Assembly (NCBI GenBank): GCA_001244265.2
Contig: CDLV01000006.1
Location: 2,852,001 to 2,909,332, forward strand
Direction: 5' to 3'
DNA: 57,332 nt
Source of the DNA: Microbotryum violaceum
Taxonomy: Eukaryota
Shown here: piece after piece, positions 1 to 57,332 of the stretch
Numbering within the stretch: the first letter of the stretch is position 1
How the letters are laid out: each line of letters starts with the position of its first letter
Program-made: the position numbers and the translations under genes
Notes under the pieces: model-generated
Databases searched by the model: none
What the model was told of the DNA's origin: nothing
The model's input: the letters and a program-made list of their open reading frames with translations, nothing else

Positions 1-1
1 G

Positions 2-532
2 TATTCGACCGCGGCTACACCGAATGTTACCTTCCCCTTCCTGCGACCTGTGCTACTCCTCCCCGATCCTTCAATCTACTACCTCGCGATCCTGATCGAC
101 CTCGTTCTTCGATTCACGTGGTCGCTCAAGATGTCGTCTCATTTGCACTCGATTCACGAGATCGAATCGGGCATCTTTCTGATGGAAGCGTTGGAGGTCT
201 TCCGAAGGTGGATGTGGGTCTATTTAAGGATGGAATGGGAGGCCGTGAGGAAGGGTGGTGGAGGGTTAGGGACGAATCCTTCTTCTGCGATGGATAAGGA
301 AGATGGGGAATCGTCGACGTTTCGACCGAGGTTGGGCGCGAATGGGTTGAACTCGACGGGGTCGAGCGAGGAGGAGATCGAATTGGTCCGGAGGGCTCAG
401 AGGAGGGACGAGGGCGGGTATAGAGATGAGTCCCTTCCTTTGGAGGAGGAGTTAATTGGGATGGTATCGAGCGAGGAGGTTGACGAGACTGGGTTGGGAA
501 TTGTTGTTCCGAATCCGGGGTTGACCAAATGA
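2..532 (+). CDS. EXS-domain (ERD1/XPR1/SYG1 family) membrane protein, 3' end (5'-partial)
   Basis: YYLAILIDLVLRFTWSLK...FLMEALEVFRRWMWVYLRMEWE is the EXS C-terminal signature. The frame is open from the window start. Confidence 0.85.
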   Translation, partial: YSTAATPNVTFPFLRPVLLLPDPSIYYLAILIDLVLRFTWSLKMSSHLHSIHEIESGIFLMEALEVFRRWMWVYLRMEWEAVRKGGGGLGTNPSSAMDKEDGESSTFRPRLGANGLNSTGSSEEEIELVRRAQRRDEGGYRDESLPLEEELIGMVSSEEVDETGLGIVVPNPGLTK

Positions 533-1546
533 GCGTTTGTGCGACGATGGTTGAGGGGGCGGCGAAAGGGGAGGCTCTTCACAGATGGGGTCTGTGGGCT
601 TTCTTCTCTTGCGAAAACCTTTTTTATTCCCTTTCGCTATAGAATGCTATGATTATGATATCACGATCGTGTTGTGGAATATCTCACGAAATGCAGCGAC
701 TGACGCGGGTCAGTCGGCGATGGCGAGCCATGCCCATGCACGTGACTTGAGGCGATCTGGACCACTTCGTGCGTTTCCGACGAAGTAGGCTTGGTTTCTC
801 GTTATGAAGGCGAACTCGGCAGATAGCGACACGTCGGCGATTACTCCTTGGGGATCCAGGCCGCGATAGGGTATTGTACGCTCCAAGGTGGGAACCACTC
901 GACCTGTAACGAACCGAGGGTAGTCGATATTCTACTTCAGTCTGGTGTTATGAGGTGGCGCGCAAGCTGCAGCGCCGCGGAGGTGACGGTGAGCGAGTTG
1001 AGCGGCCTAGTCGACTGCCTGCGATACTTCGCCAATCGTTCCACCGTCGAGTAGCCGAGTCACCAAACAAGTAGGTGTCAATTTCATGTGTCAATTTTAT
1101 GTGCCCCAGCATAAAGCTATGTGCGCCGTAGCTCAGCCATCGGCACGAGACTCGAGTCTCCGAGTCGACACGCTCCAGACTCCAGCCTCCTCTGTTCATG
1201 GGCGACCGGCGCCCGGACCGAAGGCTTTCCGGTGTCTCGGAAGAAGAGACCCACGCGAAAAGTTGAGCGCTAACGGTGTGCTTCACAGTTTCAAAACCGG
1301 TTTATTTCTATCTCGAACCGAAAGAGCGTGATGCAAGCCCAAAGAACCACAAGGAGGTCCATCTCGGTGACCGTGCCGACGACTCCGCGCTGGCGCGGGC
1401 TGTCCGCGTTGCGGCGACGGAGTTCAGTCGTCGCCGCCTTCGCCGGACCACAATCGCATGCACTGCACAACCTCGAGAAACATATCGGACGTTTAAATCT
1501 GCCAAGAACGACGAAAAGATGATCACTCGAAAGGGATCGAGCGTTA

Positions 1547-1736
1547 TGTTAGAAGCGGGGTCTGAGAGCCTAACTCTTTTCTATTAGCCTTGTTAATTCT
1601 TTATTCTGCGTGCGCGCCTATCTCTGTCTTTGCGTTTTTTTTCTTTTCTGGTCTTCTTCTCCACGCTATTCTCATCATCTCACTCGTGTATCTCGGAGCT
1701 GAGTCGTGGAGTACCTCTTGGTCCTTATCTGTAAAA
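1547..1736 (+). repeat. 5' LTR of the Copia element
   Basis: TGTTAGAAG...CTGTAAAA, roughly 94-95% identical to 4008-4200 by eye (about 9 substitutions plus a 3-bp indel). Confidence 0.95.
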
Positions 1737-1740
1737 GGTT

Positions 1741-2580
1741 ATGAGCTCAGCGAGCGAATCCGATTCCCACAATGGGGCGGGCAATCGCTTGTACCTCAAG
1801 GACACCAAAGGGTACAAGAGTTGGGCGTCAAAGGCGTATCTCAATTTACGAGGCGACGCACTATGGGACGTTGTTATCCGCTCGGTAGACTCCCTCGTCG
1901 CGGACTATCGGTCCACCCTCGTTTCCGCCAATGCAACTGCGTCCGTCGCGCCTGTTGAACCAACCTCCCCAGCCTTAGCGGGCTCCGGAGGGAGATCTGG
2001 TTCCGCGCCTTCAGCGGACGTCTTGCCCACTCTCACCAGCGTCCAAATTGCGGACAAAGTCGCGGCATTTCGCGATAAAGCCGGCCGTCGGAACGAGTTA
2101 GCATGCAAGTTCCTCGCCAATGCGCTTTCCGAAGAACAGATGGGCCATTGCGAACATCTCGACTCTGCGAAGGACACTTGGGACACGCTGAAAGGGATCC
2201 ACTCTCTCAGTCAATCGAGTCGTACCATGGATTTGCTCAGTGTTCTGATGCAACAATACACGGGTGATATCCCGTTCAAGGAGTTCTTCAACAAGGTCAA
2301 GATTACCATGATTGACTTCAAGAACCTCGATGCTCCGCTTCCGAACTGGTTGTTTGCAGCGATGCTTGTTCGCTCACATCTTGACCAGTACGACTCGATC
2401 GTTGGCAACCTCGCGTCCGATGTCGACATCCACATGGACTGGAACGCGTTCTATCCTAAGCTCCTCATGAACGTCGAGTTGGCCGAGTCTCGTAACAGGC
2501 AGAAGGCATCGCTATCCGATCGAATTGTTGATGATAGCAGCCTCGTCGCTCGTATCTCTACTACTGCGCCAAAGGACTAG
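1741..2580 (+). pseudogene. Copia gag (UBN2-like), ending in a stop just before a degenerate zinc knuckle
   Basis: ATG overlaps the PBS. YKSWASKAYLNLRGDALWDVV and SAKDTWDTLK are Copia gag-like. YCSRSKVHGH (broken CCHC) follows the TAG. Confidence 0.8.
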
Positions 2581-3006
2581 TCCAAGTTGTATTGTTCTCG
2601 CAGCAAGGTCCACGGTCACAAACGTGGTTGGCGTCTGTAGTAGAGATACGAGCGACGAGGCTGCTATCGTCAACAATTCGATCGGATAGCGATGCCTTCT
2701 GTCTGTTACGAGACTCGGCCAGCTCGACGTTCATAAGGAGCTTAGGATAGAACGCGTTCCAGTCGGATTACCTCCGATGGACGAAGAGGATGAGGACAAC
2801 GACAGGCCGGAGGACTTCCATGATGCAGAGGAATCTCTCGACGGCGAGGCGGAAGTCGCTCTCGCTCCTCGTGAAGGTTACGCGATCGTGCGTACTGGTC
2901 CAAACCCAGGCAAGTTTGAGAATGTCGATCGCTCCAACATCCTCCTGCTGGCTCTCGTCGTCGACATCAACCTCCCGACAAGGTTCTGCCCATCATTGCC
3001 GCTATC

Positions 3007-3903
3007 ATGGTCGATGTACTTGATAATCCACCTTTGTTCCACGACAAACTATCCTACGATGCCTACTGCGCTGCGGTGTTCGCCGAGGAAGACATCGAGA
3101 TCCCCAAGACCTTCGAGGAGGCTATGAAGTCACCGTATCGCAACCATTGGATTGAGGCCATGGTCTCGGAGCTCCTTCAATTCGATCATGATGGAGTCTT
3201 CCAGGAAGTCACGTGGCACGAAGGAATTCGGGTACTTGGCACGATCTGGGTCTACAATATCAAGCGCGATGCGAACGGGAAGATCATTCGTTTCAAAGCT
3301 CGCCTTGTTGCTCGAGGGTATATGACGGCCACTGCCGACGCCTGTCTCTACATCAAGCATTCGGGAACTTCGTTTGCTATCATCACTCTTTTCGTTGATG
3401 ATGGTCTCATCGCCTCCAATGATCAATCGTTCTTGGAGTCCGAGCTCGTTTCACTTCACAAGGCCTTCAAGCTCAAGCGTCTTGGTCTGGTGTCGTACTT
3501 CCTTGGCTTCGAGGTTCATCGCACCAAGGATCACATTCTCGTTCATCAGAGCAAGTACGTTTGGACCATGCTCGAGAAGTTCGACTTTGCCTCGCCCTCC
3601 AAGCGTCGTGCTTTCACGCCGATGGATGACCGTCCTTCGCTTCGAATCGATACAACTCCTTTTGCCGACATTCCAATGTACCAGTCTGCTGTGGGTTCTC
3701 TCCAATACGCTTCGACTCGATGCCGACCCGATATTGCGATCGCTGTGCGTGCCGTGGCTCAAAAGAACTCCTGTCCTAACGTCGACGATTGGGCTGCAGT
3801 CAAGCGTATCTTCCGCTATCTCAACAGTACTGTCGATTGGGGAATCCTGTATCGCAACAGCTACTCGGGTGATGATCTACTCCTACGCCTCCTTCGCCGA
3901 TGA
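3007..3903 (+). pseudogene. Copia reverse transcriptase (RVT_2) remnant
   Basis: PKTFEEAM, WVYNIKRD...FKARLVARGY, LFVDDGL, YQSAVGSLQY...RPDIA, VKRIFRYL. A large segment is deleted after ARGY. Protease, integrase and most of RNase H are absent. Confidence 0.92.
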
Positions 3904-4007
3904 TCCGCTGCGGATTTGATGACCAAGCCTGTGGGCCCTCAGCGCTTCGATGATCAACTCCGCGCACTTCTTGGAACGGTCTCGTTAGGCTCTTTGACCG
4001 GTGGGAG

Positions 4008-4200
4008 TGTTAGAAGTGGGGTCTGAGGGCCTAACTCTTTTCTATTAGCCTTGTTAATTCTTTAATCTGCGTGCGCGCCTAACTCTGTCTTTGCGTCTGT
4101 TTTCTTTGCTGGTCTTCTTCTCCACGCTACTAGTCTCATCATCTCACTCGTGTATCTCGGAGCTTAGTCGTGGAGTACCTCTTAGTCCTTATCTGTAAAA
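4008..4200 (+). repeat. 3' LTR of the Copia element
   Basis: Direct repeat of 1547-1736, followed by TSD CGTTA. Confidence 0.95.
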
Positions 4201-4337
4201 CGTTACCGTTAAAATGGGAACCGAACGACGACCGAGTTTGTTCGTCGAGGCCCTCGTGGCGATCAATTCGTTCTCGAGACCGCTCTTGCGCAAAGCCTCG
4301 GCGTTCAAGCTCGACTCGATATGGTCGTTCCGGGGAC

Positions 4338-4700
4338 TGTGGTACTCGGGATCCCGTCGGAGTCATTTCGGACATAGCGGACCGAGTTCAGAAGTCATTT
4401 CGGACAAAGTGGGCCGGGTTCAGGAGTCATTCCGGTTGAAGTGGGTTCGGGTCATTTTAGCGGGGTCGAGTTCCGGAGTCGTTTCGGTCGAAGCAGGGTC
4501 GAGTTTCGAGGGCCGAGTTCGGGAGTCAATGCAAGTTCCACCGGTTCGGGAAGGGTCAAGACGCCGGTTTCGGCAGAATTACCAGCGATTAAGCGGTCCC
4601 GGATAAACTCAGTACTCGGTGACTCGAGACTTGACTGTCAGCGACGAATCATGTGGCGGGATTTGAATGGAAGACCGGGCCGGATGCGCGGATGGAGAGG
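4338..4700 (+). repeat. Left inverted repeat with ~31-bp internal subrepeats
   Basis: 4530-4700 matches the reverse complement of 18427-18597 with 2 mismatches. The outer part is built of GAGTCATTTCGGACATAGCGGGCCGGGTTCAG-like units. Confidence 0.92.
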
Positions 4701-4985
4701 CTTTTTTGCTATGCACCGTTGAAGGGCGACGTGCACCGCGTCGTAGGCCTCACTCGCAGAAAGCGAAGTTTTGTTCACGTAGAGGGTGACGTAGAACAAG
4801 ATCGCCCGACCCAGCTCTCCAAAGCCCGCGAACATGACATCGGTGTTGCACTTGAGGAGCTCGACGCACAGTGGATTGTAACCGTCAAGTCGAGGTTCCA
4901 GACGCTTCAATTCGATCTTGCCTGTATCGATGTCAACGCTAGTCTCTGCTCGGATTGTCCCATTGATACGATAACGGCATGTATC

Positions 4986-5147
4986 TGTTGGAATCAACGA
5001 TGATCCCGAAATGATCAACAAAAGTAGAGAAAACGGCTGGACCAGGAGTCGAACCTGGGTCACTTCCATTACTCGGCTCGGAAAAGCTTTGACCTCTAAG
5101 CTATCCGGCCCCCGATATCAGTGCAAGGTCTACTAACACCTTCAACA
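4986..5147. mobile_element. Solo LTR (162 bp) carrying a tRNA-like cloverleaf, inserted in Helitron Rep
   Basis: TGTTGG...TCAACA ends, flanks GTATC/GTTTC (4 of 5 match). Removal restores ..PTDET-CRYRING... Direct copy at 18868-19023. Confidence 0.85.
5034..5110 (-). ncRNA. tRNA-like Pol III unit inside the LTR (aberrant 12-nt anticodon loop)
   Basis: GGCCGGA-TA-GCTT AGAGGTCA AAGC-T-TTTCC [GAGCCGAGTAAT] GGAAG-TGAC-CCAGG TTCGACT CCTGG-TCCAGCC, followed by TTTT. Confidence 0.7.
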
Positions 5148-7343
5148 GTTTCGTCCGTGGGAACCACGCCAGGTCTTTGATTCTTGATGCAGCTTGAGTT
5201 ATGAATGTGAGACTGGAACGCGTTGGCGAGATCAGCAATGTACTGGGGAAAATGCTCACTGTCCAAGGCCGGAGGTTTGCGTAGTGCCGGATGTGGCTTG
5301 TCAGGGGCTGTTGGGAGTGCTTTTTTGGGATCAGCTCCGAGTTCACGGTTCAGGTCCATATTCTGTGCAGTCTGTCCGGGATATGCTTGTTGCGTCAGTG
5401 ATTCGAGCCAGTTTACGAGGTCGCGTTCCGCGGTTGGCTCGGCCGTCAAATCCTTCCGAAGATCGTTTGGTGAAGGATGCCCCTCAAGCCAAATAAGCAT
5501 GTGCGCGTGTAGTGTTCCGCGCATCTGCGTTTCAACAACCCCGTAATGTGCTACATGTTTCCCGAATAATCCAGGTCGCTGATGTTTGTCGCCTGCTCGA
5601 ACTATGATCTTCAAGGATTGCTTGAGCGTAATATCGAACATTTCGGCAGCTGCTGCGGGATTGGGATTCGCTGCAACAATCTGCGCCCGTCGCTCTGCAG
5701 GATAGCCGAATGCGTCGAGAAGGTCCTCATCAAGGTTGATTTTGCATCCCGCCAGTTTCAGTAGTAAGGGTGAGTGTAAATCTGCCGGGTTGACGGTGAC
5801 GAAGAGGTGTACATACCGAAGGCGTTGACGTATCCGCGGATCTCATTCCTCATGTCGAGCATCTGCGCAGTTGTGCCGTGAATTTTGTTTCCAACACTTT
5901 GCAATTCCGTCGGAATACGCTCGATATGCTTATCTGCTTCTGTTGTTGCCTTGTACCTTTTCGTGTCCTTGGATTTTTTGATCATTTCGGACACAACATC
6001 CATGTCGATTTCGAGCAGTGCTGTTGCGATTCGCGCCACCTTCTCTTCGGGGACCCGAAAAGCGAGTTGGCGAAACACGTCTGGTCGGCGGAGCATGTTC
6101 GAGACGATGCCAAATGGGAAAGACGGGTCGCATCGAAAATCGCTGTCGTACAGATTGAGCCAATGCTTGACTTGCTCGTCCAGAGAAATTTTACGTCGCG
6201 CTCGACACATAAACTGATGAGACCAAATGGATCGAGGTGTGGCCACAGCTTCGATAGCAGGAGCTTATCTGAAGATTCCCACAAAGGGGTGTCGCCTGTC
6301 GGAATGACATAGGTCGGCTTGTCTTGGTTAAACTAACGGAGAGCTTTCTCAAAGAACTGCCATGAGTGGATTGGTTCGTCGGTAGGGGATGGCCGCACAT
6401 GGACGTGTTCGAAGACTGGTTCATCAGAGTCGTTATGCGTTGTTGCGTAGCCTTCAAAGAGCGATGATGTTGGTTCCACTGTCTCTGCGGTCACCACATT
6501 CGTCAAAACTACGTCGGGCACGAGACCGTCTCCATCCGCGATTTGTTGATCCGATACTTGGGGAGCAACCGGGACGGAAGCCGAAGTCGAACTGGAAGCT
6601 GAAACCGCCGTAGAAGCTGGAGGTCTGGTCGAGCGCACCGGAACTGCGTCGAACGAGCTGTGCAAGTCTTTCGCCATCAAAGGAGACGGCAGAGTACGTC
6701 GGATTCTTGCTTTCGTTGGTCAACCACCTAAGCATCTTTTGGATTCGATTCTGCTTCACGATCATGGGTCGACACTTGTCCAGCTTCGCAAGATTGGGGC
6801 TCCCTCCGCAGAATGCACACACTGTCAGCGAGTTCCTCGAATGACATGGGCAGTGCATCCGTGAACGAAGCGGTGTTTTGGCTTGAGATGAGGGTGTTTC
6901 CGCGCGTAAGTTCTTGTTGAGCTTTGGGATATCCGAAACGAGTTAGCTTGTACACGATCTTGTAGGTTCTGGCGCGCGCAGTGACGAGGTGCTCAAGCTG
7001 ACTCGCGTTGGAGAAGCATTCTCGGACATCAGCGGAGACCATCGATCCGGTCCGCTCGACAGCGCTCGACAGGCACGCCTTGACGCGGCTTGGCCTCTTG
7101 CCTGAGTCGTCGCTTCGTCGCTGCACACAACATAGTCACCACCGACATCCGTGATCAGCGTGTAGCCCTCCTAATTCTGCTCACGTAGACCAATCCAGTT
7201 TGTCAGAGTACGCTCATGTGAGTCACGTCCACCCGCCGTCGCGGAAAGTTCCAATTGCCATGTCTCGAACTTCGAACATTGACGAGCTCGTTGCGCCGTG
7301 TACAGCATTCAACAGTTCGCTTCGCCTTCCCCTCGTACTCATA

Positions 7344-9756
7344 ATGTCCCACGCTCAACCCGGCGAAAGCCGCAGCAGTGCTGAACACTGCACTGAACAG
7401 CGAACGCCCCCCGACTCTCCCAGTACGAGTCAGCACACCGACAGCTCGCCTTCGACAAGCCCGTCGTTCAAGTTCGACTCGCCCCGCGCGCATCCACCGC
7501 CGGGTCGGCCACTTGGTCCTCGCCCCCACCGCAATGGGACGATAAGTCTCAGTCGCATGGGTCCGACCAAGAAGCAACGTCAGCGCCCAAAGCAGCGTCG
7601 GCCACGTCGACCCCGGCTCGAAGCGACACCAAGCCACCCCCGTTCGTCGTGTCAGTCGCGTGACTAGGCTCAGGTCTCTGGGCTCTTCACCTGGCGAGAG
7701 CAATGACGGAGACCGCGAGATCGAATGGGCGGGATTGGCGCACTTTTTCCTCGCGCCGTTGACCGACGACATTGACACAACCGTGGTCCCAGAGATCGTG
7801 TGGGAAGACGGAAAGCCAACGTTGGTGAGTGCGCGCAGGGCACATGATGACCATCGGTCTCTGGTGAACGTGCCCGAACTGAGTTTGACCACCGAGTGAA
7901 CAGAAGAGTCGAGGTCGCTTGCTGAGCTTCCAAGAAGACAACAAAAGCGTCGACGTTTATGATCCTTCGATTATCCCGGACGTTGTCCTCCTAACTCGCG
8001 AAGCATTCGAGGCCGACCCAAGTCTGGTAGCTACCTGGACATCGGACGACGAGGACGCCTACGATGATACGCGGTCGTGGTCACAAGTTGCTGCCGTTGC
8101 CGAAATTAGCAGGACGTCGAATATCGATCCATCCGACTCCGACTCGGATATTGTGTCCGGCCCTGAGCGCCTACGAGAATCCCTGTTCGAGCTCGTCTCG
8201 CAATCGCTCCGATCTCACGCGTTCGGGTTCGGCCTCTGTGACAACCTTCTCGAGATCGTCCTCCATACTCCAAGTGGTCGTTTTTGCAGCCCCACAATCT
8301 ACTGTACCGAAGCGAATGGTGACCTTGCAACCTTTCTGACGAGACTGCTCAGCCTGAGCGATCGCGAGCTCGGCATCATCTCCTCATTGCGTGACCGTGT
8401 CGGTTCGACCTCGTTCTCGTTCCCGTCGTGCGAGCTTCCATCTCGGGTTCCGCTGTTTGAGAAGCGTCTCTCGGGCTCCCCTCGTCTCGAAGACATCAGA
8501 ATCCTCGAAACACTCTCCAAGTCCGACTCCATCTTTGGACGTCACACCTCGGCCTATCGCGTTTCCGTCGGCGGCGAAAGTTCGACTGCGCACACCGAGT
8601 ACGCGATGACGGTCTCGTTCGTCGAAGAAGCTCGCTGCGACGAACACGATCGCATCCGTCTCGCCATCACCAACGCGTTACCGAGGATCGACAAGGGCTC
8701 ACCAACATCGTCGACGTGTATCGCGAGAGTGACTTTGTCGTCGTCCCCCACTTTCTCCCTGCGGATCTCCCCTTCAGAGCGTGGGGTCTCAAGCCGCGCG
8801 CGATGGAGGTGACGTTCCATGAACACTGCTTCGAGCCAATCTGCGTCGTCGATTCGACCGAAGCGTTGGCACGCGTTATTCTGGGGGCCGTTCAAGGTAT
8901 GGGCGCTCAATTACTTTCTGTGATATGCTTTCCTCGCGCCCTTGGCTGATCATGGTGGCATCTATCCACTGCAGGCCTAGGCAGTCTTTACCGCCTACGC
9001 ATCCTTCATCGGGACGTTTCCGCTTCGAACGTCATGGTCGCATCTGACGGCAACGGGGTGTTGGTCGACTACGACACTGCGGTGTTCATGGACGGGCCAG
9101 AGGGGGAAGCCGAACGCAAGAAAAATGTTGTGAGTATCTTTCCCAGATTGATCAAGGGTGCCTCTGCCAAGTCCGCCGTACTCTACCGTTGCTGATGATT
9201 CCCGAGGGACGGACAACGCCAGGGGACGCTTGCATATCGCGCGCGGGAGCTGGTGGAGGAGTACAAAACGCGACCAACGTTTCTTCATCAGCCATGGCAT
9301 GATATCGAATCACTCGTCTACGTGACAATGTTTGCCGTATTCATACAGCCTAATGGACCCGACGACTCGAGCGAGCTTTCGGACAAGACCAGAGGCATTT
9401 GGCAGCTGTGGAATTCGAAATTGGGCGCCGTCGACTCGAAGACGATGCTCTTCCTAGCGCCTTGGGGACCGCAAGAGTTGTTCGAGCCCTTCAAGGAGTT
9501 CTGGAAGGAGGATCTGGCTACGCTCGTCCAGACGGTCGCCAAGTACTGCGGCCTGGGTGTGCCGCGCACTCCGTGGGCTACGCGGTTCGACGAAACCGCC
9601 ATCCTCGAACCTCGTTGGGCAAGTGGCGAATTCACGCACGGCCAGTTGGCCTCGAACTTGTTAGCGTTGCTCGTGAGCATCGGGCAGAGGAACGCGCCGG
9701 AGAGTGAACCGCCTAGAGTTCCCAGGGATAGAGCAGGACGGGTGCTGTTTTTGTAG
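7344..9756 (+). pseudogene. FunK1-type fungal protein kinase with N-terminal REase-like domain (gene A); multi-exon, frameshifted
   Basis: Spliced sequence gives LHRDVSASNVM..VLVDYDTA..GTLAYRA..HQPWHDIESLVYV. N-domain IPDVV..WSQVAAVAEIS. Introns at 7825-7903, 8897-8974 and about 9130-9222. Frameshift near 8682 and probably further ones in the 5' exon. Confidence 0.8.
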
Positions 9757-10720
9757 TGTAAGCGTTTGAATGAAATTGCAGTGCTTTTTGACAGAGATAC
9801 CTGTGTGCCGAGGACCATTGGCATGATTCGCCTCAGTCGCTGGCAGCTCGCCCTTCATCTCCTGCGGGCGCCCCTGCGGGAGCACCTGCGCTGCGAGAGG
9901 GGAGCCCGGGAAGCTCGGAGACGAGAGACGACCCACACGAAAATGCCCATTCCTCCGGCCACCCGTAAGCTTTTACCCATGCTCTCCTCGAACAGAACGA
10001 GTCTTTCGGTCGCGGTTCGAGCCCTTTGGGAGAAAGCCGACCGTCTTTCCGATCACATCTGGTCTGGTGGAGGAGTCCTTTTTGTTGTTGTTTTGAGACT
10101 CCGCACGGTTACTGTGGAGTGGAAGACGACTGTTGCAATCAGCTCTTAGAATCCTTGCCAGAACCTCTGCGTGTCATTATACATCGTGACCCGCACAGGC
10201 TGGGAAAGTTCAGGATTAAGGTGAGGGCTCCTGTGGGCAGAAGGTATGGGCGCCGCGCAACAGAGGCGCTGCTCGGGGCTCTGAACCGGACCAAACCCTT
10301 TGGTGACCTTGGTCGCCCCGTTCCTCCTCGCCCCATGTGCTTTCGGAAAGTGAAATTAAGTTCCTACGATCAGTCACTGCGATCAACCGTCAAGACGTTG
10401 CGTCAAGTATTCATCACGACTAAAGAGCACCTTTGACAGCCATCCATCCTTCATCAAGATCTGACCTCTGGACAACGTCCGTGGGGCTCAGTGAGCGACC
10501 AGAGGTCGAATTGCCAACAAAGCTTGTCATTATATGGTTGCATCGTCCTTCAGTCTACGTATAGTACCTGTTATGGTACTTCATCTTGAGCCTCTAGCGA
10601 CTTCATGAATCCCTTCAGCACCTCATTTGTCTTACCCTTTTTTAGTCACTATTAGCTCTTTATTATCTCCGCTTATCATCCCTTCCTAGTCCTTCTGGAG
10701 TTTGTCCCTTAGCCTTTGGC

Positions 10721-10842
10721 CACTCTGTTCTCGTCCCGTTCCATTGGACTGAGTCGTGGTCTTCATCAGGTATGCATTCTCTGGAATCCTACTCACTCTG
10801 TTCTCGTCCCGTTCCATTGGACTGAGTCGTGGTCTTCATCAG
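10721..10842. repeat. Exact 49-bp direct repeat, 2 copies, 24-bp spacer
   Basis: CACTCTGTTCTCGTCCCGTTCCATTGGACTGAGTCGTGGTCTTCATCAG at 10721-10769 and 10794-10842. Confidence 0.95.
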
Positions 10843-10940
10843 TTACCACATGAGAACATTTTTACAATAAAGCTTCCCCTGTGCCTTGGACCAAATCATA
10901 CAAGGCAGAGCCTTCAGAACCTTCAAAAACGACAAACACC

Positions 10941-13224
10941 CTAAAGACGAGCCTTGAAACGTTTCAGCTCGGCAGACAGTCGGTCGAGGCTGCAGTTGCC
11001 GCCAGGTCCCCATTGGCGCCGCATCCCAAGGTCTTGCTCGCGTAGGCGCACGGATGTAATATCGCCAGCGGGTCCTCGGAGGCAGCAATACCTGCTCATA
11101 ATCTCGAAAAGGCTTGGAAGATCGGCCCAGAAAGGTGGATACATGAGGTCGAAGGTAGCGTTGGCTAAGTTGTCGTAGTGCGAGCTTTTCGAGTAGATGG
11201 CGATCTGCGACTTTTCTTGATTCCACCTGGTCCACAGCTCGCAAGCTTCCACCGACATGTCCATCGAGCTGCTGGGTCCCCCGGGGCGCTTGCACACCAC
11301 GAACTGGTTGATGTTTGTCAAAGCCTCGACAAGATGCCAGATTTCATGGGGTACGATAGACTGTCGACCTCCTTCGTCCGGATACCCTCCCTTAGCCAGG
11401 AAAGCCAAGACGCCCTGCGTAGAGAGCCGGGCAGTCGTCAGTCACCTTGAACCGGCCCTGCTATACAGTCGAATACGTACTGCACTTTCCGCAAGTTCCG
11501 ACGCCGCAGACGCACTGCCTAGATCCACCATCCCGTCGAGGTCCACAAGGACACCTTGTCGGGCTCGATTAATCATGAGACTGCCATCGGAAAACTGACG
11601 AGGCAGGAGACCGTGCTCGCACAAGAATCGTAGTCCTAGGTTAACCCGCATCGGACTCCGCAGTCAGGACAAGACGCGCATTCCTCCAGTTCGACCGATC
11701 CAATTACTCACCTTCGACTATTCCCATGTTGAATTCGACCATTGCGGAGGTCGATTCGATTTCCAAAACGGTGCGGTACAGGCCTTCAAAGATTTCACAC
11801 TGCAGTGTGCGGGGGACAAAGTTCATGTCCCCACTGCGCCCGATCGGAGGGGGTACGTTCCAGAAGTTGTCGACGTCGACGAAGGCAATCTTGCGAATGG
11901 CAATGGACCTGACGTCGTCGGGGTTGCACACTGCAGTGTGAAATCTTTGAAGGCCTGTACCGCACCGTTTGGGGTTAAGTCGAACAAGGCCGTCGAGCCG
12001 CTGGGTGCGCTGGATTTCGTCTCGATCGGGGAACGCGATTCGCACCGTGTGCTGAGACAACGGGGTGGGTTGACGATCACTGACGAACGTCGGTTGGGTC
12101 GCTCGGCACAAATCGCTCATTTTTTGGTCAAGTTCGATGCGGTAGACTGAAGGGCGTGCCCCAAACATCGCTGGATGGATGAGTTGTTGGCACAAGAGCT
12201 TGATGCTCGGCGGTCGGGAGATCGGCGGGACCGGAGGGAACCCCTGGGGCGGGAGGCGGCCCATGTTGAGCTCGCAGGGGAACAGTGCGGCGTACGCGAT
12301 CGCTCCAAGGGTGTCAAGATCGTGTCGGAGAAAGCGCACGATCAGACGCTTGAGCGACGCTAGCCCAGACTCGCTCGCACAGTCGATGGGCTCCGAACGG
12401 ACCATGCCTGAGGGTGTGTGGATGTAAACCCGCAGCTTGCTGCCGCAAAGCGTGAAGGCAAAGACCCATTTCCGGATCGGCTTGGTGGACGTCGCTCGGT
12501 AGAACCTACGGTAGGCCTGGTCTCGCGCCTCTACCTTCTTCTCGGGATTGGACTTGAATTCGCCAAAGACGAGAACGTCGTCGACATTACGCTCATCGAT
12601 CAAGGTGGAGCCGGTCGTTAGAGCAAGCGCATCCCAGACCTTGTCGACTCTCTCCCATGACCGGACCTTGCCTGGCGTTGACGCGCCTGGGAAGAGCAGA
12701 ACCACGTCGGCGCAGTGATCTTTCGAGCGCACTTGCCCGGCCGAGGTGGTGACGATTGCGTTCGAGCTCCCACAGACGACCAAGCACCGATCGATCTCCG
12801 CCTGGGGTGTCAAGAGGTCACTTGTGAGCACTCATTCTTTGGGTTTCCACCAATGAAGGAGTCTACGACATACCTCCTCCTTGATTTGCTCGGTGATTCA
12901 TTTCACAAAGATGCCCATTCCCTTCTCCGTGCCCCAGTGCGCTCCTTCGACTTCCGTCGGCCAACGGATGGCCTCCACCTGGGGGTCAATAACCGAGTCG
13001 GCCTCCTCGAGGTATGCTTGGAGCGCCTTCGAGCTCTCCACCCTTCCTTGTACCTCTGTCTTGATCCTCTGGTCCGTCGCAGTTGCCAAATTTGTGGCCG
13101 TGTTGAGTGCTGCCATTTCGACAAGTTTTACTGGCACGACCGGCGGCAGGCGCGGCGGAGCAGGCTTGGTCCTTCGCTGCGGTGCCACTGGGAGGAGTTG
13201 AACGGAGGAGTTGGCGGGCCTCAT
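10941..13224 (-). pseudogene. FunK1-type REase + pseudokinase (gene B); four exons, one in-frame TGA
   Basis: HCADVVL..FGEFKS..RDQA (PD-ExK-like) and FAFTLCGSKLRVY. Kinase loop reads LLPRQFSDGSLM..VDLD, and subdomain IX reads WHLVEAL. Intron positions match gene A. TGA at 12898-12900 interrupts exon 1 (FVK*ITEQIKEE). Start codon uncertain. Confidence 0.8.
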
Positions 13225-14773
13225 TCAGATTTGAAGCCGGCCAAATTGACTCAGCAAACAAGTTGCACAACTTACTACGGGATCGATCAAGGCTTGAGTG
13301 ATCTTACTCGAGGACGACGACGTTCGCAGATACTCAATTCCTAGAGAGCAAGGTATTTCAGGGGCCAACGTTCGACGTCAGCTGTCTGGGTGCGAAGCTC
13401 CGCGCTTCAGCGGCGCAGGCCCCGAGCGCCGCGAATCGCAATCAGACGACGACTCACCAGCGGGATCGAGAATGATAGTTGCGGTGGGCAGGCGGAATAC
13501 ACCCTCAGAGAGTAGAACAAGCCAGAAGTCTGTAGTGCGTCGAAGCAGGGACGTTCTCGTCGTGATGTGGCAGAGGTGGAATGAACGGGAGGAGAGCAAA
13601 AGGCGAGTTTCAACCAACCCCACTTCACGCGCGCCGGGACGCGTAGCGGCGCGATCCGGCGGACCGAAATTGTAGGCAGTGCACGATCGAACAGCACCGC
13701 GAGGCTGTAGCATCGTAGCCTTGATGGACCGAGAAAAGATATAAGCCATTCAATCCACTCACAAAGTCCAATACGCTGCTCACTTCCGTGTCATTGGAAC
13801 AGACGGCGGAATGACACAGACTGGTCGGCCACCGCCGCCGCCAGATCATCGGGGAGCGGGCCAGCTCGTCTTCGAGATCCGGGCGGCGCTGCGTGCGAGC
13901 GTCCATTGCCGTCCAAGTCGACCGCACTGCACACGCCGCAAGCCGAGAGTGATGGGCAGCAGCAGCTCAAGGTTACTAACTTGGCAGTTGTTGCACGGTA
14001 TCGAACACTTGTCTCTCTGGTATCAGCCAGCCTGGCCCTGGCAGCCTCGTGCACGTCGCCTCTAGCTCGAGTCCGAGTCCGTGAGATGGCAGTGCTGCTG
14101 CTGCCCCTGCTGCTGCTCACCCGCGTTGATGCATTGTGACCGACGGCCTATAGGTGAGACCGATGTACGCTCTTCACAAAGATCTGAGCAAGTCTAAATG
14201 TTATTTGCAGTATACCTTCCAACGCTACTCTGTTTACACAATAATGTAGCACCCAGGTTCTGGTCCCACGACTGCACTCGACTCGCCGACTACTCAACGA
14301 TCGGAGTCGGCCTTGCGAAGTCCATCTCGTTGCTGTGGTGCCCCACACATAACGTCAGCATCAGTACACGGCACGTGATCGACCGAAAGCCTTTGACCTC
14401 TGTCACCCTTTGCTCACCAGAAGCAAGGTGGCTGTCATCAGGCTCAATTCAGAAAGAGGATACACTTCGGAGGCTTTACTGGGGAAACACATGCTGGAGC
14501 TGACACAAGGTTGCTCGCACGCACACGACGAGATCGTACAAGGCTTCATCAGAGCATGGTATTACGCGATCCCGAGACTTCATATCTGCTCAGATTCAAT
14601 TCGTCACATCAACCAATCCCTCCTTCGCCCGGTTTCTGTCGATCTCCATCCGCCGAAGCATCATCGTCCCTCCCTTGTATTCCAAAACACCGCCTCGTGT
14701 CGAAGCGGGCGGTATCGCCGCTGCCCTAGTCGCGCCTGTGTTCTCACGGGGGAGCAGATATCCCACAAATGAG

Positions 14774-16696
14774 TTAATTCCAAGGTGCCTCCGAAGCACC
14801 GGCAGCTCCTTGTCGATTCGGTGATGCTCCCGTTGCGGCTGTGCCTAGTTCTCCGCCTTGCCCTCCTCGGATTGCGCCCAGTCTTGCGGCAGCACCACCT
14901 CGCGCCCGCGATGTCGCCCTCAGAGCGAGCGTCGGTGTCGCAGGTGCGGCTGCTGGGGCAGGTGCAGGTGCAGGCGATGAAGGGGCAGAACCAAACGCGG
15001 CGGGAGTGGCGGTCGTATCAGGCAAAGGAACCCCCCCGTTCGCCTGGAGAAGTTCGTGCGCGACCTTTGAGCCAGACGTCGGACGCCTTGAGCTTGGTCT
15101 CGACCGCCTTCTTGAGCGCCGTCATCAGTGTGCCCTTTTTGATGCACTCTTCCTGGCATGTTGTTGCGCGTCTCCTGCAGCTGTGTCGCAACATGTGCAT
15201 CGTTCTCGGTCGCCTGCCTGGCAAGCGCTTCCGTCACCGCGGCTTGGATTGCTTGTTGTTGCGAAGCGAGTCGACCTGCTTCGAGCTCCTTGAGCTTGCC
15301 CACAAAGAGCGCATCGACATCGACCTTCGGTGCGAAAGCAGGTGCCGACGAAGTGGTAGCAGTGGCGGTAGCAGTCGCGATGGCGGCTTTAGTGGCGGCT
15401 TTCGCATCGGGTTGAGCTTGCGCACGTTCGGCTGAAAGACGCGTCGTGGTCTGCTGCTCTCAGATCTTTGCTTCCTCGTCGGTTCCAGTCTTGAGCTGCT
15501 CAAACTCGGCCTGTATTGCCGTCTCGGATGCCTCGAGCTGGGTCTTGACCTTGGCAAGCTGCTCCCCGAATCGCTTTTTCGCCCTGCATTGTCGACGGCG
15601 GTCAAAAGCGTTCCAGCAGCGGCGGCGGTAAATGTTGCAAGCGCTCGGGCGGCGACGAGTTCGCCGTGCAGAATTTCGAAAGCCTTGCTCAGCTCAACCG
15701 TAGTCGTCTCAATGGCGGTCGCAATCGCCGACTATCACTCCGCAGCAAGTCGAGCCTCCCTTGACCTCAGCGACCTGGGTTCGATCAACCTCATCGACGA
15801 CGGCAGCATCGCTAGGTCGAGGGCCAGCACCCGCGACGCACTCTTCGACGGCCTTGATAATCGTCTCCTGGTTGTCGGCTTCGAAAGTCTCCTCGACTTT
15901 GACGAGTTCGTCGGTGCGTGCCTGCAGGGCGGCAAGCTGCGCCTCGACCTGGGGCGCCTGTTGTCATTCAAGATCGGCTCCTCCCTTTCTTTGCAGTCCT
16001 GTTGATGCAAGTCCAATACCTGATCAGCAGATGCCGTGGGAATTGACTAAAAAAACACGCGGACGTTCAATAGGAAACTCACAGCGACCTGATCCTCCAA
16101 CATGTTCTTCTCCGCCTCGAGCGCAGTCAATCATTCGTCGGCTGACGTGCTGACGTCATTCTGGTGAGCTTCATGCATCGCGACCACCCGAACCTGGAAG
16201 GCCTTCGAGCGTTCCGACGTCCCGTTCGAGCTCTCGCGATGAACCTCGCCTTCGCCTCCGCGTCGGGCTGCATCGTCGCCTTATCCTGCTCGAGCTCCTG
16301 CAGCGGCCGCACAAGCGCCTCGACGTCGGCCTTGAGTTGTTAGACTTCGATCTTGAGTGTCAGCAGCGCTTCGGGGTCGATTCGCTTCATGAGCTCGGCG
16401 GAGTGCGTCGTCGAAGCCGATACGACCGGACCGGACCAGACTGGCGCTCCTCGGCGCACGCGGGGCGCAACCGCGTCGCTTTCGGTTTGCTTGCCGAGGT
16501 CGAGGTCGAGTCGGAAACCGACGATCTCCGTCTCGCGGGGCAAGAACGTGATGCCGCCGAATAGCTCGCCTGACGGGGATGCGGTCGTCGAGACGGCACC
16601 ATCAGTCGCGGCGTCGACCGCTTCGGTGGCGGCAGGGTCGGCATTGGGAGCGCCTATCGACGGCGACTCTTGCAGCAAAGCGGCCTGCACAGTCAT
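14774..16696 (-). pseudogene. Decayed Ala/Glu/Gln-rich coiled-coil protein gene
   Basis: Successive minus-strand coiled-coil-like ORFs (LLTLKIEV*QLKADVEALVRPLQELEQ; KLKELEAGRLASQQQAIQ) broken by stops and frameshifts. Confidence 0.45.
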
Positions 16697-16699
16697 TCA

Positions 16700-16931
16700 T
16701 TTCAGATACTGACGAGAAAGAGCGCTTCAACTCGCGAGGCCTTTGATCAAGTTTCAGCGTATAAGCCCCAGAGCGGGCAACGAGCACGCCGATGAGGCGG
16801 CCAAAGAGGCGACCAAAGCGACTGATGACGAGTGGATGAAGCGAGGCCTGGAGATCGAGCGACTCGACGCGATCCCAGTTATGGGGACGGCACTGCGTCA
16901 ACAAGGCAAAACGCGTGTCAGCCAGGTGTAG
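16700..16931 (+). pseudogene. RNase H fragment, probably from a non-LTR retrotransposon
   Basis: IKFQRISPRAGNEHADEAAKEAT matches the RNase H C-terminal GNExADxxAK motif. Confidence 0.5.
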
Positions 16932-17707
16932 GCGACGACTCTGCAACAAGGGCAAGACGGGCCCCACTTTCCCAAGCTCGACGACTCACCCGGGAGCTCG
17001 CCGCTTCAAGCTGCACCACAGGCAGCACCCCCGACGAACAGCCTCCTTCTTCGCTCAACTGCGTGCATGAAGATCGTCACCTGCGCACGACCTGTTTCGC
17101 CGCCGACCGACTCCATTCAACCAGCTGTTTTGCGAGCGGCGCGTCCAGCGCGGCGGAGACTCTGGAGCACGGTATCGAGCACTACCAGGGTCAGCATCGC
17201 GTTCTACCAAGAGGACAATGAGGAAGGACTTGCCTCCGGACGACGTTCGACTCTACGTCTCGAGCGTGGCGGCATCCCAACTCATGATCGCAGGCTTCTT
17301 CTCCTCGACAGGCGCATGCTCACGGTACGAGCTTCTATTGGTCCGGGAGACGAGCTCCGACAGAGCACCGAAATGAGAACGAGCCAGAAGATGCACGCAA
17401 CCTCTTCTGGTTACTGCAATGTTGGCAATCACCCGTGAGCCACGGCACGACGCTCTCGGGCCGACGCATTAGGAGGGTCGCGTCGACGGGTAGGGGAGGC
17501 CCCAGAAGGAGCCATCCGGATTGTTGAGAAAAGTAGAAAAAAGTTTGATCGAATCAAACAAGAGCTGTAGGATCGACGCCAGAGGCTGGTTGGCCGAAGC
17601 AAGAGAGAGCAACCGCCCTCCAGTGACCTCGACCAAGAGCGAGCGGAGGAGAGCCGGAGCCGCGAAAGCTGGGGGGGGGGGGCGGAACTGCAAGCGGCTC
17701 CAGTAGG

Positions 17708-18329
17708 CAGCATCTTAGCTGGTTCTCACTTTCTGCGTGTTTCAAGTCTCGTCTCTCGTCTCCAGTCTCCAGTCTCAGCGTTTCGTTCTCGTACTCGGTC
17801 TCTTTTCTCGGTTTGGGCCCTTTCCTTTCCCTGTCTCGCGGCCGTTCCGGTCGCTCTCTCGTTCTCGTCTCTCGTCTCCCTCCTCTTCGGTCTCGGTCCC
17901 ATCTTTTCCTTATCATTCCATATCATCTTTGATCGACCGCTTTGCTATACTATAGTTCTCATTAGACGATGCCGTTGCTGTTGATCCCGGCGCTTTTTTG
18001 GGCGAACCACCCGACATCGGCCGAAAGTCAAAGTACGACGTCTGTCCGACTTCCAACTGTACGTTCTTCCCTTCATTTGTCCTATGGTATAGCAAAGCGG
18101 TCGATCAAAGATGATATGGAATGATAAGGAAAAGATGGGACCGAGACCGAAGAGGAGGGAGACGAGAGACGAGAACGAGAGAGCGACCGGAACGGCCGCG
18201 AGACAGGGAAAGGAAAGGGCCCAAACCGAGAAAAGAGACCGAGTACGAGAACGAAACGCTGAGACTGGAGACTGGAGACGAGAGACGAGACTTGAAACAC
18301 GCAGAAAGTGAGAACCAGCTAAGATGCTG
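17708..18329. mobile_element. Foldback/MITE-like element: 248-bp inverted arms, 126-bp spacer
   Basis: 17708-17955 is the reverse complement of 18082-18329 (one mismatch seen). CAGCATC...GATGCTG ends. No clear TSD. Confidence 0.85.
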
Positions 18330-18411
18330 TATTGGATCCTAGAAGTGGTCTAGCTAAAAACAAGAAGCAAACTCCCCTCAAACGTTCCGACCATTCAAAC
18401 CGCTGCGCTCC

Positions 18412-18831
18412 TGTCATTCCCCTTCACCTCTCCATCCGCGCATCCGGCCCGGTCTTCCATTCAAATCCCGCCACATGATTCGTCGCTGACAGTCAAGTCT
18501 CGAGTCACCGAGTACTGAGTTTATCCGGGACCGCTTAATCGCTGAGAATTCTGCCGAAACCGGCGTCTTGACCCTTCCCGAACCGGTGGAACTTGCAACG
18601 ACCTCCGAACTCGGCCCTCGAAACGACTTCGGAACTCGACCCCGCTTCGATCGAAACGACTCCGCTACAACCACTGCTTCCGACGGGATCCCGAGTACCG
18701 CAGACCCCGCTAAAATGACGCGACCCCGCTACAAGCGAAATGACTCCTGACGTGGCCCGCTATGTCCGAAATGACTCCTGAACCCGGCCCGCTATGTCTG
18801 AAGTGACTTCGAAGGGATCCCGAGTACCACA
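18412..18831 (-). repeat. Right inverted repeat (may extend 15 bp further inward than the left copy, ending ...GAATGACA)
   Basis: Reverse complement of 4338-4700. Contains a second internal copy of the terminal motif at about 18682-18702. Confidence 0.9.
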
Positions 18832-18867
18832 GGACGACGAAAAGAAAGACGCGAAAGGGGAAAAGCT

Positions 18868-19023
18868 TGTTGGAATCAACGATGATCCCGAAATGATCAA
18901 CAAAAGAAGAAGAACGGCTGGACCAGGAGTCGAACCTGGGTCGCTTCCTTTAATCGGAAAAGCTTTGACCACTAAGCTATCCGGCCCCTGACATCAGTGC
19001 AAGGTCTACTAACACCTTCAACA
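18868..19023. mobile_element. Solo LTR (156 bp) carrying a tRNA-like cloverleaf
   Basis: TGTTGG...TCAACA ends with perfect 5-bp TSD AAGCT (18863-18867, 19024-19028). Same family as 4986-5147. Confidence 0.92.
18915..18986 (-). tRNA. tRNA-like gene inside the LTR, nominal anticodon TTA, non-canonical loop (probable pseudo-tRNA)
   Basis: GGCCGGA-TA-GCTT AGTGGTCA AAGC-T-TTTCC GATTAAA GGAAG-CGAC-CCAGG TTCGACT CCTGG-TCCAGCC-G. A box TAGCTTAGTGG and B box GGTTCGACTCC. One C-A mismatch in the acceptor stem, no U33. Confidence 0.7.
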
Positions 19024-19028
19024 AAGCT

Positions 19029-20255
19029 GTCGAATCTTCCCCCGATCCCGGCTTGGCGCGAAGAGGAAGAAGGCTCAACGGTCGATGCCGATCCCGCCGT
19101 ACCGAGAGAACGGATGTCCAAGTCCGAGATGAGAACACGACGCACGGAGTTGCTGTGGTCTCGGCCCGAGTCACTGGTCACATCTTGGGTCGTACCTCAT
19201 CTTGAAGGGAACGAACATGAGAGTACGATCATCGTTCTTTATGAGTGCTTGCGAAAGATGAAAGAAAGCGGAGCGGGGTGAAGCGATGCTGATGCCTCGA
19301 TGGTCCTGCGTGTTGAACAGGGGCTCAAACAACACTCGCGCGACATGAACATCCGAGAGCTATTGGGCGACCAATTCCCGACGACGAGATGGGTGATGCC
19401 GCAAGCACACAACCGACGTGTCACCGTCTTTGGACGACAACTAATCCCCGCTTGGTTCAACATCCGGGCCTTCCCTTTCAATTATGCGACTGATCAAGAT
19501 GACAAGGCGAAGTACGAGTCGGCACGGGAAGCCAATGCTGTTATTACGCACGAGCGGGTCGAGCTCATTCGCGCACTTCGTGCGCGAGGCGCACTCTCAT
19601 CGGAGGAATCTTCGTTGCTCGGCGCTAGGGGTCGTCGTTCGGCCGCGCAGATGCGCAAGCTCGTTTCAGGCGAATTTGGGACGCTCGCGGAGAAGGAGTG
19701 GGCGAACCAGAGGATCCTTCTTGGAGGGTTCTCGCAGGGAGGTGTGATGGCACTGTTGACGGGTCTCACAAACAGAGATCCGCTGGGTGGGGTGTTTGTG
19801 CTGAGTAGGTTCTTGCCGATGAGGGACATCTTGCCGCAGGTAAGTTCGAGTATCGAGCATCGAGAAGGATACCTCAGCTCGGTTTTGATGTCAAGAGGTG
19901 ATGTTTTATGTTCTTACTACAGTACACCAGAGATCTACACCAGAAGAACATGCCAATGTTTTGTCGTCAGCGCGGGTGACTCTTACATGCCGTGCGTCAC
20001 ACGGGGCACTCGACAAGCTCCTTTGACAGGGGCTTGAAAACTGACGTCACGTCGACGTCATAAATTAGATTCGAGGATGCGACTGCCTCGGTCGCTCTAC
20101 TACGAAGCAAAGAGCCGAAAGGCGCTGGTGAAGGTGGTGTGGGTTTGCACCATTTGCAGTGCTTGGCTTATCCGAATCTCTACCACGCCTGGTTCAGCGG
20201 CGAAGTGATCGATCTCGCGATTTGGATGAGCAAGGTGCTTCAGACTTACAAGTGA
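19029..20255 (+). pseudogene. Acyl-protein thioesterase / phospholipase-carboxylesterase-like gene, 5' part disrupted by insertions
   Basis: HESTIIVL..RWVMPQA..RVTVFG..IPAWFNI..RILLGGFSQGG (GxSxG). The first splice donor looks damaged. 3' boundary approximate. Confidence 0.75.
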
Positions 20256-20756
20256 GGTGTCTGAATCTAGGTCGTTTTTTGTGTGTGCTCAACATACTCG
20301 CTTTTATTGTCATGATACCCAAGTTTTCTGGTCGAGACATGCGATGTTGTGGCTTCTCTGAATTTCTCTGCCTCGTCGTCTCCGCTCGCCCCGCCCTGCC
20401 GGAGGCCGCTGGCTTCGTCCGGGTTGGATGTTGAGTGATCGGTCACCGCGTGCGAGAGGTTTCACTTTGCTCATTAGCGAGCGGCTTCCTTTCGGTCCCA
20501 CGAGCTATTCTACACCCCGTGCGTAACCTCGCTCATACCTACTACCTACGGTTTTCACAACACGAACGGACATCTCCACCGAAGAAAAACCTCATCCCCG
20601 CGTGAAAAGCCGTTCTTGAAGGGTGCTTCCTCGGCGTAAGTGGAGTCGAGTCGGGCTAGAGCCCACTATTGGAGCCGCGCTGCGTCGAACGGGATCGTCG
20701 TTGGTTGCACCACTTCACTGACGAAAGCTTCTCCTTGCATTTTATTGCAGACCGGA

Positions 20757-23102
20757 ATGGCGGCCACGTCTACATTCAGCTACAACGATGGACTCTACGT
20801 ACCATGGACGTCGCCCGCCAGCAACACCCCCGCTCCGGCCATGACAACCGCCCCTGCTGCTAGCGCCACACCGAGGTGGAGCCCGACTACGACCGAGGAC
20901 GTGGATTACACCACTACTCAGGCTTTTGTAGAACAGAGTACGGCGGCTGCGGCGACGACGACCCAGTGGCAGGCTCAGACGTCGGCCGACCCCGCTGTTC
21001 AGGCCACCTCGGCCGCCGCCGTCGTCCAGACGACCCAGGCTCCCGCCACTTTGGCCGAAGCGACCTCGACCCAGCCTCCACCTGCCAGTGAGGCTGCTGC
21101 CACGATCACCACCACACCTCCATCGACGAGTAGTGCGATAAACCGATCCATCATGGTCGTTGGAACACCCATCTCGACGGCGACGGCGACGATCGGCGTA
21201 GCGTCCCAGGATTCCTTTTCGACGACGAACGGGGTTGGCTTCAAGAAGATTTATCTCACCCTCTTGCTCTTGCTTGTGCCTTTCATTATCATCGCGACGC
21301 TCGTTTTCATCCGTCGCCGACAGCGTCAGCGTCGACATACTCGAGGGGATCCCTACGACGAAGAAGGCGGTCTCGTCGTCGGTGGCAAATTCGTCGGCGA
21401 CGACGACTATTCCGAAAAGAGTTCGCTCGCGACCGTACGGCGCCGCTCGTCCAAGTGGTCCTTCATTCGACAGTCGTTGGGAAGAGGGCAACGAAGACGA
21501 GATGATACGATGTCTGAGATCTCTGAAGGGCCGTCGTTGCCGTTCCGAGCCGTATCGTACTCGTTCGTTCATGGAGGTGGAGGACCGGAAGATCGCCCAT
21601 TTCAACCCCCGATGGAGGACAGGGCCATCGATTTCAATCGCTTTTTCAACACTTTACCTCGAGTAGATGAACGTGACATTGAATCAGGCAACATGTCGAA
21701 TGGTCGTTGGGAGGCACCGAATGAACTCGGAGCAGCGGCTGGCACCGCTCTTGACGCTGGCAAGCGCATGCTTGGTGGATGGGGATGGTCGAGCAAACCA
21801 CGCCGAATCGAGCTCGTCTCTCCACGTCTCGACGGGTCAACCAATACGCGAAGCTCAATGCGCATCCCTTCCCCTTCAATCTACTCGCCCAATCCGGATC
21901 AGAGCGGGCCGTACGCCGGACTGCAAGGCATCGACGAGGACGATGACGTCGATCTGGATGCGTACCTCGGTGAATCACGCGTCGGCGACTCGTCGCTTGC
22001 CAGTCGATACCTCGACGACCCTGAAAGCATTCCAGTAAAGGAAGACTATCGCTTGCCTCTCTCGCCAAAGGGTCCCAAACCGATGCCTCGCCCCGGAAGG
22101 GTCGTCGTCGATCTTCCCGCTGCGCCGAGCAGGACCTTCATGTCGCCAACCAAGAAGTCAGGGATTCTTCCATCGACGGATCCCCGAACGCCACCTCCGA
22201 ATGCGGGTTTACTGTTCAAGTACGACTCACCTTCGGCGACTCCTGTTCGTCATAGTATTCCTACACCTTCGTCGCCTCGTCCTCCGCTTCCGACGCCACC
22301 AATGACGAGCACTCGCACTCTCGCGCTGCCATCGGGTCAATCTGAACCGCACGCGTTCCACTCCAAGGCGGTCAACCTGGGCGGGGTCTATGATCCACCC
22401 ATCGCGCACGACTTCAAACCTCTAGCACCCGCGACCTATCGCGCCGTCGCCGCGGGTTCGAACGCGCCCAACGGTTCTCATCGACAGCTCCCTAAGAAAC
22501 CCTCTCGCGATCTCCTTGCGCAGGCAATGCCGGAACCTGAACCTGAACCGATCGTCGTGTCGAGTGGAACGATGCGCATAAGGAAGAAGCGACTCCTACC
22601 GGAAATCACCTCGTCCTCCATTATCGAGTTCGGCGACTCGCCGAAGCTCGAACCTTTGCGCCACCCGAGTAAAGTTAAGAACGCCATTTACGACCTAGAG
22701 AAACGTACGAAGGAGACGACGATGTTGACGAGTCCGACAAAGTTCGATTTTATGGGTTATGATTCGCCCGTGAGGGCTTTGTCATCCGCGCCTTCTTTGA
22801 CGCAGGCGAGTGTGAGAAAGTTGTTGCCCGCGAGGAGGACGGAGGTGCCGGTGGCGGAATCGACGATCGCGGATGACCACAACGACGACGACGACGATGC
22901 GTCGGTTTATTCGGTCGACGATAGTGTCATTGCTGATAGACCAGTTTACCAGAGCAACAGCGCGAGGGTGATGCCGACGTTGGCAGAGGCGAGGTATACG
23001 AGGCCGGTCGTCGATTCGAAGCCGCTCTCGTCGGATCCGAAGCGACTTTCGGCGATGCTTAGAAGGCCGAGCTTGCCGCAGCTTAAGAATGAGGAGGCCT
23101 GA
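20757..23102 (+). CDS. Single-pass membrane protein with Ser/Thr/Ala-rich N-terminus and Pro-rich cytoplasmic tail
   Basis: Long open ORF. TM segment IYLTLLLLLVPFIIIATLVFI followed by RRRQRQRR. Likely 5' intron 20636-20750 (GTAAG..TTGCAG) before the ATG at 20757. Confidence 0.8.
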   Translation: MAATSTFSYNDGLYVPWTSPASNTPAPAMTTAPAASATPRWSPTTTEDVDYTTTQAFVEQSTAAAATTTQWQAQTSADPAVQATSAAAVVQTTQAPATLAEATSTQPPPASEAAATITTTPPSTSSAINRSIMVVGTPISTATATIGVASQDSFSTTNGVGFKKIYLTLLLLLVPFIIIATLVFIRRRQRQRRHTRGDPYDEEGGLVVGGKFVGDDDYSEKSSLATVRRRSSKWSFIRQSLGRGQRRRDDTMSEISEGPSLPFRAVSYSFVHGGGGPEDRPFQPPMEDRAIDFNRFFNTLPRVDERDIESGNMSNGRWEAPNELGAAAGTALDAGKRMLGGWGWSSKPRRIELVSPRLDGSTNTRSSMRIPSPSIYSPNPDQSGPYAGLQGIDEDDDVDLDAYLGESRVGDSSLASRYLDDPESIPVKEDYRLPLSPKGPKPMPRPGRVVVDLPAAPSRTFMSPTKKSGILPSTDPRTPPPNAGLLFKYDSPSATPVRHSIPTPSSPRPPLPTPPMTSTRTLALPSGQSEPHAFHSKAVNLGGVYDPPIAHDFKPLAPATYRAVAAGSNAPNGSHRQLPKKPSRDLLAQAMPEPEPEPIVVSSGTMRIRKKRLLPEITSSSIIEFGDSPKLEPLRHPSKVKNAIYDLEKRTKETTMLTSPTKFDFMGYDSPVRALSSAPSLTQASVRKLLPARRTEVPVAESTIADDHNDDDDDASVYSVDDSVIADRPVYQSNSARVMPTLAEARYTRPVVDSKPLSSDPKRLSAMLRRPSLPQLKNEEA

Positions 23103-23288
23103 AGGGAAGGAAGAGCTTGAGGTGTGAAGTGGATTGAATTTGAAGTGAATTACATGTCGGTTTTCTTTTATGTACACAAGGTTGTGGTCACATAGCGCTT
23201 GATGAGATTTACGATTTGGAATGTCACCATTTTTCCCCCGTTTGACTACTGAGTTTGTCGCTTCAAGCGTCGGGGATGATGGACGCGC

Positions 23289-24795
23289 TCAACAACTGTA
23301 CGACGATGACTGCAATGTAAGCGAAGAAAATGTTCGATCTCATGTTGCAAGTCAAAGACGTACCAGTGTTCGACCGCCGGAGACATCGAGCGTGTTGCCG
23401 TTCATGTATGCTCCAGCTCGACTGGCGAGGAGGAGGACCGGACCGGCGATGTCCTCGGGTGCTCCAGCGCGACCTGCGAGTGAAGCGAAAAAAAAGTGAT
23501 CCTGTCAGCTGATCTGATGGGCTCGCAGGAAGTTAGTTTGATTGGAAAGTTTGCCACCTTCTGGCATGGCTTTGAAGTGGGTCTTGTGCGTGTTGCGGAT
23601 CTCCTTGGGGTCGCTGTTCGTCATCTCCGATGGAAAGAGTCTGCGTCGCCGCAAAATTCAACGTCACCAAAATCAACATGCATGTTCGAAAGACGTTGGC
23701 TGGTGATCGATATTTTTGACTCACCCTGGTGCAATACAGTTGACTCGGATCCGGAGGGGCAAGAAGCGACTCGCGAGGCACTTGGTGAGATGGATGACGG
23801 CCGACTTTGAGGTTTGGTACGAGACCGAGGCCGCGTCCCTCTGATGATCGTCAGAGTGCAAAAATCAACTTCTAAGCAAGCTAGCTCGGGGAAGTTACAG
23901 GATAAAGTTCGATGTAGCTCACAGCATTATGGATCCCCGCAATCGACCCAATGTTGATCACCACCGGCGTTTCCTTTGGCGCATGCTCCGACGAAGGCGA
24001 GTCGAGGTAAGCCTGGTGCAGGAGAGGCGCGAAACCGACGCTCAAGAAGTAGAGCGCAGAGACGTTCATCCCCATCGAGTCTTGCCAGTCGACCCACGGG
24101 GCGGAGAGGAGCGCTTCGGCAAGGTTCTTGGCTGTGTTGAGGAGGAGAGGGGTTTAGTTTAGTGTGGCGTCGTACGGGGGAGGGTGAGAAGAACTTGCTG
24201 TCGTCCGGGTGAGCTTTGACGGGATCCATCCTTAGGATCCCGGCGGCGTTGACGAGGATGTTGAGAGATTTTTCCTTGGTTTTGAAAGCCTATTTGAAGG
24301 GAGGGGGGCAAGTGATGGTCAGTGGTAGCTTGCAGGGCCGATCGCCTCGAGAGACTGAGCATGTGGGGACGCCCAGGCGAAAAACTGACCTCGACGACGT
24401 TGAGGATCCCATCCTTGTTCGAGACGTCGCCCGGAAGACTGTGAGCCAATTTGTGAAAGCGCGCACTTTAGCTGTCTGTTGAACAGGCAATAGAGCTGAG
24501 GCGGAAGAGTGGCTCACGCGACGACCGAGCCCGTGTACGACGCTGTTGACACGAGATCGCACCGTACGTCATAGTACGTCAGCCCCACCACCCATAGCAC
24601 AGCACACCTCACCACATCTTTTCAGTTCTCACCAGTCTCCTTGACAACCTCTTGCAACTTGTCCTCCCTCCTCCCGACGATGTACACCTTGGCACCGCGT
24701 TGGGCAAGAGCTGTGGCGATCATGCGTCCGATACCTGTGCCGCCGCCCGTGACGAGCGCGACTTTCGAATCGACCGAGAAAAGAGGGTCGGACAT
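23289..24795 (-). CDS. Short-chain dehydrogenase/reductase (multi-exon)
   Basis: [32 protein letters not shown] catalytic motif, [15 protein letters not shown] introns. Confidence 0.92.
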
Positions 24796-25081
24796 GGTGC
24801 TGGGAATGAGGAAAGGGTGGGGTGCTAGAACGTAGAGGGGATTGGAGGAAGAGGCTTCAAGGGCGAAACGCGCTCCGGCTTGAGAGCCTACCCGCTTACC
24901 CCCCACTCGGCATCCTCGGCACGCCGGCCGGCTCACGGTCCGGTCCGATCGTCTCGGCAGAAAACCAACGACACTTGATCATTTTCATTCGAGCTCAGAA
25001 AGTGGGTACATCATCATCATCATCATCACCATCCTCAATTTTGACATCAATTACATTCCTTGCAAAAAAATCATCATTACT

Positions 25082-28000
25082 TCAAGACCTCCCCGCATTC
25101 CTCAACGCGACCTTCTCACTTTTCTCAGCTTGCTCTATCCGTTCGCTGATTAAAGCTTGTAGCTCGGCCTGCTTCGATTCGAGTACAGCGGGTGGGAGGG
25201 CGACGGTGTCTTTCGGATCGAGGTTCAGGAGGTGGTCGAAAGTTGAGTAGGGGAGGGAGGAGGAAGCGAGTGAGGAAGTTGGTGTTGAGGACTAATCCAT
25301 GAAGGTAGGGAAGAAAAGTTGAAACATCACTATGGGATCTAACTTTTTGCGACGATAATCTCTCCCGACTCACCCGTAAAACTCGAACCGCAAACCCAAA
25401 CGCTTCGCCCAGCCTCTCGTACTTGATCAAACTCCTCAATAAAGACCCCACATCTTTCTTGAGGAAGTGCTCAGTAAGGAAAGCGGGAACTTCGGAATGA
25501 GCGTCGATTGCGAGGATGCGTTCGAGCACGACCAGTCGATAACGGGATGTCGACGAGTCGTGGCGTACGAGATGGCGTTCGAGGAGCAGCCACGCTTTGG
25601 AGGCGAGTGTTCCTTCCCATGTTGAAGCTTCGTAGCAGAGTGTGACCCATGAGGCGTCCTCGGTGCTGCGAGGGACCTCGAAATTGATAGGGGTTAGATC
25701 GCCACAACAGCGCACGACCGGCACATGGGAGGGGTGGACTCACGACTCGGGATTCATCGTCAATCCTACACAACGATCCGTGACAACCTCGAACAAACTC
25801 GACATGTCGACACCCAACACAAGAGCAGTCTGGAAAGCCGCATCGAACGCGCCCGTTTGAGAGAAAAGCGAGACGATCGATTCCCCTTGGAGGCTGAAGC
25901 TCGGTCGCTCAAGTTCGGGGAAGTCGACGGCGAGCTGAAGGCGGGATAGAGCGATGGTGTATTCTTGGCGGATGTCAGAGAGATCGAGGATATCGGGTGG
26001 GGAGGAGGTGTCGAGGGAGAGCTCATCGTCGGGGATGTCGTACGAGAGTCGCCGGCGCTTCGGCGGGGCAGCACGATCCTCTGCCAACGTCGAGGTCGAG
26101 ATAGCGGCCCATGCATGATCGGGGCTCACGAGCGAGAGTGCATTGATCGCTGCGAGGTATCCCTGGCACTGTAGGGTTGCAAGGTCATGGAACGTGACGT
26201 TACGAGACGACGTTTCGCCTATCCGTCGGGCTTGCTGGAACATGATCGTTCCGGCTGTGCGGATATCGGGGTTTTCTATTGTCAGTCAAACGAGTGCGTA
26301 GTAGTTGGAATCTCGACAATGACGCACCACTTCTGTAGTCCCCTCTTCGGATATAGTACGCATACAAAATGGTGTAATAGTTTGGCGTCGCCAAGGGGTC
26401 CGAGTTCCTCGCTCGGAACGCCAGGTTGCGCTCCAAGTCCGCTTCCATCCCAACGAAAGCGAACTTGATCAATTGCGACGTTACGCCGTTCTCACACATG
26501 ACCGAGATCAGATGGCCAAGACAGATTGAGCGAGTCGAGGGGTGTGGAATCGAGACGAGGGTCGTGTACGCGTCTTCATATCGATTAAGGGAAGCTTGCG
26601 AGCGGAAGAGCTGAAGCCACAAGTCGGACGAAATCGCTTCGGGTGCGCCTTCGGGGGTATCGTCGAATGCTTCGAGGGCGAGTTGGGCGAACCGAATCAC
26701 TGATCCGTCAAAGTTGCTTTCGACAAAGAGCGCGACTATGTGTGTGTAGTATCGAGCGAGAGAGCCGGATACGTCGGCAGGCAATAACTCAGACATGCTC
26801 GAAGTCGAGTCGCTCGAGGCGTCTGCGAGAAGAACCAGTATCGAAAACAGTCAATAAACTCCCCCTTTGATCGATTGAGAGCAATCATCGCAAAAGATCG
26901 ACTCACAAATCCCCGAGGCGGCCTTCTCGAACGCCATCTCCGCCTCCGCAACACCCCCAATACTCAACTGCGCCATACCCCGAACGTACATCATCCCCGC
27001 ACCATTCGGAACCATATCCAGCAGACCAATCGCAAGTGTCGGGAAGCCGAGGTCGTGAACCCTCATCGCGAAGTTCGCGTCCTCGGGCGTGTCTCGGATC
27101 ACGTCGCATGCGCCGAGGAGACCGTCGATATAGACGAGAGGAGGGGTCAGGGTCAAGGCGTGGGAAAGTGGTCGAACGGAGATGGGTAGTCTGGGGGTGA
27201 AGCATGATCGGATGAGAGCGTGGAAGAGACTGTAGGCGGGGATCGGTTCGCCTTGTTCGGCATCGGCGCCGGCGTCACTCGATCGGTTCAGACCCTTCGA
27301 GACGTTCATCTTGCCGAAGCGTGAAAATACATCGTCATCGTCGTCTGCCGTTGGCTTTGAAGTCCCAGTCTTGGAAGCAGTCGCAGTGATAAGAGCAAGT
27401 TCGGTATCCAGATTCGGCGACACGCCTTGTCGTGCGACCCACAGCATTCTCGAAAGCGAATGGAACGTTGCAAAAACGCGACTGGTGACCACGTTCGGCG
27501 AATCGCACATATTCCGGCCTTCAAGGATCACGAACATCACGAGACCGAGGGCGAGCTCGTAGCGTGATTCAAGCGTGGCCGTCCATGCGTCGGCGATCAG
27601 GGCAGAAGCGAGATTGCTCGCTGGAAGGCCGTGGTTCCACATTGGCGGATTGATCGCGGCGGGAGTTTGCCATGTTGTTAGGATATTGCAGAGAGAGTTG
27701 ATGAGTTGGTCCGCAGTTCCGATCGCTAGGAATATGCGTGAACTCAGATTCTCGTCAATGCAAGGTTGAAGCACCCTTTCCCAAAGGTCGTCCGCGAGGA
27801 GCCCCACATCGAGCGCGCGATCGGTCCGCAGCGTCTCGAGAAGCTCGTTCTCGAAGTTACGGATCAGTAAGGGATCAAGGCCAGACCGAAGGGCTTGGAT
27901 CGCACGGACAACGGAGAGGGCTTGTTCGATGACACGGTTGTAGCTGAAGGTGTAGTAGTCGGCGAGTCGCCCTGTGGATAACCCCGATTTAGCGACGTCA

Positions 28001-30150
28001 TAGAGGAGCTGGGACTCGTCAAGTAACGTCGGAATGACAATCGCCTGGCGAGTGACGACAAAGGCGATTTTACTCTCAGCGTCGACGGCGAGGCTGGTGG
28101 GGAACAGTGCGTCGCGCCGCGACTCGTTGAGCATCGTCACGAACTTGAGCCATTCTACCTTGAGTTTCTGGTTAAAGGCGTCGTAGAGCATCGCGCCCGT
28201 CTGCGAAGATTGCTCGAGCGAGACGGCGCAACCGACGACAGCGACAATGCGCTCGAGCACGGTCTCGTAGAATAGTTCCATCGCTTCGGGTTTGTGTGTA
28301 ACGCGACCTTCGGCGATGTCGTGTTCGAGGCGATCTTCGTATTGAGCAAGGGCGTGATCGAGCGTCGAGAGAGGGTACCGACCGGGGTAACTGACGTGCT
28401 CGACGAAAACTTCAGTCACACCTTTATCCGGTTCGGTATCAAACAATTCGTCAAAATAGGGTGCCGTCCATCGTGATGCAAGACCAGCCGTGCCCGACTC
28501 GACAGTGACCCACTCGTTCGACGACAAAGTTCCCCCATCGACGACGGAAGTCATCGCCTGCGTCGGGTCGACCTCGTGGAAATCGATCGTGCGCACGGCA
28601 CACTCTCCTCCCTCATCCCAGACCGTCCACAGCGTCCATCGTGCCTCGTCCCCGAGTGCGAGTGGTTGGATCGCAAAGTCGACGAGGGAAGCGTTCGCGT
28701 TTGCGAGGTGCGGGCACAGCTTTTCTCCGACGGGGGTGAGCTCACTCAAGAGCTTGGTCTGTGCGTCCAAAGTGATCGCGTAGGCGAAGAAGGCGGCGCG
28801 CGAGGTTGAAGATGCAGGCGAGAAGATGACAAGGTGGGAGATGATGGTCGACGACGAGGAAGAGGATGGGACGTTGACGAGTTTGACGAATGTCTGCGGT
28901 GTCGACGACAGGAGGAGACCTGCCGATTTGGTGGTTCGAGCGGGCGAGTCGGTTGAAGAAGACGCATCACTGGGAGCCAAGGCCAGAGCTGATGATGAGG
29001 ACGACATCGGTCTGGGAAGATCGATAGTCTTGAGCTCGACGCCGGCATCGAGGTCCCAGATCTTGAGCTTGCGATCGCGTGAAACGGAAAAGGCGAACGT
29101 TGGCTTGTCGGCTTCGGGGACTGATGATGCGAACGACACAATCTGGGATGAGGCGTTCGAGTTCAAGGTCGATGCAGTCGCATTCGCGTTGAAGTTGTGG
29201 TACTGCGACGGCGAAGCGAGGTGGCGCGTCGAAAACGACGGGATGAGCGACCGCACGCTGAAAAAGTTGGACGATGATCGCAGCTCGGTCTCGATCAGGT
29301 CATCGGCTGGGGGAAGCAATGTGTCGGCTCATCAGTGCCTAAAGAAAGAGATACGATAAGTCTCGGGCAACAGGGACTGACCATCGGCAATGACCAAACT
29401 GGCTGCGAACCCATCCGCGCACGCGACAACGACCCTCGACACATCGACACCATGCATCAATACCGGCGTACGATTGACCAAGCACGAGACGGTGAACTCT
29501 TCACACCATCGATGATGCGGTCGACCTGAAGCGGTTCGGTCGAGGTTGGGCTTGTTGTCGTCGTCGTCGTCGTCGGCTTCGTCGAAGGCGGTGCTCGAGT
29601 AAAAGAGCTTGGGTAGGGAGAAATGAAGAACATGGAGATGGCCTGATTCGGTAAGAGCGTAGATTTGTAGTTCGCCTTCGTGCTTTGCAGTAGGTGAGTC
29701 GTCGTCGTCGTCGTCTTGTGATGGGCTGACGAGGACAAGGTAAGGTTGAGGCACCAATTTGGACCCAAACACGAACCGCACGGGTGGCCACTGTTGGTTT
29801 GAGGATCCCAGATCAAGTGCAAAACTAGTGTTGTCGTCACGGTTGCCAACGGTGAATGCATTGTAGCTCAATTCGAGGCAGTATCCCTGGTCGACGACGC
29901 GAGCGAGCACGTGGCCTCCGTGCTGCGACGACTGCGGGAGGAACAGCGTCGAGCTCGAAAGAGCGTGGTCATCCTGGGCGAGTGTGGCGCGTCGTGAGTG
30001 ATCAGGTGTCGTAGTTGAGGTAGATGGCACGGCGATTTCGTGGGCGTCGTGGTCGGCGACAAAGGCACACGCGCTCGTGTACGACCACTGCGTGACCGCT
30101 TTAGTGCGCGGAGCACCACATGGGAGTGCGTACGACATTTCGACCGCCAT
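25082..30150 (-). CDS. NUP160: Nuclear pore protein Nup160/Nup120 (multi-exon)
   Basis: About 1500 aa, beta-propeller plus helical region. FSVSRDRKLKIWDL, ERNLAFRARNSDP..PNYYTILYAYYIRRGDYRSA..MFQQARRI, YLAAINALSLV. Confidence 0.88.
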
Positions 30151-30868
30151 GCTGTCGTCGTGCTGGGGGTGTACACGGCCTGGAGTGGTGCGAGGGTCAC
30201 GCCGTCCGAGGCCAGTGGGAGATAGGAGCAGAACAAAGTGTGCGCGAGTTGGGATCGTCGATGTCGCCGAGTCGGTCGCGCTGACTGCCTGGGAACCGCA
30301 ATTTCGAGCCCAGTACGAGGAAGTTTCCAAGTTATCGGAAAACGTTCAGCATCGTATGAAGCGCTCTGTACGATACGCTCACTCTTGCCCGCTCTTCCAG
30401 GTGACGTATTGGGATAATCTCAATATCTCCAGGCGATCATTCTGGCGTTCCGAACAGACGGCGATATCGATTTCCGTCCCGAGCTCGATGTCGAAGCTGA
30501 AGCGCTGAAGCATCGAAGCGAAGCTTTGAAGCCCTCGCGGTCCGAGTAAAACAAGTCGAAAAAGAGACCTGTACGAGGGCCATCGGCATAGAGCTTAAGT
30601 AGTGTGCTCGTGCCTCGCTCAAAACGTTGATCTGCCTGATACCGTTGTTACCTTATTTTCGCAGGTATGGACGGGTATTTCGGCCATTCGATCAATTTAT
30701 TCCCTCAAGCTCTTGGAGCTTTGAGAGCTGAGGGGTTTTGTTTCGAAAAAAAATGGAGAATCCGAGCCGATGAAGCCAATGAAGCCCATCTGAGACTTTA
30801 TGAGACCAAATGGCCGAATGACCAGCAACAACGATATCAACGATTCATGTAGAAAGGGGGACAAATGC

Positions 30869-30896
30869 AAAAAAAAAAAAAAAAAAAAAAAAAAAA
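30869..30896 (+). repeat. Poly(A)28 tract in the divergent Nup160/GNAT intergenic region
   Basis: Seen directly. Confidence 0.9.
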
Positions 30897-31088
30897 TCGT
30901 GAATCGACCTCCGCTCGCTATTAGAGTTATCCGCTATCTCCGTCGCGACGTCTCGAAACTCGGTTTTTGACTCGCATCCCCTCATAATAAGCTTGGACTC
31001 GTTTCCTTCCCTCGATTTTGCTCCCTCCGCCGGGCCTTCTCTCTCTTTTATCTCCCTCTCTCTCCCACGCTTCAAAAACAACATCATT

Positions 31089-32126
31089 ATGCCCAACCTA
31101 AACCTCTACGTAACCCCCTCAACCACTCGAAACAAAGACTTATCATCTCCAAACACCAAAAGAGGAATATGATCTCAACTTTGTATTGCCCGTACCGGAA
31201 TTCTTGGAGACGGAGGATGGAGTTAGATTGGTTCCGCTGGTAGTGAGTATGGGATTGATTGGGTGTGGGTGGGCACTTTTTGATTTGAAGAGGATGTAGG
31301 CTGATGTTTGAAAGGGTATCCATATTCACACACTGCACCGCTCTCTCACCCCACGTAGCCCTCGCTCCACGCTCAAATCCTCTTTCCACTCTTCTCTTCC
31401 CATTTTTCAATGATGAGATACCTACCTTACACATACACCACATTAGAGTCGTTCCTCACCTTCCTGGAGGAACGTAGAAGGGATCCGGGAACGTTGTTGT
31501 GGGTCGTGTATGATTTATCGTTGATTTTAGACGGGAAGGAAGGTGGTGCTGAGGTGGTGGTGGATAAGGAGAACAGGGAGAGGATTGCGGGTATGGTTGG
31601 ATTGTTGAAATGTAACGATGAGAATAGGTGGGGGGAAGTAGGGTGAGTTGTTGGATGAAAAATCGTTTTGCGAGTTGAGTTTGAGGAGTAAGACTGAAAA
31701 CTTTCGATATACCTTTTCAGACACCTCGCGATTTTACCACCCTTTCATAGATCACCTATCAATACCCATTCTTGCTCGCTCCTTATACGTTACTTGTTCG
31801 ATACCGTCCTACTCCGTCGAGTATGCTGGTTCGCCCATGCCGATAATACACCTTCGGTTAATGCCGCACTCAGGTTGGGGCTCAAGAAGGAGGCATTGTT
31901 AAAGTGGGAGAGATGTTTGGGTAAGGGTAAGGATGGTAAGAAGCTTGAGGGGGTTTTGGAAGGGTTGAGGGAAGAAGAGGAAAAGGCGGGGAGGTGGGGG
32001 GGGGGGGGGGGGGGCCGAGATTCGTACATTTTTGGACTGGGGTGGGATGATTGGAGGTCCGGAGGTTCAGAGGTTATTGATGGTCTGCTCAGTAGGGAGG
32101 TCAAGAAGAGGACGCTGGGGAATTGA
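31089..32126 (+). CDS. GNAT (RimJ/RimL-like) acetyltransferase, three exons
   Basis: YDLNFVLP..VRLVP, GEVGHLAILPPFHRS, LRRVCW...NTPSVNAALRLG. One apparent extra base near 31113 shifts the ATG frame. Confidence 0.85.
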
Positions 32127-32159
32127 ATGGGGCAAAGTGATTGCAGTATGACGGTAGCT

Positions 32160-33672
32160 TTATTTATCTAGAGGACCACACCGTGCAATAACTGTTTGCG
32201 CGAAAATTGAGGGATCGGCATCAGATCAGCCCTCTTTCGCAAACGCAAACGTCGTCGCGGACACAGCACAGAACGTACTATAATCGCGAACCCTTTTAGC
32301 TTCTTGACCACTCACGCCATCAATCTCTTCCGCTCTCCTGCCTTGACTATCACATCGATCCCGATCAGCTCCGGCTTCGATCAGTGCGACGGCGGCTTCG
32401 GCATGCCCACTCTCGATCGCAAGGTGTAGAGGGGTGTTGCCCGCTCGGTCTGCTTGGTTCAGTCGAGGAGCAGTGGGTTTGCTCGGGATGTCGAAGAGGT
32501 GATGAGGTGAATGAAGGGGAGCGCAGAGGTCGTCGCGGCTCGATGGCTGCGAAGGTGGGGCGATGGGAGATGTGGGGGCAGGAAGTGGGGGTTCAATCGG
32601 CGGGGGTCGTTCGATTCGATGACAGCCACACTCACAGTGGAAGCTGGTTAGCCTTGTCTCGGGTATTGATGTCGGCTCCCTTTGAGATCAAAAGGCGGCC
32701 AATCTGTGCGTGCAATCATGACGAGATGTCGAGTCGAGTTGTCGGAGTAGATGCAGGGTCAGCTTGCGAGAGCCCGAGTGAATCGCGGGGGTCGGTGGAT
32801 TCTCGGTCGAGAATAAAAGATTGAAAAATTTGGCCGGTCAAAACGCACCGAAACATGTCCTTTCGATGCAGCGTAGTGTCTGCAAAGCCAACTCGCCTGG
32901 GGTCAGTTTCCCCATCGAGTAGTGTTCCTCGCTCGCCGACCTCCCGCTGACCGAGTGCAGGATCATGGTCGTCAATGAGCACCGCAGCTTGATCAACTCA
33001 CAGTGCGGTTGCTCCCTTATCATTCGCAGCCGCTACATCCGCGCCTGCTCCCACGAGCAGCGACACCAGTTCGAGATTGCCCGTCGCGGCTGAGATCGAT
33101 GGAAATTCCAGCTAACCAACATCAGTGCCTGTTTCCACCACCCTCCCAAAGGAGGTAATCAAGCCGGTGAATGTTGCTTACAAGCACTAATCAAAGCCGT
33201 ATTCCCCACCGCGTCCCTATTCTCGAGCAGGTTTTTTCGAGCTTCGTCATCGTCCAAGTGGGGGAGGATGTCCAGAATTGCGGAAAGGCAGGACGATGAG
33301 CCGTCGGGGAGGGAGATGATGTTTTGTAACGGGGTGCGCGAGTCCTGGTGGGGTTTTTAATGGGGAGATTGCGACAAGGGTGTGGGTGGGGGTGGCAGGC
33401 GGGTTAGCGAGTGAGATGGAAAACTGGCACGGTCGAGATGGAGGGCGAACCTACCGAGTCGACTTGCCATGCCAACGACACGTTCTCTTGCAGAGCCTCG
33501 CGTAAAAGGTTCGTTTGACCTGTCGAGAGAGACGAGGTAAGAGCATCAGCCGTCTGAGCAGTGTTGCACCGAGCCGCCGAGGGGCGATGACGACGACGAT
33601 GACGCGTCGCAGGGTGGTCTGAACAGCGAACTTACCTTCTCGGGCCAACCGATGGACATCGACTGAGCTCAT
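32160..33672 (-). CDS. Ankyrin-repeat protein, Nas6/gankyrin (PSMD10)-like, multi-exon
   Basis: GNTALIS..GNLELVSLLVGAGADV, GADINTRDKANQLPLH, GNTPLHLAIESGHAEAAVALIEAGAD. Confidence 0.8.
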
Positions 33673-33942
33673 GTTTGATTTGATCGCGCTGCGTAATGGC
33701 GCGCTCGTGGGGTGAAGAGAGACTGAGCAAACTCGAGTAAGATTCGAAAGACGGGAGGGAGATCGAGACCAAGTCCAGCTCAGGTCGGAGATTTAAGATT
33801 TCAGTCAAAAGACAGGTCATGTTCAAAGCGGGACCAGAACATCATTAGATTCATCACATATTGTGTCATATAATTTGTACAGAATCAAGCAAGGGAGCGA
33901 CAGCATATGAAAAACTTTACACGGTCCGGCATACGGCGCAAA

Positions 33943-35241
33943 TCAGATTCCCTTGCCCCACAACGTCCCCGTCTTGCCTTTCATTTCCCCTCTCCGCACC
34001 CAGGCACCCCACATCAATCCAGCAGCAGCAAACGGAACGATCGTCGCCGCGATCGCGACTCCCGCCGTCGTCTCGGCCGTGCGGTAGAGCAGACCTTTCG
34101 GACCCAACTCGTCGTCGTCGTCGGCCGAGGATGAGGATGAGATCGTACCCTCGTGTTCGGAAGGGCGGGAAAGTCGAGGTGGCATATTCGAGGAAGAGGT
34201 TTTGCGAGATGTAGGCTCGGTCGGCGATCGAGGTGAGTTTGCTGTCGAGTTGGGCTCTTTGGAAGTGGGCGAGGAGCTCGACTTGAGATACCCGCCGACC
34301 ACGGGGAGCGATTGCGCCATGGATATCGGAACATGAACCGCAGACCGTGCAAGGTGAATGGGAAGGTAGACGGCTCGCACAGTCGTGCTGTACGCGAATG
34401 ATGTCGTGCTTGACGCGACTCGGCGAGCAAATCGAGGTGGGGCGAGGGCGAGCGAGAAGAGAGCCGATTCTGAGGAAGGAGTCGAATCTCGGGGTCGATA
34501 CGCTTCGCAAAGTTTATGATCAAGAGAGATATCTTTTGAATTCGCTCCACTCGACTCGGATCGGGAGGACTGCAGTGCATTGTCTTGTGCTGCCTCGGCC
34601 GTATCCTCGTTCGCCTCGACTTGGGGTATCGCCTGCTCGACACTCGGCTGCCCCAACTCTTGGCCCTTGCCTTCTTCTGAGCTCGATTCTTGAAGTTCGG
34701 CCAAGAGAGATGGGGGTGGTCTCTTTTTGCGCAGCTTGTTGGGCGAGTCGTCGGTGTTGGTCGCTGCAACGTGTTGCTGGTGCTGTGCCTCGGCATCAGC
34801 GGCGAGACGCTCGCGGAGGGCGCGCAGAGCAGAGGGTGAGGACGGAGAGGTGCCTGCTGTGCTTTGTTGATCTGTCGTCGAGTGGTCAAACGTATGGGTG
34901 GACGAATGGGCGGTATGCACCGACGAGGCGGAAGAGTTGACCGATCTGAGCGAGGAGAGGCGAGAGGTGAATGAGCGGCAGTTCGGATCCATTCCCCCAC
35001 CGATTCTATGGACTCACCTGGGTAGTGAATGAGTATCCCTCAACGAAACCAAGTCGGCATGGTCTGCGATGACGGTGACGACGGCGTCGGTCGCCTCGGC
35101 GGCTGCGACGATCGGTGACGCCGACAGCAACGACACGGGTGCGATCGAGGTCGTGGCCTTGTTGGGCGTCGAAGGGGCCGTCATCCGAGGCGACGTCGTG
35201 CTGTTGCGCGGCTTGGACGTCTTTTTCTTCAGTTTGGGCAT
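33943..35241 (-). CDS. Hypothetical Ser-rich protein with C-terminal hydrophobic segment (two exons)
   Basis: ORFs 35014-35337 and 33943-34992 join through a GTGAGT..CAG intron (about 35017-34945). C-terminal GVAIAATIVPFAAAGLMWGAW. Confidence 0.65.
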
Positions 35242-36405
35242 CGTGCGAGTTGAGGATTCGAGTGGTGCGTGTGGTAAAGAGACACCGCAGCGGCTGAGCG
35301 CTGATTGCCGATTAATGATTGTCGATGACGCTGGCAAGCGCGCGCGCCCGTGCGACGTGAGCGCATGACGTCGTTACGGCTAACCTACAGACTCAGGCCG
35401 TGCAAAAATGCACGATTGCACGTGATCGGCGCACGGGCAAATGTCGGGTATTCTACTTGCTTTTCACATCATTAAGTCAGCCCGAGCCAGACGCATTCGC
35501 AATGGCGTCAGCAACTCAAGCAGGACACTCATGGGCGGTAGTGTTGCTCCGGGACCTAAGCGCTGTGTCTCGATACGACGCTTCTTGGCACGAGGCGCAG
35601 CCAACCTCGATTTCTTCTTCTTCTTCTTCTGGCCAGGCCCTTCCCCTAAGACTTCGCGCTGGGTTGTCGTAGGATTGTTGTGGCGAGAGGCAGGCAAGAC
35701 GTTTCAAATGGGATGAATCGTCGGAGTCGGAACTTGTCATCTCGTCATCAACAACGTGGCCGACGTTATCCTCCCCGCCGCCGGACAACGATGATGCTGG
35801 TGATGAGCAGGGGGGACAGGAACGCTGGCGGATTAGTTTCCGTTCTTTTCTACGAGCTAGAAGAGGAGTCATTGAACTTCTTGCAAGCCTTCAACCTAAT
35901 GCTAACGCGGCAGTGGCACGAAATGTGGAGTCTATACCATGAGCCCTCCGATCCTACCGATATCGGCATTAAAATGTCAAGTCTACCACCCAAAGGGACT
36001 CTTGAAGAAGGACAAGGTGTCTGGAAGATGGAAGATGCGTCGGCTTTTTTTCATGAATGCGAGATAGTGAGTGTCGGGAACGCCAAAAAAGCAGATCAAT
36101 AGAGCTGACGATGCTCTCCTCTTACAATGTTTTCCAGCGGTGCAGTGCTCCTGGAGGAAATCACAGTGGGGAACATTCATGTTGATGGCAAGTTTGACTC
36201 ACAAAGTTGTGCCCCAGTGGTCCAGTGAAGTTTTGGCCTTGTCAATCACTAATGTAGTGTACAGCAGGGGCTATGATAGCGGTCAGCAATACTATGTATA
36301 ACTAAACTTTGTGCAAAAATGGGCATGGCGATACTTTGACAACCACTGGTGTACGGAAAGAGTCAATTATTCACCAGCAGCAGCCAGTGCTCTTTGCGCG
36401 CGAGC

Positions 36406-36668
36406 GTATCCTTACGCATGTCACGTGCGCGCGCGGGCGTATCCTTACACATGTCGACATATGTAAGGATACGAGGGTGCGGTAAGGATACGGGAGGTGC
36501 GGTAAGGACACATAAATTTTGAATCACTACAAGTCTTGCAATACACATGCTATCGTGTAGTCCTTGCAGACACCATTCAGAAATAGTTATATGTTGATGT
36601 TACAATATCAAGATGAACAGATTTGGTTGTGTATTGACCTTAACTCATGTGTAAGGATATATCCTTAC
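36406..36668. repeat. Cluster of seven GTAAGGA(T/C)A motifs in both orientations, forming two palindromes
   Basis: Copies at 36406, 36439, 36463, 36482, 36502, 36651 and about 36660. Confidence 0.85.
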
Positions 36669-36749
36669 ATGTATACAAGCCGCCGCCGGGGCCCTCTTCA
36701 CTTCCCGCCGTCCACTTGGGGCCTGATCACCTCCAGCATCTCGCTCTGT

Positions 36750-39426
36750 ATGGCTTCTTCCAACGAAGCGACGCCAATTGTTTCCTCCAACTCTCGGCCA
36801 CCAACGCTCACCCGACTCCTTGCTACTTGTGCTCCATCCAGCTGGTTTTTTCCGCCACCGCACCACGATGGAGCGTGTCACTCAACTTCTTCGCGCGTTC
36901 AAGCCGATGCTGGGACGACCGCCTACGATTGCGTCGCCCGGCTGGGAGGATTGAAATGGGACTCACCCGCGTCACCTGGCGCCAGGGTTCTCAGCTCGTT
37001 CTTCGATATACTCGAGCAACACCCCTCATTGCTGGACCTGTTCCGCGAGGAGCTAGACGCCATCAGCAATGCTCCTCGCAGCCGGTTGCCTCGGAAGAGC
37101 GAACGCAACGTCGAAATCTCGTTCCATGACCTCTTCGCTACCGGTCTACGCCCTGCAACGGAGGCGCTGCTCGATCATCATGCCGCGATCACCGAGGCCG
37201 TCGGAGCTTCTTCCGCTTCCGCATCGACCTCCGCCACGAGACCCAGGTACTCGGTTTGGTTGGACCAACCTGAAAGTGCTCTCCGCACGCAGGGCGATGC
37301 TGTCGTCTACATTGAACGTGGGGCTGGCGACGTCGTTTCAAGTATCTCGATCGAATACAAGCGGGACAACGTACATCATAGCTTGGCCAAGGTACGCCAG
37401 GAGGGCCTCTCGCATATTCCCTTACTCGACCACGGGGCCCCAGTGCCACTTCAAAAACTAGAGGAAGAAGAGTCGAAGGGTGCAGATGCTGTGGCGACCA
37501 AGGTGAGGCATGCATCTTGCAGGCTTGGACATACGCTTTCTCGATCCGGCCTCGAAAATATCTGCGTTTACTCATTTCATCTTTTCATGCTCGTAAAGGC
37601 CATCATCCAATGCGTCTCTAGCGAGAGTCGATTCTTTTTGCTGCTGTCGGTTCCGTTCTTCCAAATTGGTGAACTGGGTACGTCGTAGATTTGAACTCAC
37701 CAAAACCTGTCGAAACTTTCCGGGCCCCACTGACGCATGCGATCATGCGGTCTTGCTTTGGCCATTCGCCCGCCCACAGTCCAGCACCAGTCGACGCATG
37801 CTGCAACGGCAAGCGATCCCGTAGCGTCGACCTCAGCGGCGTCTGCCTCAATCTCGGCTGCGACCGCGTACTCACTGGCACCGCCCCTCAAGGCCAGGTA
37901 CAGCCTGGTTCTACAAGAACTCGCCCGATGGGTAGAGCCCTCTCCGACGACCATGAACCCAGACGCGGCCGAAATACTTGGCGCCGATCTTCCACGACGG
38001 TCACTCATCGTGTCGTTCATCGCTCTAGCTTTCACAGCCTTTATTGAAGTCCCCAAGCCGGACCAAGCCACCATGGATACACTGCTCGATGCTCAACCTC
38101 CGAATCGGCCTCGTCTTCGCTCCAATCCGGACTTGGACCCTAACTATGAACTCTCCCCGCGGGTCCAAAAATTCTCGAAGACTTCGACCGAAGCCACCGG
38201 TGCTCGTCGTTCGGGGCGACTGGCAGGCCAACCACCGCGAGCTCAAAGCAACCCTTCGAATCGACCGGTCACCCCGCCCATCTCCGTAGGGTTGCAAAGT
38301 GATCCCTCATCCGACTCGTTGACGCCTGTCACTCGCATCTTTTCGTCCCCTTCTGCATCGACGGATTGGAGTCCTGCGACCTCGCCGCTCTCCGGCTCGG
38401 GCCTCCCATCGAAATCGATCACCATAGTTCAAGATCGTGGGTTCGTGATCAAGGCCAGCTTGTCGAGCGCGTACTGGTCTACGATGGTGCGTCACGCGCT
38501 CTACCATGCTGCTCCCGTCCTAGCCCTGGGAGCCCAGCTCACAGAAAGGATCATTCACTTTATGCTCTTGCGCAGTCGTACACGGGCACGAGCCGCATAG
38601 AACTGGTCGAGATCGGGTTTGATATCGTCTCTTCGGTTCCTTCCGACTCGCCCCTTGCGTCCCGTCTGCCGTCAAAGCCTTCCCCAGCGAGCGATTTTAT
38701 TCGGGGCCTCCATCTGTCCGATGTGGTTTTGCGGTGGCTGTCTGAAAACCCCCGGGAAGAGCTCAAGGACGATCGAATCCCCCTCGAACTCTTGGATCGG
38801 TTCGAGCCCACTGCGGATCTTCGTCTGGAGAAGGAGGTCGGGTCGGGAAGTACTGCCGGAGGGTGGCTTGCGAAGGTGGTGCAAGTCAACCGACGTTTGT
38901 GCTCATCGACCAAAGCCGAGGCACCCCTTGTTGATCACCCTGCTCCGAACACGACGTATTTTCTCAAGCTCGTGACGTGTAGATACGTCGGCTCCGTCAT
39001 CCGCGAGACGCTGTTTTACCAGCACGTCTTGCCCCACCTCCCCGAGCATCTTCGAAAACATGTCCCGCAATATCACGGCACATATCGAAGGACGAATGGA
39101 AACGGATACGCCATGGTGCTTGAGAATGTGGGCAAAACGATGAACGAGCTCGACTTCTACGGATCGCCGGGCGAATTGTGGTAAGTTCCTGCAGGGCGGC
39201 GCACTGATCCAGCCATGTGCAAGCCGGTCAAGAGGCCGCGCGGATTCCTGACCCTCTGATTTTTTTTTCTTTTTTCTACGGGAGGTGCAGGGAGATCGAG
39301 GCGGCTTTCAAGGAACTCGGCATCATGCACAATGATGTCAGGGCCGGCAACGTACTGGTTCGACCCAACAATGGCCCTCTTTGCTTCGTTGATTGGGGAC
39401 GATCGTATCTCAAACTCCGAGTGTGA
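36750..39426 (+). CDS. PD-(D/E)xK-like nuclease + C-terminal protein kinase (gene C, Spok/CRN-like architecture), multi-exon
   Basis: TQGDAVV..SISIEYKR in exon 1. Kinase motifs VGSGSTAG, YFLKLV, IRE, VPQYHG, MHNDVRAGNVLV, FVDWGRS. GT-AG introns link the ORFs. Confidence 0.72.
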
Positions 39427-40263
39427 ATCTTTTCTCTCCTCCTCCTTCTGAGGTCTCTGTTTTTGTCTCTCTTCTATGCTTGTTTTATATTTTGTACGCA
39501 CTTTTTGTACGCACTTTCCCTCAGGTTCATCTGCAATGCGCAACGCTCGTCATCTCGTTCATCTCATTAGCGTCGTAGTTGGACTCGAGAGCACCCCGAG
39601 CTGAATGGACCTCAGCTCCTACCGGTTCGGCGAGAATCGTGCTTCTGGACTGAGGTTGAGGCTGGAAGAAGAGAGAGAGAACAAAGGAGGAAATGAAAGG
39701 TCTGCATGGAATGAACCGCCCCCCCCCCCAAGAGACAAGTTCACTCAGTCTTAAGTTAGGTAGTGGCCCCAGAGCCAGAGGCACGATGTCGCCTGATCCG
39801 CGGTGAGAATTTATGTTGTCGAGTTTCGTCGGCCCTCCACCACCCAGTGCAGCTCGCCCTAACCCGGGCTTGAACGTACATCCACGTCACCGAGCACTCG
39901 CCTCGAACCACTGCATACACGCAACATTAGGTGGAAAACTATTTCGACTTTTTCAATTTTGCGGCACTCGCCGAGGAAGATGGCAATTCCTATCCTCTCG
40001 AGTCGATCATACTCGTGTTCATCCGCCCATCGTCTGTCCGATTCCAGTGGAGGCTGGTCACTCCCGGTGGCAAGTCTTGAATACGAGCAGGGAGTGGGAG
40101 GAGGGTGAGGGAGAACAGGATTTGAAGCGACTTTCACTTCGTTGCGAAAGGTCGTTGCGGAAGGTCGAGACTGGTCGAGACCTCAACTACCTGTCATGAG
40201 AAAACGGAATCGCTCCAACGCCAGTCCAACGCCGCGCCCCCCGCCCAAGCGCAATCCGAGTCA

Positions 40264-42570
40264 ATGCGCCGCGTCTCGTCTTCACTTGCGCCCCCCACCC
40301 CCGCCACCACCCAATCGCTGCCGACACACCTGCCCAGCTCGTCGGCTCCCACCCCGGTGACGCCGACGCCCAGGCGGATCAACCACAACACGACTCGACC
40401 AGGGCGAGCAGGTCGCTCACGCGAGGCCGTAGGCCTGTCAGGCATGTTGGACCTCGACGATGCCTTGCCAAAGTCGAGCCCAATGAAGTCGAGTCCTGTC
40501 GTGTCGATGACGGTCACGGGGGCAGAGAGGGAGCAACAGCTCTTCGCCCACATGGGCAAACCTCGACTCTCGAAGGCGATGGACAAGTACTTCCTTGCTA
40601 CGCCTTCGAAGTACGAGGCCAAGATACTCGAACCGAGGAAGAAATTGTGGACGGACTCGGAGGCTGCGATGAGAGAGATCGCAAACGCGATCAAAGATGT
40701 GGTGAGTGCCCCGGTGCTATCGCTTGGCTTCGACCGCACGAGTATGACTGACCACTGTCTCCCGATCATTGATGCACCCGGGTGTAGACTGGTGATGGAC
40801 GTCTGGTCGGATGCGGCAACTCGGGTAGCCTCATCAAGCTGGCGCTCGATCGCGGGGAACAGGAGAAGACGCCCGACGCCGTCATATTGACGCATGCGGC
40901 GGTGGCCGCTTCCCCCGATCTTCCGTTCGTTTGGGCGCAGTCAGAGCACCCAACGTCGAAGTAAGGCACGCCCCCGTCGCCTCAACGCGCATACTCGCAG
41001 ATTGCAGTGGCGATTGGGGTGAAAGAGAGCGACACGAAGAGCGCAGAAGCGCGTAATCAAGTGCTTAGGCGGCTACACATGACCTGCAAGACCGCACTCC
41101 GCGCCCACGCGATCGGGGTCACCCTTTGCGGGGAAGTACTTCAAGTCTACCTCGTCAACGGGTGTGAGGTATTCACGACGAGCGCCCGCAAGTGCGGTCA
41201 GGAAGCCGTGCTGCTCCGGCGCGTGCTGTCACACCTCATCGAACTCGACGACAACGGGCTCGGGATGCTGGCCTCGACGAACGAGGTCGACGATGGTTTC
41301 GGCAATTTTATCGTCTCGGACAAGTTTCTCCCACCCCGCGCCCACGACTTCGAGTTCGGGCTTGGCGATATCTCAGATCTCGAGATCCAGGAGCTCCTCT
41401 TCCGACGCCGAAGCTGCTTGGGTCGCGCAACTTCCGCTTTTCGCGTCACCGCAAGACACGCGCCTGTCGACCCGACGTCAATCACCTCGCCTAACCCTGC
41501 CGCCGAGTACGCTATGACAGTCGCATGGGTCGAGCAATCCCGCCTCGACGATGCGATTGCCCTACGTCGCAAGATGCACGCTGCGTCGCGTATCGACACC
41601 GAGGGTTTAAGCCTTAGCGCCGGCATCTATCAGGACGACTTCCGCACGCTTCCAGCTTTCTTCGGTGATGATGAAAGCTTCGATGATATCGGGCCCCGGG
41701 CACTCGAGGTGGTCTTCCACCGACAGTGTTATCGGCCCCTCAACACGGCGACCACGACCAGGAAACTTGCCCAGGCCGTACTTGGAGTCGTCAAAGGTGA
41801 GCACGGGAATCAACTGGGCGGCCTTGCGTTTGCGCTCCCTAGCCGACACGCCTATTCCCATGACAATGCAGGACACCGAAACCTCTACAGGCTGGGGTAT
41901 ATCCACCGGGATATCTCGTACGGTAACGCCGTCATCGACCACGATGGTGTCGGCGCCCTCATCGATTATCACCTCGCCGTCCCGCATGATCGACCTTGCA
42001 ACGAGCTGCACCACAGAATACGATCCGTGCGTCCTCCCCTCTGTATGTTTCCCCGAATGAAGTTTTTGACAAGAACTAACGTTTGGACTATACGACGTCT
42101 TACAGGGCACGTGGTCCTACCTCGCCTGCTCGATCCTCGCTCAACCGAACGAGCCACTCGGTGTCGTCCACGAACGGTGGCACGACATCGAGTCGCTCTT
42201 CTACGTCGTGATGGAAATTTCGTTTCGCGAGCCTTCCCAGGGCAACAATGAAGAGCTTGTCATGACGCCAAAGGGTCAGATTATCTGGGCGGACTGGAAT
42301 CGGCCAGAAGCGCACGTAGTCTATACCTTCAAGGTTGTGCTTCGCAGGGATCCGGCATACCGATCTGTACTCCAAGGCTGCGCACATCGATGGACAAACA
42401 TCCGCCTACTCCCTGACATCTTGAGACACCATTGTGGTCTTGATAACCAGTTCAATAATTTCGAGGTGGCGGAGGAAGAAGCCCAACTGGGGGAGTTGTG
42501 GGGTCCATCCAAGGCGATGTCGCACGAGTCCATCATCTCGGACATTGAGCAGCTGCTTCCCTTGCTCTGA
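40264..42570 (+). pseudogene. FunK1-type REase-kinase (gene D), paralog of genes A and B, with in-frame TAA
   Basis: KTPDAVI..AYSQIAVAIGVKE, GVTLCGE, IHRDISYGN, IDYHLA, GTWSYLA, WHDIESLFYV. TAA at 40962-40964 lies in sequence that is in frame with the family alignment. Confidence 0.8.
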
Positions 42571-43734
42571 AGTGACCACCTTTGCGCTGGGCTTAAATAT
42601 AGTTGCTCGTTGTTGATTCCGATTATTGCAATAGATACCCAAGGTCATTTTCCGTCCGTTCCAGTATAATTCCAGGCTGGAAATAGCGCTGCGCCAGCGG
42701 TGCCTTCATTCGGCTCGACTGTGCAGAGTTTCTGGCCTAAGTCGTAATCTTGAGGGCCCTTACATCATTCGCGTTTTGCTCATAGGAGTGTTATTTTTGG
42801 AAATGTATCAGGTTTATTGTCCTGTCCCGTGTATCAAAACGCGTGGCCTTGAACCAACGAAATGAAAGCCCATAGCCCCGCACCAAAATCTTGTCTTTGA
42901 TCTCACTGACCTCTCGAGATTTGCCACACAACACCACCTCATTGCTTCATATCTTACTCGAACTCGATTCTACGGTGCACACGTTGGATCATACAGTCAC
43001 GACTCGGGCTTGTCCGAGTCCACACCATTCGGCGTTGGACCGTGACGATCATTCGCACTCTCAATCGATCTCGGCGATTCGCTCGACCAGCTTGATACGT
43101 GCGTTCAGCATCCCACATATGCGAGTTGCACGATCATACACGCGGCAGCAAGCCTGGTCATTTGGTCGTGGACTGCGCTCAGCGTCGCACGGTGTTCCAT
43201 CTCCTCTCGCTTCGCTTCTTCTTGCACTCCCCTCGCTTGGTATCGACAAACTCGTTTGGCATTTACTAAGCGAGCACACGTCCGAAAGGTGAAAGGTCAG
43301 TGTGTGCCTTCGACCTAGGGCCTTCCCTTCCTCCACACCCTGTGTTGCAAGTATGTGCACTCTTGCTTATGTACGACTTTTCATTCGTTACACCAGGTCT
43401 CAGATTCCGGCCTGCGCTTAGATCGACTCTTTAGACTCCGACTCGCTCCAAACCGTTTCTCGCTCTCATGGATGAATGATCATCGTCTCTTTCAATTGAG
43501 GATCCAGACTTCTTCGGCGGGATTTGCTCTGCTCGACTTTGATCTCCTCTCCATCGACCCGGGCCTCAGCCCAACTTGGTGCGACCGATCATCGCTCGTC
43601 AATGAGCATGCAGGCTCTCATCTTTGCCGCTGCTGTCTTCGCCACCCAAGACTTGACATTCGCCGATGATCTGTGTGAGGAGAGTGTGTGAGGAGGTATA
43701 AGGGATAAAGGGGTACCCCTTGGGGTTACCTCTC

Positions 43735-43857
43735 AGGGTTACAACGGGTTAGAACGGGATATGAACGGGCTAGGAACGGGATATGAACGGGCTAGGAACG
43801 GGTTAGGAACGGGTTACAACAGGTTAGAGCGGGTTGGGAACGGGTAGAACGGGCTAG
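43735..43857 (+). repeat. Degenerate 10-11-bp tandem repeat (AGGAACGGGTT), about 11 units, contains GGGTTAG cores
   Basis: Seen directly. Confidence 0.88.
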
Positions 43858-43949
43858 CGAACAAGCAGTGACTCTGGCGTCGAACGGTGACAGGACTCCA
43901 TGATGCCCGGAGCGGTGCGGGTGATGGCGCCAACCGGCCAAGACGGTAC

Positions 43950-44882
43950 TGAGCGCTGAGGAGTCGTTGCTATCGAACGGTGACAGGATCCGTCGAGGAG
44001 CTGCTGTCGTCGAAAGTTAACAGGAATTTCTGACGAGTCAGACGCTCAAGAGCTGTTGTCGTCGAAAGATGACAGTATTCGAGAGGAAGAGGACGCTGAG
44101 GAGCTGCTGTCGTCGAAGATTGGCAGAGATTTCTGAGGCATTAGATGCTCAAAGACCGCCGTTGTCGAAATATGACAGAATTTTCCCAAGAAGAGGACGT
44201 TCATGAGCTGCTGTCGTCGAAAGATGGCAGGATTTTATCAGGGAGAGCACGCTGAGGAGCTGCTGTCGTCGAAAAATCACAGGATTCTCTGAGGAAGACG
44301 ACACTGAGGAGCTGCTGTCGTCTGAAGTTTCTGAGGAATTAGATGCTCAAAAGCTCTGGTCCTCGAAAGATGACATGATTCGGGAGGAAACGGACGCTCA
44401 GGACCTGCTGTTGCCGAAAGATGACAGGATTCTCTGAGGTAGTGGACGATCAGGAGCTGCTGTCGTCGAAAATTATCAGGATCCGGGAGGAAGTTGACGC
44501 TCAGGAGCCGCTGTCGTTGAAAGAGGACAGGAGGACTTGGCCGCTGAGGAGCTGATGTCGTCGAAAAATGTCAGGATTTGAGAGGAAGTTGATGCTGATG
44601 AGCTGCTGTTGTCGAACGATGACAGAATTCTCTGAAGAAGACGACGCTGACGAGCTGTTGTCGTCGAAAAATGACAGGATTCTCTGAGGAAGTGGACGCT
44701 CGGGAGCTGCTGTCGTCGAACGATGATATAATTTTCTGAGGATGTGGATGCTGAGGAGCTGTTGTCGTCGAAAAATGACAGGATTCGGGAGTAAGTCGAC
44801 GCTCAGGAGCAGCTGTTCTCGAAAGATGACAGGATTCTCAGAGGAAGACGACGCTGATGATGAGCTGCTGTCGTCGAAAAAT
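43950..44882. repeat. Minisatellite, 51-52-bp unit, about 18 diverged copies
   Basis: Consensus approximately GCTGAGGAGCTGCTGTCGTCGAAAGATGACAGGATTCTCTGAGGAAGAGGAC. No long ORF spans it. Confidence 0.92.
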
Positions 44883-45675
44883 GTCTCAATTATAATGGCA
44901 ATTCCAAAATATCACATGTCACAGACTCCCGCGACCTGCAAAGAAGCTCGCGCGAGCACCCTGTGGTATCTGAGAGAAGGATGCGACCACTGCACTAGAA
45001 TCAGAAAAAGGAGGCCGCAGATTGGCCTCAGGACCTGCTGGCATGCAACGTGCTTTCCCTTCCCGCTACCAATAAGCTTTGCATCTAAGCTCGCAAAAAA
45101 AAGACTTGCATGAGCTTATCCTTGGTGAACCATTTGACAAGGTCTTATAACCTCGGTTTGATCACTAGCCTGTATCGGCATCGGCATCGACCGGCATCCT
45201 ACTGATGCTCGCGGCTCGTGCGCCCGAGCGCCGGCTCGTCGACTGGACAGAGTAGGACAGAATCATTTTGCAGGAGCGCGCGCCTTGTGAGATAATGTGA
45301 TTGTTAACTTCCTATGTTTCCTTCTCGCATCATGTCCCCTTTTCTCGGTTTCTTCTTACCTCCTATTTGGCCTGCCTTTCCACACCTTAGCTCTCTCCCT
45401 TTTATGGGCTGGGTCCGTGCGCCTGACAGAGGCGGCTGGCCCAGCCGCGCGCTCACCCGAGCCAACGGCCCGGCCAAATTAGGCGGCGAAAAGCAGTCCA
45501 AAACTCGCGCGCGAGGACAATAAAAAGCTGAAGGGTGTGGAGAGCCCGCCGCCCCAATGCCCACCCAGCCACGTACAGCCGCACTTTCCCTCCACCAACC
45601 TTACACCAGCCTCACACCAAGAACAAGCGACCCTGCTCACCACTTCATCTCTGCATCTGTATCGCTGCACTGATC

Positions 45676-48042
45676 ATGAAAAAGAAACGAGGCGGTCGCC
45701 CTCGCCCTAGTCTTCCGAGCCCACCCAGCAAGCGCCCTTTCCAAGCGTGTTGGCCCACAGACGTCGAGGCTCCACGTTGCGCATTCGATCACGAGCGCCT
45801 TAAGCAACCAGATGCAAGTGAAAACCGTTCTTCAGTCCGAGTGGAGTACCCGTTAACCAAAGTCAGTCGTAACTCCCTGCAACAGTCACCGTCATGGGCC
45901 CCGCCGTCGCCTGCACCGTCGCGTTCACCTCGATCACCCCCGCGCACAGGCGCGCCCTCACCGGAGTCCCCTGCGGGCAACAGTCCGGCGCGCGATAGGG
46001 CAGACCAGGTTCTTATCTCGGCTCCGCTGGATAGTGAGACGGACCGCATCTTCCTCGAGGACGAGCTCATCCCACGCATCGTGATGTGCGACCCCTCCGA
46101 TCTGATGTACTCGGTCTTTGACGTCAATCGAGCGCGTTTCAGGGAATGGGAGCAGAACGTCCAGGTTCGCCACGGCCGAGCCACGCTCGTAAATGACTTC
46201 AAGCGCGACTGCAGACGATCAGCGAACCAAACGAAAGCAGATTGGGTAATATCGCTTGCCAGATTTGTAAGTTTTATTGAGTCACGTTTGGCTCGGTATG
46301 AGATCACCCGATAAGACTGACCGCTGCTCCTTCGACTGCACAAGGCAATGGTCGGTGGTCGACAACAAAGTCTGACGCTCGCGCATGCGCTACAGCGGCC
46401 TCGATGGAACTGCGAAGAGGGTGCTGAGATACCACAGGCTCACCATTTTTTCACGTGTTGCGAACGATCGGCGTCGGCAAGCGAAGGGTTCGCCGCTCAT
46501 GGAATGCTTGTCCCAATTCACTTCCGCGTTGGTTCGCATGTCGAGGCTCTCGGTGACGGCACCCCGTCTCCCCTCGTCGAGGTCGTTCTCGACGCGGCGC
46601 AAATGCTCACGCAACCGGCCCGCCTATTTGTGCCGGGACTTGCCATTGCGGAGACCACAGCTCATCTAGTCGTGATCGATCATGAGGTGTGCCGGATTGC
46701 GACCATCTCGGACTGCTGGGGTGAGGGCTTCGGTGAACTTGGGGTGGTCGTTGCGATGCTGTCGGGGCTGGACGTCTACTCCGCGGGATTGTGCCCCCTC
46801 TTTCGCTACGAATGTGCTGGCAACATCGGTTTCAAGGCCGTATCACTCATCACATGGTACCTTCGACCTCCCGAGCTCGAAGACGATGTCCCTCTTAGCG
46901 GTCGCACCGTCGAGTTCATTGACGAGGAACCCGTCAAGCTCATCAACAGCGCGGCCGCGAACGGCGGGTCCATTTTCAGCCGCAGCACCGTTGTGTTCCA
47001 GCTGACCCGTCCAAGTCTGATGGGGCCGGACACTTCTTCGACATCCGATCCACCCCACTCCTTTGTACTCAAAATTCAACACACCCGACACGAGTGCGTC
47101 GGGCACGAAGCCAACGTGCTGCGAATGATCGACGAGCGTTGTGTGTCCGCTGCGTCGCCGGAAGTGTCGGATTTGATCTTCAGCCACATCAACCGTCTCG
47201 AACATGCCAAGTCGTTCAATCTTCATTGCTCGCAAATGAACGACAGCGACTTTTCGCTGGTGAAACGAAGGGATTCTCATCGACAAGTACGACGGCGCAA
47301 ACTGGACCTAGTCATCCTACGCAATCCCACTCCGCTGCCCACGCAGGTTGATTGCGGTCAAGATCGTTCCCGCCCGGTGGAGGACGCTTACCTAGTTTTC
47401 GATCAGCTGCTCACACTTTTACCGATTCTCTACGATCTCGGCATCCACCATCGCGACCTGTCGCCAGGCAACATCCTGCATCATCGAGGACAACTTGTTT
47501 TGGTCGATTGGGATACTGGAATCGTCGCGCCCCCGGGGGAGCCTGTCCCAATAGGTGCAGCCGATGGTACCGGGTCGGTCAGGGTCACCCTCGCTACGAC
47601 TCCCTACGAAGTGATTGCCTGGTTCCTCATGAAACCTTGGATTGAACTACCAACGCACATACTGGCGAACGATCTAGAATCCGCAACCTACTGGTTTTTA
47701 ACCGTTCTGCGCTCGTTCCGGGTGCAGTCGTGGGAGACCGCGGCTTGCAGGGCCTGGGCGGCGTTAAAACTTCCGCCGCACCCGCAACCGTGCTTGGAGT
47801 TTCTCGCATGTGCACGTTTGGACCTTTGGGGCAACGCCGACACGGATTTGTCCCGGCGCATTGCATTCCTCAAAGCTGTGCGAGATCTCTGTCCGGCGGA
47901 AGGCCAGGTGGTCGACATGTTCACGCGTATCCTCCCCCTCTGGCGTGACATACCGAACGTTCATCAACTCACCAAAGAAAGGATGGCAACAATGCAGGGC
48001 AAGATGAGAGACATTCTCGCATTGCAGCCTCGCTCCGATTAG
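45676..48042 (+). CDS. FunK1-type protein kinase (gene E) with degenerate N-terminal REase-like domain
   Basis: IFSRSTVVF, FVLKIQ..HEANVL, IHHRDLSPGNIL, VDWDTG, NDLESATY. Probable intron 46267-46395. Confidence 0.82.
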
Positions 48043-48567
48043 TTGTACCCTTTCGTTCTTATCTGTTCTTGCTGATGTATCTAGTTCTCTCCTTTATTGT
48101 TGGCATCCCATTTCGTCACTTTGCTGCGTTGCTGGCCAAACTCTTGGCAGCTTTCATTGATGCTCTCCATGTCACGCACCAACCAATAATCATTACAAAG
48201 CCTAGCCAGATTCTGTTGACTCGACCCATTTTGCTCCATCCCACCCAGTTCCAATCTCCAACCCCTCAATACATCTTTCCCCGCCCACTCCCCTTTTTTC
48301 ACCCCTCCCTGGGCCAGCCTGGGCAGCGAGCCACGCCGCTACTACAACCACTGTAGGCCATAGCGATTGTGCCCATCGTCGTGATCAATCCCACGATCAG
48401 CAAGACACCCTTCGAATGGGTGGGCGACTGAATCGAGCGTCGATGCTGAGGGTGCGAGGGAGTCAACGGCCTTGACTTTGGAGGCCGTGAAGGGAGCGAC
48501 CAGGGTGGCGGCCGAAGTTTTGGTCGGTGCTTCGAACCCGTAAGATTTGAATTTCTAGAATAGGTGT

Positions 48568-49254
48568 TTAGTACATCCCAACTTTGGGAGGGACTACGTC
48601 TGCGAAGGACTCTCGACGACACTTGAAGACTGAGGGCGCCTTCGAGAGCCGCGAACGTAAAGATGATGGGTCAATCGGGCCCCTGACATCGAGCAAGCTT
48701 CCCCTGACACACGCGCAAAGTCGGCCAAATACTATAAGCAACGTGGTTGTTTTTCCAGATATTGCACCGAGCAATAAAAACTCTCGCACATTCTTGATCT
48801 GGAGGACCGTTGGCGCAAAACAGCCGCTCTGGGATCCGCCGCCGTCTTGGACAACTTTGGCGGGCCCCGACTCGACGATGGCACGGATATTCTCGTTCAA
48901 GGGATCGAGCTTAGCACCGTCACTGATCCTACCGTAGTCACTTGAAAGGAAAGGATCGGTTCCAAAAGCGAGACGGCCCGGGGTAGCTTCCGAGATGAAC
49001 TCGACGACAACGGCGGCAGCCTTGCGTTTAAGCAAGGCCGAATCCACTGACACAACAACGGCTCTGAAAGGGGCAAACATCCCGGAGATCGACTTCGAGA
49101 CGCAATCGCCCGCTCGCGGCCAGGATGGAAGTCGAGACGAGTCGGCGAGACGACAGAGAAATCTGTCCAACGTCTGAACGCAAGAGAGTCGGCGAGAATG
49201 CGTCCTCTGGCTGACAGGTTCCGAGCATCTCACAGGACCTCCCCAGCGATACAA
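48568..49254 (-). CDS. Possible hypothetical protein or remnant
   Basis: 228-aa ORF with globular-looking composition and no recognised motif. Confidence 0.2.
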   Translation of the reverse strand: MYRWGGPVRCSEPVSQRTHSRRLSCVQTLDRFLCRLADSSRLPSWPRAGDCVSKSISGMFAPFRAVVVSVDSALLKRKAAAVVVEFISEATPGRLAFGTDPFLSSDYGRISDGAKLDPLNENIRAIVESGPAKVVQDGGGSQSGCFAPTVLQIKNVREFLLLGAISGKTTTLLIVFGRLCACVRGSLLDVRGPIDPSSLRSRLSKAPSVFKCRRESFADVVPPKVGMY

Positions 49255-49929
49255 ACACGCAACTGCCTCCCAGTCTTCTGCCCTGCCAGACTATGACGGA
49301 CAGCTGCCCACTGCGTACGCCTCTTCTTCTCAACCTTCCTTGTTGGATTGTTGACTGACTGTTCATACCCTGTATGCAGCCGTTCTGCCCTACACCTGCC
49401 AGTGTAGCCGCACCTTCTTCTGTTGAGTACCGAGTCACGCTCCCGGAGCTAAGGTACATCACTCCCCCGCATCAGGCTCTACCTTTTGGTACTCCTGCTC
49501 ACAACTGTCCTTGTTGGGTATGTTGGCTTACTTGGCTACCTTGCGCTACAGACTACACTTGCCACCCAACATGCCAGCGTTCAGGGTCGGTCTCCTTCTT
49601 TCAAGTGTGTCACGCTTTCCAAGCAAAGGTATGCCAAGCCTCCCAGTCTTTGCAGTATTTCTCTGAGTACTAATAGGATCCACGCTTTCCAAGCAAAGTG
49701 TCCTATTTTTGAGCTCCTCCGGCCCACCCTTAAAGTAAATAAAAATAAAAATAATCCTTGTTGGTGTCCTTTCTTTCTTTTATTATCTCTCTTCTGATCT
49801 CTGGGTCTCTCGTCTCGTGGGTATTTTCTTTCAACCCATTCCGTTTGTTACGGGATGCCGGGTTTCATGCCTGATACTGCAACTCAACTTATACCCCGCT
49901 ATCTAGCTGCGCTTCTACGAAAGAGTCGT

Positions 49930-52196
49930 ATTTTGAAAGGGAGGCGTGATCCTGCATAGTATTTTCAGGGTTTTTGACGTGACTTCGGAGAAACCTCTCA
50001 CACCCTCGGCAACAAACCAGATGAAGCGAAAGTTTGATGCGGTGACGGCTCCCCTCAAGTTGCTCTCTCATCCAACGTTTGCCGATGTAGGCGTTCCTAT
50101 GGAATGGACAAATACCAAAAGCGTCACCACTATGCGGTACCATTCATCGTCACGCTCGCCGGTTTTTCACGACAAAATCCTTCAACTCTTATACAATATC
50201 AAGTCGGTCTACGCAGAAACGCCAACCGCGGACTACCGGCTTGGCTTCGGGGTCATGCACACAACAGCATACCTGATCCTCGTCAACCATGAAAGTGTTC
50301 ACGTCGTCCAGTTGAATGACTGTTGGGGCAGCCGCGGGCGCGCCGAATTCGCATCTCTGGCGAATATCATCCTCGGCCTTCACCTTCCCTCCGTCGGGTT
50401 CTCACGGTTCTTTTCTCACCAATACACCCCCAGCCATGGCCTAGCCGAGCAGGCCGTGCGGATCTTGGCACTCGGTCCGAATACCCAAGATGTCTGCAAA
50501 CTCCAACTCTCCAAAGACATCACCGAGGTTGAGATCATCCCGGTCGAGTGTTGCCCACCCATAGTGCGGGGTCCGCACTCGAGCCGCAACCGCGCGATAT
50601 TTGCGATAAGTGCGTTCTCGGCCGGAGGCATCAACGTGGTTGAGCACTTGTGTCCCCAACTTTCCCTCGCCGACGCGTCGCCACTTCGTCAAATGTGGAT
50701 CGTTTGGAAGTTGCTTGCACCTGAGGAATCAGGAAACGTCCGAGAGGTCGCCGTCACCAACCGACTCCTTCAGAACGCCGCGACCCTCCCTTCGCACATT
50801 CTGGACCATATCGCTCTTCACGTTGAAAGTCGTCGATTCGCTGTAGATGATCGCGGCGCCTTTCTGCCTTCGAACACCCCACGCGTGGACGTCGCTTTCG
50901 TGACTATTCTGGTTCCACCGTGCCACAAAGACCGTCGGTACCGTAGTTTGATCGATAAAAAGCACCCACCAACAATACGACAGCTCGTTACGGCCTTTAG
51001 TCGCCTGACCCAAGTCGTGTTCGCGGTCTCCGATTGCGGGATCAACCTTCGAGGAATCGCCCCCAGCAACGTGCTCCACGTCGACGGTGAGGTCCTGGTG
51101 TGGGACCTCGCGAACGCGACGTTCTCTGAATACCCACGTTCGAGCGCGAAGCTTCCGACAGACCCTGAGGGGATGTGCGGGCAAGGTTTGCGCAGCTCGA
51201 AGACCTTTCCGGCAAGCGTCTACACCGACCTCAAAAGTTCCATCATCACCTTCGTGGCGACAATTGCTCGCGCGTTCGAGGAATGTACCGATGAAGAGAC
51301 AAGGCAAGTTTGGCGACCGTTTGGGTTCGGGAAGACGTTCGACGAGATCAACAGCACGCCCCTCTTGGCACTTTCTCGAAACTTGCTCTTCACCATGAAC
51401 CATCACCAAGAGAATAGTGACGTGCCAACACCCCTGGAGTACATTGAGCGTTGTAGCGCACCTCTGGCCAAGTTCTTCGAGATTATCTTGGACAAGGAGC
51501 CCAGCGCCGACACTGAAGCCGCGATGAGGGCCCTTCCAAGCCGACTTCTTGTTGAGGTCTTAGCCCCAAACGATGCCACCTGGCAGGAAAAGTTGGACGC
51601 GCCATTGAACAAAAAGATGCGAGTATGACGGGGTCAAGAATTAGGATTGGGTAAGGCTGTGCGGGTTGTGGAAGCATCGTGATGCACTTTTTTGTTGTCG
51701 AACTATTTCGCCTTGTCGGGGTTTCTGATCACTCGGTATCGTGGTCATGGAAGGCTTTGCAGCAATATAGACGTGTTCGATGGCTTGCTCAGAACGGTGG
51801 GCGTTGATTTGTCCTCGACTTTTTTTTATTTAATTGGCATTGTCTTTGCGGACTTCTCAGACGGCGCAGGGGTCGAGGTGAACAAAACAGCCATCAATGA
51901 TCTATGATAATGGGTCACATGCTCGTGAACTAGAGGAACCGGTTACCTTCCTACATTACACGCGTGAAATAAGTGCCACTCTTTCTCCCATTCTCGCACA
52001 GCAATTCGTTTAGGTTGGACGGTTCGCCCATTCGACGGCTCAATAGCCAGCGCTCGAGACTAGATATCAATCAGAAGGAGCTTTGCAAGAACAAGCTCAG
52101 GGTGATGTCAGTTGGCTGCAACTGGTGAGAGTGGGGATAGCTACCTTCGTCTCAGCATACATTTGCAAGAACAAGCAAAACTCTGTGATGCGGCGG
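49930..52196 (+). repeat. 2.27-kb segmental duplication, copy 1
   Basis: Near-identical to 54508-56769. Confidence 0.97.
49940..51628 (+). CDS. FunK1-like pseudokinase (gene F1), large terminal exon only
   Basis: KFDAV..VPMEW N-domain, VWKLL..REVAV, loop INLRGIAPSNVLH..VWDLANA (HRD to LRG). Begins at acceptor TTTTGAAAG. The upstream exons of copy 2 are absent here. Confidence 0.7.
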   Translation, partial: GGVILHSIFRVFDVTSEKPLTPSATNQMKRKFDAVTAPLKLLSHPTFADVGVPMEWTNTKSVTTMRYHSSSRSPVFHDKILQLLYNIKSVYAETPTADYRLGFGVMHTTAYLILVNHESVHVVQLNDCWGSRGRAEFASLANIILGLHLPSVGFSRFFSHQYTPSHGLAEQAVRILALGPNTQDVCKLQLSKDITEVEIIPVECCPPIVRGPHSSRNRAIFAISAFSAGGINVVEHLCPQLSLADASPLRQMWIVWKLLAPEESGNVREVAVTNRLLQNAATLPSHILDHIALHVESRRFAVDDRGAFLPSNTPRVDVAFVTILVPPCHKDRRYRSLIDKKHPPTIRQLVTAFSRLTQVVFAVSDCGINLRGIAPSNVLHVDGEVLVWDLANATFSEYPRSSAKLPTDPEGMCGQGLRSSKTFPASVYTDLKSSIITFVATIARAFEECTDEETRQVWRPFGFGKTFDEINSTPLLALSRNLLFTMNHHQENSDVPTPLEYIERCSAPLAKFFEIILDKEPSADTEAAMRALPSRLLVEVLAPNDATWQEKLDAPLNKKMRV

Positions 52197-54045
52197 AGGC
52201 AGGCAGAGGCTGCGTTTCGAGCAGAGGGGTTCGGCAGAGAAACTGCCGAGAGATGCAGGGGTTGCGAGTCAGATAAGTGTCCAACCAGGACTACCGACTA
52301 ACTGCCCGTACAGGACTGACAAGATCATTGTAGGAATCAAAGTGGTAAGTTCACCGTGCAACAAGCTTGGGTGACCAACAACACTTACCCCGAGTTACTC
52401 CAGGACAGAGCCACGTCGAGGATTTGGACGAGCTAGTGGCGGCTAGCTGAGCAACGTCCTGCAAGATGAAACGCTCGGTCAGCGACTTCGTCAGCTGTGA
52501 GGTGATCTTGGGAGTGAGGGACGCACCCGTATCAACAGGTGGTAAATGCACGGCAGAGGCTGGTGGAGACGTCGACGGTACAGTGAAGGCCCTGAAGGGA
52601 GGGAACGTGCAGCGCAAGTGACCGCCTGTGAGCCCGCGTGTGTACGAGGCACAGCTATAGCTCAGCAGGGGAGAAAGGAGAGGGGAGACCCGAACGCGCG
52701 AGCGCGCGAGCTCGATAGGCGCGTTAAATCCTTGCAGCAAAGGCCGAGAAGAACAACAGGCGCTGTCAGGGTGACGGGGCCAATGTTTTACCTCCTCGAC
52801 CAAGGTTATGATGACCTTTGGTATGAACATCGCGGTTCGTACCCACCACACGCTTGGCTCATCCGGGTCTTGTACTCAAGGCAGAACCGGGTTAAATTAA
52901 CTTTGCCCGGATCCAAAACCTCTGCACGGCAGCCATCTAAGTTTGCCTCCCTCATCTACCTTGTAATATTGCAACATCTTTGCTTACGGTAACACAGTGT
53001 CAAGTGTCAGCTATACGATGGTGATTGCAAAGTGTCATGCCACCTCCTGGCTTTCGACAGCCTCGAGGGATCTTGTTTAAACGTCTCGTGCTGCACGGCC
53101 GGGCCTCATGATGCAGATCCGGCTCCGATCTCCCTTCGCGCGCCGACGGTTAATGTCGGCTCAATTTGGGGCTTCTCGCGCGCGGGGCCCTGATCATCTC
53201 CGTGGCTCGCGTGGCGGCCGCACCTTTTGAGCTTCCACCCATCTCGTGTCGCTATTCTACCTTCCAGGCACGCCACCACTTCTACCTCTTCCTAGTGGCT
53301 CAGATCCCACGTTCCAATCGAAGACATTCCGGATCGGACAGATCTCTTGTCTGCAGCCCCGACTGGCCCACCCCCGAAGTCAACGCTAAAACACAACTTT
53401 GTGCGCCTCGGGCCAGCCTCGACGCCAAACTTTACATCGACATCGACATCCTCCTCGACGTCGACTTCATACTCGACTTCATCCTCCAACTTGTGGTCGT
53501 CGACTATGCCCTCGACCTTTACTCCGAGCTCCACGTCGAGCGAGTCGAGACTCGGTGGAAATGCTTCGGCCCAAGTTGCCTCTGGCTCCTCACCGGCCTC
53601 ACCGACAACGGCTTCCGCCAAGGCAAGCAGAGTCGCTTAGTGACGTCGATATCAATCGGAACCATGTACACTCGCTGACATACGCTTCTTGAATGGGTCT
53701 TATGTATACCCTTCTCATATGCAGAATGATTCCAGTTGCGATGAAGCACGTCGAGCCACCATACGCTCGAGAACCAGCTCCACCGCTGCAAGGCCCCTCG
53801 ACACGAAGGTGAGATGCGCGCTTGATTCACTTCGCTTTTGGATTCGGTCCGCGCTCGCATTGGCTGAAACAGCCTTAACTTTGCTACACATCTATTCTGT
53901 ATCGTAGCAAGAAGAAGTCTCATCCGCTTCATCGATCCGAGCTATCACTCCAATTCCGTGCCTTGCTCCCGCGCCTCCTGTCACCCCACTGTCGAATCCT
54001 GAGCCCAGGCTCCCGCACACTACCCCGCTATATCCGGCGACCTTC

Positions 54046-56201
54046 TTGAGCGGAGGCCAACGCCACACCCGCCCAATCGAATTCGCCTCGGCGCAGGACG
54101 ACTGGCAGCCGGAATACGTGCAGTATCACTCACCCAAGGACATGGGCGTGTTTCTTCTGAAGCGAATGGGCAAGGACGAGGTCGAATATGAGAAGGTGCT
54201 CGCGGAAGCAAAGAAGAGCAGTACGCCAAAGCAGATGCACAAGATTCTCGATAGGTTCAAACAGGAGTCCAATTTGAAGAAGAAGGAGACCCAGGAGGAT
54301 GCGCGTGAGGTGAAGAAACAGAAGATGGCCACCAAAATCAAGAAGAAAGCCAAGAAGGACGACAAGACTCAAGCCGTTCGTTCAGGTCCACACTGGTTCC
54401 ACACTCTAGGCGCAATGGTACGTGTAGTCTGCCTACCTTGAAGAGCGTGGCGGCGGCATCGACTTGACTAGGATCGGGAGAATTGACCCTTACTCTCACA
54501 CATCTGAATTTTGAAAGGGAGGCGTGATCCTGCATAGTATTTTCAGGGTTTTTGACGTGACTTCGGAGAAACCTCTCACACCCACGGCAACAAACCAGAT
54601 GAAGCGAAAGTTTGATGCGGTGACGGCTCCCCTCAAGTTGCTCTCTCATCCAACGTTTGCCGATGTAGGCGTTCCTATGGAATGGACAAATACCAAAAGC
54701 GTCACCACTATGCGGTACCATTCATCGTCACGCTCGCCGGTTTTTCACGACAAAATCCTTCAACTCTTATACAATATCAAGTCGGTCTACGCAGAAACGC
54801 CAACCGCGGACTACCGGCTTGGCTTCGGGGTCATGCACACAACAGCATACCTGATCCTCGTCAACCATGAAAGTGTTCACGTCGTCCAGTTGAATGACTG
54901 TTGGGGCAGCCGCGGGCGCGCCGAATTCGCATCTCTGGCGAATATCATCCTCGGCCTTCACCTTCCCTCCGTCGGGTTCTCACGGTTCTTTTCTCACCAA
55001 TACACCCCAGCCATGGCCTAGCCGAGCAGGCCGTGCGGATCTTGGCACTTGGTCCGAATACCCAAGATGTCTGCAAACTCCAACTCTCCAAAGACATCAC
55101 CGAGGTTGAGATCATCCCGGTCGAGTGTTGCCCACCCATAGTGCGGGGTCCGCACTCGAGCCGCAACGCGCGATATTTGCGATAAGTGCGTTCTCGGCCG
55201 GAGGCATCAACGTGGTTGAGCACTTGTGTCCCCAACTTTCCCTCGCCGACGCGTCGCCACTTCGTCAAATGTGGATCGTTTGGAAGTTGCTCGCACCTGA
55301 GGAATCAGGAAACGTCCGAGAGGTCGCTGTCACCAACCGACTCCTTCAGAACGCCGCAACCCTCCCTTCGCACATTCTGGACCATATCGCTCTTCACGTT
55401 GAAAGTCGTCGATTCGCTGTAGATGATCGCGGCGCCTTTCTGCCTTCGAACACCCACGCGTGGACGTCGCTTTCGTGACTATTCTGGTTCCACCGTGCCA
55501 CAAAGACCGTCGGTACCGTAGTTTGATCGATAAAAAGCACCCACCAACAATACGACAGCTCGTTACGGCCTTTAGTCGCCTGACCCAAGTCGTGTTCGCG
55601 GTCCGATTGCGGGATCAACCTTCGAGGAATCGCCCCCAGCAACGTGCTCCACGTCGACGGTGAGGTCCTGGTGTGGGACCTCGCGAACGCGACGTTCTCT
55701 GAATACCCACGTTCGAGCGCGAAGCTTCCGACAGACCCTGAGGGGATGTGCGGGCAAGGTTTGCGCAGCTCGAAGACCTTTCCGGCAAGCGTCTACACCG
55801 ACCTCAAAAGTTCCATCATCACCTTCGTGGCGACAATTGCTCGCGCGTTCGAGGAATGTACCGATGAAGAGACAAGGCAAGTTTGGCGACCGTTTGGGTT
55901 CGGGAAGACGTTCGACGAGATCAACAGCACGCCCCTCTTGGCACTTTCTCGAAACTTGCTCTTCACCATGAACCATCACCAAGAGAATAGTGACGTGCCA
56001 ACACCCCTGGAGTACATTGAGCGTTGTAGCGCACCTCTGGCCAAGTTCTTCGAGATTATCTTGGACAAGGAGCCCAGCGCCGACACTGAAGCCGCGATGA
56101 GGGCCCTTCCAAGCCGACTTCTTGTTGAGGTCTTAGCCCCAAACGATGCCACCTGGCAGGAAAAGTTGGACGCGCCATTGAACAAAAAGATGCGAGTATG
56201 A
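54046..56201 (+). pseudogene. FunK1-like pseudokinase (gene F2) with upstream Lys-rich exon; four small deletions relative to F1
   Basis: Exon ..HTLGAM|GTACGT..TTGAAAG|GGVILH. A Ser/Thr-rich ORF at 53347-53640 may be a further 5' exon. Deletions total 5 bp, mostly in C runs. Confidence 0.7.
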
Positions 56202-56769
56202 CGGGGTCAAGAATTAGGATTGGGTAAGGCTGTGCGGGTTGTGGAAGCATCGTGATGCACTTTTTTGTTGTCGAACTATTTCGCCTTGTCGGGGTTTCTG
56301 ATCACTCGGTATCGTGGTCATGGAAGGCTTTGCAGCAATATAGACGTGTTCGATGGCTTGCTCAGAACGGTGGGCGTTGATTTGTCCTCGACTTTTTTTT
56401 ATTTAATTGGCATTGTCTTTGCGGACTTCTCAGACGGCGCAGGGGTCGAGGTGAACAAAACAGCCATCAATGATCTATGATAATGGGTCACATGCTCGTG
56501 AACTAGAGGAACCGGTTACCTTCCTACATTACACGCGTGAAATAAGTGCCACTCTTTCTCCCATTCTCGCACAGCAATTCGTTTAGGTTGGACGGTTCGC
56601 CCATTCGACGGCTCAATAGCCAGCGCTCGAGACTAGATATCAATCAGAAGGAGCTTTGCAAGAACAAGCTCAGGGTGATGTCAGTTGGCTGCAACTGGTG
56701 AGAGTGGGGATAGCTACCTTCGTCTCAGCATACATTTGCAAGAACAAGCAAAACTCTGTGATGCGGCGG
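54508..56769 (+). repeat. 2.27-kb segmental duplication, copy 2
   Basis: Near-identical to 49930-52196. Confidence 0.97.
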
Positions 56770-56780
56770 GGTTAGGGTTA
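56769..56780 (+). repeat. Two telomeric-type repeats (GGGTTA)2 at the duplication breakpoint
   Basis: Seen directly. Confidence 0.6.
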
Positions 56781-57234
56781 TAAACTTGAAGTAGGTAGTC
56801 GTCTTGACGAATGAAGAGTTGGACTCGGTGAGTAGAGCGCTGCACGACAATGCAGTTGTTTCGTTGTCAAAGGACAAACTCATCAGGCGCTTGCGCTTCT
56901 AAGGCCTTTCACCAGAAAGAATTCGCTATTAGCTGCTAGATTCTATCAGTCAGAAGGCTAATGAGAGAATAGATTCTAATCCGAATTTCAGACTTAGAAG
57001 GAATTTCTCAGAGGCCAGCCATGACTAATAAGTGGAGGTCAGGTGGTCTGTGCGAGCTCAAGAGCTGGACAGCTGAGTAAGTACCCCTATTCCAGGGGTG
57101 CTCTGACCTCCAGCAGATTAATAGACATTACTAGGTCTAGTAGTGGAAGTTGTAATACCTCCACTTGGAAAAACAAATGAGTTTTGAATATTAAAATATT
57201 TTTGACTCAGTAACATCAGGTCGTGTTCATGCAA

Positions 57235-57268
<34 letters not shown>

Positions 57269-57332
57269 TGTGATGTTAAGCAACGCACAGACCTGCTCAA
57301 GCAGTGGTAAGTCTCTGATCGACGGACCAAAG

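Follow-up and report, generated by a model that had tools for sequence, protein, structure and literature searches.

The element described here lies in the genome of the anther-smut fungus Microbotryum, between an EXS-family gene and an acyl-protein thioesterase gene, and was analyzed within a stretch of 57,332 nt, hereafter the window. The element proper, without the GGAC tetranucleotides on its two flanks, spans positions 4338–18831 (14,494 bp); the preliminary description had given 4334..18835, which therefore takes in both GGAC copies. Two long, inverted arms enclose an interior of 13.7 kb, and a tRNA-like gene lies between the right end and the thioesterase ORF, which starts at 19282 (Table 1). 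The interval as a whole is a dense transposon nest: a Copia element flanked by a 5-bp duplication of its own lies there with two tRNA mini-elements and a Helitron, and a 350-bp insert and a foldback are also present.

Table 1. Features of the element and its right flank, in window coordinates
Feature	Position	Strand	Remarks
Left GGAC, candidate 4-bp target-site duplication	4334–4337		within CGGGGAC
Left arm, long TIR, 363 bp	4338–4700	+	tip 4338–4355; 32-bp subterminal repeats 4361–4435
Helitron Rep/helicase gene remnant	4701–7141	−	residues ~270–1010 of ~2000; frameshifted; cut at inner end of left arm
Mini-element A, TGTTGG...TTCAACA	4986–5147	−	tRNA-like gene 5034–5110; flanks GTATC/GTTTC; interrupts Helitron ORF
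FunK1 (fungal-type protein kinase) gene 1	7889–9753	+	three ORFs; Pkinase_fungal matches
350-bp insertion	10526–10875		includes one copy of 7-bp duplication AAAGCTT
FunK1 (fungal-type protein kinase) gene 2	10846–12831	−	Pkinase_fungal on 11707–12831; coding signal 10960–12640
Low-copy repeat segment	12517–17631		depth vs. flank ~4x (X1), ~3x (X5), ~1x (X6); rough ratio
Orphan coiled-coil gene	15031–16696	−	~82% identical to 402-aa hypothetical protein of Microbotryum silenes-dioicae
Foldback repeat	17696–18339		arms ~260 nt, 98–100% complementary; loop 126 nt
Right arm, long TIR, 405 bp	18427–18831	−	tip 18814–18831; internal tip copy 18685–18702; 31–32-bp repeats 18716–18808
Right GGAC, candidate target-site duplication	18832–18835
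tRNA-like gene	18915–18986		between right end and thioesterase ORF

Arms, tips, and flanks

Alignment of the arm pair by blastn (4337–4700 against 18832–18427) gave 82.6% identity over 407 columns (E 1e-124), and no third arm copy was found by blastn in the window, where a search with the tip likewise returned no further arm fragments. The inner 198 nt of the arms are 97% complementary, and homology at the inner ends stops after GGAGAGG. The arms face outward and present the same 18-bp tip, TGTGGTACTCGGGATCCC, at both outer ends, on the plus strand at the left and on the minus strand at the right. A further copy of the tip, with one mismatch, lies on the minus strand inside the right arm; the three matches compare with 0.04 expected, and three or more were reached in 0/100 shuffles. 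Both arms also carry tandem subterminal repeats with a period of 31–32. The inverted repeats with identical 18-bp termini and ~31-bp subterminal repeats that had been described from the sequence are thus borne out. The subrepeat motif GTC[AG]TT[CT]CGG occurs six times in the whole window, with five copies inside the arms and one at 4324, just outside the tip.

The candidate target-site duplication consists of the last four bases of the left flank and the first four of the right, a match that a fixed 4-mer would give by chance in 1/256 cases; it does not extend beyond 4 bp at the two outer ends and represents a single insertion (n = 1). The left flank, CGGGGAC before TGTGG, has 6/7 bases in common with the CGGGGTC that precedes TGCGG where the tip recurs inside the right arm, and the GGAC match could therefore stem from a target preference or a repeat module instead of a unique duplication. 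Together with the motif at 4324, this context indicates that GGAC may be a preferred target or part of a module, which weakens the case for a single event. Hence, of the proposed 4-bp duplication, the finding that the same four bases flank both tips stands, but its force is reduced by the like context at the internal tip copy.

A mixed interior, apparently of broken mobile elements

The Pfam scan covered 121 ORF translations, and matches were taken as meaningful at E < 0.001 or at or above the Pfam cut-off. The meaningful matches inside the element were to Helitron_like_N/DUF6570 and Pkinase_fungal; beside these there were a few weak, sub-cut-off matches to unrelated families. The translations within 4338–18831 gave no Pfam match to rve, to a DDE family, or to any other transposase, in agreement with the mixed content without a transposase that had been reported. 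The kinases had been called nuclease-kinases, but Pfam detected Pkinase_fungal alone and no nuclease domain. It had also been proposed that excision restores an open frame into the thioesterase exon. When the element was removed in silico, with or without one GGAC, no frame across the junction stayed open past 18988, short of the thioesterase ORF, which begins only at 19282, and the proposal fails.

The Helitron remnant, with its Helitron_like_N and DUF6570 matches, directly adjoins the left arm. All eight full-length Helitron proteins compared by tblastn (1788–2065 aa) align on the minus strand from ~7141 down to 4686–4704, at the inner end of the arm (4700), and with these proteins the helicase half was found nowhere in the window. 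An autonomous Helitron encodes Rep and a PIF1-type helicase in one ORF; here the helicase half is missing and there are several frame breaks. The gene is further interrupted by mini-element A, which has near-perfect 5-bp repeats on its flanks. The same Helitron/left-arm junction is crossed, at 98% identity, by the M. silenes-dioicae gene model BQ5605_C002g00998; one 2.1-Mb contig holds both this model and, 11 locus-tag numbers away, C002g00987, the orthologue of the thioesterase gene (98%). Because junction and thioesterase gene share a contig in M. silenes-dioicae, the structure is old, and the presence of the junction at the same locus in that species means that the copy here is old and fixed. 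Since the fusion of the left arm to a cut Helitron requires one rearrangement or more, the two arms could have arrived by different routes.

Further inside, the 350-bp insertion is missing from other copies of the surrounding sequence in 4/4 sequencing runs (joints 10518->10869 and 10526->10877). The product of the coiled-coil gene has a low-confidence predicted fold that is all helix or disorder; the gene sits in a segment whose contig depth varies by strain, and its closest M. silenes-dioicae relative is on a different contig from the left-arm/Helitron junction. The foldback repeat has a high summed contig depth in 4/4 runs. The earlier view of the interior as a coherent gene cargo is not upheld, given that the Helitron is cut at about residue 1000 of ~2000, insertions have their own duplications, and depths are uneven. 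The interior does not look like a cargo that a single transposon selected and transports but like a pile-up of broken mobile elements, and so like a fairly ordinary dead transposon nest.

The arm family in sequenced strains and the origin of the locus

Contigs from four public runs were compared with the window, using contig depth relative to the single-copy flank as a rough ratio; summed depth does not equal copy number. In 4/4 runs the contigs suggest that the arms belong to a multicopy family, with a summed depth in the left-arm bin roughly 4–6.5 times that of the flank. A joint that breaks exactly at 4337 was present at 1x in 3/4 runs, so two distinct sequence entities do meet at the tip. 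Joints in which the sequence goes back 33 or skips 254 show that subrepeat number and arm length vary among other copies. In addition, the joint 18352->18768 (1x, three runs) ties the right-arm tip region to the foldback edge at another locus, a hint that the foldback is part of the body of this family. Neither an empty site nor a second complete copy was present among the joints listed (15/40), and contigs break at repeats flanking both ends.

The reading we favor, to which we assign a probability of about 0.5, is that of an old, non-autonomous, foldback-style long-TIR element that arrived in one insertion and was later bloated and rearranged. The arms would be the two ends of one dead class II element from a multicopy foldback-style family, the TIRs of which would be long, unequal, and built of a conserved tip and 31–32-bp subrepeats. 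We infer that insertion occurred between the EXS-family and acyl-protein thioesterase genes, with duplication of GGAC. The original body was probably small, consisting of the arms and perhaps the foldback beside the right arm, and the 13.7-kb interior would be mostly secondary. A Helitron, possibly already accompanied by neighboring genes, would have come to sit inside the element, an internal deletion would then have joined the Helitron middle to the left arm, and the insertion of a tRNA-bearing mini-element and of the 350-bp element would have followed. To move, the family would depend on a transposase supplied from elsewhere. Of the non-autonomous TIR transposon initially proposed, this keeps the outward arms, the same tips, the same four flank bases, and the lack of a transposase, but not the coherent gene cargo.

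It is possible, if somewhat unlikely, that the two arms are unrelated in origin, being remnants of two insertions, or fragments, of one multicopy family that came to stand inverted 13.7 kb apart by happenstance in a transposon-rich intergenic nest, with GGAC matching by chance or as a preferred target. The family apparently has tens of arm copies, as judged roughly from summed contig depth, the interval is a dense nest, and what adjoins the left arm on its inner side is a truncated Helitron, not element-specific sequence; CGGGG[AT]C also stands ahead of the internal tip copy, which would fit a target preference under which GGAC carried no information. Such an origin, however, needs two elements that each lack the facing arm, in the right order and orientation, plus the 4-bp flank match, in a window without further arm fragments, and the arms agree at 97% over their inner 198 nt.

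More doubtful is a true cargo-carrying TIR transposon, in which the arms mobilize all or most of the 14.5 kb as a unit with a transposase acting in trans and which has multiplied in some strains. Contig depths of the interior parts are unlike one another and vary by strain. For 12517–17631 they are 866–938 in X1 (flank 222.5) and 21–22.9 in X5 (flank 7.81), ratios that would favor multiplication, but 68–100 in X6 (flank 103.4), and summed depth is roughly even, at 3–5x, over 7.5–17.8 kb in X1 and X5. Although the contigs are too short to link arms to interior, these depths hint, for two of the runs, at three to four copies of 12.5–17.6 kb. In X1 the ~4x contig reaches 17631, into sequence where contigs break in three runs, and the 1x contig of X6 ends at the same position, so the copies may share a right-hand neighbor. 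This observation counts against the reading we favor, as all copies of the inner segment could share that neighbor, as those of a mobile composite would. In contrast, the depth of the left-arm and Helitron-junction bins does not track that of the inner segment in the four runs, with the junction (5118–5798) recovered as a 1x contig in X6 and X11, and summed depth is in any case not equal to copy number. The old, fixed junction at the same locus in M. silenes-dioicae, the location of the closest coiled-coil relative on a different contig of that species, and the insertion signatures that the interior parts bear themselves also argue against movement as a unit.

A bolder proposal, and an improbable one, places the arms in an unclassified fungal lineage of DNA transposons, at superfamily level, with LTR-like TGTGG tips, a GGWC-type 4-bp duplication, and foldback-style arms. 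Such elements would be moved by an unknown, perhaps integrase-like enzyme and could carry over 10 kb of foreign DNA, kinase genes among it; the strain differences in depth at 12.5–17.6 kb would then reflect recent composite movement in Microbotryum. Very improbable is a derivation of the arms from an LTR retrotransposon family as a pair of inverted solo LTRs, which had also been considered: the TGTGG tips do resemble those of Gypsy-type LTRs (TGTNR as given in PMC2836005) and an extension of the right unit by 11 nt past the homology would let it read TGTGG...TGACA, but the final 11–22 nt needed for a CA end are nonhomologous between the units, the left of which lacks a conserved CA end, a flanking duplication of its own is absent from either unit, the same (5′) unit end stands at both outer ends, and the 31–32-bp internal tandem repeats and variable arm length fit foldback-type TIRs better.

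If the old foldback-style element is the correct reading, the locus came about in an ordinary way, by the nesting of transposons in a Microbotryum genome. Its practical use lies in supplying the ends and the subrepeat structure of what appears to be an undescribed TIR family, together with a candidate 4-bp duplication; annotation pipelines would probably split such a family or label it "unknown". In M. silenes-dioicae, moreover, the annotated Helitron "gene" extends into a transposon arm. Were the composite mobile, it would be a rare basidiomycete case of a TIR element moving kinase genes and would bear on the spread of FunK1.

Comparison with known transposon systems

According to the definitions given by Bao, Kapitonov, and Jurka (2010; PMC2836005), Ginger1 and Ginger2 have TGTNR...YNACA termini, 4-bp duplications, and a Gypsy-integrase-like DDE transposase; Ginger1 targets CCGG/CCGT and has TIRs of 40–270 bp, while Ginger2 prefers AT-rich RTATAY and has TIRs of 50–180 bp. 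The TGTGG...CCACA ends and 4-bp candidate duplication seen here fit this pattern (PMC2836005; GingerRoot, PMC6839031). However, GGAC (n = 1) fits neither of the target preferences given there, the arms of 363–405 bp, with their tandem subrepeats, lie beyond the TIR ranges stated in PMC2836005, and the copy has no integrase-like ORF among the 121 translations. As the same source also records TGTNR ends in Gypsy LTRs, the TGTGG tips are not diagnostic of Ginger. The Ginger assignment first suggested, which drew on the tips and the 4-bp duplication, is accordingly at odds with those definitions; judged by sequence, only the ends of the element look Ginger-like, and membership appears unsupported.

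MULEs with tandem or multiple TIRs and Pack-MULEs, as presented in PMC3310237, share with this element a second, internal terminal motif (here in the right arm) and foreign genes between long TIRs, and the origins proposed there, slippage at repeated motifs or nested insertion, apply equally here. They differ in their 9–10-bp duplications, whereas here there is no such duplication and no Mutator transposase relative was detected, and the internal tip copy is just ~38 nt, not a whole second TIR. Helitrons are described as common in Microbotryum genomes, in which TIR elements are also present (PMC10502011, PMC4469406), and the largest recognizable interior part is a Rep/helicase gene of that kind. 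Here, though, that gene is a passenger or intruder, cut mid-length, frameshifted, and split, and not the machinery of the bracketed unit.

Foldback elements such as Drosophila FB and Tetris differ from the element in that Tetris and most others make 8–10-bp duplications and are assigned to Mutator in PMC4079207, whereas the candidate duplication here is 4 bp; moreover, the subrepeats here are 31–32 bp, the arms just ~0.4 kb, and the host a basidiomycete fungus. In the architecture outlined by that source, long TIRs combine a conserved outer part with tandem subrepeats, copies differ in the length of their arms and the number of repeats, a variable middle holds non-coding or foreign sequence, and most copies are non-autonomous, with no transposase detected. 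The Microbotryum element resembles this type in its long TIRs with tandem subrepeats, its unequal, variable arms, its variable middle, and its lack of a transposase.

Inverted arms, flanking bases and genomic setting

Comparison of the window with itself by blastn paired 4337-4700 with 18832-18427 at 82.6% identity over 407 columns (E 1e-124) and revealed no third arm copy within 57 kb. The inner 198 nt of both arms are 97% complementary, and the arms carry identical 18-nt tips, TGTGGTACTCGGGATCCC, at 4338-4355 and, reversed, at 18814-18831. Three matches to the tip, one of them internal, occur in the window, where 0.04 would be expected. Beneath both tips lie tandem repeats with a period of 31-32, and both outer flanks bear GGAC, at 4334-4337 and 18832-18835. 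As GGAC lies outside the tips, the element proper extends from 4338 to 18831 (14,494 bp), and the range in the preliminary description, 4334..18835, takes in both GGAC copies. Otherwise these blastn, tip, tandem-repeat and flank checks bear out the inverted repeats with identical 18-bp ends, subterminal repeats of about 31 bp and GGAC flanks that it described. As single-stranded DNA, the left arm folds no more stably than its shuffles (z 0.11). The 18-nt tip was also found at 23 metagenome-contig loci, which we attribute to chance, with blastn likeness confined in all 23 to about 18-25 nt around the tip.

The outward-facing orientation of the arms, their identical tips and the same four bases on either side suggest, as the best reading and with a probability of about one half, that they are the remains of a single terminal inverted repeat (TIR) insertion. 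That the two arms are instead unrelated to each other is the strongest competing reading, though an improbable one. The GGAC duplication is a single case (n = 1), and the left GGAC sits in CGGGGAC, which matches six of seven positions of the CGGGGTC preceding the internal tip copy in the right arm. Such a CGGGG[AT]C-like context would be accounted for by a target preference, yet this would make the GGAC match less telling, as the reading with unrelated arms would have it. The subrepeat motif also occurs at 4324, just outward of the left tip. Despite this short motif, Smith-Waterman scores of the flanks (left, 4207-4337, and right) against both arms were no better than those of dinucleotide shuffles (z about 0), indicating that the arms have no detectable extension past their tips. 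An inverted pair of solo LTRs, which the preliminary description offered as its alternative, is very improbable.

Pfam matches mark the window as fungal, with Pkinase_fungal (FunK1), Copia gag/RT, Helitron Rep and the host genes EXS-family, acyl-protein thioesterase and Nup120, and among named proteins those of Microbotryum silenes-dioicae come closest (98% for the thioesterase). The site is intergenic. Excision had been proposed to reopen a frame running into the thioesterase exon, but all junction frames stop by 18988, short of the thioesterase ORF, with a tRNA-like gene in the space between. Used as a protein query for occupied or empty alleles, the ORF that spans the left junction (4134-4436) had no match among predicted proteins. 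Elsewhere in the window, the neighboring Copia-like element retains only gag and part of RT and contains a 343-nt imperfect palindrome (2437-2764); its copies in the sequencing runs have a different LTR end (loose end at 4190). A 2.27-kb direct repeat (49930-52196 and 54508-56769; 99.6% identity, starts 4.6 kb apart) may have arisen by recent duplication or may represent the long repeats of some other element, and its 563-aa ORF has no Pfam match. Self-comparison also revealed diverged tandem repeats of about 0.9 kb at 43995-44891 (70-80% between offsets).

Features of the element and its surroundings, in window coordinates
Feature	Coordinates	Strand	Details
EXS gene end	near 250-530		
Copia-like element, interior deleted	1547-4200		LTRs 195 bp, 92.9% alike; 5-bp duplication CGTTA
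Left flank			131 bp between Copia-like element and element
Left arm	4338-4700	+	
Mini-element A	4986-5147		162 bp; TGTTGG...TTCAACA; tRNA-like gene; flanks GTATC/GTTTC
FunK1 gene 1	7889-9753	+	
350-bp insert	10526-10875		7-bp duplication AAAGCTT
FunK1 gene 2	about 10846-12831	-	
Orphan coiled-coil gene	16696 to 15031	-	about 82% to a 402-aa M. silenes-dioicae protein
Foldback	17696-18339		
Right arm	18427-18831	-	
Right flank, including right GGAC			36 bp between element and twin mini-element
Twin mini-element, outside element	18868-19023		perfect 5-bp AAGCT duplication
Thioesterase ORF	opens at 19282		

Nested elements and genes of the interior

All eight full-length Helitron proteins examined (1,788-2,065 aa) align to the minus strand from residue ~270 (7141) to ~930 (5114), and again from 4982-4994 to 4686-4704, at about residue 1000. 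The gap between the two blocks is mini-element A, and the alignment ends exactly at the inner end of the left arm, 4700; with the same eight proteins, the Helitron helicase half was not found anywhere in the window. Inspection by eye gave no convincing canonical Helitron 5' end near 17.6 kb, and that 7.2-17.6 kb might be one giant gene-carrying Helitron is a guess. The M. silenes-dioicae protein BQ5605_C002g00998 (P0002) matches 6326-5129 and then 4985-4641 at 98%, treating the mini-element like an intron and extending 60 nt into the left arm. This public gene model is thus built on the Helitron remnant (4641-6326), with its last 28 residues drawn from the transposon arm, and on sequence grounds is probably a mis-annotated pseudogene.

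The tRNA-like gene passes Rfam's tRNA model both in mini-element A and in its twin beside the right end. The two copies (156-162 bp) are about 91-95% alike and each has a T-run; one tRNA reads Gly-GCC with an insert, the other has a TTA anticodon. In one run, at least ten contigs with differing left flanks begin at 18868. The TGTTGG...TTCAACA unit has the look of a mobile, tRNA-gene-bearing mini-element whose ends resemble those of LTRs.

A Pfam scan of 121 ORF translations gave no transposase or integrase match within the element. Further FunK1-type kinase genes lie outside it, at 40126-42567 and 45532-48039, too diverged from the inner two for a DNA-level match; the FunK1 kinases are a local feature of the region and not specific to the element. 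FunK1 gene 2 contains a 48-nt inverted repeat (11763-11810 and 11926-11973; 98%), and in all four runs compared other copies have 13 other letters in place of 11924-11975. The 350-bp insert, within which a 52-bp stretch is directly repeated (10721-10772 and 10794-10845), has high summed contig depth; in all four runs it is missing where the sequence near 10.5 kb occurs in other copies. The coiled-coil protein has no passing Pfam family (best E 0.032) and no Atlas neighbor, and its AlphaFold model is all helix or disorder at low confidence (mean pLDDT 53.6); nothing suggests a transposase. Its best M. silenes-dioicae relative is on a different contig, C022, from the thioesterase and C002g00998 loci.

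Copies in other strains and the history of the locus

The right flank is present in 20 public runs under three organism labels, and contigs of four of these (X1, X5, X6 and X11) were compared over 1000-20400 at 88% likeness. Because the contigs are short and summing their depth does not yield a copy number, depth comparisons are rough. In all four runs the left-arm bin has 4-6.5x the depth of the single-copy flank, and the right-arm and foldback bins are higher still, which indicates that the arm belongs to a multicopy family. Joints within the arms that go back 33, skip 254 or switch between left and right types indicate that arm copies differ in subrepeat number. In X1, X6 and X11, a 1x joint links 4337 to 10525 on opposite strands, both positions being element boundaries, of the arm tip and the 350-bp insert. 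Two readings fit it: a further arm tip lies against the beginning of a 350-bp-element copy, or the left flank continues into the reversed sequence that ends at 10525. Breaking exactly at the base before the tip, the joint argues that the tip is a real boundary. The empty-site joint 4337 to 18836 (...TTCCGGGGAC joined to GACGAAAAG...) was not seen among the joints, loose ends and contig pieces listed (15 of 40, 24 of 521 and 32 of 2,795, respectively). Flank contigs stop in the tRNA mini-element beside the right end (from 19084 in X1, to 18998 in X6). X11 is nearly uncovered over 13940-17174 and wholly so over 19116-19762, gaps that do not count as evidence of absence.

A truly mobile 14.5-kb composite would be consistent with depth staying at an even 3-5x from 7.5 to 17.8 kb in two runs, but we regard it as quite unlikely. 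The interior is not a coherent gene cargo, as the left arm's inner end meets half a Helitron at a rearrangement junction and the depths of the inner parts differ between strains. Relative to flank contig depth, contigs over 12517-17631 reach about 4x in X1, about 3x in X5 and about 1x in X6, stopping at 17631 in all three. In both X6 and X11, a 1x contig differing by a single mismatch covers the junction of mini-element A with the Helitron (5118-5798). Two or more of the inner parts are separate elements, as the foldback probably is.

The M. silenes-dioicae thioesterase orthologue, C002g00987, lies on the same 2.1-Mb contig as C002g00998, with ten locus tags between them. Thus, the sister species has both the left-arm/Helitron junction and a multi-gene interval reaching to the thioesterase, and this shared junction indicates that the copy is old and fixed. 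We conclude that the locus most likely represents a real long-TIR element, old and non-autonomous, from an unclassified family, which now frames a transposon nest. On the simplest account, its history would have begun with a small foldback-style element made up of the arms, perhaps with the foldback, which may have belonged to the original body because a joint from 18352 to 18768 ties the tip region to the foldback edge at another locus. The Helitron and its neighbors would next have invaded this element, an internal deletion would then have occurred within it, and the small insertions would have been taken up last.

Relation to known transposon families

TIR elements and many Helitrons are reported from Microbotryum genomes in the accessible parts of PMC10502011 and PMC4469406, and those parts describe no family with these arms. 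There is no relevant mention of a TIR superfamily in the searchable part of PMC4469406 (12 of 24 files) or in the supplements of PMC10502011, and a TE library naming the family could exist there. A described basidiomycete family with these features was not found in the open-access literature. The closest arm architecture is that of foldback-type elements and tandem-TIR MULEs, which, in the parts of the published accounts consulted, likewise combine a conserved tip with tandem subrepeats, arms of unequal length, a second tip further inside and foreign sequence in the middle. In contrast, the same sources give 8-10-bp duplications for foldback-type elements and MULEs, compared with the 4-bp candidate here. 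The Ginger-type ends proposed in the preliminary description stand as to the TGTNR tips and the 4-bp duplication, GGAC; however, the element departs from the published Ginger definition, as far as the accessible text gives it, in target sequence, TIR length and absence of an integrase. Given this mixed fit to foldback/MULE elements and to Ginger, we assign the element to no superfamily.

What the first reader, a model, noticed from the sequence alone, without database searches (positions are those of the whole stretch)
18863..19028. LTR with a built-in tRNA-like Pol III gene (tRNA analogue of 5S-bearing Cassandra LTRs)
Seen: two independent ~160-bp insertions (4986-5147 and 18868-19023) with TGTTG/CAACA ends and 5-bp TSDs. 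Nearly half of each is a full cloverleaf with consensus A/B boxes and a downstream T4. Stems and boxes are nearly identical between copies, while the anticodon loop differs (7 vs 12 nt). Known: Cassandra TRIMs embed 5S/Pol III promoters in their LTRs. SINEs are tRNA-derived but lack TG..CA ends. Inference: a retroelement using a tRNA promoter, a TFIIIC barrier against silencing, or its own RT primer.
Basis: partly seen in the sequence, partly recalled or inferred. Interest (0 to 1): 0.78.

Follow-up and report, generated by a model that had tools for sequence, protein, structure and literature searches.

The report
Solo LTRs carrying a tRNA-like gene
Two short mobile-element remnants in this fungal DNA each carry a tRNA look-alike, and they fit a class of miniature retrotransposons (Helenus) that was described in 2024, so the idea is right but not new.

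Summary
There are two copies, 4986-5147 (162 bp) and 18868-19023 (156 bp), 91% identical. Both have TGTTG..CAACA ends. The 5-bp target duplication is perfect for copy B (AAGCT) and 4 of 5 for copy A. Each carries, on the minus strand, a cloverleaf that Rfam scores as tRNA (51.1 and 46.5 bits; threshold 29), with consensus A and B boxes.

Contigs of four public runs show a multicopy family whose edges fall at 18868 and 19023. Copy A interrupts a Helitron reading frame, and removing 162+5 bp restores that frame.

[quoted passage not shown] This class is already published as Helenus (Kojima 2024, PMC10886601). It is known in fungi, makes 5-bp duplications, often survives as solo LTRs and is mobilised by Copia elements.

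I could not obtain a two-LTR copy with PBS and PPT: no genome is held and four collection scans were blank. Membership therefore rests on the LTR features alone.

The tRNA-like part is probably not a working tRNA: it has G32 and A33, a C-A mismatch in the acceptor stem and a stop-reading anticodon. Two copies cannot show that it is under selection.

Verdict: real, ordinary, at most a new member of a known kind.

The parts
18868..19023 (-). Copy B of the unit, 156 bp, read as a solo LTR. In tRNA-sense orientation it runs TGTTGAAGG...GATTCCAACA.
   Evidence: Sequence and boundaries. Contigs in three runs diverge exactly at 18868: 9 in X1, 10 in X3 and 6 in X13. Contigs covering 18992 end about 32 letters further on, that is at or next to 19023.
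18863..18867 (.). Left copy of the target-site duplication of copy B (AAGCT).
   Evidence: AAGCT on both sides, 5 of 5.
19024..19028 (.). Right copy of the target-site duplication of copy B (AAGCT).
18915..18986 (-). tRNA-like cloverleaf of copy B, 72 nt. Anticodon loop is GATTAAA (UUA, stop-reading; G32, A33).
   Evidence: Rfam tRNA 51.1 bits. ARAGORN calls tRNA-Stop(tta). 20 of 21 pairs are standard, with a C-A mismatch at pair 4:68 in the numbering of the 72-nt sequence.
18968..18979 (-). A-box region of copy B (TAGCTTAGTGGT, tRNA-like positions 8-19).
   Evidence: Agreement with the box A consensus is from recall, and from the TRGCY/YGG description in PMC10886601 section 3.5.
18926..18936 (-). 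B box of copy B (GGTTCGACTCC).
   Evidence: GGTTC is the conserved box B core in Helenus.
18902..18905 (-). T4 run 10 nt downstream of the tRNA-like part of copy B. A possible weak Pol III stop.
   Evidence: element positions 119-122.
4986..5147 (-). Copy A of the unit, 162 bp, read as a solo LTR inserted in a Helitron reading frame.
   Evidence: Helitron_like_N at 5096-5842 on the minus strand, E = 2.1e-17. Removing 167 bp joins open stretches of 230 and 115 codons in one frame.
4981..4985 (.). Left copy of the target-site duplication of copy A (GTATC).
   Evidence: GTATC against GTTTC, 4 of 5.
5148..5152 (.). Right copy of the target-site duplication of copy A (GTTTC).
5034..5110 (-). tRNA-like cloverleaf of copy A, 77 nt. 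The anticodon loop is enlarged to 12 nt by a CCGAG tandem duplication.
   Evidence: Rfam tRNA 46.5 bits; ARAGORN.
5020..5033 (-). Two T4 runs just after the tRNA-like part of copy A (5030-5033 and 5020-5023).
   Evidence: element positions 115-118 and 125-128.

Best explanation
The two units are solo LTRs. A solo LTR is what LTR-LTR recombination leaves behind. They come from a small non-autonomous LTR retrotransposon whose LTR contains a tRNA-derived sequence with an intact internal Pol III promoter (A and B boxes). That makes it a Helenus-type element ('TRIMp3' in Kojima 2024).

Shown here:
- Both units are independent insertions of one multicopy family.
- They have retroviral-integrase-type ends (TG..CA) and 5-bp target duplications.
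- Nearly half of each unit is a tRNA-like cloverleaf.

Inferred by analogy with the published class:
- The full element is LTR-PBS-short internal part-PPT-LTR.
- It encodes nothing and is copied in trans by a Copia-type element. Copia elements make 5-bp duplications, and one Copia-derived element lies in this window.
- The tRNA-like part serves the element as a Pol III promoter, and perhaps as a TFIIIC-binding site, rather than as a decoding tRNA. Its anticodon loop is non-canonical (G32, A33; anticodon UUA), its acceptor stem has a C-A mismatch, and in copy A the loop is broken by a 5-nt duplication.

A T4 run lies inside the tRNA-like body as well as after it. So either T4 does not stop Pol III well in this fungus, which would allow the read-through into the element that the promoter model needs, or no full-length tRNA-like RNA is made.
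For: (1) Ends and duplications: TGTTG..CAACA, AAGCT/AAGCT (5 of 5) and GTATC/GTTTC (4 of 5).

(2) Multicopy with sharp edges. Contigs with unlike left flanks diverge exactly at 18868 in X1 (9 contigs), X3 (10) and X13 (6), with consensus agreement 0.43-0.48. None is among the rows shown for X2. Contigs covering 18992 end about 32 letters on, at or next to 19023. Summed contig depth over the unit is 2697-6378 in X1, against about 70 for neighbouring single-copy contigs; this is only a rough sign, as the tool warns.

(3) Independent insertions. Copy A lies in a Helitron_like_N reading frame, and removing 162+5 bp joins 230+115 open codons in one frame. Removing 162, 165, 166 or 168 bp does not. 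Copy B lies 35 bp beyond the end of a Helitron-related repeat, in the opposite orientation relative to that repeat. One X2 contig joins the unit's end (19023) to a third place in that repeat family (table 5c).

(4) tRNA-like part: Rfam 51.1 and 46.5 bits; A- and B-box sequences.

(5) The class exists in print with these properties. [quoted passage not shown] Many survive as solo LTRs flanked by 5-bp duplications, and some families keep no full-length copy. They are mobilised by Copia, and many are predicted as suppressor tRNAs or fail isotype checks (PMC10886601, sections 3.1-3.6 and 4).

(6) A Copia-derived element in the same window (1547-4200) has gag and RVT_2 domains, 190/193-bp LTRs and a perfect 5-bp duplication (CGTTA). 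GGTTATGAGC sits right after its 5' LTR. By recall that is the anticodon-loop initiator-tRNA type of PBS, which the paper says dominates in fungal Helenus and its Copia partners.
Against: No two-LTR copy, PBS or PPT of this family was seen. The window holds only the 2 units and no genome is held. Scans for a 23-mer and a 22-mer of the unit found 0 matches in metagenome contigs, and the 23-mer found 0 in prokaryote genome contigs and 0 in viral contigs.

The sense of the LTR relative to the tRNA-like part is therefore unknown. If the tRNA-like part is antisense to the element's RNA, the promoter model fails.

The flanks of the 9-10 other copies show no shared PBS-like or PPT-like consensus, as expected if most are solo LTRs, but this is no positive support.

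I could not compare the unit with the published Helenus consensus sequences, because supplements are closed and Repbase is not on hand.

Conservation of the tRNA-like stems over the rest is not significant with two copies (p = 0.076).
Confidence: 0.72

Rival explanations
1. The units are LTRs, but of a longer LTR retrotransposon (autonomous, or a large non-coding derivative) that picked up a tRNA gene or SINE in its LTR. On this reading it is not a miniature TRIM, and the tRNA-like part may lie antisense and play no role in making the element's RNA.
For: Everything that supports an LTR fits this equally well. The paper notes that quite a few Repbase LTRs contain tRNA-like stretches and that only some are TRIMs (section 3.1). 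The + strand reading of the unit has no T4 run at all, while the tRNA-sense reading has 2-3.
Against: 156-162 bp is short for the LTR of an autonomous element. The one Copia-derived element in the window has unrelated 190-bp LTRs. No internal part was seen in either case.
Confidence: 0.13
2. The units are complete non-autonomous DNA transposons (MITE-like), moved by a transposase of the retroviral-integrase type such as Ginger, which also gives TG..CA ends and short duplications.
For: Each unit stands alone with a target duplication, and no second LTR was found.
Against: The terminal inverted repeat is only 5 bases (TGTTG/CAACA), as in LTRs, whereas MITEs usually have longer ones (sequence; the comparison is from recall). 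No matching transposase was seen among the 21 window reading frames that I scanned against Pfam; this covers only part of the window. The published class explains lone units as solo LTRs.
Confidence: 0.08
3. The units are tRNA-derived SINEs copied by a LINE from a Pol III transcript.
For: They have a tRNA-like head with A and B boxes, are short and are multicopy.
Against: 37 conserved bases precede the tRNA-like part, upstream of where Pol III would start. The ends are TG..CA. Both duplications are 5 bp. There is no A-rich or simple-repeat tail. T4 runs lie between the tRNA-like part and the 3' end.
Confidence: 0.03
4. They are ordinary tRNA genes with conserved flanks, duplicated with their surroundings.
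For: Rfam and ARAGORN call them tRNAs.
Against: Homology stops exactly at TG and CA and is flanked by duplications. One copy sits inside a Helitron reading frame. There are 9-10 unrelated flanks in other copies. G32/A33, a stop-reading anticodon and a broken loop in copy A argue against a working gene.
Confidence: 0.01

Closest known systems
Helenus (TRIMs with a tRNA-derived sequence in the LTRs; Kojima 2024, Biology 13:119, PMC10886601)
   Same: tRNA-like sequence with conserved A and B boxes inside a short LTR. The fungal members make 5-bp target duplications. Many are solo LTRs, and some families have no full-length copy left. The tRNA-like part is often predicted as a suppressor tRNA or fails as a real tRNA. 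The partners are Copia-type elements that use the anticodon loop of initiator tRNA as primer, and a Copia-derived element with such a PBS-like site lies in this window.
   Different: No two-LTR copy, PBS or PPT was seen for this family, and the orientation of the tRNA-like part in the LTR is unknown. I could not test sequence relatedness to any named Helenus family. The host is an unnamed fungus, so I cannot say whether it lies inside the reported range (Pucciniales, Agaricus, Coprinopsis, Amylostereum).
Cassandra (plant TRIMs with a 5S rRNA-derived Pol III unit in the LTRs)
   Same: A small-RNA gene with its internal Pol III promoter, followed by T runs, built into a short LTR of a non-coding LTR element (as described in the introduction of PMC10886601).
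   Different: Here the unit is tRNA-like, not 5S, and the host is a fungus, not a plant. The origin is independent. For Cassandra, transcription from the 5S part is reported; here nothing is known about transcripts.
tRNA-derived SINEs (SINE2)
   Same: tRNA-derived head with A and B boxes; short, multicopy, non-coding.
   Different: SINEs start at the tRNA head, end in a LINE-related or A-rich tail and make duplications of variable length. This unit has 37 bases before the tRNA-like part, TG..CA ends and 5-bp duplications.

Membership tests
Helenus (tRNA-bearing TRIM) | tRNA-derived sequence inside the LTR, with box A (TRGCY...YGG) and box B (GGTTC) kept | tested here: met
   Rfam tRNA 51.1 and 46.5 bits. 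TAGCT...TGG and GGTTCGACTCC in copy B. Copy A has AGG instead of TGG in box A.
Helenus (tRNA-bearing TRIM) | The repeat unit is an LTR: TG..CA ends, short target duplication, multicopy, dispersed | tested here: met
   TGTTG..CAACA; duplications 5 of 5 and 4 of 5. Unlike flanks at 18868 in 9, 10 and 6 contigs. Two different insertion contexts in the window.
Helenus (tRNA-bearing TRIM) | Two LTRs in direct orientation around a short internal part with PBS and PPT; whole element under about 1 kb (311-1263 bp in the paper) | not testable with these tools
   Only 2 lone units in the window and no genome held. Scans of metagenome contigs (two patterns), prokaryote genome contigs and viral contigs found 0 matches. 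Logan contigs break at the unit's ends. The paper accepts families known only from solo LTRs and fragments.
Helenus (tRNA-bearing TRIM) | 5-bp target duplication in fungal members (4 bp in animals) | tested here: met
Helenus (tRNA-bearing TRIM) | Sequence similarity to a named Helenus consensus (Repbase, Table S1) | not testable with these tools
   Supplements are closed and Repbase is not on hand.
Functional tRNA gene | Canonical anticodon loop (pyrimidine 32, U33, purine 37), fully paired acceptor stem, sense anticodon | tested here: not met
   Copy B has G32, A33, anticodon UUA and a C-A mismatch in the acceptor stem. Copy A has a 12-nt loop. The canonical rules are from recall.
tRNA-derived SINE | Starts at the tRNA head; 3' tail A-rich or LINE-like; variable duplications | tested here: not met
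   37 conserved bases lie upstream of the tRNA-like part, the 3' end is CAACA, and both duplications are 5 bp.

The most novel reading that the evidence does not exclude
This could be a Helenus-type family in a fungal lineage where none has been reported, and one that works differently from the published promoter model. Its LTR would keep a complete tRNA-like gene that is transcribed as a discrete small RNA with a stop-reading UUA anticodon, or that acts as a TFIIIC-bound boundary element. The element's own RNA would be made from the other strand or by Pol II. My data exclude none of this, because neither the orientation of the LTR nor any transcript was seen.
Probability: 0.12. Interest if true: 0.45.

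Novelty: new member of a known kind. Interest (0 to 1): 0.22.

Why it matters
It matters mostly for annotation. LTR remnants of this kind are called as tRNA genes by ARAGORN and Rfam. They inflate tRNA counts and create phantom suppressor tRNAs, as Kojima documented for rust fungi. If this host lies outside the reported range of Helenus, the family would modestly widen that range. It would also add a case in which the T4 runs inside and after the tRNA-like part bear on whether Pol III can make the element's full-length RNA. It opens no long-standing question.

Tried and rejected
1. Whole-genome search for further copies: no genome is held for this window.

2. Exact-pattern scans for the unit. 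A 23-mer from the non-tRNA 3' part found 0 in metagenome contigs, 0 in prokaryote genome contigs and 0 in viral contigs. A 22-mer from the T arm and acceptor found 0 in metagenome contigs. The prokaryote and viral collections hold no fungal genomes by design and metagenomes hold few, so these blanks say little.

3. Sequencing runs: 20 rows held part of a 701-base stretch, and no RNA holder was listed. Expression and CCA-tailed products therefore could not be examined.

4. Laying contigs of X1, X2, X3 and X13. The contigs break at the unit's ends, so the flanks of other copies on the 19023 side, and any LTR-internal junction, were not recoverable. Among the joints shown, none skips either unit, so no empty site was seen. 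However 21 joints, 392 loose ends and 670 differences were not shown.

5. I considered whether the repeat just left of copy B (18083-18867) is the element's internal part, because a purine-rich tract (GAAAGGGGAAAAG) abuts the unit like a PPT. I rejected this for three reasons. That repeat is related to the Helitron remnant beside copy A (18427-18832 against the reverse strand of 4337-4700, 82.6% over 407 columns). Its homology ends at 18832, 35 bp before the unit. And the two units lie on different sides and in opposite orientations relative to it. The X2 joint 19023-CTC-18680 is then a third insertion into another copy of that repeat, not an LTR-PBS junction.

6. Taxon of the host. Pfam shows a fungus (Nup120, four Pkinase_fungal fragments). 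The homologue search gave 13 unnamed relatives at 42% identity or less. No finer placement was made.

7. Earlier notes of this scan: 3 look-ups, nothing to show.

8. Selection on the tRNA-like stems: not significant with two copies.

Full report
**What is there**

The window holds two copies of one short unit: copy A at 4986-5147 (162 bp) and copy B at 18868-19023 (156 bp). They are 91.4% identical over 162 columns, and a sensitive blastn of the window finds no third copy. Homology starts exactly at TGTTG and stops exactly at CAACA. Copy B is flanked by AAGCT on both sides (5 of 5). Copy A is flanked by GTATC and GTTTC (4 of 5).

On the minus strand each unit holds a cloverleaf. Rfam's tRNA model scores it at 51.1 bits (18986-18915) and 46.5 bits (5110-5034), against a gathering score of 29. 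These are the only two Rfam matches in the window. ARAGORN calls the same two, as tRNA-Stop(tta) and tRNA-Gly(gcc), and no other tRNA. In tRNA sense the unit reads as follows:

- 37 bases,
- the tRNA-like part (72 or 77 nt),
- 47-48 bases that end in CCAACA.

The A-box region is TAGCTTAGTGGT and the B box is GGTTCGACTCC. In copy B 20 of 21 pairs are standard, with a C-A mismatch in the acceptor stem. One correction applies: the duplication of copy A is imperfect.

**Is the tRNA-like part a tRNA, and is it under constraint?**

- In copy B the anticodon loop is GATTAAA, which gives G32, A33 and anticodon UUA. By recall, working tRNAs have a pyrimidine at 32 and U at 33.
- In copy A a tandem duplication of CCGAG enlarges the loop to 12 nt.
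- The four substitutions between the copies inside the tRNA-like part all fall in unpaired positions: 0 of 42 stem positions and 4 of 30 unpaired.
- The non-tRNA parts are equally alike (2 of 37 and 3 of 48 columns differ), and the contrast is not significant (one-sided Fisher p = 0.076).
- Three family-wide variants are visible in the laid contigs. They fall at tRNA-like positions 38 and 17 (both unpaired) and 5 bases upstream of the tRNA-like part. However 670 further differences were not shown.

Two copies cannot show selection.

T4 runs follow the tRNA-like part, but a T4 also lies inside it at positions 26-29. The 'downstream terminator' is therefore weak evidence. If T4 stopped Pol III in this fungus, the tRNA-like RNA itself would be cut short.

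**Is it mobile, and of what kind?**

Contigs of four public runs were laid on 4500-19500.

- At 18868, contigs run on into unlike sequence on the left in X1 (9 contigs), X3 (10) and X13 (6). The consensus agreement of those flanks is only 0.43-0.48. No such row is among those shown for X2.
- Contigs that cover 18992 end about 32 letters further on, at or next to 19023. That is what a de Bruijn graph does at the end of a repeat.
- Summed depth over the unit in X1 is 2697-6378, against about 70 for neighbouring single-copy contigs. The tool warns that this is no copy number, so I take it only as 'many'.

Copy A lies inside a Helitron remnant. The minus-strand frame 5096-5842 matches Helitron_like_N (E = 2.1e-17), with weaker Helitron-associated matches further up. 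Removing the unit plus one duplication (167 bp) joins open stretches of 230 and 115 codons in one frame. Removing 162, 165, 166 or 168 bp does not.

Copy B lies 35 bp beyond the end of a repeat (18083-18832). Part of that repeat, 18427-18832, matches the reverse strand of 4337-4700 beside copy A at 82.6%. Relative to that repeat the two units lie on different sides and in opposite orientations, so they are independent insertions.

One X2 contig joins 19023 to a third point in that repeat family (table 5c).

TG..CA ends with a fixed 5-bp duplication point to a retroviral-type integrase; this is from recall of transposon classes. The anatomy rules out a SINE. Thirty-seven conserved bases lie upstream of the Pol III start, there is no tail, and the duplication length is fixed.

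**Comparison with what is known**

A literature search found Kojima 2024 (PMC10886601). I read its abstract, sections 2, 3 and 4, the figure legends and tables, and passages of the introduction. I could not see its supplements.

The paper defines Helenus as TRIMs with a tRNA-derived sequence in their LTRs, 'the twin brother of Cassandra'. It reports the following:

- 5-bp duplications in the fungal members.
- Families that survive only as solo LTRs and fragments.
- Conserved boxes A and B.
- Predicted tRNAs that mostly fail isotype checks or appear as suppressor tRNAs.
- Mobilisation by Copia elements.
- No complementarity between the LTR's tRNA-like sequence and the PBS.

A second search for 'Helenus/TRIMp3' found 6 papers (5 listed). 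From the listing alone, none appears to describe further fungal families.

Everything I could test here fits that class. The window also holds a Copia-derived element at 1547-4200. It has gag and RVT_2 domains, 190/193-bp LTRs and a perfect CGTTA duplication. GGTTATGAGC lies directly after its 5' LTR. By recall that is the anticodon-loop initiator-tRNA type of PBS. Its LTRs are unrelated to the unit.

**What is not shown**

No two-LTR copy, PBS or PPT of this family was obtained. No genome is held and four collection scans were blank. The contigs break at the unit's ends.

The orientation of the tRNA-like part relative to the element's RNA is therefore open, and with it the promoter model. No RNA run was listed.

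The host is a fungus (Nup120 and Pkinase_fungal domains). I could not place it further. I therefore cannot say whether it lies outside the reported host range of Helenus.

**Verdict**

I rate this a probable new member of a known kind, with low interest. The main practical point is that such LTR remnants are miscalled as tRNA genes.

Noticed in passing
window 17708-17955 and 18082-18329: A perfect inverted repeat: 248-nt arms, 100% complementary, 126 nt apart. The right arm is the start of the Helitron-related repeat that ends 35 bp before copy B. It could be a recent inverted duplication, a foldback structure or an assembly artefact.
   Followed up: partly
window 1547-4200: A Copia-derived, internally shortened LTR element. 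It has LTRs at 1547-1736 and 4008-4200 (about 92% alike), a CGTTA/CGTTA duplication, GGTTATGAGC right after the 5' LTR and GGTGGGAG before the 3' LTR. It carries a gag domain (1735-2580) and a partial RVT_2 (2920-3903). The LTRs end in AAAA, not CA.
   Followed up: partly
window about 4337-7000, minus strand: A Helitron remnant with DUF6570 at 6454-6942 and Helitron_like_N at 5096-6264. No helicase domain was found where expected. It is multicopy in the laid runs and is interrupted by copy A.
   Followed up: partly
window 49930-52196 and 54508-56769: A 2.27-kb direct repeat, 99.6% identical, with starts 4578 bp apart. It contains a 560-aa open frame (49946-51628) with no Pfam match. It may be a recent segmental duplication or the long terminal repeats of a large element.
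   Followed up: partly
window 43980-44872: A degenerate tandem array with a period of about 52 bp, 13 or more units at 60-89% identity.
   Followed up: no
window 18716-18808: A 31-32-bp tandem repeat of about 2.3 units inside the Helitron-related repeat, bracketed by two copies of CGAMGGGATCCCGAGTACCRCAG. Its unit number varies among the laid contigs.
   Followed up: no
window 7889-8812, 9199-9756, 11704-12831, 41007-42251: Four open frames or fragments of the fungal-specific kinase family Pkinase_fungal (PF17667) in one 57-kb window, in a transposon-rich stretch.
   Followed up: no
window 10518-10877: Contigs of X1, X2 and X3 skip 350 bp here (joints 10518-10869 and 10526-10877). This bin also has very high summed depth, which suggests a polymorphic insertion of another repeat.
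   Followed up: no
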